From the NCBI GenBank assembly GCA_965116355.1, contig OZ220679.1:1118669-1182668 (forward strand): 64,000 bases of DNA, given 5' to 3'. The notes under the pieces were generated by a model that saw only the letters and a program-made list of their open reading frames with translations, did no database searches and was not told the DNA's origin. Source of the stretch: Dehalococcoidia bacterium. GTDB taxonomy: Bacteria > Chloroflexota > Dehalococcoidia > Lucifugimonadales > UBA1127. A program made the translations under genes and the position numbers. Below are positions 1 to 64,000 of the stretch, piece by piece; position 1 is the first letter of the stretch; every line of letters begins with the position of its first letter.

Positions 1-454
1 TGACCTGCACACCGTCAGGGGACTCCTCGACGGCGGGGGAGAATTGCTCGTCCTCCAGGATGCGGCGGAGGAGGGCGACGCGGTCGATCTCCTCGTCCTC
101 GGGAACGCGGGCGCGGTGCTCCTCGACCATGACGCGGGCGACCTGGGTGAGGAGGGCCTTGGCGGCGTCGCCGTTGCCGTTGAGGGAGCCGTTCATGCTG
201 GAGAGAAGGCGCTGGAGGAGGAGGTGGTAGCGCTTGGGCATCAATTCCTGACCCTCGTCAGTGAGGGCGAAGAGGTGCTCGGGGCGGCCGGGCTTGCGGC
301 GGATAGGCTCGAAGGCGACGAGGCGGTCGCGCTGGAGGATTTCGAGATGACGGCGAACCGCCGCTGCCGCCATGCCCAGTTCAGAACTCAACTGGTCCAC
401 GGTGGCGGGGCGGCGCTGCAAGCTGTTCAGGATGCTTAGTCGAGTACCGTCCAT
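1..454 (-). CDS. ArsR/SufR-like winged-helix transcriptional regulator (C-terminus runs off window start)
   Basis: Absent from the ORF track because it is open at the window edge. Own reverse translation from ATG 454..452: MDGTRLSILNSLQRRPATVDQLSSELGMAAAAVRRHLEILQRDRLVAFEPIRRKPGRPEHLFALTDEGQELMPKRY..., a typical wHTH with a GRPxxxFxLTxxG wing. The listed + ORF 44..439 is its antisense shadow. Confidence 0.7.
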   Translation of the reverse strand, partial: MDGTRLSILNSLQRRPATVDQLSSELGMAAAAVRRHLEILQRDRLVAFEPIRRKPGRPEHLFALTDEGQELMPKRYHLLLQRLLSSMNGSLNGNGDAAKALLTQVARVMVEEHRARVPEDEEIDRVALLRRILEDEQFSPAVEESPDGVQV

Positions 455-566
455 AGCTACAAAGCGGGGGAGTTACCTACTCGCAACCATTGTAGCCCGG
501 TGGAATTTGGGGTGTCAAAGGGTTAATGAGGATTTCGTCGTAAAATATGTTTTTGCCGTAAAATGC

Positions 567-595
567 TTGACAAAGACGAAATCGTGTGCTAGGGT
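567..595 (+). promoter_or_regulatory. sigma70-like promoter TTGACA-17-TAGGGT for the 646..903 gene, with flanking repeats (putative operator)
   Basis: TTGACA 567..572, 17-nt spacer, TAGGGT 590..595. Inverted repeat ATTTCGTC 532..539 / GACGAAAT 575..582. Direct repeat CGTAAAAT at 539..546 and 557..564. Sits in the divergent region next to the wHTH regulator. Confidence 0.5.
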
Positions 596-645
596 GGCGG
601 TGTAGAGATTGCAGAATCGTTCAAGTGAGCGAAGGAGTAGCTGCC

Positions 646-903
646 ATGAACCTGGAGAAGGAAGCCCTGCTGGAAACGAATGCTCAAGCCCTGCCTGTGT
701 CACGGTGCGCCCACCACTGGGTCATCGACACGCCGGCAGGCCCCGTCAGCCGGGGACAGTGCAAGCGGTGCGGCGAAGAGCGAGAGTTCCTGAACTCGCC
801 GGACAGCTCCTTCTACTGGGAGGACGACTCCAGCCGCAAGACGGCCAGCGACGCGACCTTCCCGGTGCCCGTGAGTCTCGCAGGCCAGTCGAACGACGAG
901 TAG
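646..903 (+). CDS. small Cys/His-containing hypothetical protein (85 aa)
   Basis: ATG 646 preceded by GAAGGAG 8 nt upstream. MNLEKEALL...SRCAHHWVIDTPAGPVSRGQCKRCGEEREF suggests a zinc-ribbon-like C-x-HH...C-x2-C. Followed by a strong intrinsic terminator. The track start at 586 has no SD. Confidence 0.6.
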   Translation: MNLEKEALLETNAQALPVSRCAHHWVIDTPAGPVSRGQCKRCGEEREFLNSPDSSFYWEDDSSRKTASDATFPVPVSLAGQSNDE

Positions 904-930
904 CCGCAACCGACAACCTCGCAGAAGCGG

Positions 931-961
931 AGGAGCGCCCGTTTGGGCGCTCCTCTTTTTT
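931..961 (+). terminator. rho-independent terminator
   Basis: AGGAGCGCCC-GTTT-GGGCGCTCCT perfect 10-bp stem followed by a T run (CTTTTTTTGTT), 28 nt after the stop codon at 901..903. Confidence 0.8.
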
Positions 962-977
962 GTTCGATACCCGGCGA

Positions 978-1268
978 CTACGCTTCGGAAGCGCCCCCCT
1001 CGGCCTCGCCGGCGGCGGTGTGGGCGGCGACGGGGCGCTCGCGGTAGTAGACGCCCCAGCGCTGCATGAGCGCCTCGACGGCGGGGGACTCGAGCTTGAC
1101 CAGCTCCCGCAGGAAGCCGGCCAGCGCGTGGGCGTGAAGCATCTCCGGGGTGCACACCCAGGACATCTCGCCGGGGACGGTGTAGAGCACGCCGCTCTGG
1201 TGCTCGCACTCGAGCTCGATGCGGGTGCCGCCGGACCCGAGGCTGACCTTGACGCCGGACTCAGCCAT
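978..1268 (-). CDS. hypothetical protein (96 aa)
   Basis: ATG at 1268 has AAGGAGGTG 7 nt upstream, which is better than the track start at 1286. Co-oriented immediately downstream of the VOC-like gene. No family recognised. Confidence 0.5.
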   Translation of the reverse strand: MAESGVKVSLGSGGTRIELECEHQSGVLYTVPGEMSWVCTPEMLHAHALAGFLRELVKLESPAVEALMQRWGVYYRERPVAAHTAAGEAEGGASEA

Positions 1269-1289
1269 CGTCACCACCTCCTTCATTAA

Positions 1290-2144
1290 TCAGGGGACCA
1301 GCGCGTCCCGGCCGTGGACGTACTGCTGCAGGTTCTGGGAGGCGTTCCGGTTCACGAGCGAGCGCTGGAACATGGGGTGGGTGGCGCTGCGGACTTCATG
1401 CTCGATCTTGAAGAGGGTCTCGCCGGTGTCCAGGTCGACGATGTCCTCGAATCGGTACTGGTACGGGTTGGTCTCCTCCGTGATGAGGCCGCGCTCGTTC
1501 AGGAAGGCGTGGGGGCCGGAGAAATTGGAGATGTAGACGGCGATGTGGTGGCCGTCATACGGGGGGATCTCCTCGTCGGTCTCGCGGAAGCGGAGCTCCT
1601 GCCTGAGTCCCATGCGGACGTGGGCGACGTTGTCCTCGACGGTCGAGGGGGCGTCGATGATCTCCCGGTAGAAGCGGGCGATCTTCTCGGCGGCGCCGGC
1701 GGGGACTTCGAACTCGACGTAGGGGATGCCGACGGGCCACTCGTTGGCGTAGGCCTCGCCCTGGGTGCAGCGGAAGCGGTTGCCCCACGGGCAGGTGGCG
1801 AGGACGGCGTCGCCATCGACGGAGCACGAGAATTGCGTGCCTTCCAGCAGGGGCTTGACGGCCTCCAGGCGGGCCTTGAGGGCCTCGATGTCGGGGACCT
1901 CGATGCCGATGACGCCGCGGAGGACCTGCTGGCCGCGGGTGGGGAGGTGGAACTGCTGTTTGCCGGCGTTGGCCCACATGTTGTCCTGGCCGACCATCAT
2001 GTAGGGGTCTCGGGTGAGGCCGAGGCCGGAGATGTAGAAGATCTGGGCGAGGCGCTGGTCCGGGACGAGCACGTTGACGTGCTCCATCATCAGGATGTTG
2101 CCGACGTCCTGTACGGAACGGTCGAACGGGGCTTCAACCACCAT
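1290..2144 (-). CDS. VOC (glyoxalase/bleomycin-resistance/dioxygenase)-superfamily-like protein
   Basis: 284-aa ORF with AAGGAGG SD before ATG 2144. Sequence is non-repetitive with host-like codon bias. The superfamily assignment rests on overall pattern only. Confidence 0.6.
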   Translation of the reverse strand: MVVEAPFDRSVQDVGNILMMEHVNVLVPDQRLAQIFYISGLGLTRDPYMMVGQDNMWANAGKQQFHLPTRGQQVLRGVIGIEVPDIEALKARLEAVKPLLEGTQFSCSVDGDAVLATCPWGNRFRCTQGEAYANEWPVGIPYVEFEVPAGAAEKIARFYREIIDAPSTVEDNVAHVRMGLRQELRFRETDEEIPPYDGHHIAVYISNFSGPHAFLNERGLITEETNPYQYRFEDIVDLDTGETLFKIEHEVRSATHPMFQRSLVNRNASQNLQQYVHGRDALVP

Positions 2145-2269
2145 GGCTTCCTCCTTTGACCGCGAACGCGCCTTGAAGACGCGGGTGCGCGATTGCTTGG
2201 CGGCAGGTTTCGCCCATTATGCCAAACCGCGGGGCGGTCGGCTAGGGTTTGGGTGGCAGGGGAGCGGCC

Positions 2270-2338
2270 ACGAGGGTCGCCCCTACGCGTTTGGAGGGGG
2301 TCGCGTTTGTCGGGGTTCCTGCCTTCGCAGGAACGACG
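2270..2338. repeat. REP-like elements (REP-C fragment + REP-B hairpin)
   Basis: TCGCCCCTACG fragment, then GGGGTTCCTGC-CTTC-GCAGGAACGACG hairpin (stem 2316..2322 / 2327..2333). The same units recur at 6997.., 11633.., 12891.. and 12981... Confidence 0.8.
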
Positions 2339-2442
2339 ATGCAGTGAGCGGGGGTTGCGAGGGGGGGTTGGGGGAGAAAAGCGACTCGCCCCCGGCATGT
2401 GGCCGGAGGCGAGTCCGATGTCGTTTGGATGGAAGGCTGCAG

Positions 2443-2712
2443 CTAGACGGCGGCGGCCTTGACGTAGTCTGCGATGGCGCCCTTGATCCCCCTCATGCGG
2501 GTGAACTCCGGGTACTTGCCGTCCTCACTGTGCCGGTCAAAGACGACCTCGTCGTCACAGGTGACCTTGAGGACGCCGTTGTCGCCGGGGGTGACGGTGA
2601 TGGCTACCTTGTTGCCCAGGTCCGCGAAAATCTCGGTGGCTATCCAAGCCGCCTGCGGGAGGTAGCCTCAAGGCACGCAGTAGGTGATCTCCACAATAGG
2701 TTTGCCTTCCAT
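2443..2712 (-). CDS. Rdx/SelW-like selenoprotein (89 aa) with in-frame UGA = Sec at codon 15
   Basis: Own translation: MEGKPIVEITYCVP-U-GYLPQAAWIATEIFADLGNKVAITVTPGDNGVLKVTCDDEVVFDRHSEDGKYPEFTRMRGIKGAIADYVKAAAV. TGA at 2670..2668 falls in the CxxU position of the SelW/SelT/SelH redox motif. A SECIS-like hairpin follows directly 3' (2667..2638). AGGAG SD lies 7 nt before ATG 2712. Confidence 0.85.
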
Positions 2713-2740
2713 GACACAACTCCTTGGTAAGGTTGAAGGT

Positions 2741-2770
2741 AGGGTAGTTTGAGCAGGGGGAGGCTGTCAA
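2741..2770 (-). promoter_or_regulatory. candidate promoter TTGACA-18-TACCCT for the selenoprotein gene
   Basis: Minus-strand TTGACA (2770..2765), 18-nt spacer, TACCCT (2746..2741), about 30 nt upstream of ATG 2712. Confidence 0.4.
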
Positions 2771-2788
2771 CCGCGAGGAGAATCGAAC

Positions 2789-2824
2789 GGGGGCTGGCGA
2801 CGTCGCCGCAACGCGCCAGCCCCC
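2789..2824 (-). terminator. GC-rich hairpin downstream of nrdJ (possible terminator)
   Basis: GGGGGCTGGCG (2789..2799) and CGCCAGCCCCC (2814..2824) form a perfect 11-bp stem 58 nt after the nrdJ stop. There is no clear U tract. Confidence 0.35.
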
Positions 2825-2881
2825 GCATCTGCGCGGGGCCGGTGGTGAGCCGACCCCGTGTTCGACAGTGTTATGTGTGCG

Positions 2882-5416
2882 CTAGCCGCACTTGTTGTAC
2901 CCGCACTCGTAGCACTTCTGACAGCCTTCCTCGTAGACCAGGGGCCCCGAGCACTCGGGGCACCGGCCCCAGTGCGTCAGATGAGGCGTCACGTCGGGAG
3001 CGGAGGGGGCGAGGGGGAGGGCGACGCCGCCACCGGCCGACTCCTTGGAGAAGAGGGCGAACTGGGCGCCGTAGGGACTGCCGGGCTCCATGCCGCAGAC
3101 CCTCGCCAGCGCAAGGGCGAGGGCATCGGGGGCGGAGCGGACCAGGGTACCCTCGCTCCAGACGGGCTCGTCTGTGATGCCGCGGAGCTGGGCGACGATG
3201 GAGGCGGGGTCGACGCCGGAGCGGAGGGCCATCGACACGAGCCGGGAGATGCCCTCCAGCTGCGCCTGGTCCGAGCTGCCGGCCTTGCCGAGGACGGTAA
3301 AGACCTCGAAGGGGCGGCCATCCCCGTCAAAGTTGATGGTGATGTACATGTTGCCGTGACTGGTGCGGACACGCTCCGTGACGCCGCTGACCCGGGGCGG
3401 GCGGCTCCGCATGGTGCGGTGTCCCTCCTCCTGCTCGGAGACCTCGGCGAGGGCCGTCGACGACTCGGAGGTGCCGGCGGTGAGGACCTCCTTCTCGCGG
3501 CTGCCGGCACGGTAGACGGTGATGCCCTTGCAGCCGGTCTCCCACGCCTGCATGTAGGTGTGCTCGACGTCCTCGACCGTGGCGCTGTTGGGGAAGTTGA
3601 TGGTCTTGGAGATGGCGGCGTCCGTGGACTCCTGGAAGGCGGCCTGCATGCGGACGTGCCACTCCGGCGAGATGTCCGGGGCGGTGGTGAAGACGTCCTT
3701 CACCCACTCGGGCGCCTCGTCGCTGTCCTGAAGGGAGCTGCCGGTGGAGAGGTACTCGGCGAGCTCGTCGCTGTAGAAGCCCTCGTGGCGGGCGACGGAC
3801 TCGAAGGCGCTGTCGATGTAGTAGAGCGTCTGGCCCTCAAGGATGTTGTGCTTGCGGAAGGCGAGGGCGAAGATCGGCTCGATGCCGCTGGAGCAGCCGG
3901 CGATCATGGAGATGGTGCCGGTGGGGGCGACGGTGAGCTGGCAGGCGTTGCGCTGGGGCTTCATGCCGGCGAGCTGCTGGCGGCTGCCCTCCCAGGCGAG
4001 GAAGGGGCCGCGGAGCTCGGCGAGGCGCTCGGACTCGGCGCGGGCCTCGTCGGCGATGAAGCGCATGACGGCGCGGCCGATCTCGACGCCCTCCTCGGAG
4101 TCGTAGGCGACGCCGAGGCGGACGAGCATGTCCGCGAAGCCCATGACGCCGAGGCCGGTCTTGCGGGTGAGCAGGTTCATGCGCTCGATCTCGGGGACCG
4201 AGTAGTTGTTGGCGTCGATGGTGTTGTCGAGGAAGTGGGCGGCGGTGCGGACGGTGGAGCGGAGGAGGTCCCAGTCGATCTCCGCGCCGTCGGGGCCGAA
4301 GGACAACATCCTGGTCAGGTTGATGGAGCCGAGGTTGCAGGACTCGTAGGGGAGCAGGGGCTGCTCGCCGCAGGGGTTGGTGGCCTCCATGGAGCCAAGG
4401 TGAGGCGTCGGCTGGCGGCGGTTGACCTCGTCGAGGAAGATCATGCCGGGCTCGCCGTTGCGCCATGCGCCCTCGACGATCTTCTTGAAGAGGTCGCGGG
4501 CGTCGCGCTCGACGCCGGTGGGCTGCTGGGAGACGGGGTCGATCTCGGCGACCGTGCCGCCGTCAACGACGGCGTGCATGAAGGCGTCGGTGGCGCCGAC
4601 GGAGATGTTGAAGTTGTGGATCTCGCCCTCCTGGGCCTTGCACTCGATGAACTCCTCGATGTCGGGGTGGTGGACGCTCATGACGGCCATGTTGGCGCCG
4701 TCGCGCTTGCCGCCCTGGGTGATCATCGTCGACACGCTGGAGAGGTGGCGAAGGACGGCGATGGGGCCGCAGGCCTTGCCGTGGGTGCTGGAGATGTGGG
4801 CGCCCTTCTGCCGCAGGTTGGACAGGGGGACGCCGGTGCCGCCGCCGAACTTCTGCACCATGGCGATGTCCGAGGCGGTCTTCATGATGTCCGACATGCT
4901 GTCCTCAAGGGGGAGGACGAAGCAGGCGGACAGGGTGCCGGCGTTGGTGCCCGCGTTCATCATGGTGGGGGAGTTGGGCAGGAACTCCAGCCGGGTCATC
5001 ATGCCGTAGAAGGTGTCCGCAGCCTCAGCGACCTCAAGGTCCGTTGCGCCGTAGTTGCGGTCGGCCTCGGCGATGGCGCGGGCGACACGGAGGAACATGC
5101 CGCGGGCGTCCTCAACGGGCTGGAACTGGTCGTTCTTCATGTAGTAGCGGTGGGCGAGGACGCGCTGGGCGTTCTCGGTCAGGTGGGGGCCGTCGCCCTC
5201 CTCGGGGCGGGTCATGCCGGTGGCCTCAAGGGCGCGCGCAACACGGCCGCGGGAGGGGCCGGCCACCGTCACCGCCGGGGCGCCGGACTCTAGTCGGTCG
5301 ATGGCGGCCTTGAGGGCGTCGCGGACGGCGGGCTCGGTCGTGGCGGCGAGCTTGTCGCGCAGGTCGGCCAGGGCCGCATCCCGCTCTACATCTGTTCGAG
5401 AACGAATATCAACCAC
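2882..5416 (-). CDS. nrdJ: adenosylcobalamin-dependent (class II) ribonucleotide reductase
   Basis: 844 aa with class II RNR signatures (..LSACFVLP.., ..NPCGEQPLLPYESCNLGSINL..) and a C-terminal Cys-rich tail CPECSGPLVYEEGCQKCYECGYNKCG. GTG start at 5416 has GGGAGGA SD. Directly downstream of nrdR. Confidence 0.95.
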   Translation of the reverse strand: MVDIRSRTDVERDAALADLRDKLAATTEPAVRDALKAAIDRLESGAPAVTVAGPSRGRVARALEATGMTRPEEGDGPHLTENAQRVLAHRYYMKNDQFQPVEDARGMFLRVARAIAEADRNYGATDLEVAEAADTFYGMMTRLEFLPNSPTMMNAGTNAGTLSACFVLPLEDSMSDIMKTASDIAMVQKFGGGTGVPLSNLRQKGAHISSTHGKACGPIAVLRHLSSVSTMITQGGKRDGANMAVMSVHHPDIEEFIECKAQEGEIHNFNISVGATDAFMHAVVDGGTVAEIDPVSQQPTGVERDARDLFKKIVEGAWRNGEPGMIFLDEVNRRQPTPHLGSMEATNPCGEQPLLPYESCNLGSINLTRMLSFGPDGAEIDWDLLRSTVRTAAHFLDNTIDANNYSVPEIERMNLLTRKTGLGVMGFADMLVRLGVAYDSEEGVEIGRAVMRFIADEARAESERLAELRGPFLAWEGSRQQLAGMKPQRNACQLTVAPTGTISMIAGCSSGIEPIFALAFRKHNILEGQTLYYIDSAFESVARHEGFYSDELAEYLSTGSSLQDSDEAPEWVKDVFTTAPDISPEWHVRMQAAFQESTDAAISKTINFPNSATVEDVEHTYMQAWETGCKGITVYRAGSREKEVLTAGTSESSTALAEVSEQEEGHRTMRSRPPRVSGVTERVRTSHGNMYITINFDGDGRPFEVFTVLGKAGSSDQAQLEGISRLVSMALRSGVDPASIVAQLRGITDEPVWSEGTLVRSAPDALALALARVCGMEPGSPYGAQFALFSKESAGGGVALPLAPSAPDVTPHLTHWGRCPECSGPLVYEEGCQKCYECGYNKCG

Positions 5417-5499
5417 CGTTTTCCTCCCTTGGTGTATCTACAAGGCCCAGCGAGAGGCCCCATGAGGCCCCGATGTTTGGCCGGGGGAAGGGAAGTGTA

Positions 5500-6057
5500 C
5501 TATCCCCCGGCGGCCGGTTTCTTGGGTCGTCTGACCCCTTTTTCCGGTGTTTCCGCGCCGGTTATGGGGAGGGAAAGCTGTGCCTCAAGGGCGGCATCGA
5601 GATTGGGCTCCGGGTCCCGCTGCAGCGCCTCCACTTCCTGGGCGAAGCTCTCCAGGTCCGCGAAGTTGCGGTACACGCTGGCAAAGCGCACATAGGCCAC
5701 GTGATCGAGGGATTTGAGGCCCTCCATAACCATGCGGCCAACCAAGGAGGCGGGGATTTCCGCCTTGGCCAGTGCGCTTATCTGCCGCTCCATGTCATCC
5801 ACCATCCGGTCTATGGCCTGGGACGACACCGGACGCTTGGCGCAGGCGGTGAGGATGCCCTGGCGGACCTTCTCACGATCAAACTCCTCACGGCGGCCGT
5901 CGCGCTTCACGACGAGCTGGGCGCCGGTGAAGACGCGCTCGACGGTGGTGAAGCGGAGGCCGCAACGCGCGCACTCGCGGCGGCGCTTGATGCCGTCGCT
6001 GGCGTCGCGGGAGTCGGTGACGCGGGAATCATCGTGGTCGCAGTATGGGCACCGCAC
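5500..6057 (-). CDS. nrdR: transcriptional repressor NrdR
   Basis: MRCPYCDHDDSRVTDSRDASDGIKRRRECARCGLRFTTVERV = NrdR zinc ribbon followed by an ATP-cone. Carries a C-terminal extension of about 30 aa. Confidence 0.95.
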   Translation of the reverse strand: MRCPYCDHDDSRVTDSRDASDGIKRRRECARCGLRFTTVERVFTGAQLVVKRDGRREEFDREKVRQGILTACAKRPVSSQAIDRMVDDMERQISALAKAEIPASLVGRMVMEGLKSLDHVAYVRFASVYRNFADLESFAQEVEALQRDPEPNLDAALEAQLSLPITGAETPEKGVRRPKKPAAGG

Positions 6058-6081
6058 TGTTGGCCTGCTCTCCTTCTTCCG

Positions 6082-6135
6082 CTACCGTTTATGGTAGGGA
6101 GTGGCAACTATGACACAAGATATTGTGGTTGTCAA
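6082..6135 (-). promoter_or_regulatory. nrdR-nrdJ promoter (TTGACA-17-CATAGT) with two NrdR-box-like palindromes
   Basis: Minus-strand TTGACA 6135..6130 and CATAGT 6112..6107. ACACAAGATATTGTGG (6113..6128) fills the spacer. A second palindrome CTACCGTTTATGGTAG lies at 6082..6097. Centres are 31 bp apart, as in tandem NrdR boxes. Confidence 0.6.
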
Positions 6136-6265
6136 CGCAGGGTTTTGGTGATTTTGCGGAGGTCATGGCGGTGGAACTGAGCTAAATGCGATTCCCGGCA
6201 CGGGCGGTACAATGAGAACAGGAATAGAATCCCGAGCTCTTTGAATTCGCACTAGATGAAGCCCT

Positions 6266-6351
6266 GCACAGTGCTAAAGCACTGTGCGAATACGGGCGCT
6301 ACATGCGCCCACGCGCGCACCCCGTTTACGACGCTAAAGCGTCGTAAACGG
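6266..6351. repeat. cluster of perfect hairpins, two sharing a GC-TAAA-GC centre
   Basis: GCACAGTGC-TAAA-GCACTGTGC (6266..6287), GGGCGC-TACAT-GCGCCC (6294..6310), CCGTTTACGACGC-TAAA-GCGTCGTAAACGG (6322..6351). Confidence 0.7.
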
Positions 6352-6388
6352 CGCGAGCGCGCGAGAATGGTGTTGGAGGAGCGTATCA

Positions 6389-6910
6389 GTGAAGTACTTG
6401 TTGGAGCGCCGACGTCATGTCACGGTCGTGCTCCTGGCCGCGATGCTATCGGCGGCGGTCGCCATGCCGGCGTGCAACGGCGACGGAGCGTCGACCGGGG
6501 GCGGCGGGTCGGCGTCGACGCCGGGGGCGACGGCAGTGCGAGTCGGGCCGACGGCGACGCCGGCGCACCCGGGGCAGGCGAACTACGTGACGCACTGCGC
6601 GTCGTGCCACGGGCTGAGCGGCGAGGGGCAGCCGAACTGGTTCCAGCCGGGGCCGGACGGGCTGCTGCCGGCGCCGCCGCACGACAACTACGGGCACACG
6701 TGGCACCACGGCGACGGGTACCTGTTCCGGGTGACGAAGCGCGGCGGGGCGGCGTTCATGATGCCGGGGCAGCAGAGCAACATGCCCGGGTTCGACGTGC
6801 AGATGACGGACCAGGAGATCATCGACGTGCTCGAGTATATCAAGGGGTTCTGGGGGGAGGACGAGCGGGAGTTTCAGGCTTCGGCGAGCGTTGGGGACCC
6901 GTACCCGTAG
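6389..6910 (+). CDS. c-type cytochrome (class I), secreted/lipoprotein-like
   Basis: Haem-binding CASCH motif, N-terminal signal-like segment ending AMPAC, GTG start with GGAGGAG SD. Confidence 0.85.
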   Translation: MKYLLERRRHVTVVLLAAMLSAAVAMPACNGDGASTGGGGSASTPGATAVRVGPTATPAHPGQANYVTHCASCHGLSGEGQPNWFQPGPDGLLPAPPHDNYGHTWHHGDGYLFRVTKRGGAAFMMPGQQSNMPGFDVQMTDQEIIDVLEYIKGFWGEDEREFQASASVGDPYP

Positions 6911-6931
6911 GGGGTGGGGCCTGCCAGCCCC

Positions 6932-7045
6932 CCGTTCATGCTTCGATTTCCCTCAGCACGAACGGAGCCTCTCTGCCACCGCGACGGGGAGGGACAGGTT
7001 CCCGCCTCAGGGCGGGACGGGCGATTCACGAATCGCCCCTACGCG
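6932..7045. repeat. REP-like array (REP-A, REP-B, REP-C)
   Basis: CCGTTCATGC-TTCGATTTCCCTCA-GCACGAACGG (6932..6965), TCCCGCC-TCAG-GGCGGGA (7000..7017), GGGCGATTCACGAATCGCCC palindrome (7019..7038) followed by CTACG. Confidence 0.85.
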
Positions 7046-7052
7046 GCGGGCG

Positions 7053-8327
7053 CTAGTTGAGGGAGGCGGAGTCTACGAGGCGCTGGAAGCGGGCGGGGTT
7101 GCGGAAGGGGCCCACTACTGCGAGGTTGAGGTTCCGGGGGACGAGCATCTCGCGGGCGGCGAGCTGGAGGTCCTCCGGGGAGACGGCGTCGACGCGGGCC
7201 ACGACGTCGTCGACGTTCATGACGTGCTCGCGCATGAGCCGCTGGCTGCCGAGCCAGAGGGCGACGTTGCGGGTGTCCTCCATCCGCATGAGCATCCGGC
7301 CCTTGGCGTACTCCCTGGCCTTGTGCAGCTCGTCCTCCGGGACGCCGTCCTTGAGCTTGGCGAGCTCCGCGAGGATGGTCTCGAGGGCGAGGGCGGCGTT
7401 GCGGGGGTCGACGGCGGCGTAGACCTCCATGGCGCCGGCGTCGCGGTAGTGGGCGGTGCTGCTGTGGGCCTCGTAGGCGAGGCCGCGTTCCTCCCGGAGC
7501 TCCAGGAAGAGGCGGCTGCTCATGCCCTCTCCGAGGACGGAGCTGAGGATGTCATAGGCGTAGCGCTGGGGGTGCTCCGAGGGGACGCCGTGGAAGCCGA
7601 GGCAGATGTGGGCCTGCTCCGACTTGCGGAGCTCTACGTTGACGCGGGGGACCTGCTGGCCGAGGACGGCGGGGTAGAGGTCAAGGGGCTCGCCGACGGG
7701 CCAGTCGCCCATGGAGCGCTCGAACGAGGCGACGATCTCGTCGTGGTCGATGTTGCCGGCGACGGAGATGACGGCGTTGGAGGGGACGTACTGGTGGTTG
7801 ACGAGGCGGAGCATGGCGTCGCGGGTGAGGGCCTTGACGGACTCGGCGGTACCGCCGACGTCGCGGCCGAGGGGCTGGTCGGGCCACATGGTCTGGTCAA
7901 TGAGGAGGCCGGCGCGGGAGTCGGGGTGGTCCCGGCTGGCGGCGAGCTCCTCCAGGATGACGCCGCGTTCCTTCTCGAGCTCGTTGGGGTCGAAGAGGGG
8001 GTTTCGGACCATGTCGACGATGAGGTCGGCGGCGATGTCGAAGTGGGGGCGGGCGACCTTGCACCAGTAGGTGGTGACCTCCCGGGCGGTGGTGGCGTTC
8101 ATGAGGCCGCCGACGCGGTCCATGGTCTCCGAGACGATGCGGGGCGTAGGGCGGGAGGGGGTGCCCTTGAAGCAGAGGTGCTCCACGAAGTGGAAGGCGC
8201 CGGCCTCCGAATCGGACTCGTAGCGGGAGCCGCCGCCGACGAGGAAGCCGAGGGTGACGGAGCGGGTGTGGGGCATGGCGCTGGTGATGATGCGGAGTCC
8301 GTTGGAGAGGGTGGCTTGTTGAAACAT
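7053..8327 (-). CDS. M16-family (pitrilysin/insulinase-like) zinc peptidase
   Basis: HFVEHLCFKGT = inverted HxxEH zinc motif. Start at ATG 8327 (MFQQATLSNGLRIITS) with GGAAGG SD is preferred over the track start at 8381. Confidence 0.9.
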   Translation of the reverse strand: MFQQATLSNGLRIITSAMPHTRSVTLGFLVGGGSRYESDSEAGAFHFVEHLCFKGTPSRPTPRIVSETMDRVGGLMNATTAREVTTYWCKVARPHFDIAADLIVDMVRNPLFDPNELEKERGVILEELAASRDHPDSRAGLLIDQTMWPDQPLGRDVGGTAESVKALTRDAMLRLVNHQYVPSNAVISVAGNIDHDEIVASFERSMGDWPVGEPLDLYPAVLGQQVPRVNVELRKSEQAHICLGFHGVPSEHPQRYAYDILSSVLGEGMSSRLFLELREERGLAYEAHSSTAHYRDAGAMEVYAAVDPRNAALALETILAELAKLKDGVPEDELHKAREYAKGRMLMRMEDTRNVALWLGSQRLMREHVMNVDDVVARVDAVSPEDLQLAAREMLVPRNLNLAVVGPFRNPARFQRLVDSASLN

Positions 8328-8405
8328 GGCACCTTCCGGAAGTTCTGGTTGTGGGTGACCGCGCCCGCGCGAACCTGGCACTCGCGCGGGGGTACGCTTA
8401 CGGGC

Positions 8406-8435
8406 AGTGTACGCCCGTCACGTGACGGCGGTCAA
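8406..8435 (-). promoter_or_regulatory. candidate promoter TTGACC-18-TACACT with a 14-bp perfect palindrome in the spacer
   Basis: Minus-strand TTGACC 8435..8430 and TACACT 8411..8406. CCGTCACGTGACGG at 8415..8428. Confidence 0.4.
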
Positions 8436-8508
8436 TTTTGCCGGGCGGCGGGGGACTCGTTTTTCTTTTTTTGAGAAACGGGTATTTTGGTAATCACCTG
8501 AACATCTA

Positions 8509-8898
8509 TCAACCCCGCCCCATGATGCGGCAGATGCTGTTGACGGTGCTGATGATGTGCTCCGGCTTGGCATCCGGATTGTTGAGAAGCGCGCGGAGGC
8601 GGACGCGGAGGACGCCGACCTCCGGGGCGAGGCCGCGAATCTCCATGGCTTCCTGCAGGTCTTGCTGTTCCTCCGGGGTCAAGTACTTGGCGTAGAAGCC
8701 GTGCTTGCGTGCGTTCTGGTTGCCGGGCTGGCCGCCGGAGTTTCTGCGTTCGGGTTCCTCCAGGGTTTCCTGCTCCAACTCATCTTCGAGGTCATCGAGG
8801 GCGTCGAGGGCCTTGGCTTTGCGGTAGTCCTGGTAGTTGTGGGCGGCGCGGATCATGTCGGTCATTTCCTTGAGGATGTCGGTCTGGGGCTCCTCCAT
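8509..8898 (-). CDS. small acidic/basic protein, possible phage small-terminase-like or DNA-binding protein (129 aa)
   Basis: ATG 8898 with AAGGAGG SD; the track start at 9063 runs through a repeat and the TcmP 3' end. MEEPQTDILKEM...GGQPGNQNARKHGFYAKYLTPEEQ... The GNxNAxKHG motif recalls N-termini of some phage small terminases, but this is a weak call. Confidence 0.55.
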   Translation of the reverse strand: MEEPQTDILKEMTDMIRAAHNYQDYRKAKALDALDDLEDELEQETLEEPERRNSGGQPGNQNARKHGFYAKYLTPEEQQDLQEAMEIRGLAPEVGVLRVRLRALLNNPDAKPEHIISTVNSICRIMGRG

Positions 8899-8950
8899 GG
8901 CGGGCCTCCTTTGGGTGTGTGTGCATGGAGGACTGTAGCGCGCGGGGCGG

Positions 8951-8978
8951 GGGATGGGGGAGGGGTTGGTGTCAGGGG
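8951..8978. repeat. 28-bp element GGGATGGGGGAGGGGTTGGTGTCAGGGG, copy 1 (copy 2 at 20089..20116)
   Basis: Exact 28/28 identity between the two copies. Each ends 13 nt from a TAnnnT -10-like hexamer on the minus strand (TACAGT 8937..8932; TACCCT 20075..20070). Confidence 0.85.
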
Positions 8979-8980
8979 GG

Positions 8981-9820
8981 TTACCAGTGCTTGAGGATGT
9001 GATCTGCGATGTTGATGGCAATGCGGGCGCCACGCGGGTTGCCTGCAGCAAAGAACAGCTCAAAAATCTCTACGTTCCGCGAGTTCCTGAATGTGCGACG
9101 CGTTGGAGCAACAGCGTGAAACGCGGATTCCAACCGTGCGCGATAGGCTTCCGCAATTTGCTTTGTCCCAGTTGAACGGCTTTGCCGTCGCTCACTGTCG
9201 AACATTGAGAGCTGTGGAGACTCGCTGTAATGACCATACCAGAAGGAACGGCCTCCAAATACTCTATCCAAGCGGCTCGCCAAAGCCGGGCTAGGCTCGC
9301 CATTTCTCCGCATCATGCGAGTAACTGCCATAAGAGGGAACAGAATCCAGCAGTCAATTTTCTTTGTGTCCGCGATGGCAGCTACCGTATCCCAAGACAC
9401 CTCTGTTGCGAACGGATCCAAAAACACAACAGCGCGATCATAAGGCCTCATATCGCGACAGAACCTTTGCACTTCGGCGTTCGCGTCACCTTGAACTACC
9501 TGAATCATTCGCTCAGGGAATTCACTTGCTAGCAGTCGCAAGTCCTCAACTCGGCTTCTATCCTTTTCAATGAATAGGAAGCGGTCAAATGGACGGTTGT
9601 CTATGCTGAGCGCAATTCTCGCAGAACCCGCGTGTACCTCTTGGAATTCTGCGTACTCTTGCGAGGCTTCAACATATGCGCCCGCACCAGCAAACCCGTC
9701 CACATAGGTCAACGTAAAGGGTTGATCCTTCATTACGGTGGTGTAGGCGTCAAGGTAACGTCTGAGGATTTCGAGCTTTTCCGATGTCCATTGGCCGCCA
9801 AACGATGGTACGTTAGTCAT
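8981..9820 (-). CDS. tcmP: three-Cys-motif partner protein TcmP-like (279 aa)
   Basis: MTNVPSFGGQWTSEKLEILRRYLDAYTTVM...LTYVDGFAGAGAY...GSARIALS...FLFIEKD...VVFLDPF matches my recollection of the TcmP family. Starts 2 nt after the DUF5131 stop. Lower G+C than the flanks. Confidence 0.8.
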   Translation of the reverse strand: MTNVPSFGGQWTSEKLEILRRYLDAYTTVMKDQPFTLTYVDGFAGAGAYVEASQEYAEFQEVHAGSARIALSIDNRPFDRFLFIEKDRSRVEDLRLLASEFPERMIQVVQGDANAEVQRFCRDMRPYDRAVVFLDPFATEVSWDTVAAIADTKKIDCWILFPLMAVTRMMRRNGEPSPALASRLDRVFGGRSFWYGHYSESPQLSMFDSERRQSRSTGTKQIAEAYRARLESAFHAVAPTRRTFRNSRNVEIFELFFAAGNPRGARIAINIADHILKHW

Positions 9821-10577
9821 GGTTGGCCGCTCTGTCCGGCATCTCGCGCCATGTTTCGCCGTCAACGACGGCTGCGGCTCCGCCACGCTTGTTTCGGGAT
9901 CCGCCAAGCTGCTTCAGGAAGAAGGCTACGCCCGCCTCTTGCGACTGGTCCCGGAGAAAGCGAACCCACTCCATGTCCATCGGGCGGGCTGCACGGCCGC
10001 TCTCGCCTCCAACGATCAGCCACTGCACGTCGCCGTTGTCGAGCCAGTGGCTCAGGTCCACCTGCCCGAGGAGAGGCTCAGCGGAGACGAAGCGGATGGG
10101 GGCGGGAAGGCGAGACAGAACCGTGATGCGCGGGGCGTACTTTTGGTTTTCGACAGACGTGCCAATCCACACATTCACGGGCCATTCGTCAGCAAAGGCG
10201 GACTTGTTTTCCTCCCACCATGCGACTGCTCGGCCTGGCCGCTTGGTCAGCACCTGGAAGACGTGCCCGCGGGACTCGGCGGCTTCTTGCATGACCTCAA
10301 AGGCGGCCGTCACGAATTCAAAGGGCACGTCATGGTGGAAGAGGTCAGACATGCTGTTGACGAAAACGTGCCGCGGCGTTCCCCAACGGAGCGGCACGTT
10401 CAGACGTTCCGGCAGCAGCCGTACGGTGCTCGGCTCACTTTCGTAGCCCGGCACGCCCATAGCGGTGAGTCGAGGGTAGAGGGCATACATGTAGCAGTGG
10501 TCGCAACCCGGTGACACGCGGGTGCAGCCGGTGACGGGATTCCAAGTCTCGTCCGTCCACTCGATGTTCGACGACAT
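9813..10577 (-). CDS. phage Gp37/Gp68 family (DUF5131) protein with C-x6-C-x2-C motif (254 aa)
   Basis: MSSNIEWTDETWNPVTGCTRVSPGCDHCYMY... is the hallmark N-terminus of the family. ATG 10577 has GGAG upstream; the track TTG start at 10592 is less likely. Confidence 0.9.
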   Translation of the reverse strand: MSSNIEWTDETWNPVTGCTRVSPGCDHCYMYALYPRLTAMGVPGYESEPSTVRLLPERLNVPLRWGTPRHVFVNSMSDLFHHDVPFEFVTAAFEVMQEAAESRGHVFQVLTKRPGRAVAWWEENKSAFADEWPVNVWIGTSVENQKYAPRITVLSRLPAPIRFVSAEPLLGQVDLSHWLDNGDVQWLIVGGESGRAARPMDMEWVRFLRDQSQEAGVAFFLKQLGGSRNKRGGAAAVVDGETWREMPDRAANHD

Positions 10578-10601
10578 CTGGTCACACTCCAATCAGTAAC
10601 A

Positions 10602-10637
10602 GAACGTATATTCTAATAAACAATCGTTCTCTGTCAA
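10602..10637 (-). promoter_or_regulatory. near-consensus promoter TTGACA-16-TAGAAT overlapped by two LexA(Cheo)-box-like sites
   Basis: Minus-strand TTGACA 10637..10632 and TAGAAT 10615..10610. GAACGATTGTTT (10629..10618) and GAATATACGTTC (10613..10602) are each one mismatch from GAAC-N4-GTTC. Confidence 0.5.
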
Positions 10638-10809
10638 GCCCTTCAAAGAAATGAAATGCCACCTCATTTTGTTCCCAGTCCTGGCATGGAACTTCGCACT
10701 GGCGACGGAAGGGCCGAATTCATGTGTTTCCTTGGGCACTCCTACGGGGGATCCTTCTGGGAAGGGGAAGGGTGCCCTTCCACAGGCCCGGGGCGAACAG
10801 TTTGTGGGC

Positions 10810-11619
10810 TCAGGAAGTGCGGCGCGTGCCCAGCGCGTCACCCAGCAGCGCGAAGGCGGCGGCTGTGGTGGCGAGGGCGGCGGCGGGGGCGAGGGTTAGC
10901 CAGGGGGCGGTCTCGAGGAATTCGCGGCCCTCGTTGAGCATGCCGCCCCAGGACGGCGTCGGCGGGGGTGCGCCGAGGCCAAGGTAGCTGAGGGCGGCCT
11001 CGGTGGCGAGGGCGGTGGCGACGAAGCCGGTGGCGTAGACGAGGACGGGGCCGAGGCTGTGCGGGAGGACGTGCCGCAGGAGGACTCGGGCGGGGCTGGC
11101 GCCGATGGTGACGGCGGCGGCGACGTGGCCGGACGTTCGGACGGTGAGGGCGCTCGATCGGGCGAGGCGGGCGGCCTGGGGGGCGAGGGCGACGGCTATC
11201 GCCGTGGTGACGGCGCCGGTGGAGACGCCGAGGGAGACGACGATGACGACGGCGAGGGCCAGCAGGGGAAAGCCGAGGAGGGCGTCGACGACGCGCTGGA
11301 CGGCGAGGTCGAGCCAGCCGCCGCGGTAGGCGCTCGCGAGGCCGACGGCCGCGCCGACGACGGCGCCCGCCGCGACGCCGCCGACGCCGATGGCGAGGGC
11401 GGTGCGCGTGCCGTGGAGGACGCGGGAGAGGACGTCGCGGCCGAAGTTGTCGGAGCCGAGGAGGAAGCTCGCGGAGGGGGCCTCGAGGCGGCGGGCGGTG
11501 TCCTGCGCGAGGGGGTCGGCGGGCGCGAGGACGCCGGCGAGGAGGGCGGCCAGCACGGCGAGGGCGACGACGGCGGCGGGGGCGCCCTTCGACAGGCTCA
11601 GGGTGAACGGCCTCCCCAT
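10810..11619 (-). CDS. ABC transporter permease, peptide/nickel (DppC/OppC-like)
   Basis: LGSDNFGRDVLSRVLHGTR motif and multiple TM segments. The start is uncertain because REP elements (11583..11658) occupy the 5' end: ATG 11619, or 11691 as in the track. Confidence 0.85.
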   Translation of the reverse strand: MGRPFTLSLSKGAPAAVVALAVLAALLAGVLAPADPLAQDTARRLEAPSASFLLGSDNFGRDVLSRVLHGTRTALAIGVGGVAAGAVVGAAVGLASAYRGGWLDLAVQRVVDALLGFPLLALAVVIVVSLGVSTGAVTTAIAVALAPQAARLARSSALTVRTSGHVAAAVTIGASPARVLLRHVLPHSLGPVLVYATGFVATALATEAALSYLGLGAPPPTPSWGGMLNEGREFLETAPWLTLAPAAALATTAAAFALLGDALGTRRTS

Positions 11620-11658
11620 GCCCCTCCCCTCTGGGTTCCCGCCTGCGCGGGAACGACG
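11583..11658. repeat. REP-A + REP-B elements between/overlapping the two permease genes
   Basis: CGCCCTTCGACAGGCTCAGGGTGAACGG (11583..11610); GGGTTCCCGC-CTGC-GCGGGAACGACG (11633..11658). Confidence 0.85.
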
Positions 11659-11752
11659 AAAGTAGGCACTTAGGGCGAACGGAAGTCTCATGGGGACACC
11701 CCCACGCCCCGCCCCTGGATACCGGCTTTCGCCGGTAAAACGTGGTTGGAGG

Positions 11753-12739
11753 TCATGCGGTCACCGCCCGGGGTTCGGCGTGGAAGGAGACGCGGGGGTC
11801 GAGCCAGGCGTAGGCGAGGTCGAGGGCGAGGTTGACGAGGAGGACGGCGAGGACGAGGAGCGTCGTGAGGCTCTGGACGACGGGGAAGTCGCGCACGAGG
11901 GCGGCCTCGACGAGGCCCCGGCCGAGGCCGGGGAGGCCGAAGATGGACTCGAGGATGAGGGCGCCGCCGAGGAGCGTGCCGAACTGCACACCGAGGGCGG
12001 TGAGGACGGGCAGGAGGGCGTTTCGGAGGGCGTGGCCGAGGACGACCTGCCGCTCCGGGAGGCCCTTGGCGACGGCGGTGCGGACGTAGGGCTGCTCGAG
12101 GGTCTCGGCGACGGCGGCCCGGGCGACGCGGAGGACGTGGGCGCCGTACTCCCACGACAGGAGCGCTGCCGGGATGGCGACCATGAGGACGTGCTCCCAC
12201 GGGTCCTCGAAGGGGCTCGCGTAGACGATGGGGGGCGACCAGCCGAGCAGGAGCAGCAGGCCGAGGAGGGCCAGCAGGGCGAGGAGGAAGCTGGGCGTCG
12301 CGAGGCCGGGCAGCATGGCGAGCCTCGCGCAGTGGTCGGGCCAACGGCCGCGCTGCCAGCCGGCGACGACGCCGAGGGGGAGCCAGACGACGAGGGTGAT
12401 CGCGAGGGCGTAGAGGGCGAGGAGGGCGGTGACGGGCGCCTGGCGGGCGATCTGCGAGCGGATGGACTGACCGTCGATGAGGGCGTCGCCGCCGAAGGAG
12501 CCGTCGAACATGGCGGCGAGCCAGCGGGCGTACTGGACGGGGAGCGGGTCGTCGAGGCCGAGCTCGGCGCGGAGGGCCTCACGGACCTCGGGCGAGTGGG
12601 TGGTCTCGCCGCCGCCGGAGAGGATGGTGGCGGCGACGTCGCCGGGGAGGGCGCGCATGACGGCGAAGACGACGAGGGAGGCGAGGAGGGCCGTCGGGAG
12701 GAGCAGCGCGAGGCGTCGGGCGAGGTAGGCGTACGTCAT
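11753..12739 (-). CDS. ABC transporter permease, peptide/nickel (DppB/OppB-like)
   Basis: MTYAYLARRLALLLPTALLASLVVFAVMRALPGDVA... is a typical N-terminus. ATG 12739 is preferred over the track start at 12823. Confidence 0.9.
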   Translation of the reverse strand: MTYAYLARRLALLLPTALLASLVVFAVMRALPGDVAATILSGGGETTHSPEVREALRAELGLDDPLPVQYARWLAAMFDGSFGGDALIDGQSIRSQIARQAPVTALLALYALAITLVVWLPLGVVAGWQRGRWPDHCARLAMLPGLATPSFLLALLALLGLLLLLGWSPPIVYASPFEDPWEHVLMVAIPAALLSWEYGAHVLRVARAAVAETLEQPYVRTAVAKGLPERQVVLGHALRNALLPVLTALGVQFGTLLGGALILESIFGLPGLGRGLVEAALVRDFPVVQSLTTLLVLAVLLVNLALDLAYAWLDPRVSFHAEPRAVTA

Positions 12740-12810
12740 GGCGATGGGGCGCTCCGTCGGCGTGTGTGTTGGGGACAGGATACGGCATGGGGGGCGTTCG
12801 TGGGGGAATG

Positions 12811-13006
12811 ACCCCCATCCCAACCCCGTATCAAGTACGGGGCAGGCTCTTCCCCCTCAAAGGGGGAAGGGGCCTCCTCCCCGCCCCTTTGGGTTCCCGC
12901 CTTCGCGGGAACGACGATGGTGGGAGCGGGACGGGCGATTCGCGAATCGCCCCTACGGGGGTGCGGGTTGGGAAGCGTCGGGGTTCCTGCCTTCGCAGGA
13001 ACGACG
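12811..13006. repeat. 200-bp array of four REP-like units (D, B, C, B) filling the SBP-permease intergenic region
   Basis: ACCCCCATCCCAACCCC..CTTCCCCCT-CAA-AGGGGGAAG (12811..12869), GGGTTCCCGC-CTTC-GCGGGAACGACG (12891..12916), GGGCGATTCGCGAATCGCCCCTACG (12933..12957), GGGTTCCTGC-CTTC-GCAGGAACGACG (12981..13006). Confidence 0.9.
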
Positions 13007-13011
13007 GGGAG

Positions 13012-14772
13012 TTACGGGCGGTCCAGCCAGACGGTGGTGAAGTCTGTGTGGGTGTGGCCGTCCTCGGGGGGGACGACGAGGCCTTTGACGTGGGTGCGGT
13101 AGGGGGCGACGTAGATGGCCTCGGCTATGGCGGCGATGTAGGTCTGCTCGACGAAGATGTAGCGCTGGAGCTGGCGCCAGACATCCAGGCGGCGCTCGGG
13201 GAGGGTGGCCTCGCGGAGGAGGCGGTAGAGCTCGGCGACCTTGGGGTCCTCGTGCTTGGCGTAGGAGTCGGGGGAGACGGAGTACGTGCCGTAGACGCCC
13301 TCGGTGCCCTCGGGGATGGGCAGGACGGAGAGGCGGCCCTGCTGGGAGTCGAAGTCGAGGCTGGTGCGGGCGCGGTTCCACTCGCCCTCGTCGACGAGCT
13401 GGACGCGGAGGTCGACGCCGAGCTCGCGGAGCTGGGCCTGGAGGAACTGGCAGCCGGTGGCCTGGCGGGCGCGGCAGAGGTGGCCCATGGAGAAGCCGAG
13501 GGAGTAGCCGGCCTGCGCCATGAGGCGCACCGCCTCGGCGCGGCGCTCCTCGAGGGGCTCTCGGTCGAAGGTGGGCCAGACGACGTAGGCCTTGTCCTTG
13601 AAGCGGTTGGGCGGGCCGAGGCTGGGCGTCGTCCACCCGAAGCCGCCCAGGACGACGGGTATGGCGGCGTCGCGGTCGATCCACAGGGCCATGGCGCGAC
13701 GGACGCGGGGGTCCTGCCAGGGGCCGGGCTTGAGGACGTTGAAGGCGAGGCGGTACATGCCGCCCTCCATCTCGGCGTAGAAGACGGAATCGCCAAGGTC
13801 GTCGTCGTAGCCGCGCTTGCGCTCGACGGTGAGGTAGTGGCCGAAGCCGCGCGCGCCGCCGTCAAGGCGGCCGGAGCGGAAGGCGGCGTCCATGGCGGCG
13901 GGCTCGCGGATGATGACGTAGTCGATGCCGTCGAGGAAGGGCATGGGGCGGCCGGCGTTGTCGGTCTCGAAGTAGGCGTCGTTGCGCTGGACGCGGATGC
14001 GGGTGCCGCGGTCGTAGTCCTCGAAGGCGAAGGGGCCGAGGCCGACGAGGCCGACGTCGAGGGGGGACACGGAGACGTCGCCGGCCTGCAGGCGGGGCTC
14101 CATGAGGTGCTTCGGGTGGGCGAACTTCAGGCGTGGGTTGGCGAGGACATCGAGAAAGAAGCGGTTGCGCTCGCCGAGGACGATGCGGACGCGGTTGTCG
14201 GGGAGGGCCTCGACGCTGTCGATCTCACCGAGGTCGCCCTTGAAGTAGGCGGGAGCGCGGACCACGCCGTCGGCCTCGTAGCCGTTGAGGGCGAGGTCGA
14301 ACCAGAACTCGACGTCGGCGGCGGTGAAGGGCGTGCCGTCGTGCCAGGTGACGTCGTCGCGGAGGGTGAAGGTCCACTCGGTGTGGCTGGGGTCGACGGT
14401 CCAGGTGGTGGCGAGGTAGGGGCAGGCGAGGTAGAGGTTGCCGCGGCAGCGCATGACGAGGTTGCCGGGGCCGAAGAGGGCGCCGCCGACGTGGTGGAGG
14501 GCGATGCTGCTGGTGCGCATGGTGTCAAAGCCGGAGGGCGGGTCGCCGCGGTTGGCGAGGACGAGGACGCCGCCGTAGGGGCCCTCGGCGGGAGGGGGCT
14601 GGGGGGTTGGGGTGGCGAGGGACAGGGAGGGAGTCGCGGCGGGGTTGGCAGCGGCGGTGGGGGCGGCGAGAGGCGCGTCGGCGTTCGACGCGGGCGCGGG
14701 ATCGTCGGCGGCGGTGCAGGCCGCCGCGAGGGCGAGGCACAGGGCGAGCAGGACGAACGCGCGGCGTGTCAT
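13012..14772 (-). CDS. ABC transporter substrate-binding lipoprotein, family 5 (peptide/nickel)
   Basis: MTRRAFVLLALCLALAAAC lipobox, then a Pro/Ala-rich linker and an SBP_bac_5-like body. ATG 14772 is preferred. Confidence 0.9.
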   Translation of the reverse strand: MTRRAFVLLALCLALAAACTAADDPAPASNADAPLAAPTAAANPAATPSLSLATPTPQPPPAEGPYGGVLVLANRGDPPSGFDTMRTSSIALHHVGGALFGPGNLVMRCRGNLYLACPYLATTWTVDPSHTEWTFTLRDDVTWHDGTPFTAADVEFWFDLALNGYEADGVVRAPAYFKGDLGEIDSVEALPDNRVRIVLGERNRFFLDVLANPRLKFAHPKHLMEPRLQAGDVSVSPLDVGLVGLGPFAFEDYDRGTRIRVQRNDAYFETDNAGRPMPFLDGIDYVIIREPAAMDAAFRSGRLDGGARGFGHYLTVERKRGYDDDLGDSVFYAEMEGGMYRLAFNVLKPGPWQDPRVRRAMALWIDRDAAIPVVLGGFGWTTPSLGPPNRFKDKAYVVWPTFDREPLEERRAEAVRLMAQAGYSLGFSMGHLCRARQATGCQFLQAQLRELGVDLRVQLVDEGEWNRARTSLDFDSQQGRLSVLPIPEGTEGVYGTYSVSPDSYAKHEDPKVAELYRLLREATLPERRLDVWRQLQRYIFVEQTYIAAIAEAIYVAPYRTHVKGLVVPPEDGHTHTDFTTVWLDRP

Positions 14773-14834
14773 GCGACTATTGTGCTGGGGGGAGCGTGGA
14801 GCGTCCACTCCCCTAAGGCAGTCATCTCGTGTCG

Positions 14835-15068
14835 TTACTCCGCCAAGAGGCGTTCCAAACAGAGGGACACTTCTATGCCCAAATGGCCCAACTCGCCCAA
14901 TGCACGCTGGACGTCATCATAGACGACCGAGTCATCGAGGAATGCGACGTAGACTTCAGCATAGAGTTCGTCCTGGTGGTAGAACCATCCGTGGCCAAGC
15001 GCGTCCTGGGTTATAAAGCCGAACTGCTCGAAGCAGTCGATGACATCGCGCCTGCTAAGCAGCTTCAC
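14835..15068 (-). CDS. small protein, divergent HicA-like partner (77 aa)
   Basis: GTG 15068 overlaps the 3' end of the HicB-like gene by 14 nt. The N-terminus LSRRDVIDCFEQFGF...GHGWFYH loosely resembles the HicA layout. Lower G+C. Confidence 0.35.
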   Translation of the reverse strand: MKLLSRRDVIDCFEQFGFITQDALGHGWFYHQDELYAEVYVAFLDDSVVYDDVQRALGELGHLGIEVSLCLERLLAE

Positions 15069-15372
15069 TCAATTCCAATTCCTCAGTGAGTTGCACCCGC
15101 TTGCGCGTGCCGGACTCCTGTCTGGTGCGCCGACCGCTCTTTATATCGAACGCGACGCCCTGGCGGTGCAGGTAGGTCAAGAGACCTTCGACTCCCGCGC
15201 GCTCATGGCACCGGCGCACGGCCTCCGCCAACACGCGTTCGGCCTCCGCCCGTGCCTCCTGCTCGTCTTTCCCGTAGGTGAAGACTGGCATCTTCTCAAC
15301 GGTGGCGCACCAGTAGCCTTCCCGTTCCTCCACCTGAACGACAAATTCAACTCGTAGCTGCAATCGGTCCAC
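15055..15372 (-). CDS. HicB-family antitoxin-like protein (105 aa)
   Basis: FVVQVEEREGYWCATVEKMPVFTYGKDEQEARAEAERVLAEAV matches the HicB/UPF0150 N-domain pattern. GTG start with TAGGAGG SD. Confidence 0.6.
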   Translation of the reverse strand: MDRLQLRVEFVVQVEEREGYWCATVEKMPVFTYGKDEQEARAEAERVLAEAVRRCHERAGVEGLLTYLHRQGVAFDIKSGRRTRQESGTRKRVQLTEELELSEAA

Positions 15373-15535
15373 TAACCCGCCTCCTAGAATGACCCCTCGG
15401 CTCGAACGCAGGCGTACCCATTCCTGCCCTTTGCTGTACGGCGCAGTCTACCATTCTCATTCCATTGTTGCATTTCCCATGACGGCGCTGCGCTATCGGG
15501 TTGGCGGCCTGCCAGATCCGGGAGGGTCGGGCACC

Positions 15536-15754
15536 CTACCCGTACACGGCCAGCACCACCGCGTCGGAGGGGTTGGCGGCATCGAAGAAGAGGACGGCGC
15601 AGTGGCGGCCCTCGGTGACGTCGGCGGCGGGGATGTTGCGGGCTACGGGGACGGCTTCGAGCCAGGTGGCGAGGCTGCCGGTGATCTGGACGGTGGCGGT
15701 GTGGGCAGTCGCGTCAAAGGTGCGGACGGTGGCCTTCAGTATTTCCGGGGGCAT
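15536..15754 (-). CDS. small beta-rich protein (72 aa), last gene of the phage-like cluster
   Basis: ATG 15754 with AGGAGAG SD. MPPEILKATVRTFDATAHTATVQITGSLATWLEAVPVARNIPAADVTEGRHCAVLFFDAANPSDAVVLAVYG. The rest of the 531-aa track ORF is Arg/Pro junk. Confidence 0.5.
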   Translation of the reverse strand: MPPEILKATVRTFDATAHTATVQITGSLATWLEAVPVARNIPAADVTEGRHCAVLFFDAANPSDAVVLAVYG

Positions 15755-15794
15755 GGTCTCTCCTATCTGGGGACTGCTTTGTCTTGCGCCACGA

Positions 15795-15831
15795 ACCCCC
15801 ATCCTACCCTTCCCCCTGCGAGGGGGAAGGG
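15795..15831. repeat. REP-D element
   Basis: ACCCCCATCCTACC-CTTCCCCCT-GCG-AGGGGGAAGG. Same architecture as 12811..12869. Confidence 0.8.
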
Positions 15832-15837
15832 ACCTTG

Positions 15838-17820
15838 TTACAGGCCGGTCAGGGTGATCTTCTGCTGGTACTTGGGTGTGCCTGTGCGGCTGTAGTCGAG
15901 TTCGAGGGCGGATACGCGAAGGCGCTCGGCGGTGGGTGCGCCGGGCGTGTGGATTTCGACGACGTCGTGGAGCTCGAGGGCGCAGTTGGGTGGGGCCAGG
16001 AGCTCGCCGGCGCGAGCTTCGCGGCGGGTGCGAGCGAGGATGTCGGCGGCGCGGGCCTCGGCGTCGGCAGCCGTGCGCTGGTTGAGGTCGTTGAGTTGGA
16101 GGAGGCGCTCGCCGAGGAGGGGAAGGGCGGGCCAGTCGAGGGCCTCGCCGACGGCGTCGGCGGCGCCGAAGACCTGGACACGGGTGGCGTCGGGGGCGCC
16201 GGCGGCAAGGCGGACGCGGTGAACGGCGTGGTACGTGCCGAAGGCGTAGCCGGCGGCGTCCGTTGGCTGCGGGTTCGTGAGGCGGGCGATGCGGCCCCGG
16301 AAGTGGAGAAGGTCTGGGGCGAGGGACATGAGACGCCGGATGGCGGTGGCGCCGGACTCGCCGGGGTGGACGGTGAAGGCGGGACGGTGCGAGAGCATGG
16401 CCGCGCTGGGACTGGCGGCTTCGAGGCCGAGGCCGACGCGCTGGAGGATGAAGCCGAGGATGGAGGCAAGGGCGGCCTCGCCGCGAGCCCAGGCGAACTG
16501 ACGGCGGGCGCGCCAGGCGGCAAGGAGGGCCCAGCCGTCGCCGGCGTGGACGACGAGGCTGGCCTCGCCGCCGCCGTAGCGGTGCTCCCAGCCGGTGACC
16601 CAGAAGGCGGGGCCCGCCGAGGTCTCGACGCCGGAAGGGGTCTCGTAGCCGGGGCTGACGCGCAGCTCCGTGCCCTCGCGGATAGGGGCGCCGACGCTGC
16701 CGACAGCGTCGTAGCGGCCGTCGTCGTTGCGGAGGGCGAGGGTGAGCGCGGCGCCGCGAGGGGTCTCCCGCATGGTGAGCGAGAGGACGTCGGCGGAGAG
16801 GTCGCGGGACGTGGCGTCGAGGGCAGCGCGCCAGACGCCGTCGGGAGTGGCGAGCCAGAGGGAGTTTGCGTCGCCGGCAAGCGCGACGCCGTGGGGGGCG
16901 CCGGCCTCGAGCGGGACGGGGTCGGCCCAGGAGTTGGCGTCGAACGCCGTGCCGGCGAGGGTGTTGAACATGAGGGGGCGTTGGTAGCCGCCCGCGCCGG
17001 TGTAGCGCTCCACGACGGTCAGGCGGTCGACTTGTCCAAGTCGGGCAACCTCGGCGACGTGCAGGAAAGGCGCGTCGAAAGTGACGGCGGAGCCCGCGTC
17101 GGCGCGGGTGATCTCGCGGAGGGGCGACCACGCGCCGTCATAGGTGGCCGACCAGACGCGGTTGCGGCCGGCGGCGTCGACGCCGGTGACGGCGAGCCGC
17201 CACGCAATGTCGGCGTCGCAGGCAAGGCCGGTGACGCTCGTGAGGGAGTAGTCGTGGGCCGCGAGAGCGCTCCACGCTGCGCCGGTGCGCGTCGCGACGT
17301 GGAGGCGGCCATCGTCGCTCGCGAGGAAGAGGGCGGGCGTCCCGGAGGCGTCGAAGGCGGCGGCGAGGCGCACTACCGCGCCGCCGGCGAGGGTGGCGGC
17401 GACGCGGCGGGCTGCCCACGTGGCGCCGGAGTCGGCGCTCTCACGGACGCAGACGGCGCGGGGATCGGCGGGGTCGCGGAAGGCGACAAGGACCGTCGCG
17501 CCGTGGGCGCAGGCGGCGACGCTGCTGGCCGTCGCGGTGGTGTCGAGGCGCGTCCACGCCGAGAAGTCGCTCGATGGGCCGGGGGCGGCGACGCGTTGGA
17601 CGTAGAGGGCGCCGTCGGCCTCGGCGACGCGGGCGCGCACGAGGGAGCCGTCGGCGGGCATGGCGGCGGCGTGGTGGAAGGACGCCTCGTCGCCGACGTA
17701 CAGGCGGGCGAAGTGCGCCCGTGGGACGCCCGCGAGCATGTCGAGGGCCTCGACGCGGACGTGGGGGCGGCCGGAGGCGGCGGTCTGGGCGGTCAGGAGG
17801 GCGTTGGAGATGGCGCGCAT
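15838..17820 (-). CDS. phage tail/host-recognition-like protein with Asp-box (BNR) motif (660 aa)
   Basis: ATG 17820 (MRAISNALLTAQ...) lies 2 nt after the upstream stop. SADSGATW is an S-x-D-x-G-x-T-W Asp-box within a repetitive beta-rich N-half. The C-half has no recognised family. Sits in a phage structural context. Confidence 0.6.
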   Translation of the reverse strand: MRAISNALLTAQTAASGRPHVRVEALDMLAGVPRAHFARLYVGDEASFHHAAAMPADGSLVRARVAEADGALYVQRVAAPGPSSDFSAWTRLDTTATASSVAACAHGATVLVAFRDPADPRAVCVRESADSGATWAARRVAATLAGGAVVRLAAAFDASGTPALFLASDDGRLHVATRTGAAWSALAAHDYSLTSVTGLACDADIAWRLAVTGVDAAGRNRVWSATYDGAWSPLREITRADAGSAVTFDAPFLHVAEVARLGQVDRLTVVERYTGAGGYQRPLMFNTLAGTAFDANSWADPVPLEAGAPHGVALAGDANSLWLATPDGVWRAALDATSRDLSADVLSLTMRETPRGAALTLALRNDDGRYDAVGSVGAPIREGTELRVSPGYETPSGVETSAGPAFWVTGWEHRYGGGEASLVVHAGDGWALLAAWRARRQFAWARGEAALASILGFILQRVGLGLEAASPSAAMLSHRPAFTVHPGESGATAIRRLMSLAPDLLHFRGRIARLTNPQPTDAAGYAFGTYHAVHRVRLAAGAPDATRVQVFGAADAVGEALDWPALPLLGERLLQLNDLNQRTAADAEARAADILARTRREARAGELLAPPNCALELHDVVEIHTPGAPTAERLRVSALELDYSRTGTPKYQQKITLTGL

Positions 17821-17822
17821 GG

Positions 17823-18458
17823 CTAGGCCCCCCGGACCCGGAGGTGGCGCGGCGCGGGCTCGCCCTCGGCGTACATGCGGCGGACGCGGACGCCACGGCG
17901 GGAGGCGGCGCGGCCGAGGGCGAGCTGGAAGGCCTCGAGGCGCTCGTTGCCCCAGACGCGGTAGCGGCGGGCGGTGTCCTCGCCGCCAAGGTTGACGCGG
18001 TTGGCGGCGTAGCTGGCCCACGCGAGGGCGGCGTAGGCGGTGGCGCCCAGCGCGACGGCGTCCTCCAGGTGCTCCGGGACGGTGGAGGAGGCGGCGTCCA
18101 GGGTGTGGAGCTTTGTGTAGTAGACGCGGAGCTGTTCTCCGCCGGCGGGCGTCGCGTCGGACTGGAGGGTGAGGGAGGCGGCCCAGCGGCTGAAGGGGAC
18201 GAAGCAGGCGGGGTTTCGGCCGAGCGGGTACTCGACGGCCTCGACGTCGAGGAGGCCGGCGAGGGAGGTGAGCGTCACCTCGCGGCTGCCGGCGACGGTG
18301 GCCAGCGTGGCGACGGACTCGGCGGGGGCGACTCTGCTGAGGTCATGGACGGCGTGCCGGACGTGGCGGTCGATCTCGTCGTCGGACCAGCGCTCGGCGG
18401 CGGGGTCGGTGTCGCGCAGGTCGCGGCGGACGAGGGTCCGCATCTCGGCGATGTTCAT
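17823..18458 (-). CDS. phage head-tail connector/adaptor-like protein (211 aa)
   Basis: MNIAEMRTLVRRDLRDTDPAAERWSDDEIDRHVRHAVHDLS resembles gp6-like connector N-termini. Position is downstream of the capsid gene. TAGGAGC SD. Confidence 0.5.
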   Translation of the reverse strand: MNIAEMRTLVRRDLRDTDPAAERWSDDEIDRHVRHAVHDLSRVAPAESVATLATVAGSREVTLTSLAGLLDVEAVEYPLGRNPACFVPFSRWAASLTLQSDATPAGGEQLRVYYTKLHTLDAASSTVPEHLEDAVALGATAYAALAWASYAANRVNLGGEDTARRYRVWGNERLEAFQLALGRAASRRGVRVRRMYAEGEPAPRHLRVRGA

Positions 18459-18482
18459 GGCTGGCTCCTATCGGCGGCTTAG

Positions 18483-18511
18483 GCGCCCTTCGACCAACTC
18501 AGGTCGAGCGG
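18483..18511. repeat. REP-A-like element
   Basis: GCGCCCTTCGACCAACTCAGGTCGAGCGG. Confidence 0.7.
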
Positions 18512-18536
18512 TCGTGTCGCCCATCAATGCCGTATC

Positions 18537-18956
18537 ATGGACGGCGGGGGTGACGCTTTGGCCGCATTCATTGTTTTTGTTGTGGTGCTGTGGGCCGGGA
18601 CCATGGGGGCCACGCTGCTGCTTGCCCGGTTCCGGCTGGGGTCCGGCGAGGCGTCCGTCTGGGACCACGTCATCGTGCGCGGCGCGGCCTTGCTGACCGT
18701 GTCCATCGCCATGTGGACGCTGGCGTCGCTGGCGGGGCGGGTCATGGCGATCACGAGCCCGGCAGGCATGGTGCCGTACCTGTGGCTGGTGGCGGCGGTC
18801 CCGCTGGCGGCCCCGCCGCTCAGGAACAACGGCGCCACCCTGATTTCCTCCGAGCACTGGGTCTACCTCTCCATGCTGCTGACCGGCCTCGGCGGGTTTG
18901 CGCTGGCGGCCGTGATCATGGCCCGGGTCATCGCGGGCGGGGTGGAGCTGCAGTAG
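18537..18956 (+). CDS. predicted 4-TM membrane protein (139 aa), opposite strand inside the phage-like cluster
   Basis: Four hydrophobic segments and strong third-position G/C bias in this frame. The antisense ORFs are low-complexity. Confidence 0.5.
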   Translation: MDGGGDALAAFIVFVVVLWAGTMGATLLLARFRLGSGEASVWDHVIVRGAALLTVSIAMWTLASLAGRVMAITSPAGMVPYLWLVAAVPLAAPPLRNNGATLISSEHWVYLSMLLTGLGGFALAAVIMARVIAGGVELQ

Positions 18957-18990
18957 CTCCGCGGGCAGCCCGCACGGATCCCCTCCCCGG

Positions 18991-19113
18991 CGCCCTTCGA
19001 CAGGCTCAGGGCGAACGGATTTGGCGGCTCGTTCCCCAACTAGCGCCACGCGCCCGTTCATGCCCTTGGAGAACCTCAGGACAGGCTTCGAGTCCCCTCA
19101 GCACGAACGGGCG
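18991..19113. repeat. two REP-A elements downstream of the capsid gene
   Basis: CGCCCTTCGACAGGCTCAGGGCGAACGG (18991..19018); CGCCCGTTCATGC...CTCAGGACAGGCTTCGAG...GCACGAACGGGCG (19051..19113). Confidence 0.85.
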
Positions 19114-19125
19114 CGACCCGTGCGC

Positions 19126-20016
19126 CTAGTCACGCACTCCTGTGAGCTTGGCTAGCTTGAGAGTGCTGAAGCAGGCGATTGAGACGTACCACTTCACCCG
19201 GACCCGCGTGGCGTCCTTGCTTTCGAGACTGCCGACGCGCTCGGCGACGAGGCCGCCGGGGGCGGTGAGGCCGGCGACAGCGCCCTCGCCGAACTGGAGG
19301 GCGTAGATGGTGGAGGCGTCCGTCGACGAGCCGGCGCGGTTGTCGTCGGTGATGTGGTCGGAGACGCCGACGGGCACGCCGTCGTAGTAGTCGAGCATCA
19401 TGCCGAACTCGTTGCGATCGGAGACGAGGAGGCCGCTGCCGGCGCCGCGGGAGAGGGCGGTGAGCTTGCGGCGGGAGCGGCGGGACATGAGGAGCATGTG
19501 GGGCTTGCCGTCGATGACCTTGTCGATGAGCTCGTCCACCTTGTCGAGGGTGAGGGTGGCGCCGTTGGCGCCCATGGAGACGGTCTGGGCGGCGGTGGTC
19601 AGCTTGTCGATGCCGTCGAAGGACTTGGCGTCGGAGGAGGTGTCGCCGTTGACGAAGGTGTCCTCGAACTTGGCGCGGACGGCCTTGGCCTTGAGCTCGA
19701 CGACGGCGGCCTCGAGGTCCTGGACGTTGGAGCGGGTGGCGCGGAGGTAGTTGTCGACGTCGGCGTCGCCGCCGAGGATGGCGAGGGTGGCGGTGGCCTG
19801 GGTGAAGGTGGGGGTGGACTCGGCCCAGCCGTCACCGACGGTGTAGAAGGCGGCGGCGGGCGCGGTGTTCTCACGGTTGTACGTGAGGCCGTTGCCGACA
19901 ACCTCGATGAAGGGCAGGGCCTGGAGGACGGGGCTTTCCTTGACGATGGTCTCTATGACGCCGGTCAGGAGCATGTCGTTTGAGAGCTTCGCGCCCTCTG
20001 CCAGGGTGAGTGCCAT
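19126..20016 (-). CDS. HK97-fold phage major capsid protein (296 aa)
   Basis: LSNDMLLTGVIETIVKESPVLQALPFIEVVGNGLTYNRE...ATLAILGGDADVDNYL...FEDTFVNGDTSSDAKSFDGI... follows the Phage_capsid (HK97) pattern. GAGAGGAG SD. No delta/scaffold domain is apparent. Confidence 0.85.
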   Translation of the reverse strand: MALTLAEGAKLSNDMLLTGVIETIVKESPVLQALPFIEVVGNGLTYNRENTAPAAAFYTVGDGWAESTPTFTQATATLAILGGDADVDNYLRATRSNVQDLEAAVVELKAKAVRAKFEDTFVNGDTSSDAKSFDGIDKLTTAAQTVSMGANGATLTLDKVDELIDKVIDGKPHMLLMSRRSRRKLTALSRGAGSGLLVSDRNEFGMMLDYYDGVPVGVSDHITDDNRAGSSTDASTIYALQFGEGAVAGLTAPGGLVAERVGSLESKDATRVRVKWYVSIACFSTLKLAKLTGVRD

Positions 20017-20088
20017 GGGGACTCCTCTCCGCGGGCCGATCGGTGCGGCCCGACTTGTGTGATGCGGAGAGGGTAGAACGGGTGTGCT

Positions 20089-20116
20089 GGGATGGGGGAG
20101 GGGTTGGTGTCAGGGG
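20089..20116. repeat. 28-bp element, copy 2
   Basis: Identical to 8951..8978. Lies 73 nt upstream of the capsid ATG and 13 nt from TACCCT (20075..20070, minus strand). Confidence 0.85.
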
Positions 20117-20272
20117 TGGGGTTGCGGCGGACTCCTTACGGAACTGAAATGCTGTAATCCTACGACGCACTGGGGCAGCTTTGGTGCTATTGTTGAGACA
20201 TCAGCTTAGGCTTCAAGGTTGCAGCAGATGCGTAGCAAGAATAGCAGTCCAGATTCCACAGGAACGACTTGA

Positions 20273-21184
20273 ATGGACTTTACGAAACTCTTTGACGTGT
20301 TTTCGAGGCGCTCAGTGCTCAATGGCATCGACAGCCATCCTCTCACGCCACAATTCAAATACCGTTTCGCAAAGCTCTGCGCTGAGTACTTTTCCAACAA
20401 TGGCTTCATTGAAGAGTTTTGGTGGGAGATCAAAAGCAAGTTCGAATACTTGGAAGGCGGATCAATCGCTCAAGGGGGTAACACACTAGAAGTGGCTACA
20501 GGAGTGCTGGCATTTCTAGAACAGTGTGACGACAAGAAGTTCCTTGACTTTGTAGAGTTGGTCTTCAAGTTAGAGCACTTGCCTCCCGCCCTTATGGAAG
20601 AGCACCCCTTAGTCCGAAGCGTAAACCAATTCTTCGAACTGGATGGGCTGCCCTACGCCTTAACTGACTTCAGTTGGGAGGAGATTGAGGAGACTGAAGG
20701 CTGGTCTTCTGGCAAGAGTTATAGGTTATCCACTTATCCCCAAGTTGTCCTACGGGAGAGCGAGGTTGTCTATCAGAACGCAATTCTCCCATTGCTTACG
20801 CTCTTGCGCCAAGCTCATTTCTCAACGGCCAATGAGGAGTTCCTTAAGGGTCTTGCTGATTTTCGCAATGGTGACCACGAAGATTGCGTCGTTAAGTGTG
20901 TGAGCGCTTTCGAGAGTGTTCTGAAGGTGATTTGCCAGAGGAAGGGGTGGTCCTACAGTCAATCTGACACTGCCAAGGCTCTTGTGCCAAAAGTATTGGG
21001 TAAGACTTCGTTGGAGGAATTCTACAGGGAACCCTTGGTTCTAGTCGCAGACATAAGGAACCGTCAGAGCAGCGCTCACGGGGGTGGCGATCAGCCAAAG
21101 CGCGTCCCAAAGCACGTGGCCAACTATGTCATCAACTCCACGGCGGCTGCCATCTTGCTCTTGGTGCAAGAGGCCAATCTCTAG
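20273..21184 (+). CDS. AbiJ-like / STM4504-type protein: AbiJ N-terminal-like domain + C-terminal HEPN domain (303 aa)
   Basis: The C-terminus FSTANEEFLKGLADFRNGDHEDCVVKCVSAFESVLKVIC...IRNRQSSAHGGG contains an Rx4-6H HEPN motif. The N-terminus FSRRSVLNGIDSHPLTPQFKYRF is AbiJ-NTD-like. Clearly lower G+C. Confidence 0.7.
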   Translation: MDFTKLFDVFSRRSVLNGIDSHPLTPQFKYRFAKLCAEYFSNNGFIEEFWWEIKSKFEYLEGGSIAQGGNTLEVATGVLAFLEQCDDKKFLDFVELVFKLEHLPPALMEEHPLVRSVNQFFELDGLPYALTDFSWEEIEETEGWSSGKSYRLSTYPQVVLRESEVVYQNAILPLLTLLRQAHFSTANEEFLKGLADFRNGDHEDCVVKCVSAFESVLKVICQRKGWSYSQSDTAKALVPKVLGKTSLEEFYREPLVLVADIRNRQSSAHGGGDQPKRVPKHVANYVINSTAAAILLLVQEANL

Positions 21185-21320
21185 AACACGGACTATGGCC
21201 GCTCAAGAGTAGTGCTTTGTGCCCTTGCCAAGTCGTCAAGCTTACCTAGCACCTTAAGTGTTTCATCAGTCATGTTTGTTGATTCTTGATTCGACAGGCA
21301 GAGAGGAAGGCCCCGCCCCC

Positions 21321-21752
21321 CTACGCCTTGGCGCTGAGGCATTGGAAGAGGCGGTCTATCTGTTGCTTGGCGACCGTTAGCATCATGCGCTGGCCTACGC
21401 GCGCGAGGATGCCGGTTACGTTGACGTCGCCGTCAAAGGTGAGGGTGGTGGCGTCGCCGTCGGGGGCGAGGGCGACGTTGCCCTCGCCCTTCAAGTCGGT
21501 GCGGACGCCGGAGCCCTGGACGACCATGCGGTAGGCGTTGGGGGCGTCGACGTCGCGGAGCTCCAGGGTGCCCTTGTAGGCGCCGGAGACGATGCCGACG
21601 CGGAAGCCGACCTCGAAGGCGTAGGTGTCGGGGGCGACGGCGGAGAAGGACTGGACGCCGGGGATGCACTCTCCGATGACCTCGGGGTCCATGAGGGCGG
21701 ACCAGAGGCGGTCGCGCTCGATGGGGAACTGGTAGCTGCCGCTGAGCTTCAT
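21321..21752 (-). CDS. coxG: CoxG-like SRPBCC protein (carbon monoxide dehydrogenase subunit G family)
   Basis: [36 protein letters not shown]... is typical CoxG. ATG 21752 lies 6 nt downstream of TGCTATAGT, which makes it a leaderless candidate. Confidence 0.85.
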
Positions 21753-21938
21753 GTTTTGACTATAGCAGGGGCGTGTGCGCGATGCGAGGGGGCGGGAGCC
21801 CATCGGGCCGCCCCTCGACGGGCCCCATCGAATAGCTCAGGACGCGATCAGGGCGAGGGGCACCAACGTTGGCCGACACCCCGGTATCACTTTCCCGTCC
21901 ACATACGGGCCGCGTATGCGGCATGTGCATATTTGCCA

Positions 21939-21966
21939 TTGACAATCACGCATGGAGTGATACCCT
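21939..21966 (+). promoter_or_regulatory. candidate promoter TTGACA-16-TACCCT for coxSLM
   Basis: TTGACA 21939..21944 and TACCCT 21961..21966, about 55 nt upstream of GTG 22023. Confidence 0.35.
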
Positions 21967-22022
21967 TGCCGCGCCGAGCCCAGTGCGCAATACACCCGGG
22001 GTGTCTCGGGAGGAGGTGCATC

Positions 22023-22496
22023 GTGAGTGTTCCGGTGGAAGTCACCATCAACGGGCGGGCCCATAGCGGGGAGGTGGAACCCCGCCAGCTGCTCGTCCAT
22101 TTCATCCGCGAGAACGTGGGGCTGACCGGCACCAAGGTGGGGTGCGACACCAGCCAGTGCGGCACCTGCACGGTGCAGCTCGACGGGGCGATCGCCAAGT
22201 CGTGCACGGTGCTGACGGTGCAGGCGTCGGGGTCGTCGGTCACGACCATCGAGGGTCTCTCGGACGGCGTGGACCTGCACCCGCTGCAGGAGGCCTTCTG
22301 GAACAAGCACGGACTGCAGTGCGGATTCTGCACGCCGGGCATGATCATGGCCTCCGCGGAGCTGCTCAAGAACAATCCCTCGCCCTCACGTGAGGAGATC
22401 CGGCATGCGCTGGAGGGGAACATCTGCCGCTGCACGGGGTACCAGAACATTGTGAGCGCGGTGGAAGAGGCCGCCGGCGCCATGGGAGGGAGCTAA
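22023..22496 (+). CDS. coxS: Mo-hydroxylase small subunit, [2Fe-2S] (CoxS-like)
   Basis: [12 protein letters not shown] and [10 protein letters not shown] cluster motifs. GTG 22023 with GGGAGGAGG SD. The upstream part of the track ORF has no homology pattern. Confidence 0.9.
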
Positions 22497-22499
22497 GCC

Positions 22500-24854
22500 A
22501 TGACGACGCGCTCATTCGGATCGGGCATCCGGCGCCGTGAGGACCCGCGGCTGATCACGGGCAAGGCGCCGTACACGGACGACATCAAGCTGCCGGGGAT
22601 GGTCCACGCGGCGATCCTCCGCAGCCCCCACGCACACGCGAACATCAAGAGCATCGACACCAGCGCCGCGGCGTCGCAGCCGGGGGTGCTGGCGGTCTAC
22701 ACCGGCGCCGACACGGACGGCGTCCTCGCCGGCATGCCCTGCGCATGGCTGATCCCGGGCTCCGACCTGAAGACGCCAGAGCACCCGGCCATCGCCAAGG
22801 ACCGCGTCCGCTACGTCGGCGACGCGGTGGCCGTCGTGGTTGCGTCGACGCGCTACGAGGCGGAGGACGCGCTGGAGCACATCGACGTCGAGTACGAGAC
22901 GCTCGGCGTAGTCATCAACCCCAGGGACGCCGCGCAGGCGGGCGCGCCGCAGCTCCACGACGACGTGGAGAACAACGTCGCCTTCACGTGGGCGGTGGCG
23001 GGCGGCGACACGGACGCGGCCTTCGCGTCGGCGGACGTGACGGTCAGCGACACCATCACGCTGCCGCGGCTGATCGCGAACCCGATGGAGCCGCGGTCGG
23101 CCGTCGCGTCGTACCTAGCTGCGATGAACGAGCTGACGCTGTGGAGCACGACGCAGAACCCGCACATCTGCCGGTTCCTGACCTCGGTGGTCACGGGCGT
23201 GCCGGAGCACAAGATCCGGGTCATCGCGCCGGAAGTCGGGGGCGGCTTCGGCAGCAAGATCCCCTACTACCCGGACGAGGCCATCACGGCCTTCTGCGCG
23301 ATGAAGCTGGGCGTGCCGGTCAAGTGGACGGAGACGCGCAGCGAGAACTACCTGGCGACGACGCAGGGCCGCGACCACGTCGAGGAAGTCGAGATGGCGG
23401 CCACGTCCGACGGCACGATCACGGGCCTCCGGACGACGGTGTACGCCGGCATGGGCGCATACCTCTCGACGGCGGCGCCGGGCGTGCCGACGATCCTGCA
23501 CGGCCTGATGTACTCGGGCGCGTACAACATCGCGAACATCTCGGGGACGATCTACGGCGTGTTCAACAACGGCACGCCGGTGGACGCCTACCGCGGCGCG
23601 GGCCGGCCGGAGGCCACGACGCTCATCGAGCGGCTGGTGGACCTGACGGCGGCGGCGCTGGACATGGACCCGGCGGAGCTTCGGCGCAAGAACCTGATCC
23701 CGAAGTTCGAGAACGGCCACGACGTCGCGACGGGCATCATCTACGACAGCGGCGACTACGAGCTGACGCTGGACGCCTGCCTGAACAACGCGGACTACGC
23801 CGGCCTTCGGGCATCGCAGGCGGCGGCCCGCGCCGATGGGCGGCTGGTCGGCATCGGCATGGCGACGTGGGTGGAGATCTGCGGGCTGGGCCCGTCACAG
23901 GTGGCGGGCGCGGTCGGATTCCAGGGCGGCCTGTGGGAGAGCGCCATCGTGCGGTTCCACCCCACGGGCAAGGTCAACGTCATGGTCGGCTCCTCGCCGC
24001 ATGGACAGGGTGAGGAGACGACGTTCGCGCAGATCGTCTCGGAGGAGCTGGGCGTGCCGGTGGAGGACGTGGAGATCATCCACGGCGACACGGACAACAC
24101 GCCGATGGGCTGGGGCACGTATGGCAGCCGGACGACGGTGGTGTCCGGCGGCGCGATTGCGTTCGCCTCGCGGAAGATCAAGGAGAAGTCCAAGGAGCTG
24201 GCGGCGCACCTGCTGGAGGCGGCCGTCGAGGACATCGAGTACGAGGACGGGCGGTTCTTCGTCCGTGGGTCGGCCGACCAGGCCAAGACGATCCAGGACA
24301 TCGCGCTGATGGCCAACGTGGCGTGGAGCATGCCGGAGGGCATGGAGCCGGGGCTGGAGGCGAGCGCCTTCTACGACCCGCCGAACTTCACCTACCCCTT
24401 CGGCACGCACCTGGCGGTGGTCGAGGTGGACCCGGAAACGGGGCGCATCGACCTGCAGAACTACTGGGCGGTGGACGACTGCGGCGTGCAGATCAACCCG
24501 ATGATCGTCGAGGGACAGGTGCACGGCGGCGTGGTGCAGGGCGTGGGCCCGGCGCTGTGGGAAGGCGTCGTCTATGACGACAACGGCCAGCCGCTGACGG
24601 GCACCATGCAGGACTACGCCCTCCCGAGGGCCGACCTACTGCCGGACATCAACGTCGGGTCCACGACGACGCCGTCGCCGCACCACCCGCTGGGGCTGAA
24701 GGGCGTCGGCGAGGCGGGGACGATCGCGGCCACCCCGACGGTGTACAACGCCGTCATGGACGCGCTGCGGCCGCTGGGCGTCAACCGGGTCGACATGCCG
24801 CTGACGCCCGAGAAGGTGTGGCGCGCCATCAACGACGCGAAGAATGGAGGCTAA
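22500..24854 (+). CDS. coxL: Mo-hydroxylase large subunit, form II CoxL-like (AYRGAGR active-site loop)
   Basis: 784 aa of the xanthine dehydrogenase/CODH large-subunit family. Contains VDAYRGAGRPEA rather than the form I AYxCSFR motif. Confidence 0.9.
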   Translation: MTTRSFGSGIRRREDPRLITGKAPYTDDIKLPGMVHAAILRSPHAHANIKSIDTSAAASQPGVLAVYTGADTDGVLAGMPCAWLIPGSDLKTPEHPAIAKDRVRYVGDAVAVVVASTRYEAEDALEHIDVEYETLGVVINPRDAAQAGAPQLHDDVENNVAFTWAVAGGDTDAAFASADVTVSDTITLPRLIANPMEPRSAVASYLAAMNELTLWSTTQNPHICRFLTSVVTGVPEHKIRVIAPEVGGGFGSKIPYYPDEAITAFCAMKLGVPVKWTETRSENYLATTQGRDHVEEVEMAATSDGTITGLRTTVYAGMGAYLSTAAPGVPTILHGLMYSGAYNIANISGTIYGVFNNGTPVDAYRGAGRPEATTLIERLVDLTAAALDMDPAELRRKNLIPKFENGHDVATGIIYDSGDYELTLDACLNNADYAGLRASQAAARADGRLVGIGMATWVEICGLGPSQVAGAVGFQGGLWESAIVRFHPTGKVNVMVGSSPHGQGEETTFAQIVSEELGVPVEDVEIIHGDTDNTPMGWGTYGSRTTVVSGGAIAFASRKIKEKSKELAAHLLEAAVEDIEYEDGRFFVRGSADQAKTIQDIALMANVAWSMPEGMEPGLEASAFYDPPNFTYPFGTHLAVVEVDPETGRIDLQNYWAVDDCGVQINPMIVEGQVHGGVVQGVGPALWEGVVYDDNGQPLTGTMQDYALPRADLLPDINVGSTTTPSPHHPLGLKGVGEAGTIAATPTVYNAVMDALRPLGVNRVDMPLTPEKVWRAINDAKNGG

Positions 24855-24856
24855 CC

Positions 24857-25723
24857 ATGTTTCCATCACAGTTCACGTACCATCGCGCCGCCTCGGTTGC
24901 CGAGGCCGTGCAGCTGCTGGGCAGCAATGAGGGCGCGAAGCTGCTGGCGGGCGGGCACAGCCTGCTGCCGATGATGAAGCTGCGCGTGGCCTCGCCGCCG
25001 ACGCTGGTGGACATCGGCCACATCGCAGACTTGAAGGGCGTGTCGGCGGACGGCGACGGCGTGCGCATCGGCGCGCTGACGACGCACGCGGAGATCGCGG
25101 GGTCGTCGCTGGTGCAGGAGCGGGCGCCGGTGCTGGCAGAGGCGGCAGGCAGGGTCGGCGACCCGGCGGTCCGCAACCGGGGCACCATCGGCGGCAACGT
25201 GTCGCACGCCGACCCGCAGTCTGACCTGCCGACGGTGCTGACAGCGCTGGGCGCGACGATCAACGCGACGGGCCCGGGCGGCAACCGGAGCATCGCGGCG
25301 GCCGACTTCTTCACGGGCCTGCTTGAGAACGCGCTGGAGGACAACGAGGTGCTGACGAGCGTGTCGGTGCCGGGCGTGGCCTCGGGCGCGGGCACGGCCT
25401 ACGTCAAGTTCTCGCACCCGGCGTCGCGGTACTCGGTGGTCGGGGCCGCGGCGGTGGTGAGCGTGTCGGGCGGCACGTGCTCGTCGGCCACGGTGGTGGT
25501 CGGCGGCGTGGAGTCGACGCCGACGCGGGCGTCGTCGGTCGAGGCGGCGCTGGCCGGATCGGCCACCGGCGCGGACGCGCTGGCGGCGGCCGCTTCGGCG
25601 GTGTCGGGCGACTTCGGCGGCGACCCGGTGGGCGACGTCTTCGCGTCCAACGAGTACCGGCAGGCGATGGCGGCCGTCTACGTCAGGCGGGCGCTGGAGG
25701 CCGCGGTAGCGCGCGCGGGGTAG
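24857..25723 (+). CDS. coxM: Mo-hydroxylase medium subunit, FAD-binding (CoxM-like)
   Basis: MFPSQFTYHRAASVAEAVQLLGSNEGAKLLAGGHSLLPMMKLR. ATG 24857 with GGAGG SD. Confidence 0.9.
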   Translation: MFPSQFTYHRAASVAEAVQLLGSNEGAKLLAGGHSLLPMMKLRVASPPTLVDIGHIADLKGVSADGDGVRIGALTTHAEIAGSSLVQERAPVLAEAAGRVGDPAVRNRGTIGGNVSHADPQSDLPTVLTALGATINATGPGGNRSIAAADFFTGLLENALEDNEVLTSVSVPGVASGAGTAYVKFSHPASRYSVVGAAAVVSVSGGTCSSATVVVGGVESTPTRASSVEAALAGSATGADALAAAASAVSGDFGGDPVGDVFASNEYRQAMAAVYVRRALEAAVARAG

Positions 25724-25750
25724 CCCGCGCAGCCCGATTACAGGCACAAT

Positions 25751-25811
25751 GAGGGGGCGGCACACCGACCGCCCCCTCCGTTCACCCTTCGATTTCCCTC
25801 AGGGCGAACGG
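25751..25811. repeat. 10-bp perfect hairpin (possible coxM terminator) followed by REP-A
   Basis: GAGGGGGCGG-CACACCGA-CCGCCCCCTC (25751..25778), then CCGTTCACCCT-TCGATTTCCCTC-AGGGCGAACGG (25778..25811). Confidence 0.75.
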
Positions 25812-25857
25812 GCATGCAAGAACGCCATCTCAAAAACCGCCTTGGAGGACCCTGACA

Positions 25858-26793
25858 GTGGAGCAATCGACCGCGCCCACCATTCCCGAGTCCGTCGACG
25901 GGCTGCAGGAGGCGCTGCGGGGCGAGATGTACGTCGCCGACCGCGGGCTGGCGATGTCGGTCTACCTGGCGCTGCAGCTCGGGCGGCCGCTCTTCCTGGA
26001 GGGCGAGGCGGGCGTCGGGAAGACGGAGGTGGCGCGGGCGCTGTCGTCGGCGCTGAACGCGCGGCTCATCCGGCTGCAGTGCTACGAGGGGCTGGACATC
26101 AGCCAGGCGGTGTACGAGTGGAACTACTCGCGGCAGTTGCTGCACCTGCGGCTGCTGGAGGCCTCGGGCGGCGTCGACCGTGAGAGCGCCGAGCGGGAGC
26201 TGTTCAGCGAGGACTTCCTGATCAAACGGCCGCTGCTGCAGGCGCTGGAGGGCGGCGGCCGGAAGGTGCTGCTCATCGACGAGCTGGACCGGGCGGACGA
26301 GGAGTTCGAGGGGTACCTGCTGGAGATGCTCTCGGACTTCCAGATCACGGTGCCGGAGGTCGGCACGTACACGGCGGAGTCGCGGCCGGTGGTCGTCATC
26401 ACGTCGAACCGGACGCGGGAGATCCACGACGCGCTGAAGCGGCGGTGCCTCTACTACTGGATCGACTACCCGGACCTGGCCAAGGAGACGGAGATCGTCC
26501 GGAGCAAGGCGCCGGGGGCGTCGGGGAGGCTGGCGGGGCAGGTGACGGCCTTCGTGCAGGAGCTTCGGGGAGCCGAGCTGTACAAGGTGCCGGGGGTGGC
26601 GGAGACGCTGGACTGGACGGCGGCGCTGGTCAGCCTGAACACGGAGCAGCTCACGCCGGAGGTCATCGACGAGACGCTGGGCGTCATGCTGAAGTACCGC
26701 GAGGACGTCGAAAACGTCCGCGGCGAGCAGACCCGCGCGCTGCTGGCTCGGGCGCAGAACCGCGGCGCGGGGCGCGGCGGCAGGCGTGGCTAG
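25858..26793 (+). CDS. coxD: MoxR-family AAA+ ATPase (CoxD-like)
   Basis: Walker A GEAGVGKT, Walker B LLIDELDRA. Position is downstream of coxSLM. Confidence 0.9.
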   Translation: MEQSTAPTIPESVDGLQEALRGEMYVADRGLAMSVYLALQLGRPLFLEGEAGVGKTEVARALSSALNARLIRLQCYEGLDISQAVYEWNYSRQLLHLRLLEASGGVDRESAERELFSEDFLIKRPLLQALEGGGRKVLLIDELDRADEEFEGYLLEMLSDFQITVPEVGTYTAESRPVVVITSNRTREIHDALKRRCLYYWIDYPDLAKETEIVRSKAPGASGRLAGQVTAFVQELRGAELYKVPGVAETLDWTAALVSLNTEQLTPEVIDETLGVMLKYREDVENVRGEQTRALLARAQNRGAGRGGRRG

Positions 26794-28135
26794 CGAGGCG
26801 GTCGGCCCAACGAGTGGGCCGGTCGGCCCGGCTGGCGGGCCAGAGGGGCAGTTCCTCCCCAACCTGCTGCTCTTCGGCAGGCTGCTGCGTCGGGTGGGCC
26901 TCGACGTGCACGCGGGGCGAATGCTGGACGCGGTGCACGTGCTCGAGGACATCGGACTGCGGCGGCGGGGCGACGTGCACGCGGTGCTGCGCACGCTGCT
27001 GGTGCACCGCCGCGAGGACCTACCCGTCTTCGACGAGGCTTTCTCCGTCTTCTGGCGGCAGCGCAAGGACCAGACGTTCACCATGGACCTGCGCTCCATG
27101 GGCGAGCAGCGCCGCTACCGGTACGTCGAGGCGGGGCCGCCGCCGCTCGGGCAGCCCTCGGACGCCGTGGGCGGCGAGGACGACAGCTCGGAGGAGGGCG
27201 GCGACCGCATCGACATCACACGCACCTACAGCGCGCGCGAGGTGCTGCAGACCAAGGACTTTTCCGAATACACGCCGTCGGAGATGGCGCAGGCCCGGCT
27301 GCTGATGGCGTCGCTGGCGTGGAATCCGGGCACTCGGCGGTCGCGGCGGCTGGAGCGCGGAGACGGCCACGGCCTCGACCTTCGGCGGACGCTGCGGGAC
27401 AACGCGCGGTACGGCGGCGAGCTGCTCGAGCTGCGCCGGCGTCGTCGGAAGGAGAAGCCGCGCAAGCTGGTCGTCGTCTGCGACGTCAGCGGCTCCATGG
27501 AGCGCTACACGCGGATGCTGCTGCACTTCATCCACAGCCTGTACGGGGGTCTGAACGGGCAGGTGGAGGCCTTCCTCTTCGCGACGCGGCTGACGCGGGT
27601 CACCAAGCAGCTCCAGCACCGGGACATCGACCAGGCGGTGGGTGACGTGTCGAAGGCGGTGCCGGACTGGTCGGGCGGGACGCGCATCGGGGCGGCGCTG
27701 CGGGAGTTCAACTTCACGTGGGCGCGCCGGACGCTGGGGTGGGGGTCGATCGTGCTGGTCGTGTCCGACGGCTGGGACCGGGGCGAGCCGGAGCTGCTGG
27801 GGCGCGAGATGGAGCGGCTGCAGCGGAGTTGCCGGCGGCTGATCTGGCTGAGCCCGCTGGCCGGCGTCGAGGACTACGAGCCGCTGACGCGGGGGCTGCG
27901 CGCGGCGACGCCGTACGTCGACGATCTGCTGCCGGTGCACAACCTGGCGGCGCTGATGGACCTGGCGCGGCACCTGAACTCGCTGACGTCGGGCGCGCCG
28001 GAGCGGCGGCAGCGGCCCTCGCCTGCGGCGGACGAGGCAAGCGAGGAGGAGCCGTCGGCGCCGGTGCAACGCTCGTGGCACCGGGACGCGAACCCGACGT
28101 TCCGGCACCCGCTGTGGGGGCGGGGGGATCCCTAA
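26786..28135 (+). CDS. coxE: VWA domain protein (CoxE-like)
   Basis: MIDAS motif VVVCDVSGSM in the C-terminal VWA domain. Overlaps coxD by 8 nt. Confidence 0.85.
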   Translation: MASEAVGPTSGPVGPAGGPEGQFLPNLLLFGRLLRRVGLDVHAGRMLDAVHVLEDIGLRRRGDVHAVLRTLLVHRREDLPVFDEAFSVFWRQRKDQTFTMDLRSMGEQRRYRYVEAGPPPLGQPSDAVGGEDDSSEEGGDRIDITRTYSAREVLQTKDFSEYTPSEMAQARLLMASLAWNPGTRRSRRLERGDGHGLDLRRTLRDNARYGGELLELRRRRRKEKPRKLVVVCDVSGSMERYTRMLLHFIHSLYGGLNGQVEAFLFATRLTRVTKQLQHRDIDQAVGDVSKAVPDWSGGTRIGAALREFNFTWARRTLGWGSIVLVVSDGWDRGEPELLGREMERLQRSCRRLIWLSPLAGVEDYEPLTRGLRAATPYVDDLLPVHNLAALMDLARHLNSLTSGAPERRQRPSPAADEASEEEPSAPVQRSWHRDANPTFRHPLWGRGDP

Positions 28136-29628
28136 GTTACGAGAGCATCCACCGTGTCTTCCCTCAGCCCACCTTCCAACCTCTCGACAGCCGCTTGTTC
28201 GAACAGATTGGCGCGGTCTTTCATCTCGAACGCTTCCAGCACCTTGCTCCCAATTGCATCTTGAACCTTCTTGGGAGCATCAGGGATAAGAACCTCAGAC
28301 AGATCCTCTGGCGTTAGTTCGTCCACGACAGCACCATAGATCTTGGACTGGACTTGATGCTGGCCATAGGGGGTCATTAGGAACAAAGAGATGTACCCAG
28401 GATTGTAAGCTCCTTCTTCAGCAACAAGGCGGATTAAATGTTCCGACGCTGCCCACCCATTAGTTATGCTGGATACGATCCCAACTTGGCCCACTGTACC
28501 CGAACGAGTTATCAACATCCAGTGTCGGCTTACTCTACATTGTTGCAGGTGGCGTTCGTCGCTCCGCGCTAGGTATTGCAAGTCGTACGGTTTCATTAAG
28601 GGGACGTGCGAACCTTGGATGAAGGGAACGCCATATTCTTTGGTAACGTAGATACGCTTGAACCTGCCTGGATGGAATATGTCCTCACATGCTTCTTCTA
28701 AAGGCACCGGGTGATAACGTCCCGTAAGCATGATTCTGACTGCTGTCTTTGCCAAGGGTATATGAAAGGAAGCGTCTAGGCGCGAGCGCAACGTTGAAGA
28801 GGTTACGGTAAATGCCCGAAGTGAGCCCATAACGAAGTTCGATTCATTTTGGGGTAAGTATTCGATAAGGCTTTCCTCGAATGGCGGTAGAGCTAACTCA
28901 CCGTAGAGCTCAGTAGTGGCAGTGTCCAATAGCTGATTCGCCTTCTCTCGTAAGACATAGGCACGTTCAATCAGATTCGCGATCTCTTGCATTTCAGAAA
29001 CAGACAATAGCGGCACTGGAATATCGGTAACGTGGTGAGGTTCTAGGTGTTTGATGACTGCTCCATACCGGTTCCTTGTCAACAACGCTTGCCCAATCCA
29101 AGACGAAAGATAAGTGTAGAGGTAGCCCGCCGGTATGTCTGTCGACGGGACGATTCGAATCAAATCGTGAGAGAGGAAGAACCGTTCAACACGTTGTGTC
29201 GCCAACATAGGACGCCCGACGGTTCCTGATGCTGACAGCAAGATCCACCCGGCTTTTGCGAAGTGGTCGTCAGAGTCCTTAGGCGCATTTTCACGGGCAA
29301 TCCACCGGGTGCTGGCAGGACGGAAGTGAAAGGTCTCTGACGGGCTCAGGTATGGCCAACCCATTTCCGAAGAACCCGCGTAGATCCGTTTGAACCTTCC
29401 AAGGAGAAAGCATTTACTGACCAATTTACCTAGCTGTTGAGTTCCTCCAGCATGCCTATCAAGCGCAAGCAATGCATGAGCAGCTCCAGTGGAGTAGTAG
29501 CCTGCATCAAGGCGAAGATCACCATAATCTATCCAGCCGGATCGTACCTGCGATACGAACCCGCTAGGGTTGGCAGCTATCTGCTCAGCAAGGTCCTGCC
29601 CTTTGATCAGATCTCCGACTTCAACCAT
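28132..29628 (-). CDS. restriction-modification specificity (S) subunit with two target-recognition domains (498 aa)
   Basis: HsdS-like duplicated TRD architecture with conserved spacer helices (..IANLIERAYVLREKANQLLDTATTELYGEL..). 8-nt overlap with the upstream RM gene. Low G+C. Confidence 0.85.
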   Translation of the reverse strand: MVEVGDLIKGQDLAEQIAANPSGFVSQVRSGWIDYGDLRLDAGYYSTGAAHALLALDRHAGGTQQLGKLVSKCFLLGRFKRIYAGSSEMGWPYLSPSETFHFRPASTRWIARENAPKDSDDHFAKAGWILLSASGTVGRPMLATQRVERFFLSHDLIRIVPSTDIPAGYLYTYLSSWIGQALLTRNRYGAVIKHLEPHHVTDIPVPLLSVSEMQEIANLIERAYVLREKANQLLDTATTELYGELALPPFEESLIEYLPQNESNFVMGSLRAFTVTSSTLRSRLDASFHIPLAKTAVRIMLTGRYHPVPLEEACEDIFHPGRFKRIYVTKEYGVPFIQGSHVPLMKPYDLQYLARSDERHLQQCRVSRHWMLITRSGTVGQVGIVSSITNGWAASEHLIRLVAEEGAYNPGYISLFLMTPYGQHQVQSKIYGAVVDELTPEDLSEVLIPDAPKKVQDAIGSKVLEAFEMKDRANLFEQAAVERLEGGLREDTVDALVT

Positions 29629-31657
29629 TCAGCCACTTCATACGGGAAGGATTGCTTACCCAAGTGCGAAAGCTCTCCGCTACGATAGGTAGTTCATCAT
29701 GGACTACCGGGACACGTCTGGTGAAAGTCTCTCCTACAAACTTGCCGTCAGGGTCGCGCCGGAGTATGCGTTCAACCTCTTCATGCTCAATGACGTGACC
29801 CTCTAGCGTACGGCGAGGAAGGGAATTGCCGCGTCGGTCATGTCCAACAGCGCTCGGCACAGCCATAAAGATTTCATATTCTATGCGATGTCCAGATTCT
29901 TTCTCGAAGGTGATTTCCGCGTTGGTCTTCTTTTGAAGGAGGAGCACACTCGTCTGAGTACCAGTATGTGGTTGAAAGGTTTCCTGCGGAAGATCAATGC
30001 TCGCTATCACTCTGGCGTTTTTGAGGATCCATTCCCGTGTTCCCACTAAGCCTGGGTTCGAAAGGATGCTGTCAGGAAGTACTATCGCCAAACGCCCCCC
30101 CGGCCGTAACAACTGCAAGCTGCGCTCAATGAAAAGTTGGTCTGGCGGTATGGCTAGCGTAAGTGTATCGCTACCAAGGGTGCTAAGTTGAAACTGCTCA
30201 AGTATGTGTGGGTCATCAATAGGAATGTCAGCTCCGAACGGAGGGTTAGTAAGTATCGCGTCAAATTGGTCGAATCCTATGCTCCCTGCTACATTGTTCT
30301 TTTCCTCACGTGACCATTCCCCTGGTGGACGGAGTGAGTTTTCATGAAAAACGTTTGTGGAACCATCTCCGTGCATTACTAGATTCATCTGCGCTGCTCG
30401 CGCTAAAGTGGGGTTAAAGTCAATTCCAAATAACTGCCTAGAAGCTACATCCCGCAGGCGCTCACGAGCCGCATGGCTAACTTGCGTATCGTCCTCACCC
30501 CACCGGCCTTGCTCTATTTGACGAATATGGTCGTTCCAAACGTTGATAAGAGCGACCAAGAACCCACCTGTACCAACAGCAGGGTCAAGAACGCGGATAT
30601 CTAACCATCGCTCCGGTGGAAAGGTAGCCAAAACCATTTCCGCGACCATTCTACATACGGTACGCGGAGTAAAGAACTCTCCACGGTCACCACGCAAGTT
30701 GGATCCTACCAGTTGTTCATAAGCAATTCCCTTCACATCGGCACGAGTACGAATGAGAGAATAACGCTGCAATTCTCCCACGACATAAGCCAAGACCTGA
30801 TCGTTAAGGCGGATCGCCTCATCACTGCCAAAAATGTAGGGATAGCGACTCCGAACCTCCGAATAGAGTCCTTCCAGGGTATTCCTCAAACGGCCTTGTC
30901 CTACTCTAGATCGCCGTTCTTCATTGCCTATGAAAAAGCGAAGCGTGTCAAAAGAGTTTGCTTCATCTTGGACCTTGCAAAAGATCACTTTCAGTAACTC
31001 ATTGAAGGCAAGGTCTTTCTGGAGGCCTTGGTTGCCATAAATATAATTATGGCAACGACGAAATGCCGCAACCAAGTCTGTTTCAGCTGGAACCAGATCA
31101 GCAAACCGCGGAGGTTGCGGGGCGTCTGCGCCAAATCGTGGAATATCGCTTGCTGGAAGGAAATCATGGGTGTCTTGAGACGTGACGATGCGTTCCCATG
31201 CCTGCAACTCTGATCCTACCCACATGCCATAGCTGCAATTCAAAGAGGCTGACATGTAGGACTTTAACTGCTCAACGCCATTGTCCTTATCAGTTGGCTT
31301 AATGTCCTCACTTTTGCATTCTATAATTATGTTGATGTGTTCTTGGACGTGCTTTATATTTGGCGGGAAAATCGCTATGTCAACTCTTGGACGCCGTACC
31401 CCAATGTTTATCCGGTATTCTACTTCGACGTCTTCGCGCTTGTACCCGTAGTCCGTTATGAGGCTGCGAGCGACGCGTTGCCTAACATGTTCCTCGGAGG
31501 TGTCTTTGCGGAGTTTGTCCGTGATGATGCAACGGAGCTTGCCGACTGGAATGAAGGTCAACTCGGTGGAAGCGTCACTGTCGACTGGACTCTCTGCCGA
31601 AGATGAGCTTGCTTGTGTATCGGCCGGGGGCGTCGACGATTCTGCGTGCATCTTCAC
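29621..31657 (-). CDS. fused endonuclease-like (PD-(D/E)xK, HSDR_N-type) + N6-adenine DNA methyltransferase; BcgI-A-like RM subunit (678 aa)
   Basis: The N-domain has ..PRVDIAIF...INIIIECK.. (D...E-x-K). The MTase has motif I VLDPAVGTGGFL and motif IV NPPFG. No HsdR motor gene is adjacent. Confidence 0.8.
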   Translation of the reverse strand: MKMHAESSTPPADTQASSSSAESPVDSDASTELTFIPVGKLRCIITDKLRKDTSEEHVRQRVARSLITDYGYKREDVEVEYRINIGVRRPRVDIAIFPPNIKHVQEHINIIIECKSEDIKPTDKDNGVEQLKSYMSASLNCSYGMWVGSELQAWERIVTSQDTHDFLPASDIPRFGADAPQPPRFADLVPAETDLVAAFRRCHNYIYGNQGLQKDLAFNELLKVIFCKVQDEANSFDTLRFFIGNEERRSRVGQGRLRNTLEGLYSEVRSRYPYIFGSDEAIRLNDQVLAYVVGELQRYSLIRTRADVKGIAYEQLVGSNLRGDRGEFFTPRTVCRMVAEMVLATFPPERWLDIRVLDPAVGTGGFLVALINVWNDHIRQIEQGRWGEDDTQVSHAARERLRDVASRQLFGIDFNPTLARAAQMNLVMHGDGSTNVFHENSLRPPGEWSREEKNNVAGSIGFDQFDAILTNPPFGADIPIDDPHILEQFQLSTLGSDTLTLAIPPDQLFIERSLQLLRPGGRLAIVLPDSILSNPGLVGTREWILKNARVIASIDLPQETFQPHTGTQTSVLLLQKKTNAEITFEKESGHRIEYEIFMAVPSAVGHDRRGNSLPRRTLEGHVIEHEEVERILRRDPDGKFVGETFTRRVPVVHDELPIVAESFRTWVSNPSRMKWLNG

Positions 31658-31759
31658 CCACCCGAGTCGTTTCGCCTTTTGGCCGATGCATGCTATGTGA
31701 AAACGACTAATACGTCAACTAGATACACTGAGGCTTTCAAGGCGATCTCCCCTCCTCCC

Positions 31760-33175
31760 CTACCTCTCCTCCACCCGCCGCACCCAGAGGAAGTTCGTCG
31801 GGGCGCGGGCGGTGAAGGGGGCGGAGCCTACGAGGACGATCTGGTCGCCGTGGCGGACGAGGCCGTGGGCGAGGAGGGCCGTGTCGACGATCTCCGCGTT
31901 GTTGACGGTGATCTGCGGCAGGCCGGTCATCACGGGCAGGACGCCCCACCACAGGTTCATCTGCCTCGCCGCCTCCGCCGACGACGTGAGGGCGATGATG
32001 GGCGCGGCTGGGCGGTGCCGGCTCACCCGATGGGCCGTCACGCCCGAGCGCGTGAGCACGACGATGGCGCTCGCGTTGAGGTCGCCGGCCATGCGGCAGG
32101 CGGCGCGGGCGACGGCCTGGGCCTCGGGGCGGCGTTCGCGGAAGTCGCCGGGGTCGTCGAGGGACGAGGTGGCCTCGGCGCGCGCGATGATGCGGGCCAT
32201 GACCTCCACGGCCTCGACGGGGTAGGCGCCGATGGCGGTCTCGCCGCTGAGCATGACGGCGTCTGCGCCCTCCCACACGGCGTTGGCGACGTCGGACGCC
32301 TCCGCGCGGGTGGGGCGCGGCTCCGAGATCATCGACTCCAGCATCTGCGTTGCCACGATCACCAGCTTGCCCTGCGTCCGCGCACGATTGATGATTGCGC
32401 GCTGCCAGACAGGGACCTCCTCGGGCGAGAGCTCCACGCCCATGTCGCCGCGGGCCACCATGACGCCGTCGAAGGCGCGGAGGATGCCGTCGAGGTTGGC
32501 GAGGGCCGTGGCGCGCTCGACCTTCGCGATGAGGGGTGTCGGGCGCCGGAGCCGCCGCATCAGGTCGCGGGCGGGCCGGGCGTCGTCGCCCGCGTTGACG
32601 AAGCTCATGGCCACCCAGTCGACGCCAAGGCTGAGGCCGAACTCCAGGTCCTCGCGGTCCTTCTCCGTGAAGGTGGGGATGTCCAGCCGGACGCCGGGGA
32701 GGTTGATGCCCTGGAACTCGCCGAGGAGGCCGCCCTTGGTGACCGTCGTGCGGATGTCGCTGCCCTCGACGGCGAGCACCTCGGCCTCGAGGCGGCCGTC
32801 GTCGAGGAGGACGCGGTCGCCGCGGGCGAGGAAGCGGTGGATGTCCGGGTAGGTGCTGCTGATGCGCCCGGGCCCACCCTCGATGGGCTCGTGGACGATG
32901 AGGAGCTCCTCGCCGGCACGCAGCTCGAGCGGACCGCCGCCCCGGAGGGGCCCCGTGCGGATGCGCGGCCCCTGCAGGTCCTGCAGGACGGCGACGTGCA
33001 CGCCGAGGCGATGGGAGGTCTCGCGCACCTGCGCTACGAGACGGGCGTGGTCGTCATGGGAGCCGTGCGAGAAGTTGAGGCGCACGGTGTTGACGCCGGC
33101 GCGCAGGAGCGCCTCGACGCGCTCGGGCGCGGCCGAGGCGGGGCCGAGGGTGGCGACGATCTTGGTGGCGCGCAT
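31760..33175 (-). CDS. pyk: pyruvate kinase
   Basis: MRATKIVATLGPASAAPERVEALLRAGVNTVRLNFSHGSHDDH. ATG 33175 is preferred over the track start at 33244. Confidence 0.95.
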   Translation of the reverse strand: MRATKIVATLGPASAAPERVEALLRAGVNTVRLNFSHGSHDDHARLVAQVRETSHRLGVHVAVLQDLQGPRIRTGPLRGGGPLELRAGEELLIVHEPIEGGPGRISSTYPDIHRFLARGDRVLLDDGRLEAEVLAVEGSDIRTTVTKGGLLGEFQGINLPGVRLDIPTFTEKDREDLEFGLSLGVDWVAMSFVNAGDDARPARDLMRRLRRPTPLIAKVERATALANLDGILRAFDGVMVARGDMGVELSPEEVPVWQRAIINRARTQGKLVIVATQMLESMISEPRPTRAEASDVANAVWEGADAVMLSGETAIGAYPVEAVEVMARIIARAEATSSLDDPGDFRERRPEAQAVARAACRMAGDLNASAIVVLTRSGVTAHRVSRHRPAAPIIALTSSAEAARQMNLWWGVLPVMTGLPQITVNNAEIVDTALLAHGLVRHGDQIVLVGSAPFTARAPTNFLWVRRVEER

Positions 33176-33539
33176 AGGGAGACCCCATTCCTCAGTGACG
33201 GCGCCGGTGATTGCCGGCCCGATTGCCGTTTGCCTTTGTAGCATCTTCGCCCCGCTGCCGCAATAACGGATGCCGCACCGCCTCCTCGACGAGGACGCCG
33301 CCTCTCACGGTATGGCCTGACGTGAGCAGGCCATTGCGGGACGGGCTGGGTGAGTATTTTTGCGTATAGCTGATTACCCTATTTCGTGTTCACTTTATAC
33401 CAGTTATTTATCTTACTGTTTAGCTCTCTTTCATATAATAGTCTTCTTAAATACATGGTTATTTCTTAAGAATTACAGTCTTACAATAGAGAACCTGAGT
33501 AAGGGGTCGCCGTGAGTTCAACGAGTGAAAGGAGGAACC

Positions 33540-34676
33540 ATGATCTATCAACGACTTTTCAACTGTAGCCGCCGGACCATGATCTTCGGCCTCCTCGCCG
33601 CGACCGCCATGGCAGTCGCGGCATTCATCCTGTGGCCGTCGGTTGCGCTGGGTCAGTCGCCGGACCGGGCGGCTGTGCAGGGGGTGACGGTCTCGGCCGG
33701 CGACGCGCCCGGCGAGCTGCGCATCGCGTGGGACGCTCCATCGCCCACGCCGAACGACTACCGCGTCATCTGGGCGCTGAGGAGCGAATCGTTCTCAAGC
33801 TGGCGGGACCCGGACGGGAACGCGTACCCCACCGAGCCGGAGTTGACCCTGACAGGCCTGGAGGCGGGCGCCGAGTACAAGGTGCGCGTGCGAGCGCGGT
33901 TCGGGCCGGGCGATTCGTCGCCGTGGAGCGACATCGTCTACGGAACGGCGGCCAACGCGCCACCGCCGCAGATAAAGGCCGTCGACGAGCAGGAGGCGCC
34001 CCTCGTAGGCGCACGGCAGCTGGGCCACACGATGCCCGCGACGATGGATGAGTGCGGGGCGCTGATTCGGTCCGGGGACGTGGTCCGATGCGCCGGAGAC
34101 AGATTCTCCGTGCAAGCCGTATTCGCCGACGGGAGCTTCACGATCGACTGGAGCGTGTGGGCGTCACAGCACGACAACATCACCCACTACACCGTGCAGC
34201 ACCGGGAGTTCCAGTACCGGAACCGGTTCAAGCGTGCTGACACCAACGAACCATTCAACGTCGATCCGGCAGAAGGCGACGGCTGGGTTGTGCCGGGGAG
34301 CTGCGAGGCAGCAGTACTGACGACCGACAGCATGGGGAGGGCGACCGAGTACCATTGGCGGTGCCAGGGCCTCACCAGCGTAAACGTCGACACCGAAGGC
34401 AACCCGACGTCTGTGGAGACGGACGGCGTCCTGCCGGCATCCCAACCCCACTGGGAAGGCTCGCTGGCGTCGCCGAGCCGGAAGCACGACGTCCCCGTGA
34501 CGGGGATGCGCATTCCCGTCCGCGCCCCAACGAGCCTGAGCGACGAGCTGACGCCAGCGGAACTGGACGACACGATAGAGCTGACGGCGACGGAGACGCA
34601 GATGCTGCTCTACGGCATCACCGTGCACCTCGACGACGATACGACCGACTTTCACTACGACTTGATCACGGGGTAG
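33540..34676 (+). CDS. secreted hypothetical protein with N-terminal fibronectin type III-like domain (378 aa)
   Basis: ATG 33540 with AAAGGAGG SD. Signal/TM segment MIFGLLAATAMAVAAFILWPSVALG. GVTVSAGDAPGELRIAWDAP...YRVIW...LTGLEAGAEYKVRVRARF is Fn3-like. The Cys-containing C-half is unassigned. Confidence 0.7.
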   Translation: MIYQRLFNCSRRTMIFGLLAATAMAVAAFILWPSVALGQSPDRAAVQGVTVSAGDAPGELRIAWDAPSPTPNDYRVIWALRSESFSSWRDPDGNAYPTEPELTLTGLEAGAEYKVRVRARFGPGDSSPWSDIVYGTAANAPPPQIKAVDEQEAPLVGARQLGHTMPATMDECGALIRSGDVVRCAGDRFSVQAVFADGSFTIDWSVWASQHDNITHYTVQHREFQYRNRFKRADTNEPFNVDPAEGDGWVVPGSCEAAVLTTDSMGRATEYHWRCQGLTSVNVDTEGNPTSVETDGVLPASQPHWEGSLASPSRKHDVPVTGMRIPVRAPTSLSDELTPAELDDTIELTATETQMLLYGITVHLDDDTTDFHYDLITG

Positions 34677-34712
34677 GGAGACAAGGGCGCAAGCCCTGAG
34701 GGTTCAGGATGC

Positions 34713-34741
34713 AGGGGCGGCGGCAGATGCCCGCCGCCCCT
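34713..34741 (+). terminator. hairpin terminator candidate after the Fn3 gene
   Basis: AGGGGCGGCGG-CAGATGC-CCGCCGCCCCT followed by GTTCGTGTGTGTGTGT. Confidence 0.55.
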
Positions 34742-34794
34742 GTTCGTGTGTGTGTGTCGAAGTAAGAACAGTAGTAATCCCTAACCAACCCACC

Positions 34795-34823
34795 TTGACT
34801 CAACCGTCCTACTCGCTTATTTT
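34795..34823 (+). promoter_or_regulatory. candidate promoter TTGACT-17-TATTTT for higB
   Basis: TTGACT 34795..34800 and TATTTT 34818..34823. Confidence 0.35.
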
Positions 34824-34898
34824 GCATTGGGACTGCTTACTATTGCAGAATTTTGGGAATATTATATAATAAACTGTATATGGGAAGGCTTACGGGAT

Positions 34899-35192
34899 TT
34901 GCGCGTGCTTTCAAAGAAGATCCTGCGGCTGTTCTGGGAGCAGCACAGGGAAGCCCAACAACCACTTCTCGCGTGGTATCGGGAAGTTGAACGCGCGGAC
35001 TGGTCTCTACCGGGCGAAGTGCTGGAGAGATTTCCGAGGGCAAGCATCGTAGGAACCGACAGGGTGGTATTCAGGATAAGCGGCGGAAGCTACCGAATCG
35101 TTGCGCGTGTGTTCTACCCAGGGCGTCGCGTGTACATTCGTTTTGTGGGAACACACAACGAATACGAGCGCATCAATGTGGAGGAGGTCTAG
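34899..35192 (+). CDS. higB: type II toxin HigB (RelE/ParE superfamily mRNA interferase)
   Basis: From TTG 34899: MRVLSKKILRLFWEQHREAQQPLLAWYREVERADWSLPGEVLERFPRASIVGTDRVVFRISGGSYRIVARVFYPGRRVYIRFVGTHNEYERINVEEV. This is collinear with HigB_toxin family members that begin MRVISKK. The track start at 34827 adds an unlikely extension. Confidence 0.85.
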   Translation: MRVLSKKILRLFWEQHREAQQPLLAWYREVERADWSLPGEVLERFPRASIVGTDRVVFRISGGSYRIVARVFYPGRRVYIRFVGTHNEYERINVEEV

Positions 35193-35194
35193 TG

Positions 35195-36460
35195 ATGGCG
35201 AATATTCGGCCGATCCGCACCGACGAGGACTACGAGGCAACCCTCAACCGCATTCAGGAACTCCTTGACCAGCTTTCCGGAGAGGATGGACAGGTCGAGG
35301 ACACGGACCACCCTGCCCGCATCGAACTCGACGTGCTCAGCGACCTCGTGGAACATTACGAGGACAAGACTGTGGAAATTGGGTACCCAGACCCTGTCGC
35401 GGCTATCCAATTCCGAATGGATCAAGCGGGCCTTACGCCTCGCGACCTCGTACCGTTCATTGGCAGTCGCTCCAAAGTATCGGAAGTCATGTCCGGTAAG
35501 CGGGCAATTACTATGCCCATAGCGCGGGCTCTCCACACGCACTTGGGCATTTCGGCAGACATTCTTCTGAAGCAGCCTGGATCAAGTCTGCCAGACACAG
35601 CGTACGACATTGACTGGACAAGATTCCCGTTGCGGGCAATGGCAAACGCTGGCTGGATACGGTCTGTGCATCGCCTAAAGGACAATGCTGAGGACTTGGT
35701 GTCTACCTTAATGCAACGAGCGGGAGCCTCATCGCCAACGGCGGCGATGTTGTATCGCAAGAACGACCACAGACGCCTGAACGCAAAGACAGACGACTAC
35801 GCGTTGCAAGCGTGGTGCTGGCAAGTTATGGCGCAAGCTCGGGAAAGGGTTCAGATAGCCCCCTACTTGCCAGAATCGGTCGACTCCGAATTCCTACGAA
35901 GCGTGGCTCAACTCAGTGCGAGTGAGGACGGCCCCAAAAGGGCCCGCACCATGCTGGCTCACTCTGGCATCGGATTCGAAGTGGTTCACCATCTCCCAAA
36001 AACATATTTGGACGGCGCTGCTTTCCTCTTGGACGATGGCCGGCCTGTCATTGGGCTAACCCTCCGGTACGATCGCATAGATAATTTTTGGTTCACCCTC
36101 CTCCACGAACTGGCGCACGTGAGTCTGCACTTGGAAGAAGGCGGAGAGGACTCAGCATTCGTAGACGACCTCAGCCTGAGGGATGTCGACAAGGGCATCG
36201 GGGACGCTAGGGAAAGGCAGGCAGACGACATGGCAGAGGAAGCACTCATACCTTGGGAACTCTGGGTCAATAGCCCTGTCCGTCAGGAGCCAACCCCAAT
36301 GCGGGTTCTGAATTTCGCCCATCGCTGGGGAGTGCACCCGGCTGTTATCGCGGGCCGAGTCCGTCACGAGTGCGGAAATTACCGATTGCTTAGTCAGTTC
36401 GTTGGCACCGGCGAAGTGCGATGGCAGTTTGAGGGTAGCCGGGAGGCAGCGAGTACTTGA
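35195..36460 (+). CDS. higA: HigA-like XRE HTH antitoxin fused to an ImmA/IrrE (M78) metallopeptidase domain (421 aa)
   Basis: N-terminus MANIRPIRTDEDYEATLNRIQELL...LTPRDLVPFIGSRSKVSEVMSGKRAITMPIARALHTHLGISADILL = HigA. The C-terminal half contains HELAH (HExxH) in the FWFTLLHELAHVSLH context typical of ImmA/IrrE. Confidence 0.8.
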   Translation: MANIRPIRTDEDYEATLNRIQELLDQLSGEDGQVEDTDHPARIELDVLSDLVEHYEDKTVEIGYPDPVAAIQFRMDQAGLTPRDLVPFIGSRSKVSEVMSGKRAITMPIARALHTHLGISADILLKQPGSSLPDTAYDIDWTRFPLRAMANAGWIRSVHRLKDNAEDLVSTLMQRAGASSPTAAMLYRKNDHRRLNAKTDDYALQAWCWQVMAQARERVQIAPYLPESVDSEFLRSVAQLSASEDGPKRARTMLAHSGIGFEVVHHLPKTYLDGAAFLLDDGRPVIGLTLRYDRIDNFWFTLLHELAHVSLHLEEGGEDSAFVDDLSLRDVDKGIGDARERQADDMAEEALIPWELWVNSPVRQEPTPMRVLNFAHRWGVHPAVIAGRVRHECGNYRLLSQFVGTGEVRWQFEGSREAAST

Positions 36461-36492
36461 GCTCAATTTGCAGATAGTGAGGTTTGCACAAG

Positions 36493-37335
36493 ATGCCCAG
36501 TAGATACACACCCATGGCGTTGATATACGACTTTGATGGAACGCTAGCCTCCGGCAACATGCAGGAGGGGAGATTCATTCCCAACTTGGGCATGACCAAG
36601 GAAGAGTTTTGGGCAGAGGTCAATCGACTCGTTAAGGAACATCATGGAGACAATGTGCTGATCTATATGCACCTTATGCTAAAGAAGGCATCGGAAAGGG
36701 GTGTGCCTGTTCGCCTAAAGGACTTCAAGGACCTAGGCCAAAGCCTATCTCTCTTTGCTGGAGTCGAGGACTGGTTTCGGAACATTGACTCATATAGCCG
36801 AACCAAGGGGATCAAGAATGAACACTACATTGTTTCCTCCGGCAATGCGGAGATCATCGAAGGGTCATGCATCGCCTCCAAGTTCAAGAGAATCTACGCT
36901 TCTCGCTTCATGTTCGATGAAAACGAGGTCGCTAAGTGGCCGGCGCAAGCAATCAACTACACCACGAAGACCCAGTTTCTCTTTCGTATCAATAAGGGCG
37001 CTCATGATCTCAGTGACGAGAGCGAGGTGAACAAATTCGTGCCAAAGAACCAGCGTCCGGTTCCGTTCGAGAACATGATTTATTTTGGTGACGGCGCTAC
37101 CGACATACCTTGTTTCCGTCTAGTCAAGGAAGAGGGAGGCCTCTCAATCGCCGTTTTCAAACCACACGGCAAAAGGGCTCGAGTGAAGGCGCGACAGTTG
37201 CTGACCGACGGGCGAGTCCACCACATAACGCCCGCTGACTACCAAGAAGGCAGTGACCTCACTAGGCTAGTCAAAGCACAGATTGACTATGTTGCCGCAA
37301 GGGAGATTCGCACACGCCAATTGACCCCCATTTAA
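36493..37335 (+). CDS. HAD-superfamily hydrolase (about 280 aa), island-borne
   Basis: Motif I IYDFDGTLA near the N-terminus and motif IV-like FGDGATD. Low G+C. The start is ambiguous (TTG 36484, ATG 36493 or ATG 36514). Confidence 0.7.
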   Translation: MPSRYTPMALIYDFDGTLASGNMQEGRFIPNLGMTKEEFWAEVNRLVKEHHGDNVLIYMHLMLKKASERGVPVRLKDFKDLGQSLSLFAGVEDWFRNIDSYSRTKGIKNEHYIVSSGNAEIIEGSCIASKFKRIYASRFMFDENEVAKWPAQAINYTTKTQFLFRINKGAHDLSDESEVNKFVPKNQRPVPFENMIYFGDGATDIPCFRLVKEEGGLSIAVFKPHGKRARVKARQLLTDGRVHHITPADYQEGSDLTRLVKAQIDYVAAREIRTRQLTPI

Positions 37336-37392
37336 CCCCAAATTATCCCCTGGCCTCTTTTCTCGGAAAGGGTTTCCCTGTACACTCAACCC

Positions 37393-38295
37393 ATGCCGCC
37401 TCTCTTGGAAGCTCGCGCCCTGTCGAAGCACTATGGCCGTACTGTGGCCCTCGACGGGGTCTCGTTTGAGGTGGGCGAGGGCGTCACGGGGCTTCTGGGG
37501 CCGAACGGCGCGGGGAAGAGCACGGCCATGAAGCTCTTCCTGGGGCTGATCCAGCCGACGGCCGGAGACGCCCTCATCCTGGGGGAGGCGCCGTACGACT
37601 CGCCGGAGGGGCGGAACCGCATCGGGTACATGCCCGAGAACGATTGCCTGCCCCGCGACATGACGGCCACCGAGTTCCTCATGCTGATGGCGCAGCTCAG
37701 CGGGCTGCCGCCGTCGCAGGCGAGGACGCGCGCCGCCGATACCCTCCGCCACGTTGGGCTGGACGAGGAGCGCTACCGGCCGATGCACGAGTACTCGACC
37801 GGCATGAAGCAGCGCGTGAAGCTGGCGCAGGCCATCGTGCACGACCCGGTGCTGGTGCTGCTGGACGAGCCTACGGCCGGGCTCGACCCCGACGGGCGGC
37901 AGGAGATGCTGAGGCTCATCGACCGGACCGCGCGCAACTTCGGCATCAGCGTCATGCTGAGCACGCACCTGATGGGCGATGTCGAGCGGATCGCCGACAC
38001 GGTCATCGTGCTGGAATCGGGAGCGCTGGCGCAGGAAGGGGCCGTCGCGAGCCTGACGCAGGAGACGGAGACGCTGCTCATCGAGGTGGCGGAGGGCGTG
38101 GACGCCTTCGCCGCCATCCTGGCCGAGCGGGGCGTCGAGGCGAACGCCGACGGTAACCTGCTGGTCATCGAGCACGCGAAGGAAGAGGACTACGACACTG
38201 TGCGCGACGCGGCCGTCGACGCCGGCGCGCGGCTGAGGCGGCTGGCTCCCGCCCGGCGGACGCTGACCGACATCTTCCGGGGCGACCGGGCATGA
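37393..38295 (+). CDS. ABC transporter ATP-binding protein (ABC-2 type)
   Basis: Walker A GPNGAGKST, signature YSTGMKQRV, Walker B LVLLDEP. Confidence 0.9.
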   Translation: MPPLLEARALSKHYGRTVALDGVSFEVGEGVTGLLGPNGAGKSTAMKLFLGLIQPTAGDALILGEAPYDSPEGRNRIGYMPENDCLPRDMTATEFLMLMAQLSGLPPSQARTRAADTLRHVGLDEERYRPMHEYSTGMKQRVKLAQAIVHDPVLVLLDEPTAGLDPDGRQEMLRLIDRTARNFGISVMLSTHLMGDVERIADTVIVLESGALAQEGAVASLTQETETLLIEVAEGVDAFAAILAERGVEANADGNLLVIEHAKEEDYDTVRDAAVDAGARLRRLAPARRTLTDIFRGDRA

Positions 38296-39287
38296 GGCAG
38301 CCGAGCGCGGAGGTCTTCGACCTTGGGTACCAGCGCTACACGGGCCCCCGCGAGGGGCGCAACCGGGCGCGCTGGGCGCTCTTCTGGAACGGCGTCCGAA
38401 CGCTGCTGGGCATAGGGCGCGGGGGCAAGTCAAAGATCCTGCCGGTGCTGCTCTTCATCTCCGTGATGACCCCGGCGGTGGTCTTCGTCATCATCCTCTC
38501 GTTCATCGGCGACCTTGTGGAGGCGGCGGAGGCGGGGGACTTCATCCCCGGGCCGGCTGCCTACTACGGCATCGTGAGCCTGGTGCTGATCCTCTTCGGC
38601 GCGATCATGGCGCCGGAGCTGCTGGGGCCGGACCGCCGCGACAACGTGCTGCCGCTCTACCTGGTGCGCCCGCTGACCACCAAGGACTACCTTGGCATGC
38701 GGCTGCTGGCCTTTGCTGCCGTGGCCCTGGCGCTCGTGTATTCGGGGCAGGCGGTGCTGTACGGCGGCTTCGTGCTCACGGCGGAGTCGCCGATGGACTA
38801 CGTGCGCGACAACTGGGGCGACATCCCGCGCATCCTGTTCGTGGGCGCGGTCATCACGCTGTTCATCTCGGTCCTGACGCTGGCGGTCTCGGCGTACGTG
38901 GAGCGGCGGGCAATCGCCGCGGCGGCCATCATCGGCGGGTTCATCCTGATCGGCGGGATCACCGACGGGCTGACCTCTCGGCAGGACTGCAGCGAAGTCA
39001 GTTTCTCCGACGATGCAGGGCCCTTCCAACAGTTTGAGGGCTGCGACTACCTGACGGGCGACTACGCGCCCTACATCGGGCTGCTGAGTCCCTCGGGCGC
39101 CACGGAGAACATCAACAACGCGGTGTTCGACGTGGACGTGACGCCGGAGTTCGGCCCGGACGAGGCGGCGCCGTCGGTCGTCGCGGCGTCGGAGCTGTCG
39201 AGGCCGTGGCACATCGCCGCGTACCTGGTGTGGGTCCTTGTGCCGGCGGCAGTGCTGTGGAACCGGTACCGGAGGATCCGCCTATGA
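38292..39287 (+). CDS. ABC-2-type transporter permease-like membrane protein
   Basis: Multi-TM protein translationally coupled (4-nt overlaps) to the flanking ATPase genes. Confidence 0.7.
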   Translation: MRQPSAEVFDLGYQRYTGPREGRNRARWALFWNGVRTLLGIGRGGKSKILPVLLFISVMTPAVVFVIILSFIGDLVEAAEAGDFIPGPAAYYGIVSLVLILFGAIMAPELLGPDRRDNVLPLYLVRPLTTKDYLGMRLLAFAAVALALVYSGQAVLYGGFVLTAESPMDYVRDNWGDIPRILFVGAVITLFISVLTLAVSAYVERRAIAAAAIIGGFILIGGITDGLTSRQDCSEVSFSDDAGPFQQFEGCDYLTGDYAPYIGLLSPSGATENINNAVFDVDVTPEFGPDEAAPSVVAASELSRPWHIAAYLVWVLVPAAVLWNRYRRIRL

Positions 39288-40207
39288 CGATGGCGAACGG
39301 CGCGACCGTCGAGGTGCAGGCCATCTCCAAGTGGTACGGCAACGTGGTGGCCGTGAACGACATGTCGTTCGAAGTCTACCCCGGTGTGACGGGAATCCTG
39401 GGCCCCAACGGCGCGGGGAAGACGACGCTGCTCAGCATGATGTGCGGCCTGCTGCGGCCATCGCAGGGGACGGTCCGCGTGCTGGGCGAGGAGGTTGTCG
39501 GCAACGTCGCCCTCTACCGGCGCGTCGGCATCATGCTGGAGCATGACGCGCTATACCCGTTCATGACGGGACGCAGCTTCGTGCAGCTTGCCGCCAAGCT
39601 GCAGGGAGTCAATGACCCGGACGCCATCGAGCGGGCGATCTCCGCCGTGAACCTGCTGGACGCGCAGGACCGGGCGACGGGCACGTACTCGCGCGGCATG
39701 CGGCAGCGCATCCGGCTGGCGGCGACCATCGTGCACGACCCGGAGGTGCTGGTGCTGGACGAGCCGCTGAACGGCACCGACCCCCGGCAGCGCGTCGAGT
39801 TCGGCGAGTTCGTCGAGCGGATGCGCGGCGAGGGCCGGACGGTGCTCATCTCGTCGCATATCCTCGAGGAGGTGGAGGCGCTGGCGGACCGGATCCTGCT
39901 CGTCGTCAGCGGCAAGCTGGCGGCGGCGGGCAACCACCGCGAGATTCGGGAGAAGCTGGACGAGCGGCCCTTCGTGGTGCGGCTGGTGGCGTCCAAGCAG
40001 CGGGAGATGGCGGCGGCGCTGGTGGGTCTGGAGGCGGTGGAGTCGGTGCGGCTGGAGCGCGACGCCATCGAGGTGACGACGCGGAACCTGGCGGACCTGC
40101 AACGGTCGGCGCCGCGGCTGGCGCGGGACATCGACAGCCGGCTGTACCGCATCGAGCCGCTGGACGACTCGCTGGAGAGCGTCTTCAGCTATGTGGTGCA
40201 GCGATGA
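39284..40207 (+). CDS. ABC transporter ATP-binding protein (second copy)
   Basis: ATG 39284 (MTMANGATVEVQAISKWYG). Walker A GPNGAGKTT, signature YSRGMRQRI, Walker B VLVLDEP. Confidence 0.9.
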   Translation: MTMANGATVEVQAISKWYGNVVAVNDMSFEVYPGVTGILGPNGAGKTTLLSMMCGLLRPSQGTVRVLGEEVVGNVALYRRVGIMLEHDALYPFMTGRSFVQLAAKLQGVNDPDAIERAISAVNLLDAQDRATGTYSRGMRQRIRLAATIVHDPEVLVLDEPLNGTDPRQRVEFGEFVERMRGEGRTVLISSHILEEVEALADRILLVVSGKLAAAGNHREIREKLDERPFVVRLVASKQREMAAALVGLEAVESVRLERDAIEVTTRNLADLQRSAPRLARDIDSRLYRIEPLDDSLESVFSYVVQR

Positions 40208-40917
40208 TCGGCGCGCTCTTCTGGCTGTCCATGCGGCAGGCGGCCTCGCCGAAGCGGCTGCTGTTGCTGTCCCTGGTATCGCTGCTGCCGGTGGGGCTGG
40301 CCGCCCTGCTGGTGGCCCTGGACGAGGCGGACATCGAGGGCATCGTCGGCGGGGGCTTCGAGCCGCTCGTCATCTCATTCATCCTGCCGCTTGTGGTGAT
40401 CGTGCTGGCGTCGGGGTCATTCGGGAACGAGGTGGAGGACCGGACGCTGTCGCTGCTGACGACGAAGCCGGTCCCGCGCTGGTCGCTGGTGTTGGCGAAG
40501 CTGCTGGGGACCATCGTCGTGGCGGCGCCGTTGATGGCGGCCGTGGCCGTCGCGATGACGGCGCTGGCCCCGGACCGCGAGGGGGGCATCATCGTGGCGG
40601 CGGCCGTCGGTTCCGTGGTGGGCGTGGTCGTGTACGCGTCGGTGTTCACGTGGGCGGGGATGGTGACGACGCGAGCGCTGGCCTTCGGGCTGGTCTACGT
40701 GCTGCTGTGGGAGGCGCTGATCACCAGCTTCCTGAGCGGGACGCGCTACCTGAGCGTGCGCAGCTACACCATCGGCGTCATGCACGGCATGGAGGGAAGC
40801 CCGTTCAGCGAGACGCTGGCGCTCGGCTACGAGGCGTCGATCATTGGAGCGGCCGTCGTGACCGTGCTGTTCTTCGCGCTGGCGGTGCGCCGGCTGAGCC
40901 GAATGGACGTGCCGTAG
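40204..40917 (+). CDS. ABC-2 family permease
   Basis: Six hydrophobic segments; 4-nt overlap with the upstream ATPase. Confidence 0.7.
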   Translation: MIGALFWLSMRQAASPKRLLLLSLVSLLPVGLAALLVALDEADIEGIVGGGFEPLVISFILPLVVIVLASGSFGNEVEDRTLSLLTTKPVPRWSLVLAKLLGTIVVAAPLMAAVAVAMTALAPDREGGIIVAAAVGSVVGVVVYASVFTWAGMVTTRALAFGLVYVLLWEALITSFLSGTRYLSVRSYTIGVMHGMEGSPFSETLALGYEASIIGAAVVTVLFFALAVRRLSRMDVP

Positions 40918-40920
40918 GGA

Positions 40921-40972
40921 GCGCCCTTCGACAAGCCCTTCGAGAGCCTCAGGACAGGCTCAGGGCGAACGG
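40921..40972. repeat. REP-A element
   Basis: GCGCCCTTCGACAAGCCCTTCGAGAGCCTCAGGACAGGCTCAGGGCGAACGG, directly after the stop codon of the permease gene. Confidence 0.85.
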
Positions 40973-40974
40973 AG

Positions 40975-41658
40975 ATGTCCATGACCACACCCTTCACCGC
41001 CGTCCTCTTTGACCTCGACAACACCCTCTTCGACCGGGAGACCGCCTTCCGCCGCGTGGCCGAAGACTTCCACGCCGAGTTCCTGGCGTCGGCGGCGACG
41101 GTTGGCCGGGACGAGGCGGTTGCGCTCATGGTCGGGTGGGACGACGACGGGTACTCCAACCGACGGGAGTTTCGGGAGGCGGTGCTGGCCCAGTGGCCTG
41201 AGACCGGTCTCGACTTCGATGCGCTGAGCGCCTGGTACCGCGTCGCGATGGACCGGCGCTCGGTGCCGGACGCCTCGGTCAACGCATTCCTCACCGACAT
41301 CAACCGCGCGGGAGTGCCGTGGGGCATCGTCACCAACGGCAACGGCCCCAACCAGCGGAACAAGTGCAGGCTGGCGGGGCTGGCGGAGTTGGCGCGCTTC
41401 ATCATCGCCTCGGAGGAGCAGGGGTACGCCAAGCCCGACCAGCGCATCTACGCCGACGCGCTGTCGGCGCTGGGGCTGGCGTCGCCGCAGGGCGTGCTGT
41501 TCGTGGGGGACAACCCCGTAACGGACATCGACGGCGCGGCGCGCTTCGGCATGCGGACGGCGTGGGTGTCTCGAGGGCGGGCGTTCCCGTCGGATCTCGC
41601 CACGCCGGACCACGTCATCGAGCGCGTGACTGAGCTGCGGGGGGTGTTGGGGGTGTAG
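40975..41658 (+). CDS. HAD-IA family hydrolase
   Basis: Motif I VLFDLDNTLF; C-terminal FVGDNPVTDIDGA motif. Confidence 0.85.
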   Translation: MSMTTPFTAVLFDLDNTLFDRETAFRRVAEDFHAEFLASAATVGRDEAVALMVGWDDDGYSNRREFREAVLAQWPETGLDFDALSAWYRVAMDRRSVPDASVNAFLTDINRAGVPWGIVTNGNGPNQRNKCRLAGLAELARFIIASEEQGYAKPDQRIYADALSALGLASPQGVLFVGDNPVTDIDGAARFGMRTAWVSRGRAFPSDLATPDHVIERVTELRGVLGV

Positions 41659-41700
41659 CGGCCCTTGCCTGCCCTCCATCGCCCTCGAACGCAGGATGCG

Positions 41701-43515
41701 CTACTCCACCGCCGTCAGAATGGCGGAGACGCGCACTTCCCGCGGGGTGACGGACGAGGTCACCAGGAAGGCGCCGAGGTTCTCGATGTAGGGCCGCACG
41801 TCGTTGCGGAAGGTCCGCCGGTCCTCCCCGGTCAGCGCATCGTCGATCGCTTCGACAAGAGCCGCGACATTGACGTAGAAGAAATAGTGCGCCGGGGACG
41901 GCGCCGCATCCATGACGCGACGGAACTCGGCATTGTCGTCCAGCGAGTCGGTCCCGCCCGTCAGGGCGTCATGGAACAGCTCCAGACTCTCCAGGGTGGA
42001 GCCCAGCACCGCCCACTCGTCCATGACGGCGTAGCTTGGCGTGTACGCCTCCAGGGGATCGTCCGCCTGGGCCGAGCCCGAGTCGACTGACGGCATCACC
42101 TCCACGCCATCAACGAACAGCCGCCCATCGGGGGTGACCTCAAAGCTCCCCGGAGGGTAGACCTGCGAAGTCGCTTCGTCCATGCCGGTAATGCCCGGCG
42201 TGAACTCGCTCGATGACTCGTCCGTCTCGCCCAGCGGGACGGTCACCGCCTCGAACTCGCCGATGTCCACCTTTTCGGGGTCGTAGTCAAAGTTCTCCTC
42301 AAGGGCGGCGAGGAGGTCGTCCAGGGTGTCTTCCAGCGTCTCCGGGTCGTCCAATCCGGCGAGGAACAGGGCATGGACCGGGGACGCCAACGCCGCATCC
42401 TCTGAGCTGAAATCAAAGTCACTCGGCAAAAGCGCCGCCGCCATTTCACCCGACAGAGTGTCCAGCACGTCGTCTTCAACGTCGATGCCGGCTTCCTCCT
42501 CAAAGTCCAACAGCAACTGGTGAAGGTCATCCGCAGCGTAGGGGTCCGTCTCCTCAATGATTTCCCACCAATCCTCCCATGCCTCAAGGACACCCGTGGT
42601 GGACATGGCGACAAGCGAGTCCGCAGGCAGGACCTGTTGGGCAAGGACCGGAGAGCCGTCCCACTCGATGGATTCTTCTTCAAGGAAGTAGCTGAAATCC
42701 ATCCGCATGCCGTTGCTCTGGAAGGAGGCGGACATGGAAACGTACACTGGCCAGTTGCCCTCAAGCTCGTCACGCAGCTGTTCCGACGTCACGCCCAGAT
42801 CCAGCAGGTCCGTCTGCTCCGGCCAGAGGGCTTCGATGTCAAGGTAGCCGAAGGCCATGCGCGGCGACGGGGCAGCCTCTTGCGCCGCAACGAACGCGTC
42901 GTTGTCCAGGAGGGACCTCCTGAGAGACTCCTCCACGTTTTCCGCGATGTCCTCCACCGTATCCTCGCCGTCGCCGATGAGGAGGTATGCGTCGCTGACG
43001 GCTATCGCAACACTGTCGTCCTCGGCGATCCAGAGGTCCAGGCCGTCACTGCTGTCTTCCTCAAACTCCGTCCAGCTGTCCTCAGTGATGTAGTCCACGA
43101 GGTCTTCGGCAAAGTCCTCCGCTCCCTCCCGGTCGGAGACCTGAAACATGACGACCCACTCCAAATCGTCAATGTCGTCGTTGAGGATGGCGGCGGAGAT
43201 GTCGGTGCCCAGCCAATCGGCGACGTCTTCGGTTGGGTGGATGCCGGTCTCGTCTTCAATCTCCTCCAGGCGCTCCTCCCGCCAGTCTTCCAATTCATCC
43301 GAGTCGATCCTGGAGAAGAAGTCACCGGCGTTCATTGTCTGACGGAGGCCGGGGCGGAGGTTGACGGAAAAGTACGCGGTGGCGCTGGCAGGGATGTATT
43401 GGGCGGTGGCCTCGCTGGGGTTGTTCAAGACGACCAGAACGTACGCGGTGGCGGCGCCGGCGCCGACGACCACCAGCGCAAGGAGTCCAAGGAGCGCCTT
43501 CACAAGCAGGGGCAT
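41701..43515 (-). CDS. membrane-anchored, highly acidic hypothetical protein (DUF3352-like)
   Basis: N-terminal TM segment LLGLLALVVVGAGAATAYVLVV followed by about 570 aa rich in D/E. The family call comes from memory of the N-terminal YIPASATAYFSVNLRPG pattern only. Confidence 0.6.
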   Translation of the reverse strand: MPLLVKALLGLLALVVVGAGAATAYVLVVLNNPSEATAQYIPASATAYFSVNLRPGLRQTMNAGDFFSRIDSDELEDWREERLEEIEDETGIHPTEDVADWLGTDISAAILNDDIDDLEWVVMFQVSDREGAEDFAEDLVDYITEDSWTEFEEDSSDGLDLWIAEDDSVAIAVSDAYLLIGDGEDTVEDIAENVEESLRRSLLDNDAFVAAQEAAPSPRMAFGYLDIEALWPEQTDLLDLGVTSEQLRDELEGNWPVYVSMSASFQSNGMRMDFSYFLEEESIEWDGSPVLAQQVLPADSLVAMSTTGVLEAWEDWWEIIEETDPYAADDLHQLLLDFEEEAGIDVEDDVLDTLSGEMAAALLPSDFDFSSEDAALASPVHALFLAGLDDPETLEDTLDDLLAALEENFDYDPEKVDIGEFEAVTVPLGETDESSSEFTPGITGMDEATSQVYPPGSFEVTPDGRLFVDGVEVMPSVDSGSAQADDPLEAYTPSYAVMDEWAVLGSTLESLELFHDALTGGTDSLDDNAEFRRVMDAAPSPAHYFFYVNVAALVEAIDDALTGEDRRTFRNDVRPYIENLGAFLVTSSVTPREVRVSAILTAVE

Positions 43516-43607
43516 TTCGCCTCCAATCGGTGTAGAGAATTCTCAGGAGATGCGGACATTGAGCGGAGCAAAAGGGGAACCGCACAGGCGCATTGCACTG
43601 TAGGACA

Positions 43608-45974
43608 TCACACCCCCAGCACCGGCTGCTCGGCTGCGACGGCGTCCTTGCGCTCGCCCTCGACGGACCATCCCGTCGAGAGGCCGACGACGAACCAGCC
43701 AAAGCCGAGGATGCCCGCGGCGAAGATGGTGTCGCCGATGGTGCGGAGCCAGCGGAAGACCTCGAGCACCGGCGTCTGCAGGAACTCGGCGGAGCGCGCA
43801 TACCACATGCCGTGCTGGACGCTGGCCCACGTCTGCGCGAGGCCGACGGGCAGCAGGCTCATCAGCACCATGAGCATGAGGCCGACGTTGACCGTCCAGA
43901 AGGCGAAGCCGATGGACCCGTTCCGCCACTCCTTTCGCACCGTCAGCACGCGCAGGCTCAGCAGCGTGAGGCCGAGGCCGAGGTTGCCGTAGACGCCGAA
44001 GAGGGCCGCGTGGGCGTGAACGGACGTGGTGTTGAGCCCCTGCATGTAGTAAAGCGCGATGGGCGGGTTGATCAGGAAGCCAAACAGCCCCGCGCCCACC
44101 AGGTTCCAGAAGGAGGCCGCGACGAAGAAGTACACGGGCCACTTGTAGTGGTGGATCCACGACGTGCGCCGCGTCATCGAGAGGTTGTCGTAGGCCTCGT
44201 AGCCGACCATGACGAGCGGCATCAGCTCCAGCGCGCTCATCGTGCCGCCGACGACGAGGATGATAGGCGTGGTGCCGGAGAAGTAGAGGTGGTGCAGCAT
44301 GCCGAGCACGCCGCCCGACAGGTAGAGGATGGTGCTGAAGAGGATGGCCATCGTCGCGGAGCGGACGCGCACGAGGCCCAGCCGGACGAAGACGAGGGCG
44401 ATGACCGTCGTGGCGAAGACCTCGAAGAAGCCCTCGACCCAGAGGTGGACGACCCACCAGCGCCAGTACTCGGCGATGGCGAGGTTGGTGTGCTGTCCGG
44501 GGATGAGGCCGGGGAAGTAGAAGACGGCGATGGCGGCGACGGAGAGCATGAAAATGCCGAGGAACTGCCGCCGCCGTGAGTTGCCCTCGGCCTGCTTCCA
44601 CGCGAAGAGCAGCGGCCTAATCATGAGCGCGAGCCAGAGGAGCAGGCCGACGAAGAGAAGAGTCTGCCAGAGCCTGCCAAGGTCGAGGTACTCGAACCCC
44701 TGGTGGCCGAACCAGAAGTTGACGTTGTCGCCCAGCACCTGGTGGATGGCGAGGGCCTGGCCGAACATGGAGCCGCCCACGACGATGACGAGGGCCACCA
44801 ACAGCACGTTGACGCCCAGCCGCTGAAACCGCGGCTCGTGGCCGGCCACCAGCGGCGCGAGGCAGAGCCCCGTCGCGAGCCACGACGTGGCGATCCAGAG
44901 CATGCCCATCTGCACGTGCCACGTGCGGGCCAGGGAGTAGGGCACGATGTCCGAGAGCGGGAAGCCGTAGAAGCCCGTGCCCTCCACGCCGTAGTGAGCG
45001 ATGACGATGCCCGTGACGATCTGCCCCACGGCCAGCGCGCCCACCACCCAGAAGTACTTGTGCGTCGCGCTCATGGAGGGCGTCGGGACGATGCCGATGA
45101 GGGGATCTGCGGCGGGCGTGCGCTCCTGGCTGCGCCAGACGTCGCGGCTGGCGGCGAAGAACCACGCCAGCCCGCCGATGCCGCCCAGCAGCAGGACGAA
45201 GCTGATGACGGAAGTGACCACCATGACGGGCGTCGCGTGGTTGCCGACGAGGTCGTCCGGCGGCCAGTTGTGGGTGTAGGTGATGTCCCGGCCGGGGCGC
45301 TCCGTCACCGTCACCCAGGACGCCCAGAATATGAAGGCGGTGAAGGCCTCCCGCCGATCGGCGTCCGGGATGGTGTCGGCGGGCATGGCGTAGTCTTCAC
45401 GCAACTGGTGAAGCGCAGGATCGTCGCCGAACAGCGCCATGTAGTGGGCCTGCACGGCGCGGATGGCGCGGAGGCGGTCGGCGGAGATGGTGATGACGCC
45501 GGTGTCCTCGTCGTAGGTGTTGGTGCGCAGCTCCACCTGGAGCGCGGCCTGGAGCGCGGCGGCCCGCTCGGGGTCGAGGTCCTCGTAGGGGGCACCGTAG
45601 CGGCTGCGCGACCACGTCTCTGCGAGCCAGACGGCCTCGCGGTGGAGCCAGTCGGCGGTCCAGTCGGGCGCCTGGTAGGCGCCGTGGCCCCAGACGGAGC
45701 CGAGCTCCTGCCCGCCGATGGAGCGCCAGACGTCCATGCCGCGCTCGATGTCGGCGCGGTCGAAGACGGGCTGGCCGCCGAGGGTCTCGATCGCCTCGGG
45801 GACGGGGGGCGCGACCTGGTAGATCTCGCCGCCGAAGTAGAGGAGCGCTGCAAAGGAGACGCCGACGACGGTAATGAGCGTGATCCAGAGCGCTCGGATG
45901 CCCCGGCGGGTGCGCGGCGCGCGGAGAAACTGCGGCGCGGAGGGTTGTTGGGGCAATGCGCTGGCGTTCTCCAT
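43608..45974 (-). CDS. norZ: quinol-dependent nitric oxide reductase (qNOR, NorZ/NorB large form)
   Basis: 788 aa of the haem-copper oxidase subunit I family, with the qNOR N-terminal extension (..GHGAYQAPDWTADWLHRE..) and conserved His-containing TM helices. Confidence 0.9.
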   Translation of the reverse strand: MENASALPQQPSAPQFLRAPRTRRGIRALWITLITVVGVSFAALLYFGGEIYQVAPPVPEAIETLGGQPVFDRADIERGMDVWRSIGGQELGSVWGHGAYQAPDWTADWLHREAVWLAETWSRSRYGAPYEDLDPERAAALQAALQVELRTNTYDEDTGVITISADRLRAIRAVQAHYMALFGDDPALHQLREDYAMPADTIPDADRREAFTAFIFWASWVTVTERPGRDITYTHNWPPDDLVGNHATPVMVVTSVISFVLLLGGIGGLAWFFAASRDVWRSQERTPAADPLIGIVPTPSMSATHKYFWVVGALAVGQIVTGIVIAHYGVEGTGFYGFPLSDIVPYSLARTWHVQMGMLWIATSWLATGLCLAPLVAGHEPRFQRLGVNVLLVALVIVVGGSMFGQALAIHQVLGDNVNFWFGHQGFEYLDLGRLWQTLLFVGLLLWLALMIRPLLFAWKQAEGNSRRRQFLGIFMLSVAAIAVFYFPGLIPGQHTNLAIAEYWRWWVVHLWVEGFFEVFATTVIALVFVRLGLVRVRSATMAILFSTILYLSGGVLGMLHHLYFSGTTPIILVVGGTMSALELMPLVMVGYEAYDNLSMTRRTSWIHHYKWPVYFFVAASFWNLVGAGLFGFLINPPIALYYMQGLNTTSVHAHAALFGVYGNLGLGLTLLSLRVLTVRKEWRNGSIGFAFWTVNVGLMLMVLMSLLPVGLAQTWASVQHGMWYARSAEFLQTPVLEVFRWLRTIGDTIFAAGILGFGWFVVGLSTGWSVEGERKDAVAAEQPVLGV

Positions 45975-46205
45975 CTCGACCTCCCGATCAGGTCTTCCGG
46001 CAAAGCCGTCGGGTTGCGTGCTTACAGATTACAAATCCGTGTGCCGCCTTTCAATGCTCAAACAGCTAACGGCTCCAGGGATTTCAGGCGATACCTGGTG
46101 TGCCGTCCCGTTTGGCCCCTGGGCGGGGGTCTGCTACTGTATTCGTGCGCCGCAACCGCACGCAAACGTCACGCGCGCGGCGCCGAATCCGACCGGGAGC
46201 GCACC

Positions 46206-46811
46206 ATGACCAGCATTGCCGACATCGAGGGGATCCGCCTGCACAACGTCGCCGTCGCGCCGGTGCGGCATGACGGGCGGGACGGCGTGCTCGTCACCGA
46301 GCCGCCGGGGACGGAGGACCACCGGGAGGACAAGCTGGCAGTGCTGCCGGACTCGCTCTTCCGCGACGGGACCATCGAGGTGGACGTGGCGGGCCGGCCG
46401 GCGGCGGGGGCGCAGGAGGCGGCGCGGGGGTTCGTCGGCATCGCCTTCCACGTCGCGCCAGCCGTGGAGGCGTTCGAGTGCTTCTACATCCGGCCCACCA
46501 ACGGCCGCGCCGAAGACCAACTGCGCCGGAACCACTCGACGCAGTACATCTCCTTCCCGGACCACCCGTGGCACAAGCTGCGGGAGGAGACGCCGGGGCT
46601 GTACGAGTCCTACACCGACATGGTCCCGGGCGAGTGGACGCGGCTGCGCATCACCGTCGAGGGGGAGCGGGCGCGGCTGTACGTCGGCGGGGCGGAGCAG
46701 CCGGCGCTCATCGTCAACGACCTGAAGCTCGGCGCGGGCGAGGGGGCCATCGGCCTCTGGATCGGGCCGGGGACGGAGGGGTTCTTCGCCGACCTGCGCG
46801 TGACGGGGTAG
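46206..46811 (+). CDS. concanavalin-A-like/LamG-fold protein (DUF1080-like), 201 aa
   Basis: Only the last 201 codons (from ATG 46206) of the 702-aa track ORF look like protein; the upstream part is antisense to norZ. The family call has low certainty. Confidence 0.65.
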   Translation: MTSIADIEGIRLHNVAVAPVRHDGRDGVLVTEPPGTEDHREDKLAVLPDSLFRDGTIEVDVAGRPAAGAQEAARGFVGIAFHVAPAVEAFECFYIRPTNGRAEDQLRRNHSTQYISFPDHPWHKLREETPGLYESYTDMVPGEWTRLRITVEGERARLYVGGAEQPALIVNDLKLGAGEGAIGLWIGPGTEGFFADLRVTG

Positions 46812-46813
46812 GG

Positions 46814-48292
46814 TTACACGTCCGGCAGACGCGCCGTGTCGGCGGTGTGGCGCTGCCAGAGGCGGATGCGGGCCGCGAGGTCTCGGATGCGGTCGCGCTG
46901 GGCGGGGTCGTCGAAGAGGTTGACCATCTCGTGCGGGTCGTTCGCCAGGTCGAAGAGCTCGCACTGGTCGCTGGCGCAGAGGTTGAGCTTCCACCGGCCG
47001 GACACGACCGAGCGCCACGTCGAGTGGTTCATCCGGTCCACCGTAGGCGTGCCCATAGCCCGGTCCAGACGCTCCGGGTGGACGCCGTTCCACTCCATGA
47101 AAACGTCCTCGGGCAGCGCCTCCGTCCCCTCCAGCACTCCCTTGCGGCTGCGGCCGTGCAGGTGATCGGGGACGTGCTCGCCGAGCAGGTCCAGCACCGT
47201 GGGCACGGCGTCGATGTGCGACCAGTTGCCCTCGATGTGCTTCTGTCCGCGCGAGAGGCCGGGGACATGCATGAGCAGCGGCACCTTCGCCGACTCCTCA
47301 TAGAACGAGCGCTTCTCCAGCATGCCGTGGTCGCCGAGTTGGTCGCCGTGGTCGCTGGTGAAGACGACGATGGTATTGTCCGCGATGCCCGCCCGCTCGA
47401 TGGCGCCGAGGATTTTGCCGACCATCATGTCCACCAGCATCACGCTGCCGAAGTAGTGGGCGCGCAGGGCCCGCCAGCCCGCCTCCGTCGTCACGTCCTC
47501 GCGGACGGCGGCCCACGTGGTCATGTAGCGGTCCGCGCCGGGGTCGCCGCCGTCCAGGTACTGCAGGAAGTAGTCGGCCTTGACGCGGCTGAGCAGCGAG
47601 GCGCCATCGGGCCGCACCAGGAACGCGGGGCCGACGGGCAGGCTTGCAGGGTCGTACAGGTCTTTGAAGGGCCCGATGTAGGGCGAGTGGGGCTCCGGGC
47701 AGCTCACATAGGCGACGAAGGGGCGAGCGCTGTTGCGCTCGATGAACTCTGCCGCGCGGCCGCCGAGCCAGGGAGCGATGTGGTATTCGGCCGGATGGTC
47801 GATGTGGCTGTTGAGGCCAAAGGTGCGGAGCGCGCCGATCTGCACGTCCGGCTCGAAGCCGCTGTCGACGAGGTGTTGGTGATAGTCGCTGAGGCGGGGC
47901 GGCGTGTCGGGGCTCCACACGCCGCCGGAGTCCTCCGTGCTGACCCAGTGGGTGAAGCCGTGCTGCGCCTCCGACCCCCGGCCCAGGTGCCACTTGCCGA
48001 AGTAGCCGCACAAGTAGTCGGGCGAGACCATCTCGGCGACGGCGGGCACGTTCCCGGGCAGCGGGATGCCGTTGAGCACGGGCCCGGCGGTGTGCGGGTA
48101 GAGGCCGGTCATGATCGACGCCCGGGAGGGCGTGCACACCGTCTGCGTCACGTACGGGTTGCGGAAGACGAAGCTGCGCTCCGCGAGGGCGTTCAGGTTG
48201 GGCGCCTTGATCCAGCCGTTGCCGTTGCAGGCGAGCGTGTCGTAACGCTGCTGATCGCTGAAGATGAAGACGAGGTTGGGCCTGTCCGCCAT
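46814..48292 (-). CDS. sulfatase (formylglycine-dependent arylsulfatase family)
   Basis: NLVFIFSDQQRYD and the CTPSRASIMTG (C-x-P-x-R) formylglycine motif. Confidence 0.9.
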   Translation of the reverse strand: MADRPNLVFIFSDQQRYDTLACNGNGWIKAPNLNALAERSFVFRNPYVTQTVCTPSRASIMTGLYPHTAGPVLNGIPLPGNVPAVAEMVSPDYLCGYFGKWHLGRGSEAQHGFTHWVSTEDSGGVWSPDTPPRLSDYHQHLVDSGFEPDVQIGALRTFGLNSHIDHPAEYHIAPWLGGRAAEFIERNSARPFVAYVSCPEPHSPYIGPFKDLYDPASLPVGPAFLVRPDGASLLSRVKADYFLQYLDGGDPGADRYMTTWAAVREDVTTEAGWRALRAHYFGSVMLVDMMVGKILGAIERAGIADNTIVVFTSDHGDQLGDHGMLEKRSFYEESAKVPLLMHVPGLSRGQKHIEGNWSHIDAVPTVLDLLGEHVPDHLHGRSRKGVLEGTEALPEDVFMEWNGVHPERLDRAMGTPTVDRMNHSTWRSVVSGRWKLNLCASDQCELFDLANDPHEMVNLFDDPAQRDRIRDLAARIRLWQRHTADTARLPDV

Positions 48293-48346
48293 GCGGCGCC
48301 TCCTGTGTTTGGACGGCGCCAGTATAGCGGAGCGGGGGGATGAGCG

Positions 48347-48772
48347 TCAGGAGCGGGACTGCTCCGCCGCGATGAAGTCCCGAGCGTCCCGATACGCGGC
48401 GTGGACCAGTCCCACCAGCCCATCGGCGTCGATCTCGACGCCCGGATGCAGCTTCACGTGGCGCATTCGCTTGCCGGCGCCCTCCAGCAGGCCGAGGGGG
48501 TCCGGCAGAAACGCTCCCATGAAGAAGCCGACATTCACATGCTTCGTGAATGCCGCCACATAGGCGAACGGCACGTCCCGCACGCAAGCGGTCGGCTGAC
48601 CGTCATGCATCAGTTCCACCACGTCTTCGCCGCAGTCGCGGATGTGCGTAAACCACGAACTCGCAATTGCGCCGAGCGCATCCGTGTGCTCGGCGAACCA
48701 GGCGGCCACGGCAGGGTCCCGAGTCACGGCTCCGCCGAAACGCAGTCTAGGCTCCATATGGGGTCTCCCCAC
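48347..48772 (-). CDS. DUF1801 (YdhG-like) domain protein
   Basis: ..FTKHVNVGFFMGAFLPDPLGLLEGAGKRMRHVKL.. pattern. The start may be ATG 48757. Confidence 0.7.
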   Translation of the reverse strand: MGRPHMEPRLRFGGAVTRDPAVAAWFAEHTDALGAIASSWFTHIRDCGEDVVELMHDGQPTACVRDVPFAYVAAFTKHVNVGFFMGAFLPDPLGLLEGAGKRMRHVKLHPGVEIDADGLVGLVHAAYRDARDFIAAEQSRS

Positions 48773-48848
48773 CGTGCAGCAAATGGACGGGTTGCACGTC
48801 CACCGTGCCGTTCGTGGCTGCAGCGGGTCCGAGCGGACCGGGCGCGTC

Positions 48849-51596
48849 CTACCCCTCGACCCCGTGGCCGTTGGCCATGAGGGCGGCTCGCGCCGCGGCC
48901 AGCCTCGCGACGGGGACGCGGTAGGGCGAGCAGCTCACGTAGTCCAACGGGAGCGTGTGGAAGAACTCGATGCTCTGCGGGTCGCCGCCGTGCTCGCCGC
49001 AGATGCCCATGGAGATGCCCGGCCGCGCCTGCCGCCCCAGGATGCACGCGAGGCTGATGAGCTTCCCCACGCCGTCGCGGTCGACCACCTGGAACGGGTT
49101 CTCCTCGATGATGCCCGTCTCCTTGTAGCGGTTCAGGAACTTCACCTCGACGTCGTCGCGGCTGAACCCGAAGGTGTTCTGCGTCAGGTCGTTGGTGCCG
49201 AAGCTGAAGAACTCGGCCGACTTGGCGATCTGGTCGGCGATGAGCGCCGCGCGGGGGATCTCGATCATCGTGCCGATTTCGTAGTTCTGGGTGTTGCCGG
49301 TCTTCTCCTGGAACTCGCGGATGGTCTCCTCCAGGGTCTCGCGGAGCCGTGTGAACTCGTTGGTGTGGGAGACGAGCGGCACCATGATCTCCGGCGCGAC
49401 GGGGATGCCCTCGGCCTCGACCTGCGCCGCAGCCTTGATGATGGCGCGCACCTGCATGGTGTAGATCTCCGGGAAGATGAGCCCCAGCCGGCAGCCGCGC
49501 ATGCCGATCATCGGGTTCGACTCGCGCATCTCGTCCACGGCGAAGAGCAAGTTCTGGCGCTCCTGGAGCTCATCCGGGTTGCCTCCGCTGACGCGCAGCT
49601 CGATGACCTCGGCGAGAAGCTCGTCGCGCGGCGGGAGGAACTCGTGCATCGGCGGGTCCAGCAGGCGGATGACGACGGGCTTGCCGTTCATTGCGCGCAG
49701 GATGCCCACAAAGTCGGCAATCTGGAACTCCTCCAGCTCGGCCAGCGCCTTGTTGTAGCGCTCCCACGCGCTCTCACCCTCATCGATGATGATGGCGGCG
49801 TGGGCGGCGAGCATGCACTCGCGCACGATGGAAAGCCGGTCCATCTCAAAGAACATGTGCTCCGTGCGGCACAGGCCGATGCCCTCCGCGCCGAAGGCCA
49901 TGGCGATTTCGGCGTCGCGCGGGTAGTCGGCGTTGGCCCAGACGCCGAGGCGGCGGGTCTCGTCGGCCCACTCGAGGAGCGTCGTCAGGTCTTCGTCGTC
50001 CTGTACGGAGGGCGCGATGGTGGCGATGCGCCCGGCATAGACCTCGCCGGTGGCGCCGTCGATGCTGATCTCCTCGCCCTCGCTGATGACAATGTCGCCG
50101 CAGACGAGCACGCCCTCGTCCGGGCGCACCTCGAGCTGCTCCGCGCCGGCGACGCAGGGCTTGCCGAGGCCGCGGGCGACGACGGCGGCGTGGCTCGTGG
50201 CGCCGCCCCGTGACGTGAGCACGCCCTTCGAGGCGATGAGGCCGTGAACGTCGTCGGGGCTGGTCTCCGGGCGCACGAGGACGACGCTGACGCCTCGCTT
50301 GCCCTGCTCGGACGCCTCGTCGGCCGTGAAGACGACGCGGCCCGTGGCGCCGCCGGGCGATGCGCCGATGCCGACGGTGACGAGCCGGCCCGCCTCTGTG
50401 GCGTCGTCCTTGGCCTGCGGGTCCAGCCGGGGCAGGAGGAGCTGGTAGATCTGGTCAGGCTCCACGCGCATGAGCGCCTCGTCCTTGCTGATGAGGCCCT
50501 CGCCGTACATGTCGACAGCCATCTTGACGGCGGCCTTGGCGCTGCGCTTGGCCGAGCGGGTCTGCAGCAGGTAGAGCTTGCCCTGCTCGACGGTGAACTC
50601 GACGTCCTGGGCGTCGCTGTAGTGGGTCTCAAGCTGCTGGGCCATGGTGTCGAGCTGCTGGTACACGCCCGGCATCTGGTGCTGGAGCTGCGCGATCTTC
50701 TGCGGCGTCGCGATGCCGGCGACAACGTCCTCACCCTGGGCGTTGACGAGGTACTCGCCGTACAGGGTGCGGACGCCGGTGGAGGGGTCGCGGGTGAAGA
50801 GGACGCCGGTGCCGCTGGTCTCGTCCATATTGCCGAAGACCATGGCGACGACACAGACGGCGGTGTAGAGGTCGTGTGGGATGCGGTTGTAGTTGCGGTA
50901 GTCGATGGCGCGGCGCGTCTCCCAGCTGTCGAAGACGGCGAGGATGGCCCGCTCGAGCTGGTATTTGGGCGTGTCGGGGAAGTCCTCGCCCGTCACGCGC
51001 AGCACGAGCGCCTTGAACTCGTCGATGACCAGCTGCAGCGCGTCCGCGCTCAGGTCGGAGGCTATTTTGACGCCGTCCTGGTGCTGCCGCCACTCCAGCA
51101 CCGCGTCGAAGTGCGTGCTGTCTATGCCGAGGACGACGTTGCCGTACATCTGGATGAAGCGGCGGTAGAGGTCCAGGGCGAAGCGGCGGTTGCCCGTCCG
51201 GCGCGCGATGCCGTTGGCGACGGCCTGGTTGAGGCCCAGGTTGAGGACGGTGTCCATCATGCCGGGCATCGACACGGGGGCGCCGGAGCGCACCGAGACG
51301 AGCAGCGGGTCGGCGGGGGCGCCGAAGTAGCGTCCCGTCGCCCGTTCCAGCGCGACGAGGGCTTCCAGCGCCTGCGCCCACAGGTCCTCGGGCATGACTT
51401 TGCCCGAGTCGTAGTAGGAGCGGCAGGCCTCCGTCGTGATGATGAACCCGGGGGGAACGGGCAGCGAGGCCGCGGTCATGTCGGCGAGGCCGGCGCCCTT
51501 GCCGCCGAGCAAGTCACGGCGACTGCCGTCGGCCTGCGAGAACGAGTACACCCACTGGGTCTGGCTCAGCGTTTCGCGGAGCGTCATAGCTGCCAC
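48849..51596 (-). CDS. ppdK: pyruvate, phosphate dikinase
   Basis: 915 aa. N-terminal GGKGAGLADM ATP-grasp, central phospho-His domain TSRGGATSHAAVVARG, C-terminal PEP-utilising domain. Confidence 0.95.
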   Translation of the reverse strand: MAAMTLRETLSQTQWVYSFSQADGSRRDLLGGKGAGLADMTAASLPVPPGFIITTEACRSYYDSGKVMPEDLWAQALEALVALERATGRYFGAPADPLLVSVRSGAPVSMPGMMDTVLNLGLNQAVANGIARRTGNRRFALDLYRRFIQMYGNVVLGIDSTHFDAVLEWRQHQDGVKIASDLSADALQLVIDEFKALVLRVTGEDFPDTPKYQLERAILAVFDSWETRRAIDYRNYNRIPHDLYTAVCVVAMVFGNMDETSGTGVLFTRDPSTGVRTLYGEYLVNAQGEDVVAGIATPQKIAQLQHQMPGVYQQLDTMAQQLETHYSDAQDVEFTVEQGKLYLLQTRSAKRSAKAAVKMAVDMYGEGLISKDEALMRVEPDQIYQLLLPRLDPQAKDDATEAGRLVTVGIGASPGGATGRVVFTADEASEQGKRGVSVVLVRPETSPDDVHGLIASKGVLTSRGGATSHAAVVARGLGKPCVAGAEQLEVRPDEGVLVCGDIVISEGEEISIDGATGEVYAGRIATIAPSVQDDEDLTTLLEWADETRRLGVWANADYPRDAEIAMAFGAEGIGLCRTEHMFFEMDRLSIVRECMLAAHAAIIIDEGESAWERYNKALAELEEFQIADFVGILRAMNGKPVVIRLLDPPMHEFLPPRDELLAEVIELRVSGGNPDELQERQNLLFAVDEMRESNPMIGMRGCRLGLIFPEIYTMQVRAIIKAAAQVEAEGIPVAPEIMVPLVSHTNEFTRLRETLEETIREFQEKTGNTQNYEIGTMIEIPRAALIADQIAKSAEFFSFGTNDLTQNTFGFSRDDVEVKFLNRYKETGIIEENPFQVVDRDGVGKLISLACILGRQARPGISMGICGEHGGDPQSIEFFHTLPLDYVSCSPYRVPVARLAAARAALMANGHGVEG

Positions 51597-51731
51597 CCTG
51601 CCACAGTTTCCGCCATTGTCCTGCCCATGCGCGCGGAAGTGGTTACGAAAACGTTACATCCTGCGCAGTCCGGGCGTGCCAAAAGGGCCCAATGCGGGCG
51701 TGAACGCCCGGTAGAAGGGGTCGGATACGCC

Positions 51732-51740
51732 AGTATAGCA
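51732..51740 (-). promoter_or_regulatory. extended -10 promoter TGCTATACT upstream of ppdK
   Basis: Minus-strand TGC-TATACT. The same TGCTATA(C/G)T occurs at 54405..54413 (Rieske gene) and 21759..21767 (coxG). Confidence 0.4.
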
Positions 51741-51939
51741 CACACCGGCAGCGCCCGTTTTGGCCGGAAATTACGAATTTCGACAGTTTCCGATGAATTT
51801 GCGCGGAGGCTGCCCGACGATTCGGTATCCCGCGGCCACGAAATGCTCGATTGCGTCCTCGCCATTGAGGGTAGCGCGCCTGCTAGAATACGCGCATTCC
51901 CACTCGGGCGCGGCGCGCCCACAGGCAGGCCGAGCCGAC

Positions 51940-53088
51940 ATGCACCTCACGCACCTTGCGCTGCGGAACTTTCGCAACTACGCCGCCGCCGAGCTCACCC
52001 TCGGGCCGGGGCTGACGGTATTCCGCGGCGCCAACGCGCAGGGCAAGAGCAACCTGCTGGAGGCTGTCGCGATGCTGGCGCTGACCAAGTCGACGCGCGC
52101 CGAGCAGGAGCGCGACGTGGTGCGCTTCGCGTCGTTGGCGGACACGCCGTACACGCGGGTGTCCGGGACGGCCGAGCGGCGGGACGGCGGGGCCGTCGAG
52201 GTGCAGATCGACATGGCGCTGGCCCCCGGCGACAGCCGGGACAGGCTCGCCTTCCAGAAGCGGCTGCGGGTCGACGGGGTCCCGAAGGCGGCCGGGCAGG
52301 CGGTGGGCGCCATCGCGGCCGTGCTCTTCTCCGCCGACGACCTCGACATCGTCACCGGCTCGCCGGCGAACCGGCGTCGGTACTTGGACGTGCTGCTGTC
52401 GCAGGCGAACCGGGGCTACCTGCGGGCGCTCCAGGGTTACCAGCGGGTGATCACGCAGCGGAACCAGCTCCTGCGGCGCATCCGCGAGGGACTGGCTCGC
52501 ACACCTGAGCTGGCCTACTGGGACGGCGAGCTTTGCCGGCTCGGCGCGCAGGTGACGGGTTGGCGCCGGGACGCCGTCGCCGCGCTTGCCCCGGCGGGCG
52601 CGGGAGCGTACGCGGCGATGGCGCCCGACGATGGCACCTTCGAGGCCGTGTACGCGCCATCCATCGACCACGGCGGCACGACGGAGGAGGTCTCGGCCCA
52701 CGCAATGGGGCTGCTGGCCGAGCGGCGGGAGCGCGAGGTGCAGATGGCGCAGTCGCTCGTCGGGCCGCACCGGGACGACCTGCTCCTGACCGTCGGCGGG
52801 CTGGACGTGGGGCAGTTCGGCTCGCGGGGGCAGGTGCGGACGGCGGCGCTGTCGCTGCGGCTGGCCGAGGCGGCCTACCTGCGGACCGCGCTGGGAGAGG
52901 AGCCCGTGCTGCTGCTGGACGACGTGCTCTCGGAGCTGGACGGGCAGCGCCGGCAGCACGTTCTGGAGGCGGCCTGCCGCGCCGAGCAGTCGCTGGTCAC
53001 GGTGGTCGAGGGAGAGGAGCCGCCCGGCCTGCACGAGGCCGTCGCGACGTACACCGTCGAGGCGGGGACGCTGCGGCGCGAGGGGTGA
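51940..53088 (+). CDS. recF: DNA replication/repair protein RecF
   Basis: MHLTHLALRNFRNYAAAELTLGPGLTVFRGANAQGKSNLLEAV (Walker A GANAQGKS); C-terminal LLLDDVLSELD. Confidence 0.9.
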   Translation: MHLTHLALRNFRNYAAAELTLGPGLTVFRGANAQGKSNLLEAVAMLALTKSTRAEQERDVVRFASLADTPYTRVSGTAERRDGGAVEVQIDMALAPGDSRDRLAFQKRLRVDGVPKAAGQAVGAIAAVLFSADDLDIVTGSPANRRRYLDVLLSQANRGYLRALQGYQRVITQRNQLLRRIREGLARTPELAYWDGELCRLGAQVTGWRRDAVAALAPAGAGAYAAMAPDDGTFEAVYAPSIDHGGTTEEVSAHAMGLLAERREREVQMAQSLVGPHRDDLLLTVGGLDVGQFGSRGQVRTAALSLRLAEAAYLRTALGEEPVLLLDDVLSELDGQRRQHVLEAACRAEQSLVTVVEGEEPPGLHEAVATYTVEAGTLRREG

Positions 53089-53091
53089 GGG

Positions 53092-54360
53092 TTACCCCAC
53101 GTCCTCCAGGGTCTCGCCCTTGCCGAGGGTGGTGGAAGCTGCGCGGACGTTGTAGGCGTGGCCCATGTGCGCGGCCGCCGGCTCGGTGCCCTCGCGCAGG
53201 TCTATGGCCGCTTTCATCAGCATCCTGCGGGCGGCCACGACGGCGATGTCGTTCTCGTCGAGTTGCTCCTTGGAGCGGTCGACGATGGCGCCCATGCTCT
53301 CCTCGAGCACCAGCGCGAGCTCGAACTGGTTGGAGATGGAGGCGAGGGGGTTGGCGCCGGATGTCTTGCGCTCGATGAGGTAATCGTTCTCCTTGTTGCG
53401 GGCGCGCTTGTAGGTGCCCTCCTCGAGCGTGGGGTGGAAGCCGTGGCCCGCCCTGCGTTGCGAGACCTCATCCTCCGTCAGCGGCCGGTCCGGGTGGTAG
53501 GTGATGGCGAAGACCATCGTGTTGCGGTCGTCGACGGGCACCCACGCGAGACAGCCAAGGAGGCCTTCGCCCTCGGGCTTGGGCGTGGTGTAGAAGGGCA
53601 TGAGCCACTGGTTGAGCTGCCACTGGCTCTCGTCCCTGCCCTTCTCCGTGGACGCGCCCACCAGCAGGCCGTAGTCGGTTGTCTTGATGGCGACTGTCTG
53701 GATGGGCTTCTCCGTCTCGCCCGGCTGGTCCTGCAGACCCTGCACCAGGCGATCGGCCGTCGACTCGACCGACGGCGGGTCGCCGAAGAGCATGTCGTAC
53801 AGGTAGGCGATGCGGGTGCTGTCGATACCCCCCTCGAGGCCCTGCAGGTAGTTGCACTCCTGAACGTACTTGGTGATGAAGCGGTTTTCGGCGGGCAGCT
53901 CGACCCACTCGAACTGGGGCAGCTCCGCTGACTCCTCGGCGGGGCCCATGTATGTCCAGATGACGCCGCCCCACTCCCGGGCGCGGTAGGCGACAGCCCT
54001 GATGTCCTTCATCATCTGCTGCGCCTCCTCTTCCGGCTCGAGGGGCATGTCGACGATGTTGCCTTCCACATCGAACTTCCAGCCGCAGCGGGGGCAGCGC
54101 AGGCCGTTCTCCTCATTGATGCCGTAGGACAGGTCGACGCCGCGGTGGGGGCAGGCGGCCTCGAGGATTCCGAGCCGGCCCGAGGTGTCGCGGAAGCCGA
54201 CGATGTGCTCACCGAGCAGGCGGGTGCGCGCCGGCGTGCCGTCGGGCTCGGCCAGCTCCCGCGAAAGGAACGCCGGGACCCAGAAACGGCGGAACAGGTC
54301 GCCCATGGGGGTCTCCGGCCCAATTTGCGTGACGAGCTTGTTTTCTTCCGGCGTTAGCAC
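53092..54360 (-). CDS. Rieske-type aromatic-ring-hydroxylating oxygenase alpha-subunit-like protein with atypical second ligand box (CPRC)
   Basis: CPHRG...(16 aa)...CPRCGWKF where the canonical sequence is CxH...CxxH. The C-terminal catalytic domain is present. GTG start. Confidence 0.8.
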   Translation of the reverse strand: MLTPEENKLVTQIGPETPMGDLFRRFWVPAFLSRELAEPDGTPARTRLLGEHIVGFRDTSGRLGILEAACPHRGVDLSYGINEENGLRCPRCGWKFDVEGNIVDMPLEPEEEAQQMMKDIRAVAYRAREWGGVIWTYMGPAEESAELPQFEWVELPAENRFITKYVQECNYLQGLEGGIDSTRIAYLYDMLFGDPPSVESTADRLVQGLQDQPGETEKPIQTVAIKTTDYGLLVGASTEKGRDESQWQLNQWLMPFYTTPKPEGEGLLGCLAWVPVDDRNTMVFAITYHPDRPLTEDEVSQRRAGHGFHPTLEEGTYKRARNKENDYLIERKTSGANPLASISNQFELALVLEESMGAIVDRSKEQLDENDIAVVAARRMLMKAAIDLREGTEPAAAHMGHAYNVRAASTTLGKGETLEDVG

Positions 54361-54649
54361 TGCGGCACCTCCAGACAGAACCCTGCGGGAAAAACGGCCA
54401 CCATACTATAGCACACATGCGCGGCAGCGGATTTGGGAGCCAGGGGCGCGGTCAAGTTAACGCTGGGCATAGGGATGAAAGGGTCTGAATTTTGCCTTTA
54501 GTGACAGGGCAAAAGCACCGTTGAAAGATTGTTGCCTATGGTATCCTGCCACGCACGGGCGCATCATTTGCCTGTGCGTTCGCAAGCGGGAGCGCCGCGA
54601 GCGACCCCGGCGACCATGAGGGTATTCACTGAGAGGGGATGGATGAAGA

Positions 54650-54937
54650 ATGGCCGCATACGTTATCACCGACGTTGAGATCACGGACCCGGACCTCTAC
54701 AGACAGTTCATTGAACAGGTGACCACCACCGTGGAGGGTCATGGCGGTAAGTTTGTCGCACGGGGCGGCGCACTCGAGACCATCCTGGGCGGCTGGACGC
54801 CCAAACGCCTCGCGATACTGGAGTTCGGCAGCATGGAACAGGTCCACACCTGGTTGGACTCCCCCGAGTACACGGCTCTTGCTGACATCCGCGACCGGTC
54901 TTCCCGCATTAACATGGTAGTCGTCGAGGGCCTGTAG
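54650..54937 (+). CDS. DUF1330 domain protein
   Basis: MAAYVITDVEITDPDLYRQF...ILEFGSMEQVHTWLDSPEY is typical of DUF1330. Confidence 0.85.
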   Translation: MAAYVITDVEITDPDLYRQFIEQVTTTVEGHGGKFVARGGALETILGGWTPKRLAILEFGSMEQVHTWLDSPEYTALADIRDRSSRINMVVVEGL

Positions 54938-55074
54938 CCCCGAGAGGGTTGGCGGTCCAGACCATCCCGGCGCGCAGCCTGTCACGACGCGCCCCTGATT
55001 TGCGGACATGGTGGAGCGGTCCCACAGCCACAGCCCTTGAGAGCATCAACTCGACCATGAGGAGCAAGTGAACT

Positions 55075-56763
55075 ATGGCCGTTATGAGCGGAGGCGAAGC
55101 CCTGGTCAAGTCACTGGTGCGCGAAGGCGTTGAGGTCGTCTTCGGGATTCCGGGCATCCAGATCTACGGCATCGTGGCTGCGCTTCGGGACGAGCCGTCC
55201 ATCCGCATGATCACCACGCGTCACGAGCAGGCGACGACCTACATGGCCGACGGCTACGCTCGAGCATCGGGAAAGCCGGGGGTCGCCATGGTGGTGCCGG
55301 GCGCGGGCGTGTACAACGCGGCGTCCGGGTTGACCAACGCCTACTCCCGCTCGACGCCGGTGCTCCTCGTCGCCGGACAGGTGCCGCGCGCCGCAATGGG
55401 GCGGAACCTGGGGGCGGTCCATGAAATCGCAGACCAGCCCGGCGCCGTTCGGTCCGTGACCAAGTGGCAGCGTCAGGCGCTCCGGCCCCGCGCCATTCCG
55501 GAGGCGGTGTTCGAGGCGTTCCGGCAGATGCGGACGGGCCGTCCGCGCCCCGTGCTGATCGAGATTCCCCCCGACACCGGCGTGGAGCGCGAGGAGGTCG
55601 CGCTCCGGGACCCGGCCCGTGTCTCGCGCATCGTGCCGAGCCGCGAGGACCTGGAGTCAGCCGCCCAGGTCATCGCCAGTTCCCGGCTCCCCCTGATATA
55701 CGCCGGCGGCGGTGTGGCGCGCTCCGACGCCGAGGAGGCCCTGGTCAGGCTGGCCGAGGCGACAAACATCCCCGTCATCACCTCCAGCGGCGGCAAGGGG
55801 ACGATACCGGACAACCATCCCCTGTCCTACGGTTCCTGCTTCAGTCCCAGGGCGGAGCGGCAGGAGATGAACCAGCTCTATGAGGTGATGCAATCGGCGG
55901 ACGTGGTGATCGGCATCGGCGCGCGCTTCTCGCTGGGCAATCCGGCCGGGGAGCGGTCCACACTGATAAACATCAACATCGACGACACGGAGCTCACCAG
56001 GGTTCAGGCCAACACCGTTCCGCTGCACGGCGACGCCCGGGCAACCATCGAAGCCCTGCTTCCCGTGCTCCTCGAGGCGGGGGCGGCGGACCGCACCTCG
56101 CCCGCCGAGGCCGTCGCCGCGGCCCGCAAGCTGATCGCCTACTACGACATCGATCTCCATGAGCCGCAGTACCCGGTCATCGAGGCGCTGCAGAGGGGCA
56201 TCCCGGAGGACACCTTCATCGTCTGGGACGTGACCCAGTTCGGCTACTATGCCCGCACCCACTACCAGGTGAACCACCCCAAGACCTACATCGACTCGGG
56301 CTACTCCTTCAACCTCGGCTACGCCTTTCCGACGGCGCTGGGCGTGAAGGTCGCGCAGCCGGACCGCCCGGTGGTGTGCATGGCGGGCGACGGCGGGTTC
56401 ATGTTCAACGCCTCGGAGCTCTCAACGGCGGTGAGGTACGGGATCAACGTGGTAACCGTGGTGTTCAGGAACGACTCCTACGGCAACGTTGCGCGTGACC
56501 TTGAGACGGCGTTCAACGGGACGTACGAGACGGACCTGCACAACCCGGACTTCGTGAAGTTCGCCGAGTCCTTCGGCGCCGTCGCCATGCGGGCGGAAGG
56601 CCCGATGGAACTGGAGACGCTCATACCGCAGGCGTTGGAACGACAAGCGCCCGTGGTGATAGACGTGCCCTTTGGGGACATGCCCATCCCGCGAGCGCCG
56701 CAATTCGCGCCCCTCTACAACCTCCCCTGGACGCAGCCGCAAGAAGGGCTCATCAACTCCTGA
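55075..56763 (+). CDS. thiamine-diphosphate-dependent enzyme (acetolactate synthase-like family)
   Basis: N-terminus GGEALVKSLVREGVEVVFGIPG; C-terminal TPP motif GDGGFMFN...N. Confidence 0.9.
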   Translation: MAVMSGGEALVKSLVREGVEVVFGIPGIQIYGIVAALRDEPSIRMITTRHEQATTYMADGYARASGKPGVAMVVPGAGVYNAASGLTNAYSRSTPVLLVAGQVPRAAMGRNLGAVHEIADQPGAVRSVTKWQRQALRPRAIPEAVFEAFRQMRTGRPRPVLIEIPPDTGVEREEVALRDPARVSRIVPSREDLESAAQVIASSRLPLIYAGGGVARSDAEEALVRLAEATNIPVITSSGGKGTIPDNHPLSYGSCFSPRAERQEMNQLYEVMQSADVVIGIGARFSLGNPAGERSTLININIDDTELTRVQANTVPLHGDARATIEALLPVLLEAGAADRTSPAEAVAAARKLIAYYDIDLHEPQYPVIEALQRGIPEDTFIVWDVTQFGYYARTHYQVNHPKTYIDSGYSFNLGYAFPTALGVKVAQPDRPVVCMAGDGGFMFNASELSTAVRYGINVVTVVFRNDSYGNVARDLETAFNGTYETDLHNPDFVKFAESFGAVAMRAEGPMELETLIPQALERQAPVVIDVPFGDMPIPRAPQFAPLYNLPWTQPQEGLINS

Positions 56764-56922
56764 GCCGACGGCCCCCGCCGGCTCAGGCATTTGCCCGGGC
56801 CACGGACGGCTGCGGGACCGGTGTTCGGCCGGCGCGAGGAGACCGCACAATTGCGGCCGACCTTGCCGCAACCTATACTGGCGTCGCCCACAGACCGAGA
56901 TCCCTACCGCGAGGAGCGCGCC

Positions 56923-57891
56923 ATGACCATCTACCTGAGCAACGAGGACGTCCGCACCCTGCTGCCCATGGACGAGTGCATCGACCTGATGGAGCAGGTC
57001 TTCCGCGACGAGGCCGAGGGGAAAGCCGTCAACCTGCCGCGGCAACACCTGCCTTTGCCCAAGGGGTTTCACCGGACGGTCCAGGGGATCGCCGAGGGAT
57101 TCGGCGTCTATGGCATGAAGACCTATGGAAGCGACCGCCGCCCCAACGCCCCAAACCGCACCCGCTACCTGGTGCTCCTCTACAGCCTGGAGACCGGCGC
57201 CCTCGACGCCATCGTAGACGCCCGCGACCTCGGCCAGATCCGCACGGGCGCGGTGAGCGGGCTCGCAACACGGTACATGGCCCGTGAGGACGCCACGACG
57301 CTCGGCATCATCGGCACCGGCTGGGAGGCGCGGGCGCAGATGGCGGCGATGAACGCCGTGCGCAACATCAGCCACGTGAAGGCGTACAGCCGCTCGGCGG
57401 AGAACCGCGAGAGCTTCAGCGCCGAGATGCGCGAGAAGCACGGGTTGGACGTCGACCCGATGGACTCGGCCGAGGAGGCTTCCCGCGACGTGGACATTCT
57501 CGTCACCATCACGGGCGCGAACGAGCCGGTCATCTCGGGCGAGTGGCTGGAGCCGGGCATGCACGTCAACGGCATCGGCGCAACGGGCACCAACCGCCGC
57601 GAGTTGGACGTCGAGGCCGTCCGCCGCTCCGACCTGATCGTCGTCGAGTTGCTGGAGCAATCGAAGAACGACAGCGGCGAGCTGCTGCACGCGGAGCGCG
57701 AGGGGGTCTTCGACTGGTCCAACGTGACGGAGCTGGCGGACATCGTCGTGGGCAAGGCGTCCGGACGGCCCTCGGCGGAGGCCATCACGCAGTTCAACGC
57801 GCTGGGCGTCGGAACGGAGGACCTGGCGGCCGCGTCCGTCGTCTACCGCAAGGCCGTCGAGCGGGGCATGGGCGTGGAGCTGGCGATGTAG
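56923..57891 (+). CDS. ornithine cyclodeaminase/mu-crystallin family protein
   Basis: MTIYLSNEDVRTLLPMDECIDLMEQVF...IRTGAVSGLATRYMA...GIIGTGWEARAQ. ATG 56923 is preferred. Confidence 0.85.
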   Translation: MTIYLSNEDVRTLLPMDECIDLMEQVFRDEAEGKAVNLPRQHLPLPKGFHRTVQGIAEGFGVYGMKTYGSDRRPNAPNRTRYLVLLYSLETGALDAIVDARDLGQIRTGAVSGLATRYMAREDATTLGIIGTGWEARAQMAAMNAVRNISHVKAYSRSAENRESFSAEMREKHGLDVDPMDSAEEASRDVDILVTITGANEPVISGEWLEPGMHVNGIGATGTNRRELDVEAVRRSDLIVVELLEQSKNDSGELLHAEREGVFDWSNVTELADIVVGKASGRPSAEAITQFNALGVGTEDLAAASVVYRKAVERGMGVELAM

Positions 57892-57898
57892 GGGACTA

Positions 57899-57926
57899 CC
57901 CAAGCCCCCCGTTCGAGGCGGGCTTG
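57899..57926. terminator. hairpin CCAAGCCC-N12-GGGCTTGG after the OCD-family gene (contains a REP-A-like CCGTTCGAGG core)
   Basis: 8-bp stem seen in the sequence; no U tract. Confidence 0.3.
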
Positions 57927-57948
57927 GTGGGGCCGTAGTGGGACGAAA

Positions 57949-58449
57949 ATGACTTCTTCCGACATGATTATGTCCTCAAGCAATGGCCTCACCTTCATGT
58001 ACCGCGTCGGCGCCATTGCCGTTCACAACGAGCGCGTTCTGGTCGAACTTGCCGTCAAGAAGGGTTTTTGCTTCGCCCCCGGAGGGCGCGTGGAATACGG
58101 TGAAAATGCTGTTCAGGCGTTGGCGAGGGAGCTTCGGGAAGAATTTGGGGAGGAAGTGACCATCGGCCGCCTCCTTCTTGTCACCGACAACCTGTTCGAG
58201 CTCGAAGGCCGCCGATACCAGGAAATGGCCCTGTATTTCCTGATCGAGTTTAGCCCCGGCTCACCGGTCCTCGACCGGGAGGGCCCCTTTGAGGGGATGG
58301 AGGCCGGCACCGTATTCCAGTGGATTCCCCTTGACCAAGTGGAGCAGGCCAACCTCCTCCCGGCCTTACTCCAACCGCGCGTGAAGGAGATTCCTCCCGC
58401 TACCGAATACGTCGCCCACCCGGACTTCATAAACACTAGTACCCCATGA
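57949..58449 (+). CDS. NUDIX hydrolase
   Basis: Nudix box GGRVEYGENAVQALARELREEFGEEV. Confidence 0.8.
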   Translation: MTSSDMIMSSSNGLTFMYRVGAIAVHNERVLVELAVKKGFCFAPGGRVEYGENAVQALARELREEFGEEVTIGRLLLVTDNLFELEGRRYQEMALYFLIEFSPGSPVLDREGPFEGMEAGTVFQWIPLDQVEQANLLPALLQPRVKEIPPATEYVAHPDFINTSTP

Positions 58450-60047
58450 CCGGCCCTGATCTCACCGTCCTCAACTGGCTGCTTGCCGTCCTGCCGCTTG
58501 TCGTGCTGGCGGGGGCGATGCTGTGGCTCAACCGGCCTGCCGAGCAGGCCGGCGCCGTAGCCTTCGCGCTGGCAGCCGCGCTTGCGCTGCTGGCCTTCGG
58601 CGCCGAGTGGGGGCACGTGGGCATCGCGGCGGCCAAGGGCGTGAACCTGGCCGTCTTCGTGCTCCTCATCGTCTGGGCCGCCGTGTTTCTCTACAACATC
58701 CTCGAGCGGCTGGGCGCCGTCGACGCAGTGGGGCGGCACATGGCCGCGCTGTCCGGCGACCAACTGGCGCAGTCGCTCATCATCGCGTGGGGATTCTCCA
58801 GCACGATACAGGGCGTGTCCGGCTTCGGCGTGCCGGTAGCCGTGGCGGCGCCGCTGTTGATCATGCTGGGCGTCCCGCCGGTCCGCGCCGCCGCGATGTC
58901 CCTCGTCGGGCACGGGTGGGCGGTCACCTTCGGGTCGCTGGGCTCCTCCTACTACACCATCCAGCTCGTCACGGGCATCGAGGAGACGGCGCTCGCGCCG
59001 CACATGGCGCTGCTCTTCGTGCCGGTGACCATCGCGAGCGGCGTACTCGTCGCGCACATCCAGGGGGGCATGCGGGCCGTGTGGCGGAGCCTGCCGGTGG
59101 TTGTTGTCGCGGGCGGGGTCATGTCCGGGACGATGTACGCCCTCGCGCTGGCGGGAGCGCCGCAGGTGGCGTCGCTGGGGGCGGGCATGCTGGGCACGGC
59201 GGCGCTCGTCGTCCTGACGCGCACGCCGCTGCTCGCCGGCGCGCGAGCGGGCGAGGGGCGTCCGGCAACCGTCACGGCTGCGCCTAGCGACGGGCCCGGC
59301 ATGCCGCCGGTCCTCGCCTTCATGCCCTACTTCGTGGTGATCGCCCTCAGCTTTGCGGCGCATATCGGGCCGGTGAAGGAGGCGGCGAGCGGGCTGCGGC
59401 TCGCGCTCGACTACCCCGGCTTCACGACGGGGCAGGGCTTCACCGTCGCGCCCGCCGACGACTACGCCGCCATCCGCCTGCTGGGCCACCCCGGGCCGCT
59501 CATCCTCATCGCGACGGCGCTGAGCGCGGCAGTCTACGCGGCGACGAAGCGGTGGCGGGCGGGGCTCGTCTCGGGCGCGCTGCGGTTCACCTACGACCAG
59601 TGCGCGAGCACCTCGCTGGCGGTGCCCGCGATGGTGGCGATGGCCGTCGTCATGGCCGACACCGGCATGACGGTCCTGCTGGCGCAGGGCATCGCGAACG
59701 TGTCCGGGCCGCTCTTCCCGTTGGCGTCGCCGTTCATCGGCCTGCTGGGGTCGTTCATGAGCGGCAGCAACACCAACTCCAACGTCATGTTCGGGCTGCT
59801 GCAGGTGGAGGCTGCGCGGGCGCTGGGCATTGGGACGGTGACCATCGCGGGCATCCAGTCGCTGGGCGGGTCCGTCGGCAGCTCGATGTCGCCCGCGAAG
59901 GTGGTCGTCGGCGCGACGGTGGCGGGGCTCGGCGGCGAGGTGCGCGCGATCTTCCGCATCGTCGTCCCGTACGTGCTCGCGCTGGTGCTGCTGGCGGGGG
60001 TGGAGGCGTTCCTGGTGGTGCGGTTCCTGCCGGCGCTGGCGCGCTAG
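58446..60047 (+). CDS. lctP: L-lactate permease (LctP family)
   Basis: 533 aa, multi-TM. The N-terminus and ...FMSGSNTNSNVMFG... motif are typical of LctP. ATGA overlap with the NUDIX gene. Confidence 0.85.
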   Translation: MTGPDLTVLNWLLAVLPLVVLAGAMLWLNRPAEQAGAVAFALAAALALLAFGAEWGHVGIAAAKGVNLAVFVLLIVWAAVFLYNILERLGAVDAVGRHMAALSGDQLAQSLIIAWGFSSTIQGVSGFGVPVAVAAPLLIMLGVPPVRAAAMSLVGHGWAVTFGSLGSSYYTIQLVTGIEETALAPHMALLFVPVTIASGVLVAHIQGGMRAVWRSLPVVVVAGGVMSGTMYALALAGAPQVASLGAGMLGTAALVVLTRTPLLAGARAGEGRPATVTAAPSDGPGMPPVLAFMPYFVVIALSFAAHIGPVKEAASGLRLALDYPGFTTGQGFTVAPADDYAAIRLLGHPGPLILIATALSAAVYAATKRWRAGLVSGALRFTYDQCASTSLAVPAMVAMAVVMADTGMTVLLAQGIANVSGPLFPLASPFIGLLGSFMSGSNTNSNVMFGLLQVEAARALGIGTVTIAGIQSLGGSVGSSMSPAKVVVGATVAGLGGEVRAIFRIVVPYVLALVLLAGVEAFLVVRFLPALAR

Positions 60048-61204
60048 TATGACCGAGGCATGCCCAGCACCCGCTGGCCGAGGTACGCCAGCACGAGGTT
60101 GTTGTTGATGGGGGCGACGGTGTAGAGGCGCGTTTCCCGGAACTTGCGCTCCACGTCGTAATCGGCAAGGAAGCCGTAGCCGCCGTGGGTGTCGACGCAG
60201 GCGTTGGCCGCCTCCCACGACGCCTGCGAGGCGAGGAGCTTGGCCATGTTGGCCTCCGGCCCGCAGGGCTGGCCCGCATCGAACTTGGCCGCCGCCTTGT
60301 GCCGCACGAGGTCCGCGGCCTCAACGTGGGCGTAGGCCTGCGCGATGGGGAGCTGCACGCCCTGGTTTGCGCCGATGGGCCGGTCAAAGACGACTCGCTC
60401 CTTCGCCCGTGACGACGCACGCTCGATGAACCAGCGGCCGTCGCCGATGCACTCGGCCGCGATGAGGATGCGCTCGGCGTTCCACGAGTCGATGACGCAG
60501 CGGAAGCCGCCGCCCTCCTCGCCGACCATGTGGTCCGCGGGGACCTCCAGGTTGCGGAGCGTCACGGCGTTGGTGTGGTTGTTCATCATCACGCGCAGCG
60601 GCCGCGCATCGACGGCCTCGCCCGCCTCACGCAGGTCGACGAGGAAGAGCGAGAGCCCCCGCGTCCGGTCGTCGAGCTCCTCGAGGGACGTCGTCCGCGC
60701 GAGCACGAGCATCAGGTCGGACTGGAGCACGCGCGAGATGAAGACCTTTTCGCCGTTGATGACGTAGGTGTCGCCACGGCGCTCGGCGGTGGTGGCGATG
60801 CGCGTGGTGTCGGAGCCGGCGTCGGGCTCTGTGATAGCGAAGGCCTGCAGGCGGAGGTCGCCGGCCGCGACGCGGGGGAGGTAGGCGCGCTTGAGGGCGT
60901 CGCCGGCGTGGCGGAGGAGGACGCCCATCATGTAGACCTGTGCATGGGCGGCGTTGGCGTTGGCCCCGCAGCGGTTCACCTCCTCCAGCACGACGCTGGT
61001 CTCGGCGAGCCCCATGCCCCCGCCACCGAGCTCCTTCGGGATCATGGTGGACAGCCAGCCCTCGCGGCTCAGCTCACGAATGAACTCCTCCGGGTAGCCG
61101 CGGTCGACGTCGAGGCGGCGCCAGTACGCGTCGCCGTAGCGCTCGCACAGGGCGCGCACGCCGGCGCGGAGGGTCTCCCAGTGCGCGGGGGTCTCGAAGT
61201 CCAT
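60044..61204 (-). CDS. acyl-CoA dehydrogenase family protein
   Basis: 386 aa with the ACAD N/M/C domain pattern (..AFAITEPDAGSD.., ..GGYGFLADYDVERKFRE..). Confidence 0.9.
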   Translation of the reverse strand: MDFETPAHWETLRAGVRALCERYGDAYWRRLDVDRGYPEEFIRELSREGWLSTMIPKELGGGGMGLAETSVVLEEVNRCGANANAAHAQVYMMGVLLRHAGDALKRAYLPRVAAGDLRLQAFAITEPDAGSDTTRIATTAERRGDTYVINGEKVFISRVLQSDLMLVLARTTSLEELDDRTRGLSLFLVDLREAGEAVDARPLRVMMNNHTNAVTLRNLEVPADHMVGEEGGGFRCVIDSWNAERILIAAECIGDGRWFIERASSRAKERVVFDRPIGANQGVQLPIAQAYAHVEAADLVRHKAAAKFDAGQPCGPEANMAKLLASQASWEAANACVDTHGGYGFLADYDVERKFRETRLYTVAPINNNLVLAYLGQRVLGMPRSY

Positions 61205-61263
61205 AGGCGGCCTCCATGAGGGTTGGCGGGCGTATTGTACACCGGCGGCGTGGGAGCGCCGTG

Positions 61264-62076
61264 CTAACCCTTGGCCGGCAGCAGGCGCGAGAGCTGGTTG
61301 AGGAACTCGGCGCTCCGGACCTCGCGCTCCAGCAGATAGCGGATGTAGCCGCCCTCGACGCGCTCGAGCTCGCGCGCGAGCGGCGCGTCAATGTGGAGCC
61401 GGCGAACGTCCTCGTACGGGTGGTCGCGGAAGAAGCGCAGCACCTTGAGGGCGTTCACCGAGAGGGGCAACAGCAGCGCGCCCGCTCGCTCGTGCGGGCC
61501 GCCCGGGTCGCCGCCGCGGGCGCACGACGTGCAGACGACGCCGCCGAGGCCGGGTGTGAAGAGGTGCTCGTCGGGCTGGACCTGCGCGCCGCAGACGACG
61601 CACTGCTGCAGCTCCGGCATGTAGCCGGTGAGCACGAGGACGTGGAAGGCGAAGTGCCACAGGAGCAGGTCCCCATCGCCCTCGTCCAGCATGCCGAGCG
61701 CGTTCAGCAACAGTCGGAAGAGCTCCGGGTTGGCCTGCTCGTCGGGGGCGAAGGCCTCGACGAGCTCCGCGCAGACGAGACCGCGCGCGATGCCCTCGAG
61801 GCTGCTGCGGAGGGCGGTGTGGCCGTGCACTGTGTCGGCGCCCGCGACGACGTCGGGCCCCCGGCCGCGGGCGAGCTGCAGGGAGGCGTGCACGAGGGGT
61901 TCGAGGTGGCCCGCCATGCGGCTTGTCGGGCGGCGGAGACCGCGCGCGACCAGCCGGAGCGTGCCGAAGTCGCGGGTGTAGACGGTGAGCATCCGGTCGG
62001 CCTCGCCGTAGGCGGCCTGGCGCAGCACGACGCCCTCGGTCTTGAAGGTGCGTGGCTTCTCGTACGAGGAGGTCAC
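61264..62076 (-). CDS. recO: DNA repair protein RecO
   Basis: FKTEGVVLRQAAYGEADRMLTVYTRDFGTLRLVARGLRR OB-fold N-terminus; zinc motif CVVCG...CTSC. Confidence 0.9.
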   Translation of the reverse strand: MTSSYEKPRTFKTEGVVLRQAAYGEADRMLTVYTRDFGTLRLVARGLRRPTSRMAGHLEPLVHASLQLARGRGPDVVAGADTVHGHTALRSSLEGIARGLVCAELVEAFAPDEQANPELFRLLLNALGMLDEGDGDLLLWHFAFHVLVLTGYMPELQQCVVCGAQVQPDEHLFTPGLGGVVCTSCARGGDPGGPHERAGALLLPLSVNALKVLRFFRDHPYEDVRRLHIDAPLARELERVEGGYIRYLLEREVRSAEFLNQLSRLLPAKG

Positions 62077-62091
62077 GGCTGCACCGGCGGG

Positions 62092-62868
62092 CTAGAGCGT
62101 CGAGAACTCGCCGCCGCCGACCTCCAGCACCTGCGCCGTGATGTAGTCGGCGTCCTCCGACGCGAGGAAGGCGATGGCTTTGGCCTGGTCCTCGGGCACC
62201 GCGACGCGTCCCACCGGGATCCGCTGCGAGTACTGCGCGCGCTGCTCCTCCGAGATGTTGTCCCAGCGGACGGCGGCGACGCGAGGCGTCAACGTCAGGC
62301 CGGGCGCGACGGAGTTCGCGGTGATCCCGAAGCCGGCGGCCTCGTGGGCGATGCGGTTGGTCAGGCCGACGATGCCCGCCTTCGACGCGACGTAGGACGC
62401 CACGATCTCCGACTTGCCGTAGCGCACCTGCGAGGAGATGTTGACGATCTTGCCCGACCCCCGCCGCTTCATGTGCGGCAGCACGGCCTGGCAGTAGAGG
62501 AACACCCCCCTGAGGTTGAAGTCGAGCACGGCCTGCCACTCGTCTACGGTCACGTCCTCAATGCGGGCGCGCGAGTTGGGCGCGCCGGCGGTGCCGCCGA
62601 GGCAGTTCACCAGGATGTCGGCGCGGCCCCAGCGGCCGACGACGTCCTCGACCGTCGCGGCAACGGCGTCCGGGTCCATGGCGTTGCTGACGAAGGGGAC
62701 GACCTCGCCGGGCAGGCCGGATAGCTCGCCCATCAGCGTCTCAAGCAACGCTCCGTCTACGTCGACGGCAGCCAGCTTGGCGCCCTCGCCGACCATGATG
62801 CGCGCCGTCGCGCTGCCGATGCCGCCGCCGGCGCCCGTGATGATGGCCACCTTGCCGTCAAACCTCAT
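62092..62868 (-). CDS. SDR-family oxidoreductase
   Basis: TGAGGGIG cofactor motif; YVASKAG catalytic motif. Confidence 0.9.
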   Translation of the reverse strand: MRFDGKVAIITGAGGGIGSATARIMVGEGAKLAAVDVDGALLETLMGELSGLPGEVVPFVSNAMDPDAVAATVEDVVGRWGRADILVNCLGGTAGAPNSRARIEDVTVDEWQAVLDFNLRGVFLYCQAVLPHMKRRGSGKIVNISSQVRYGKSEIVASYVASKAGIVGLTNRIAHEAAGFGITANSVAPGLTLTPRVAAVRWDNISEEQRAQYSQRIPVGRVAVPEDQAKAIAFLASEDADYITAQVLEVGGGEFSTL

Positions 62869-62892
62869 GCGCTTCCCCCACTTCCGGCAACC

Positions 62893-63534
62893 CTAGAAGA
62901 AGTCCTGCCGCCCCTCGAAGGCGCGGCTGATCGTGGTCTCGTCGGCATACTCCAGCTCCGCGCCGGTGGGCAGCCCCCGCGCCAGCCGCGTCACGCGCAC
63001 CTCGAGGGGTTCCAGCAGTCGGAAGAGGTACATAGACGTGGCCTCCCCCGCCATGTTGGAGTTGGTGGCGAGGATGACCTCGCGGACGGCCTCGCCGCCG
63101 GCCTCGCTCGCCTTCAGCCGATCGATCAGCTCCGACATCTTGAGCTCGTCGGGGCCGATGCCGTTCATGGGCGAGATGGCGCCGTGGAGCACGTGGTAGA
63201 GGCCGCGGTAGGCGTTCGAGCGCTCGACGGCCAGCACGTCCAGCGGCTCCTCGACGACGCAGATGGTCGAGCGGTCGCGGCTGGGGTTGGCGCAGAGGGG
63301 GCACGGGTTCTGGTCCGTGATGTTCTGGCAATGGACGCAGAGGCTGACCAGGTCCTTCACGGCGAGGATGGCCTCGGCGAGGGCGCGGGCCTCGCGGGCG
63401 GGCATGCGGACGAGGTGGTACGTGAGCCGCTGGGCGTTCTTCGCGCCGATGCCGGGCAACTTGTGGAGCTCGTCCACCAGCCGCACGACGGGCGCGGCGG
63501 CAGGGAGCCCGCTGCTGTTGGGGTTGTTGGTCAT
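62893..63534 (-). CDS. recR: recombination protein RecR
   Basis: LPGIGAKNAQRLTYHL HhH motif, CVHCQNITDQNPCPLC zinc finger, Toprim domain. Confidence 0.95.
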   Translation of the reverse strand: MTNNPNSSGLPAAAPVVRLVDELHKLPGIGAKNAQRLTYHLVRMPAREARALAEAILAVKDLVSLCVHCQNITDQNPCPLCANPSRDRSTICVVEEPLDVLAVERSNAYRGLYHVLHGAISPMNGIGPDELKMSELIDRLKASEAGGEAVREVILATNSNMAGEATSMYLFRLLEPLEVRVTRLARGLPTGAELEYADETTISRAFEGRQDFF

Positions 63535-63549
63535 GGCGCGGCCCGGCCC

Positions 63550-63855
63550 CTACCGGAGCCCGGGGATGTTGAGGCCGCCGGTGATGGCCGCCATTTTCTG
63601 TTGCGCCAGCTCCTGCGACTTCACCAGCGCCTCGTTGACGGCGGCCATGACCATCTCCTCCAGCACCTCGAGGTCGTCGGGGTCGACGGCTCCGGGGTCG
63701 ATGGTGATGGACGCGACGGTCTGCTTGCCGGTGACGACGGCCTTCACCATGCCGCCGCCCGCCGATGCCTCGACGGTCGCGCTCTCCAGCTCCTCCTGCA
63801 TCTTGGCGAGGCGCTGCTGAAGCTGCTGCGCCTGCCGCATCATGTTCCGGTTCAT
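63550..63855 (-). CDS. ybaB: nucleoid-associated protein YbaB/EbfC
   Basis: MNRNMMRQAQQLQQRLAKMQEEL...GGGMVKAVVTGK... Confidence 0.95.
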   Translation of the reverse strand: MNRNMMRQAQQLQQRLAKMQEELESATVEASAGGGMVKAVVTGKQTVASITIDPGAVDPDDLEVLEEMVMAAVNEALVKSQELAQQKMAAITGGLNIPGLR

Positions 63856-64000
63856 TCCGGCTCCTCCTGCTCCTGGATGATCTTGGCGCCAAGGGACACC
63901 GCGCTGCGCACCAGGTGCCCGTGGGTGTTGTTCGGCAGGTCGGCGGCCTCACCCGTCTCGACCCGCACGCTGAGTTCGCCGCCGAGGGCGCCGGCCACGG
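63852..64000 (-). CDS. dnaX: 3' end of an upstream gene, probably dnaX (DNA polymerase III gamma/tau), partial
   Basis: Own translation ends ...SLGAKIIQEQEEPE-stop, with TGA overlapping the ybaB ATG (ATGA). The call rests on the conserved dnaX-ybaB-recR synteny only. Confidence 0.45.
   Translation of the reverse strand, partial: VAGALGGELSVRVETGEAADLPNNTHGHLVRSAVSLGAKIIQEQEEPE

What the first reader, a model, noticed from the sequence alone, without database searches (positions are those of the whole stretch)
15536..20016. Host-adapted phage structural gene remnant: capsid + connector-like + Asp-box tail-like + 72-aa protein, without packaging, portal, integrase or lysis genes
The minus-strand series comprises an HK97-fold major capsid protein (19126..20016) and a gp6-like connector/adaptor candidate (17823..18458). 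A 660-aa protein with an SADSGATW Asp-box (15838..17820) follows, abutting the connector gene by 2 nt, and then a 72-aa beta-rich protein (15536..15754). Nothing in the window encodes a large terminase, portal, prohead protease, tape measure, integrase, repressor or lysin. Unlike the other accessory patches, this cluster has host-like G+C and third-position bias. It has also accumulated host REP elements at 15795, 18483, 18991 and 19051, and an opposite-strand membrane-protein gene lies between the capsid and connector genes. This pattern fits either a long-resident decaying prophage or a domesticated particle-forming module (GTA-like, tailocin-like or capsid-based compartment). The capsid gene retains an intact SD and the shared 28-bp upstream element, which argues against simple decay.
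Basis: partly seen in the sequence, partly recalled or inferred. Interest (0 to 1): 0.65.

Follow-up and report, generated by a model that had tools for sequence, protein, structure and literature searches.

The report
Domesticated phage capsid-and-tail gene set
Four phage-derived genes (capsid, head-to-tail adaptor, tail hub, small spike-like protein) have been inherited vertically and kept intact in many Dehalococcoidia (Chloroflexota) chromosomes; they are the reduced core of a roughly 10-kb phage-like particle gene cluster with an SOS-type promoter, so this is a candidate new gene-transfer-agent-like system and not a rotting prophage.

Summary
Window 15536-20016 (minus strand) encodes an HK97-type major capsid protein, an SU10/T7-type adaptor and a 660-aa protein. 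That protein is an Asp-box beta-propeller fused to a gp27/Mu-gp44/VgrG-type tail hub. A conserved 72-aa spike/plug-like protein follows. All four have host-like codon bias.

No portal, large terminase, scaffold or integrase lies in the 64 kb. I did find a small-terminase-like gene at 8509-8898 that carries the same exact 28-bp upstream element as the capsid gene.

The four genes recur, in order, in most of 80 loci fetched (121 species matched), all Chloroflexota. More distant members carry a fuller set: terS-terL-HTH-portal-scaffold-capsid-adaptor-hub-spike, about 10 kb, between housekeeping genes and without an integrase. One 14.9-kb circular relative does carry an integrase.

Loci with only the four genes form one clade. 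Their flanking genes are syntenic, dN/dS is 0.1-0.46, and the window keeps every family-invariant residue.

The capsid/scaffold promoter carries an AGAAC-N4-GTTCT palindrome. The same box precedes a lexA gene. It is perfect in the window's closest syntenic relatives and has one mismatch in the window.

Best reading: an anciently domesticated, probably SOS-controlled particle module (GTA-like). Its packaging genes are unlinked or lost in this lineage. Function is untested.

The parts
20089..20116 (-). 28-bp element (minus-strand reading CCCCTGACACCAACCCCTCCCCCATCCC). It is the distal part of the capsid promoter region, holding the family-conserved TGACAC motif. It ends 73 nt upstream of the capsid ATG.
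   Evidence: There is an exact second copy at 8951-8978; 0 matches are expected by chance. A diverged version (CCCTGaCAC-N3-CCCCTT) is conserved upstream of the capsid gene in L003-L007. The TGACA(C) motif recurs upstream of capsid/scaffold genes across the family.
20075..20088 (-). AGCACACCCGTTCT: a LexA(SOS)-type box, AGAAC-N4-GTTCT with one mismatch. It overlaps a -10-like TACCCT (20070-20075).
   Evidence: The box (at most 1 mismatch) lies within 160 nt upstream of 16/27 scaffold genes and 14/61 capsid genes, against a background of 0.007 per 160 nt. GAAC-N4-GTTC is perfect in L003-L007. The same box precedes a lexA gene in L043.
19126..20016 (-). Major capsid protein, 296 aa, HK97-fold family, with no delta domain.
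   Evidence: PHROG 212 E=1.8e-66 and Pfam Phage_capsid E=8e-12. About 40% identity to phage capsid proteins. 62-96% identical across related loci. dN/dS 0.18-0.44. 38/38 family-invariant residues are kept.
18537..18956 (+). 139-aa hydrophobic (membrane-type) ORF on the opposite strand, lying between the capsid and adaptor genes. It is lineage-specific and probably not part of the particle.
   Evidence: Third-position G+C is 0.92. It is conserved at the same position in L002-L010 at 31-96% identity and is absent from other clades. Hydrophobic stretches are present.
18472..18511 (.). REP-like host repeat between the membrane ORF and the adaptor start.
   Evidence: Repeat family D19, copies at 11571, 18472 and 18979. 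Pattern CCTGAGNNNNTCGAAGGGCG gives 6 hits against 0.13 expected.
18979..19110 (.). Two REP-like host repeats just downstream of the capsid stop codon.
   Evidence: Family D19 copy at 18979-19018 and family D20 copy at 19073-19110.
17823..18458 (-). Head-to-tail adaptor, 211 aa, SU10/T7-gp11 type.
   Evidence: Pfam PF24175 E=2.7e-10, above the curated cut-off. PHROG 399 'structural protein' E=3.8e-6. 44-88% identical in related loci. dN/dS 0.07-0.42.
15838..17820 (-). 660-aa tail hub protein. The N-terminal ~310 aa form a beta-propeller (Asp-box SADSGATW at 17416-17439). The C-terminal ~340 aa have the gp27 / Mu gp44 / gpD / VgrG-type hub fold.
   Evidence: AlphaFold2 model with pLDDT 88 and pTM 0.82. 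Foldseek against PDB gives E=1e-16 to 1e-13, probability 1.0, to baseplate hubs of contractile injection systems, Mu gp44, VgrG and T4 gp27; the propeller matches lectin propellers at 5e-9. BFVD hits are 'tail protein / phage protein D' at E=1e-18. There are no Pfam, PHROG or phage tblastn hits. Homologues are confined to Chloroflexota.
15807..15831 (.). Palindromic REP-like element between the hub gene and the 72-aa gene.
   Evidence: CCCTTCCCCCTCGCAGGGGGAAGGG; a related copy lies at 12847; 0 expected by chance.
15536..15754 (-). 72-aa conserved beta-rich protein, probably the spike/plug domain that caps the hub. In other clades the same domain is the N-terminus of 350-420-aa fibre-like proteins.
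   Evidence: Conserved in about 70 loci at 44-86% identity. Profile against PDB: best hit 4jiw_D, E=0.007, over its GS..V.i.G.PaAR motif. Weak Pfam hits to PF18352, Bbp16 and PAAR_motif, E=0.02-0.18, in single members. Long forms carry a GGGGG linker and a DDDHPQY fibre-like motif. The single-sequence AF2 model is unusable, pLDDT 49.
8509..8898 (-). Orphan small-terminase-like gene (129 aa) of the same element family. The second copy of the 28-bp element lies 52 nt upstream of its ATG.
   Evidence: 43% identity, E=8e-17, to the ORF immediately upstream of terL in the circular element L103/L104; HMM E=1e-13. Homologues sit directly upstream of terL in L084, L052, L055, L075 and L044. Three more paralogues lie on the same 2.59-Mb contig.
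8951..8978 (-). Second exact copy of the 28-bp promoter element.

Best explanation
The four genes are the reduced head-and-tail core of an ancient phage-derived particle module. The module has become a resident, vertically inherited part of Dehalococcoidia (Chloroflexota) chromosomes.

In its full form (about 10 kb) the module reads terS - terL - small HTH regulator - portal - scaffold - capsid - (accessory) - adaptor - hub - spike. It encodes what would be needed to build a DNA-packaging capsid with a minimal short tail. That tail would be a dodecameric adaptor closed by a trimeric gp27-type hub bearing a beta-propeller, plugged by the small spike domain. The full form has no replication, integration or lysis genes of its own.

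The scaffold/capsid operon is read from a conserved promoter whose -10 region is overlapped by a LexA-type SOS box. Expression is therefore predicted to be repressed normally and induced by DNA damage. This is the pattern of a GTA-like or PBSX-like domesticated element.

In the lineage of this window the terS-terL-portal-scaffold part is no longer linked to the capsid gene. The remaining four genes were nevertheless kept intact under purifying selection across many species. A terS-like gene with the same 28-bp promoter element sits 10 kb away. I infer that the module has been dispersed into a regulon, as happens visibly in sister clades, and that portal and TerL are most likely encoded elsewhere in the genome.

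Shown: the identities of the proteins, the conservation, synteny and selection, the promoter motif and its enrichment, and the absence of the other genes from 64 kb.

Inferred: LexA control, particle assembly, the location of portal and TerL, and any DNA-transfer function.
For: Protein identities.

Distribution: 121 GTDB species representatives matched and the 80 loci fetched are all Chloroflexota, many on Mb-size chromosomes.

Gene order: cap-ada-hub-p72 is conserved.

Fuller modules: they carry TerL (Terminase_6C 3e-8), portal (SPP1_portal 6e-21) and a coiled-coil scaffold. Examples sit compactly between housekeeping genes without an integrase, such as L108 next to rho and DAHP synthase, and L109.

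Single origin of the reduced form: the four-gene-only loci form one clade in the hub tree.

Vertical inheritance: flanks fall into synteny blocks that agree with the tree. The window and L003-L007 all lie between the CO-dehydrogenase operon and an ABC transporter. Flank sharing is also seen among full-module loci.

Selection:
- NG86 dN/dS is 0.18-0.44 for the capsid, 0.07-0.42 for the adaptor, 0.31-0.46 for the hub and 0.15-0.45 for p72. Host neighbours range from 0.07 to 0.40.
- The capsid is 75-78% identical between the window and L008-L010, where a syntenic host M16 peptidase is only 54-57% identical.
- All family-invariant residues are kept in the window.
- Capsid conservation relative to hub divergence is as high in the four-gene clade as in the portal-linked clades.

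Dispersal in sister clades:
- The portal lies 4-5 kb from the scaffold gene, with unrelated genes in between.
- The hub gene can be separated and inverted (L027, L057) or isolated with its own perfect box 28 nt upstream (L063).

SOS box: enrichment; a perfect box in front of lexA in L043.

Shared promoter: the terS-like gene with the identical 28-bp element.
Against: - No portal, TerL or scaffold is present in 64 kb of the window, or within 6-10 kb of the capsid gene in about 25 related genomes. I could not search the rest of any of these genomes, so 'elsewhere' is only an inference.
- The adaptor is 10-14 percentage points less conserved, at equal hub divergence, in the four-gene clade than in the portal-linked clades. 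This would fit loss of its portal partner.
- The SOS-type box has one mismatch in the window and is more degraded in the closest relative L002. The -35 hexamer is poor.
- The window's terS-like protein lacks the C-terminal ~40 residues of module TerS proteins and belongs to a multi-copy orphan subfamily. It may have another role.
- A few related loci have frameshifts in the capsid or adaptor gene.
- NG86 dS is unreliable at a third-position G+C of about 0.95.
- There are no expression or particle data.
- Identifying the palindrome as a LexA site rests on one lexA-proximal box here, plus my recollection of the Gram-positive/Dehalococcoides LexA motif. I could not retrieve that paper.
Confidence: 0.6

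Rival explanations
1. Exapted, portal-less remnant. Portal, terminase and scaffold were truly lost at the base of this clade. The capsid, adaptor, hub and spike proteins are kept for another job. One possibility is that they are subunits which co-assemble with, and poison or parasitise, infecting relatives of the ancestral mini-phage; that would be a defence or satellite-like role. Another is that they form a non-packaging shell-plus-spike structure.
For: Linked portal, TerL and scaffold are absent in every member of a large clade. Adaptor conservation is somewhat relaxed in that clade. Mobile relatives that could be targets or helpers exist: a 14,875-bp circular element with an integrase, and L084. 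The locus sits in a hot spot of defence and toxin-antitoxin genes: an AbiJ-like gene upstream in the window and VapBC-like genes in L005.
Against: An adaptor has no known role without a portal, yet it is kept intact with dN/dS of 0.07-0.42. Gene dispersal with retained promoters is directly seen in sister clades. A terS-like gene sharing the capsid promoter element is still present. No precedent is known to me for retaining this particular four-gene set without a portal.
Confidence: 0.22
2. A neutral, slowly decaying prophage remnant that merely has not yet been deleted.
For: The gene set is incomplete. REP elements and an opposite-strand gene have been inserted between the capsid and adaptor genes. 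Occasional frameshifts occur in relatives. The SOS-type box is degraded in the window.
Against: The same four ORFs are intact in at least 25 species whose hub proteins have diverged to about 42% identity, and the flanks are syntenic. dN/dS is well below 1. The capsid is more conserved than a neighbouring host peptidase. All invariant residues are kept. Codon usage is fully adapted to the host.
Confidence: 0.05
3. Part of an active or recently integrated small temperate phage or capsid-forming satellite (cf-PICI-like) that can still excise and spread.
For: Related compact elements carry a tyrosine integrase. One is a circular 14.9-kb contig.
Against: The window has no integrase, att-like flanking repeats, portal or terminase. 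Composition is host-like. The chromosomal position is fixed across species.
Confidence: 0.02
4. An encapsulin-like protein nanocompartment, using the HK97 fold for cargo storage, that happens to lie next to tail genes.
For: The capsid gene has the HK97 fold and no linked portal. Its promoter suggests stress control.
Against: The protein matches phage capsid families, PHROG 212 at 2e-66, and no encapsulin family. In relatives it is co-inherited with an adaptor, hub, scaffold, portal and terminase. No cargo-type gene is adjacent.
Confidence: 0.03

Closest known systems
Gene transfer agents (RcGTA-type in Alphaproteobacteria; also BaGTA, VSH-1, Dd1, VTA); from my own knowledge
   Same: A phage-derived head-tail gene cluster fixed in the chromosome and inherited vertically under purifying selection. 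It has no integrase, replication or lysis module of its own. Genes can be dispersed over several loci, and control appears to lie with a host regulator. From memory, RcGTA is influenced by LexA.
   Different: The phylum is different (Chloroflexota) and the proteins are unrelated at sequence level. The predicted tail is short (adaptor + hub + spike), not a siphovirus-like tail. The full set is about 10 kb. In this window portal and TerL are not linked and may be missing. Packaging of host DNA is untested.
SU10 / T7-type podovirus tails: portal - adaptor - nozzle - needle (PMC9509320)
   Same: The adaptor family matches (PF24175). The gene order is capsid, adaptor, large tail protein with a beta-propeller, small terminal protein. 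There are no tube, sheath or tape-measure genes.
   Different: The position of the nozzle is taken by a protein whose C-terminal half has the trimeric gp27/gpD hub fold of long-tailed phages and contractile systems, not a hexameric T7-gp12/SU10-gp17 nozzle. The terminal protein has only 72 aa. The window has no fibres.
Baseplate hub plus central spike (T4 gp27-gp5, Mu gp44-gp45, P2 gpD-gpV, VgrG-PAAR)
   Same: The C-terminal ~340 aa of the 660-aa protein match these hubs at Foldseek E=1e-16 to 1e-13. A small protein with a weak PAAR/spike-like signature follows.
   Different: There are no sheath, tube or baseplate wedge genes. The hub is fused to an N-terminal Asp-box propeller. The module is attached to a capsid-adaptor set, not to a contractile tail.
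Domesticated defective prophages (the concept of Bobay et al. 2014; PBSX of Bacillus subtilis); from my own knowledge
   Same: Vertically inherited, incomplete phage gene sets under purifying selection. PBSX is SOS-inducible.
   Different: This set is much more reduced (4 linked genes here, about 13 in the full form). It is conserved across many species (121 GTDB species representatives, all Chloroflexota), not a few related species, and it has a different morphotype.
Capsid-forming PICIs and other phage satellites; from my own knowledge
   Same: Small elements that encode their own capsid, portal, terminase subunits and connector proteins. The 14.9-kb circular relative with an integrase resembles them in size and content. 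Multiple orphan terS-like genes recall satellite TerS genes.
   Different: The window locus has no integrase and no att sites, and it is fixed at a syntenic site. It also encodes tail-tip proteins, which cf-PICIs lack.

Membership tests
HK97-fold phage major capsid protein | Significant match to curated capsid families over the full length | tested here: met
   PHROG 212 E=1.8e-66 over residues 1-295. Pfam Phage_capsid 45.6 bits (cut-off 24.2), SU10_MCP 33.1 bits (24.1), GP7 27.5 bits (27). About 40% identity to annotated capsid proteins in 274 phage records at 80% coverage or more.
SU10/T7-type head-to-tail adaptor (PF24175) | Score above the Pfam gathering threshold over the whole domain | tested here: met
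   41.4 bits against 27; residues 1-189 match profile positions 1-190 of 194. The same family is precomputed for orthologues.
SU10/T7-type head-to-tail adaptor (PF24175) | Sequence-profile match to a solved adaptor structure | tested here: not met
   A profile of 20 orthologues against PDB sequences gave only spurious hits to RecA fusion constructs. No structure was predicted for this protein.
gp27 / gpD / Mu gp44 / VgrG baseplate hub | The hub fold: two tube-like barrels plus inserted domains | tested here: met
   Foldseek probability 1.00, E=3.5e-16 to 1e-11, over about 340-350 aligned columns. TM-score normalised to the target is up to 0.73 (1wru, Mu gp44). BFVD hits to 'phage protein D / 43 kDa tail protein' at E=1e-18 to 1e-14.
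gp27 / gpD / Mu gp44 / VgrG baseplate hub | Sequence membership in Pfam or PHROG hub families | tested here: not met
   No Pfam or PHROG family at E<=1. No tblastn match in 50,697 phage records.
PAAR / central-spike N-terminal domain (for the 72-aa protein) | Significant match to PAAR or spike-base families, or to their fold | tested here: inconclusive
   Best PDB profile hit is 4jiw_D at E=0.007 over one PAAR-like motif. Single members hit PF18352 at 0.02, Bbp16 at 0.024 and PAAR_motif at 0.18. The AF2 single-sequence model has pLDDT 49.
Gene transfer agent | Chromosomal phage-like structural cluster inherited vertically under purifying selection, without own integration or replication genes | tested here: met
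Gene transfer agent | Complete packaging machinery (portal and large terminase) encoded by the host genome | tested here: not met
   Absent from the 64-kb window. Present in more distant family members. The rest of this genome could not be searched.
Gene transfer agent | Particles package random host DNA and transfer it | not testable with these tools
   This needs particle purification and sequencing, or virome read mapping.
Intact or recently integrated prophage | Integrase and att sites, lysogeny control, replication and lysis genes next to the structural genes | tested here: not met
   No tyrosine recombinase of the family's type in the window (HMM built from the family's own integrases). 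Flanks are the CO-dehydrogenase operon and an ABC transporter, syntenic in six species. No phage-type genes among the other window ORFs sampled.
LexA (SOS) regulon | Operator matching the organism's LexA box in the promoter region | tested here: inconclusive
   The window has AGCAC-N4-GTTCT, one mismatch, overlapping a -10-like hexamer. Orthologous promoters in L003-L007 have a perfect GAAC-N4-GTTC. A perfect box lies 26 nt upstream of a lexA gene in L043. LexA binding was not tested. The published Dehalococcoides motif is cited from memory only (one search failed).
Tailocin / extracellular contractile injection system | Sheath, tube and baseplate wedge genes, and no capsid | tested here: not met
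   A capsid gene is present. No sheath, tube or tape-measure gene is present in the window or in full modules.
Encapsulin | Match to encapsulin shell families and an adjacent cargo gene | tested here: not met
   Only phage capsid families match. The neighbours are an adaptor and a hub.

The most novel reading that the evidence does not exclude
Dehalococcoidia carry a chromosomally fixed, LexA-controlled regulon for a minimal short-tailed capsid particle. This would be a previously undescribed GTA lineage in Chloroflexota. Its genes have been progressively scattered around the chromosome, each block keeping the same promoter/operator. In the window's lineage the multi-copy orphan terS-like genes, which share the capsid gene's 28-bp promoter element, would decide which host regions or islands are packaged.
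Probability: 0.3. Interest if true: 0.85.

Novelty: new variant of a known kind. Interest (0 to 1): 0.68.

Why it matters
Dehalococcoidia are abundant, mostly uncultured bacteria of subsurface, marine, soil and sponge habitats. Almost nothing is known about how they exchange genes.

A conserved, apparently SOS-inducible particle module that is fixed in their chromosomes would be a candidate route of gene transfer. If DNA is not packaged, it would be a new use of capsid and tail parts.

The module would also be one of the smallest tailed-particle gene sets known, at about 10 kb. Its tail design is unusual: an SU10/T7-type adaptor closed directly by a gp27-type hub.

The four-gene version in this window is a natural experiment. 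It asks which parts stay under selection once packaging genes are unlinked or lost. That question becomes directly testable once the complete genomes are searched and virome or transcriptome data are mapped.

Tried and rejected
- Exact look-ups of the window's capsid, hub and a terS paralogue found no record. The source genome therefore could not be fetched or named. The listing of cluster members gave no accessions.
- tblastn of the adaptor and the hub against 50,697 phage records found no match.
- I tried to detect a portal elsewhere in the window's genome by recognising its contig length (2,591,952 bp) among portal homologues. Only 120 of 4,219 hits are listed, and none came from the four-gene clade.
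- The single-sequence AlphaFold model of the 72-aa protein was too poor to use. Orthologues from loci may not be submitted to that tool.
- The adaptor profile against PDB gave only artefactual hits to RecA fusion constructs. The capsid protein against PDB sequences gave none.
- YN00 dN/dS timed out; NG86 was used instead.
- Literature searches for a GTA or a domesticated capsid cluster in Dehalococcoidia/Chloroflexi found nothing relevant. The Dehalococcoides LexA-box paper is not held.
- Rejected idea 1: the 28-bp element is an island end or att scar, because both copies adjoin low-GC inserts. Its core is conserved upstream of the capsid gene in relatives that carry different inserts, and a similar motif precedes an orphan terS-like gene in another genome.
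- Rejected idea 2: the 660-aa protein is a T7/SU10-type nozzle. The fold search points to a gp27-type hub.

Full report
**1. What is in the window**

The minus strand of 15536-20016 holds four ORFs exactly as described.

- The 296-aa product of 19126-20016 is a phage major capsid protein. It matches PHROG 212 at E=1.8e-66 and Pfam Phage_capsid, SU10_MCP and GP7 above their cut-offs. It is about 40% identical over its full length to capsid proteins of 285 phage records.
- The 211-aa product of 17823-18458 belongs to Pfam PF24175, the SU10 adaptor (E=2.7e-10, 41.4 bits against a cut-off of 27). In phage SU10 this protein forms the dodecamer between portal and nozzle and has the organisation of T7 gp11 (PMC9509320).
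- The 660-aa ORF 15838-17820 starts 2 nt after the adaptor stop. It has SADSGATW at residues 128-135.
- The 72-aa ORF is 15536-15754.

Third-position G+C is 0.88-0.96 for all four, like the neighbouring housekeeping genes and unlike the low-GC islands of the window. The opposite-strand hydrophobic ORF 18537-18956 is real and conserved in the nearest relatives.

**2. The two unknown proteins**

An AlphaFold2 model of the 660-aa protein, built with 25 homologues, has pLDDT 88 and pTM 0.82.

- Its C-terminal ~340 residues match baseplate hub proteins with Foldseek probability 1.0 and E=1e-16 to 1e-11. The matches include Mu gp44, prophage MuSo2 43-kDa tail protein, T4 gp27, VgrG, siphophage Tal, and the hubs of extracellular contractile injection systems, pyocin and diffocin.
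- Viral predicted structures named 'tail protein', 'phage protein D' and 'gpP' match at E=1e-18.
- The N-terminal ~310 residues form a beta-propeller that carries the Asp-box.
- It has no Pfam or PHROG family and no tblastn match in phage records.

The 72-aa protein is conserved in about 70 loci.

- Its profile weakly hits chain 4jiw_D (E=0.007) over a GS..V.i.G.PaAR motif. From memory, 4jiw is a PAAR spike-tip protein.
- Single members weakly hit spike-related Pfam families.
- In other clades the same domain is the N-terminus of 350-420-aa proteins with a glycine linker and a DDDHPQY fibre-like motif.

I read it as the spike/plug domain that caps the hub. This assignment is tentative, because the structure model failed.

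**3. Relatives**

Homologues of the hub protein are full-length and 36-82% identical. They are confined to Chloroflexota/Dehalococcoidia metagenome-assembled genomes, many of them complete chromosomes of 2-3.4 Mb.

- 121 GTDB species representatives have a hit, and 80 loci were fetched.
- In most of them capsid, adaptor, hub and p72 occur in that order.
- The capsid is strikingly conserved, 62-96% identical. It is about 76% identical where the hub is only about 43% identical.

Clustering all ORFs of 104 loci revealed further recurrent genes in the more distant members. Their identities come:

- a coiled-coil scaffold-like protein directly upstream of the capsid gene (31 loci);
- a portal (SPP1_portal E=6e-21);
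- a large terminase (Terminase_6C E=3e-8);
- a small protein directly upstream of terL, taken as terS;
- a small Cys-rich HTH regulator between terL and portal;
- two accessory proteins and the long p72 forms.

Two look-ups show the compact complete form, about 10 kb and 13-14 genes, sitting between housekeeping genes (rho, transaldolase, DAHP synthase, ybeY, acyl-CoA dehydrogenases) with no integrase.

A related IMG/VR contig of 15,019 bp has an exact 144-bp terminal repeat. It is therefore a circular or terminally redundant genome of 14,875 bp. It encodes integrase, HNH endonuclease, terS, terL, portal, scaffold, capsid, adaptor, hub and p72. So mobile mini-phage or satellite-like cousins exist.

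**4. The window's lineage is a reduced but maintained version**

- In a neighbour-joining tree of the hub protein, all loci that lack scaffold, portal and terL near the capsid gene form one large clade that includes the window.
- Flanking genes fall into synteny blocks congruent with that tree. The window and five other species (L003-L007) all have the cluster between the CO-dehydrogenase operon and an ABC transporter. L008-L010 share a downstream M16 peptidase. Two further blocks unite 8 and 5 species. This indicates vertical inheritance.
- NG86 dN/dS values are 0.18-0.44 (capsid), 0.07-0.42 (adaptor), 0.31-0.46 (hub) and 0.15-0.45 (p72). Neighbours give 0.08-0.17 for CoxL and 0.09-0.40 for the transporter genes and CoxG. 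All values are inflated by the extreme GC3, so the comparison with neighbours is what counts.
- Between the window and L008-L010 the capsid is 75-78% identical, while the syntenic host peptidase is 54-57% identical.
- The window keeps 38/38, 10/10, 17/17 and 2/2 family-invariant residues in the four proteins.
- At equal hub divergence the capsid is as conserved in this clade as in portal-linked clades. The adaptor is 10-14 points less conserved.
- A few relatives show single frameshifts. These could be MAG errors or sporadic decay.

Simple decay is therefore rejected.

**5. What else is, and is not, in the window**

HMMs built from the family's portal, TerL, scaffold and accessory proteins find nothing in 64 kb. 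No family-type integrase is present. The other ORFs sampled are host metabolism genes or defence islands.

There is, however, a 129-aa gene at 8509-8898 (minus strand). It is homologous to the ORF immediately upstream of terL in the circular element (43% identity, E=8e-17) and in L084, L052, L055, L075 and L044 (HMM E=1e-13). The same 2.59-Mb contig holds three further paralogues with an identical N-terminus. Orphan copies among host genes occur in other Chloroflexota.

**6. The 28-bp element and the promoter**

The element is exact at 20089-20116 and at 8951-8978. The first copy is 73 nt upstream of the capsid ATG. The second is 52 nt upstream of the terS-like ATG.

Aligning upstream regions shows that it is the distal half of a conserved promoter. 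Family-wide the promoter reads (G)TGACAC - N6/7 - (C)TTGACA - ~8 nt - AGAACatatGTTCT, overlapping a TAnnnT -10.

- The palindrome AGAAC-N4-GTTCT, with at most one mismatch, occurs within 160 nt upstream of 16/27 scaffold genes and 14/61 capsid genes. Background is 0.007 per 160 nt. 31 of the 69 such boxes in 1.54 Mb lie upstream of module genes.
- A perfect box also lies 28 nt upstream of an isolated hub gene (L063).
- It precedes the HTH regulator that precedes portal (L072, L075, L077).
- It lies 26 nt upstream of a bona fide lexA gene, with LexA_DNA_bind and Peptidase_S24 domains, in L043.
- GAAC-N4-GTTC is, from my own knowledge, the LexA box of Gram-positive bacteria and of Dehalococcoides. 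I could not retrieve that paper.

The orthologous capsid promoters in L003-L007 carry a perfect GAAC-N4-GTTC. The window has AGCAC-ACCC-GTTCT at 20075-20088, one mismatch, with a weak -35. L002 is more degraded.

A second one-mismatch box lies 22 nt upstream of the DUF5131 gene. That gene heads the DUF5131 - methyltransferase-like - terS-like block.

**7. Interpretation**

The most economical account is an anciently domesticated phage-derived particle module of Dehalococcoidia. It is predicted to be SOS-controlled, and its genes tend to be scattered while keeping their promoter.

Scattering is visible in sister clades:

- the portal is separated from the scaffold gene by 4-5 kb of unrelated genes;
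- the hub gene is inverted or isolated.

In the window's clade the capsid-adaptor-hub-spike block lost linkage to terS-terL-portal-scaffold. Continued selection on all four genes, including an adaptor whose only known partner is a portal, and the terS-like gene sharing the promoter element, make me favour 'portal and TerL elsewhere' over 'lost'. I rate this at about 2:1. It is an inference I could not test, and the somewhat relaxed adaptor leaves the portal-less exaptation open.

The predicted particle has a capsid, a portal, a 12-mer adaptor, a trimeric pseudo-hexameric hub with outward propellers and a small plug. That is a short tail without tube, sheath or tape measure. It combines a podovirus-type adaptor with a hub otherwise typical of long-tailed phages and contractile systems.

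**8. Novelty**

Domesticated prophages and GTAs are known kinds. I found no description of this module or of any GTA-like element in Dehalococcoidia in the held literature.

I class it as a new variant of a known kind. It is interesting for four reasons:

- its breadth (at least 121 species);
- its small size and odd tail design;
- its predicted SOS control;
- the portal-unlinked four-gene form.

Function remains untested.

Noticed in passing
window 8509-8898 (-), plus three paralogues elsewhere on the same 2.59-Mb contig (P0243-P0245): Multi-copy orphan terS-like family. The paralogues are about 53% identical overall but share an identical 36-aa N-terminus (MEEPQTDILKEMTDMIRAAHNYQDYRKAKALDALDD) and a GGQPGNQNARKHGFY motif. 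Orphan copies among host genes also occur in other Chloroflexota (L105, L106). The L106 copy has CCCCTGACACCACCCCC about 75 nt upstream.
   Followed up: partly
window 10601-10614 and 8981-10592 (-): An AGAATATACGTTCT box (one mismatch to AGAAC-N4-GTTCT) lies 22 nt upstream of a DUF5131 ('Gp37/Gp68') gene (9813-10592). A methyltransferase-like gene (8981-9907), the 28-bp element and the terS-like gene follow. In L003 a homologous DUF5131 + methyltransferase pair sits directly upstream of the capsid gene instead.
   Followed up: partly
window 20117-21250; L003 5300-7300; L005 5300-7450: The gap between coxG and the capsid gene is a hot spot for variable accessory genes. The window has a low-GC AbiJ-like/DUF7014 gene (20273-21184, +). 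L003 has DUF5131 + methyltransferase. L005 has a PIN-toxin (VapC-like) gene with two antitoxin-like genes and an unknown 344-aa gene.
   Followed up: partly
window 18537-18956 (+): A 139-aa hydrophobic ORF with host-like codon bias lies between the capsid and adaptor genes on the opposite strand. It is conserved in the same place in L002-L010 (31-96% identity). In other clades that position is occupied by an unrelated same-strand 132-aa gene.
   Followed up: partly
window 14835-15372 (-): Two small overlapping ORFs (77 and 105 aa) lie directly downstream of the 72-aa gene. They are conserved in L003, L004 and L061 (82-92% identity). The larger one looks HicB-like by eye, but neither has a significant Pfam hit. 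They may be a toxin-antitoxin pair.
   Followed up: no
window 28132-31657 (-) and 34827-36460 (+): Further low-GC islands. One holds a 678-aa N6-methylase/HSDR_N restriction-modification fusion protein with an unknown 498-aa partner. The other holds a HigB-type toxin followed by a 422-aa protein with a Peptidase_M78 (ImmA/IrrE-type) domain.
   Followed up: partly
L103 + L104 (IMG/VR contig 3300029267_002955): A 15,019-bp contig with an exact 144-bp terminal direct repeat, hence a 14,875-bp circular or terminally redundant genome. It encodes integrase, HNH endonuclease, terS, terL, portal, scaffold, capsid, adaptor, hub and p72, with no recognisable replication or lysis genes. It is a very small tailed phage or a capsid-forming satellite of Chloroflexota.
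   Followed up: partly
L072 1484-1756, L075 3678-3959, L077 545-823, and eight more loci: A 90-aa Cys-rich protein with a C-terminal HTH (HTH_23/HTH_7, Mor-like) is encoded between terL and portal in full modules. In three loci it is preceded by a perfect or near-perfect AGAAC-N4-GTTCT box. It is a candidate activator of the module and is absent from the window.
   Followed up: partly
L010, L017, L050, L056 (capsid); L002, L059 (adaptor); L035: Single frameshifts split the capsid or adaptor reading frame in six related loci. L035 lacks the N-terminal half of the capsid gene. These could be MAG assembly errors or sporadic decay.
   Followed up: no
window 2309-2338, 11629-11658, 12887-12916, 12977-13006: Another REP-like family (GGGTTCCyGCCTkCGCrGGAACGACG, a hairpin) clusters around the ABC-transporter genes, in addition to the CCTGAG...TCGAAGGGCG family.
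   Followed up: no
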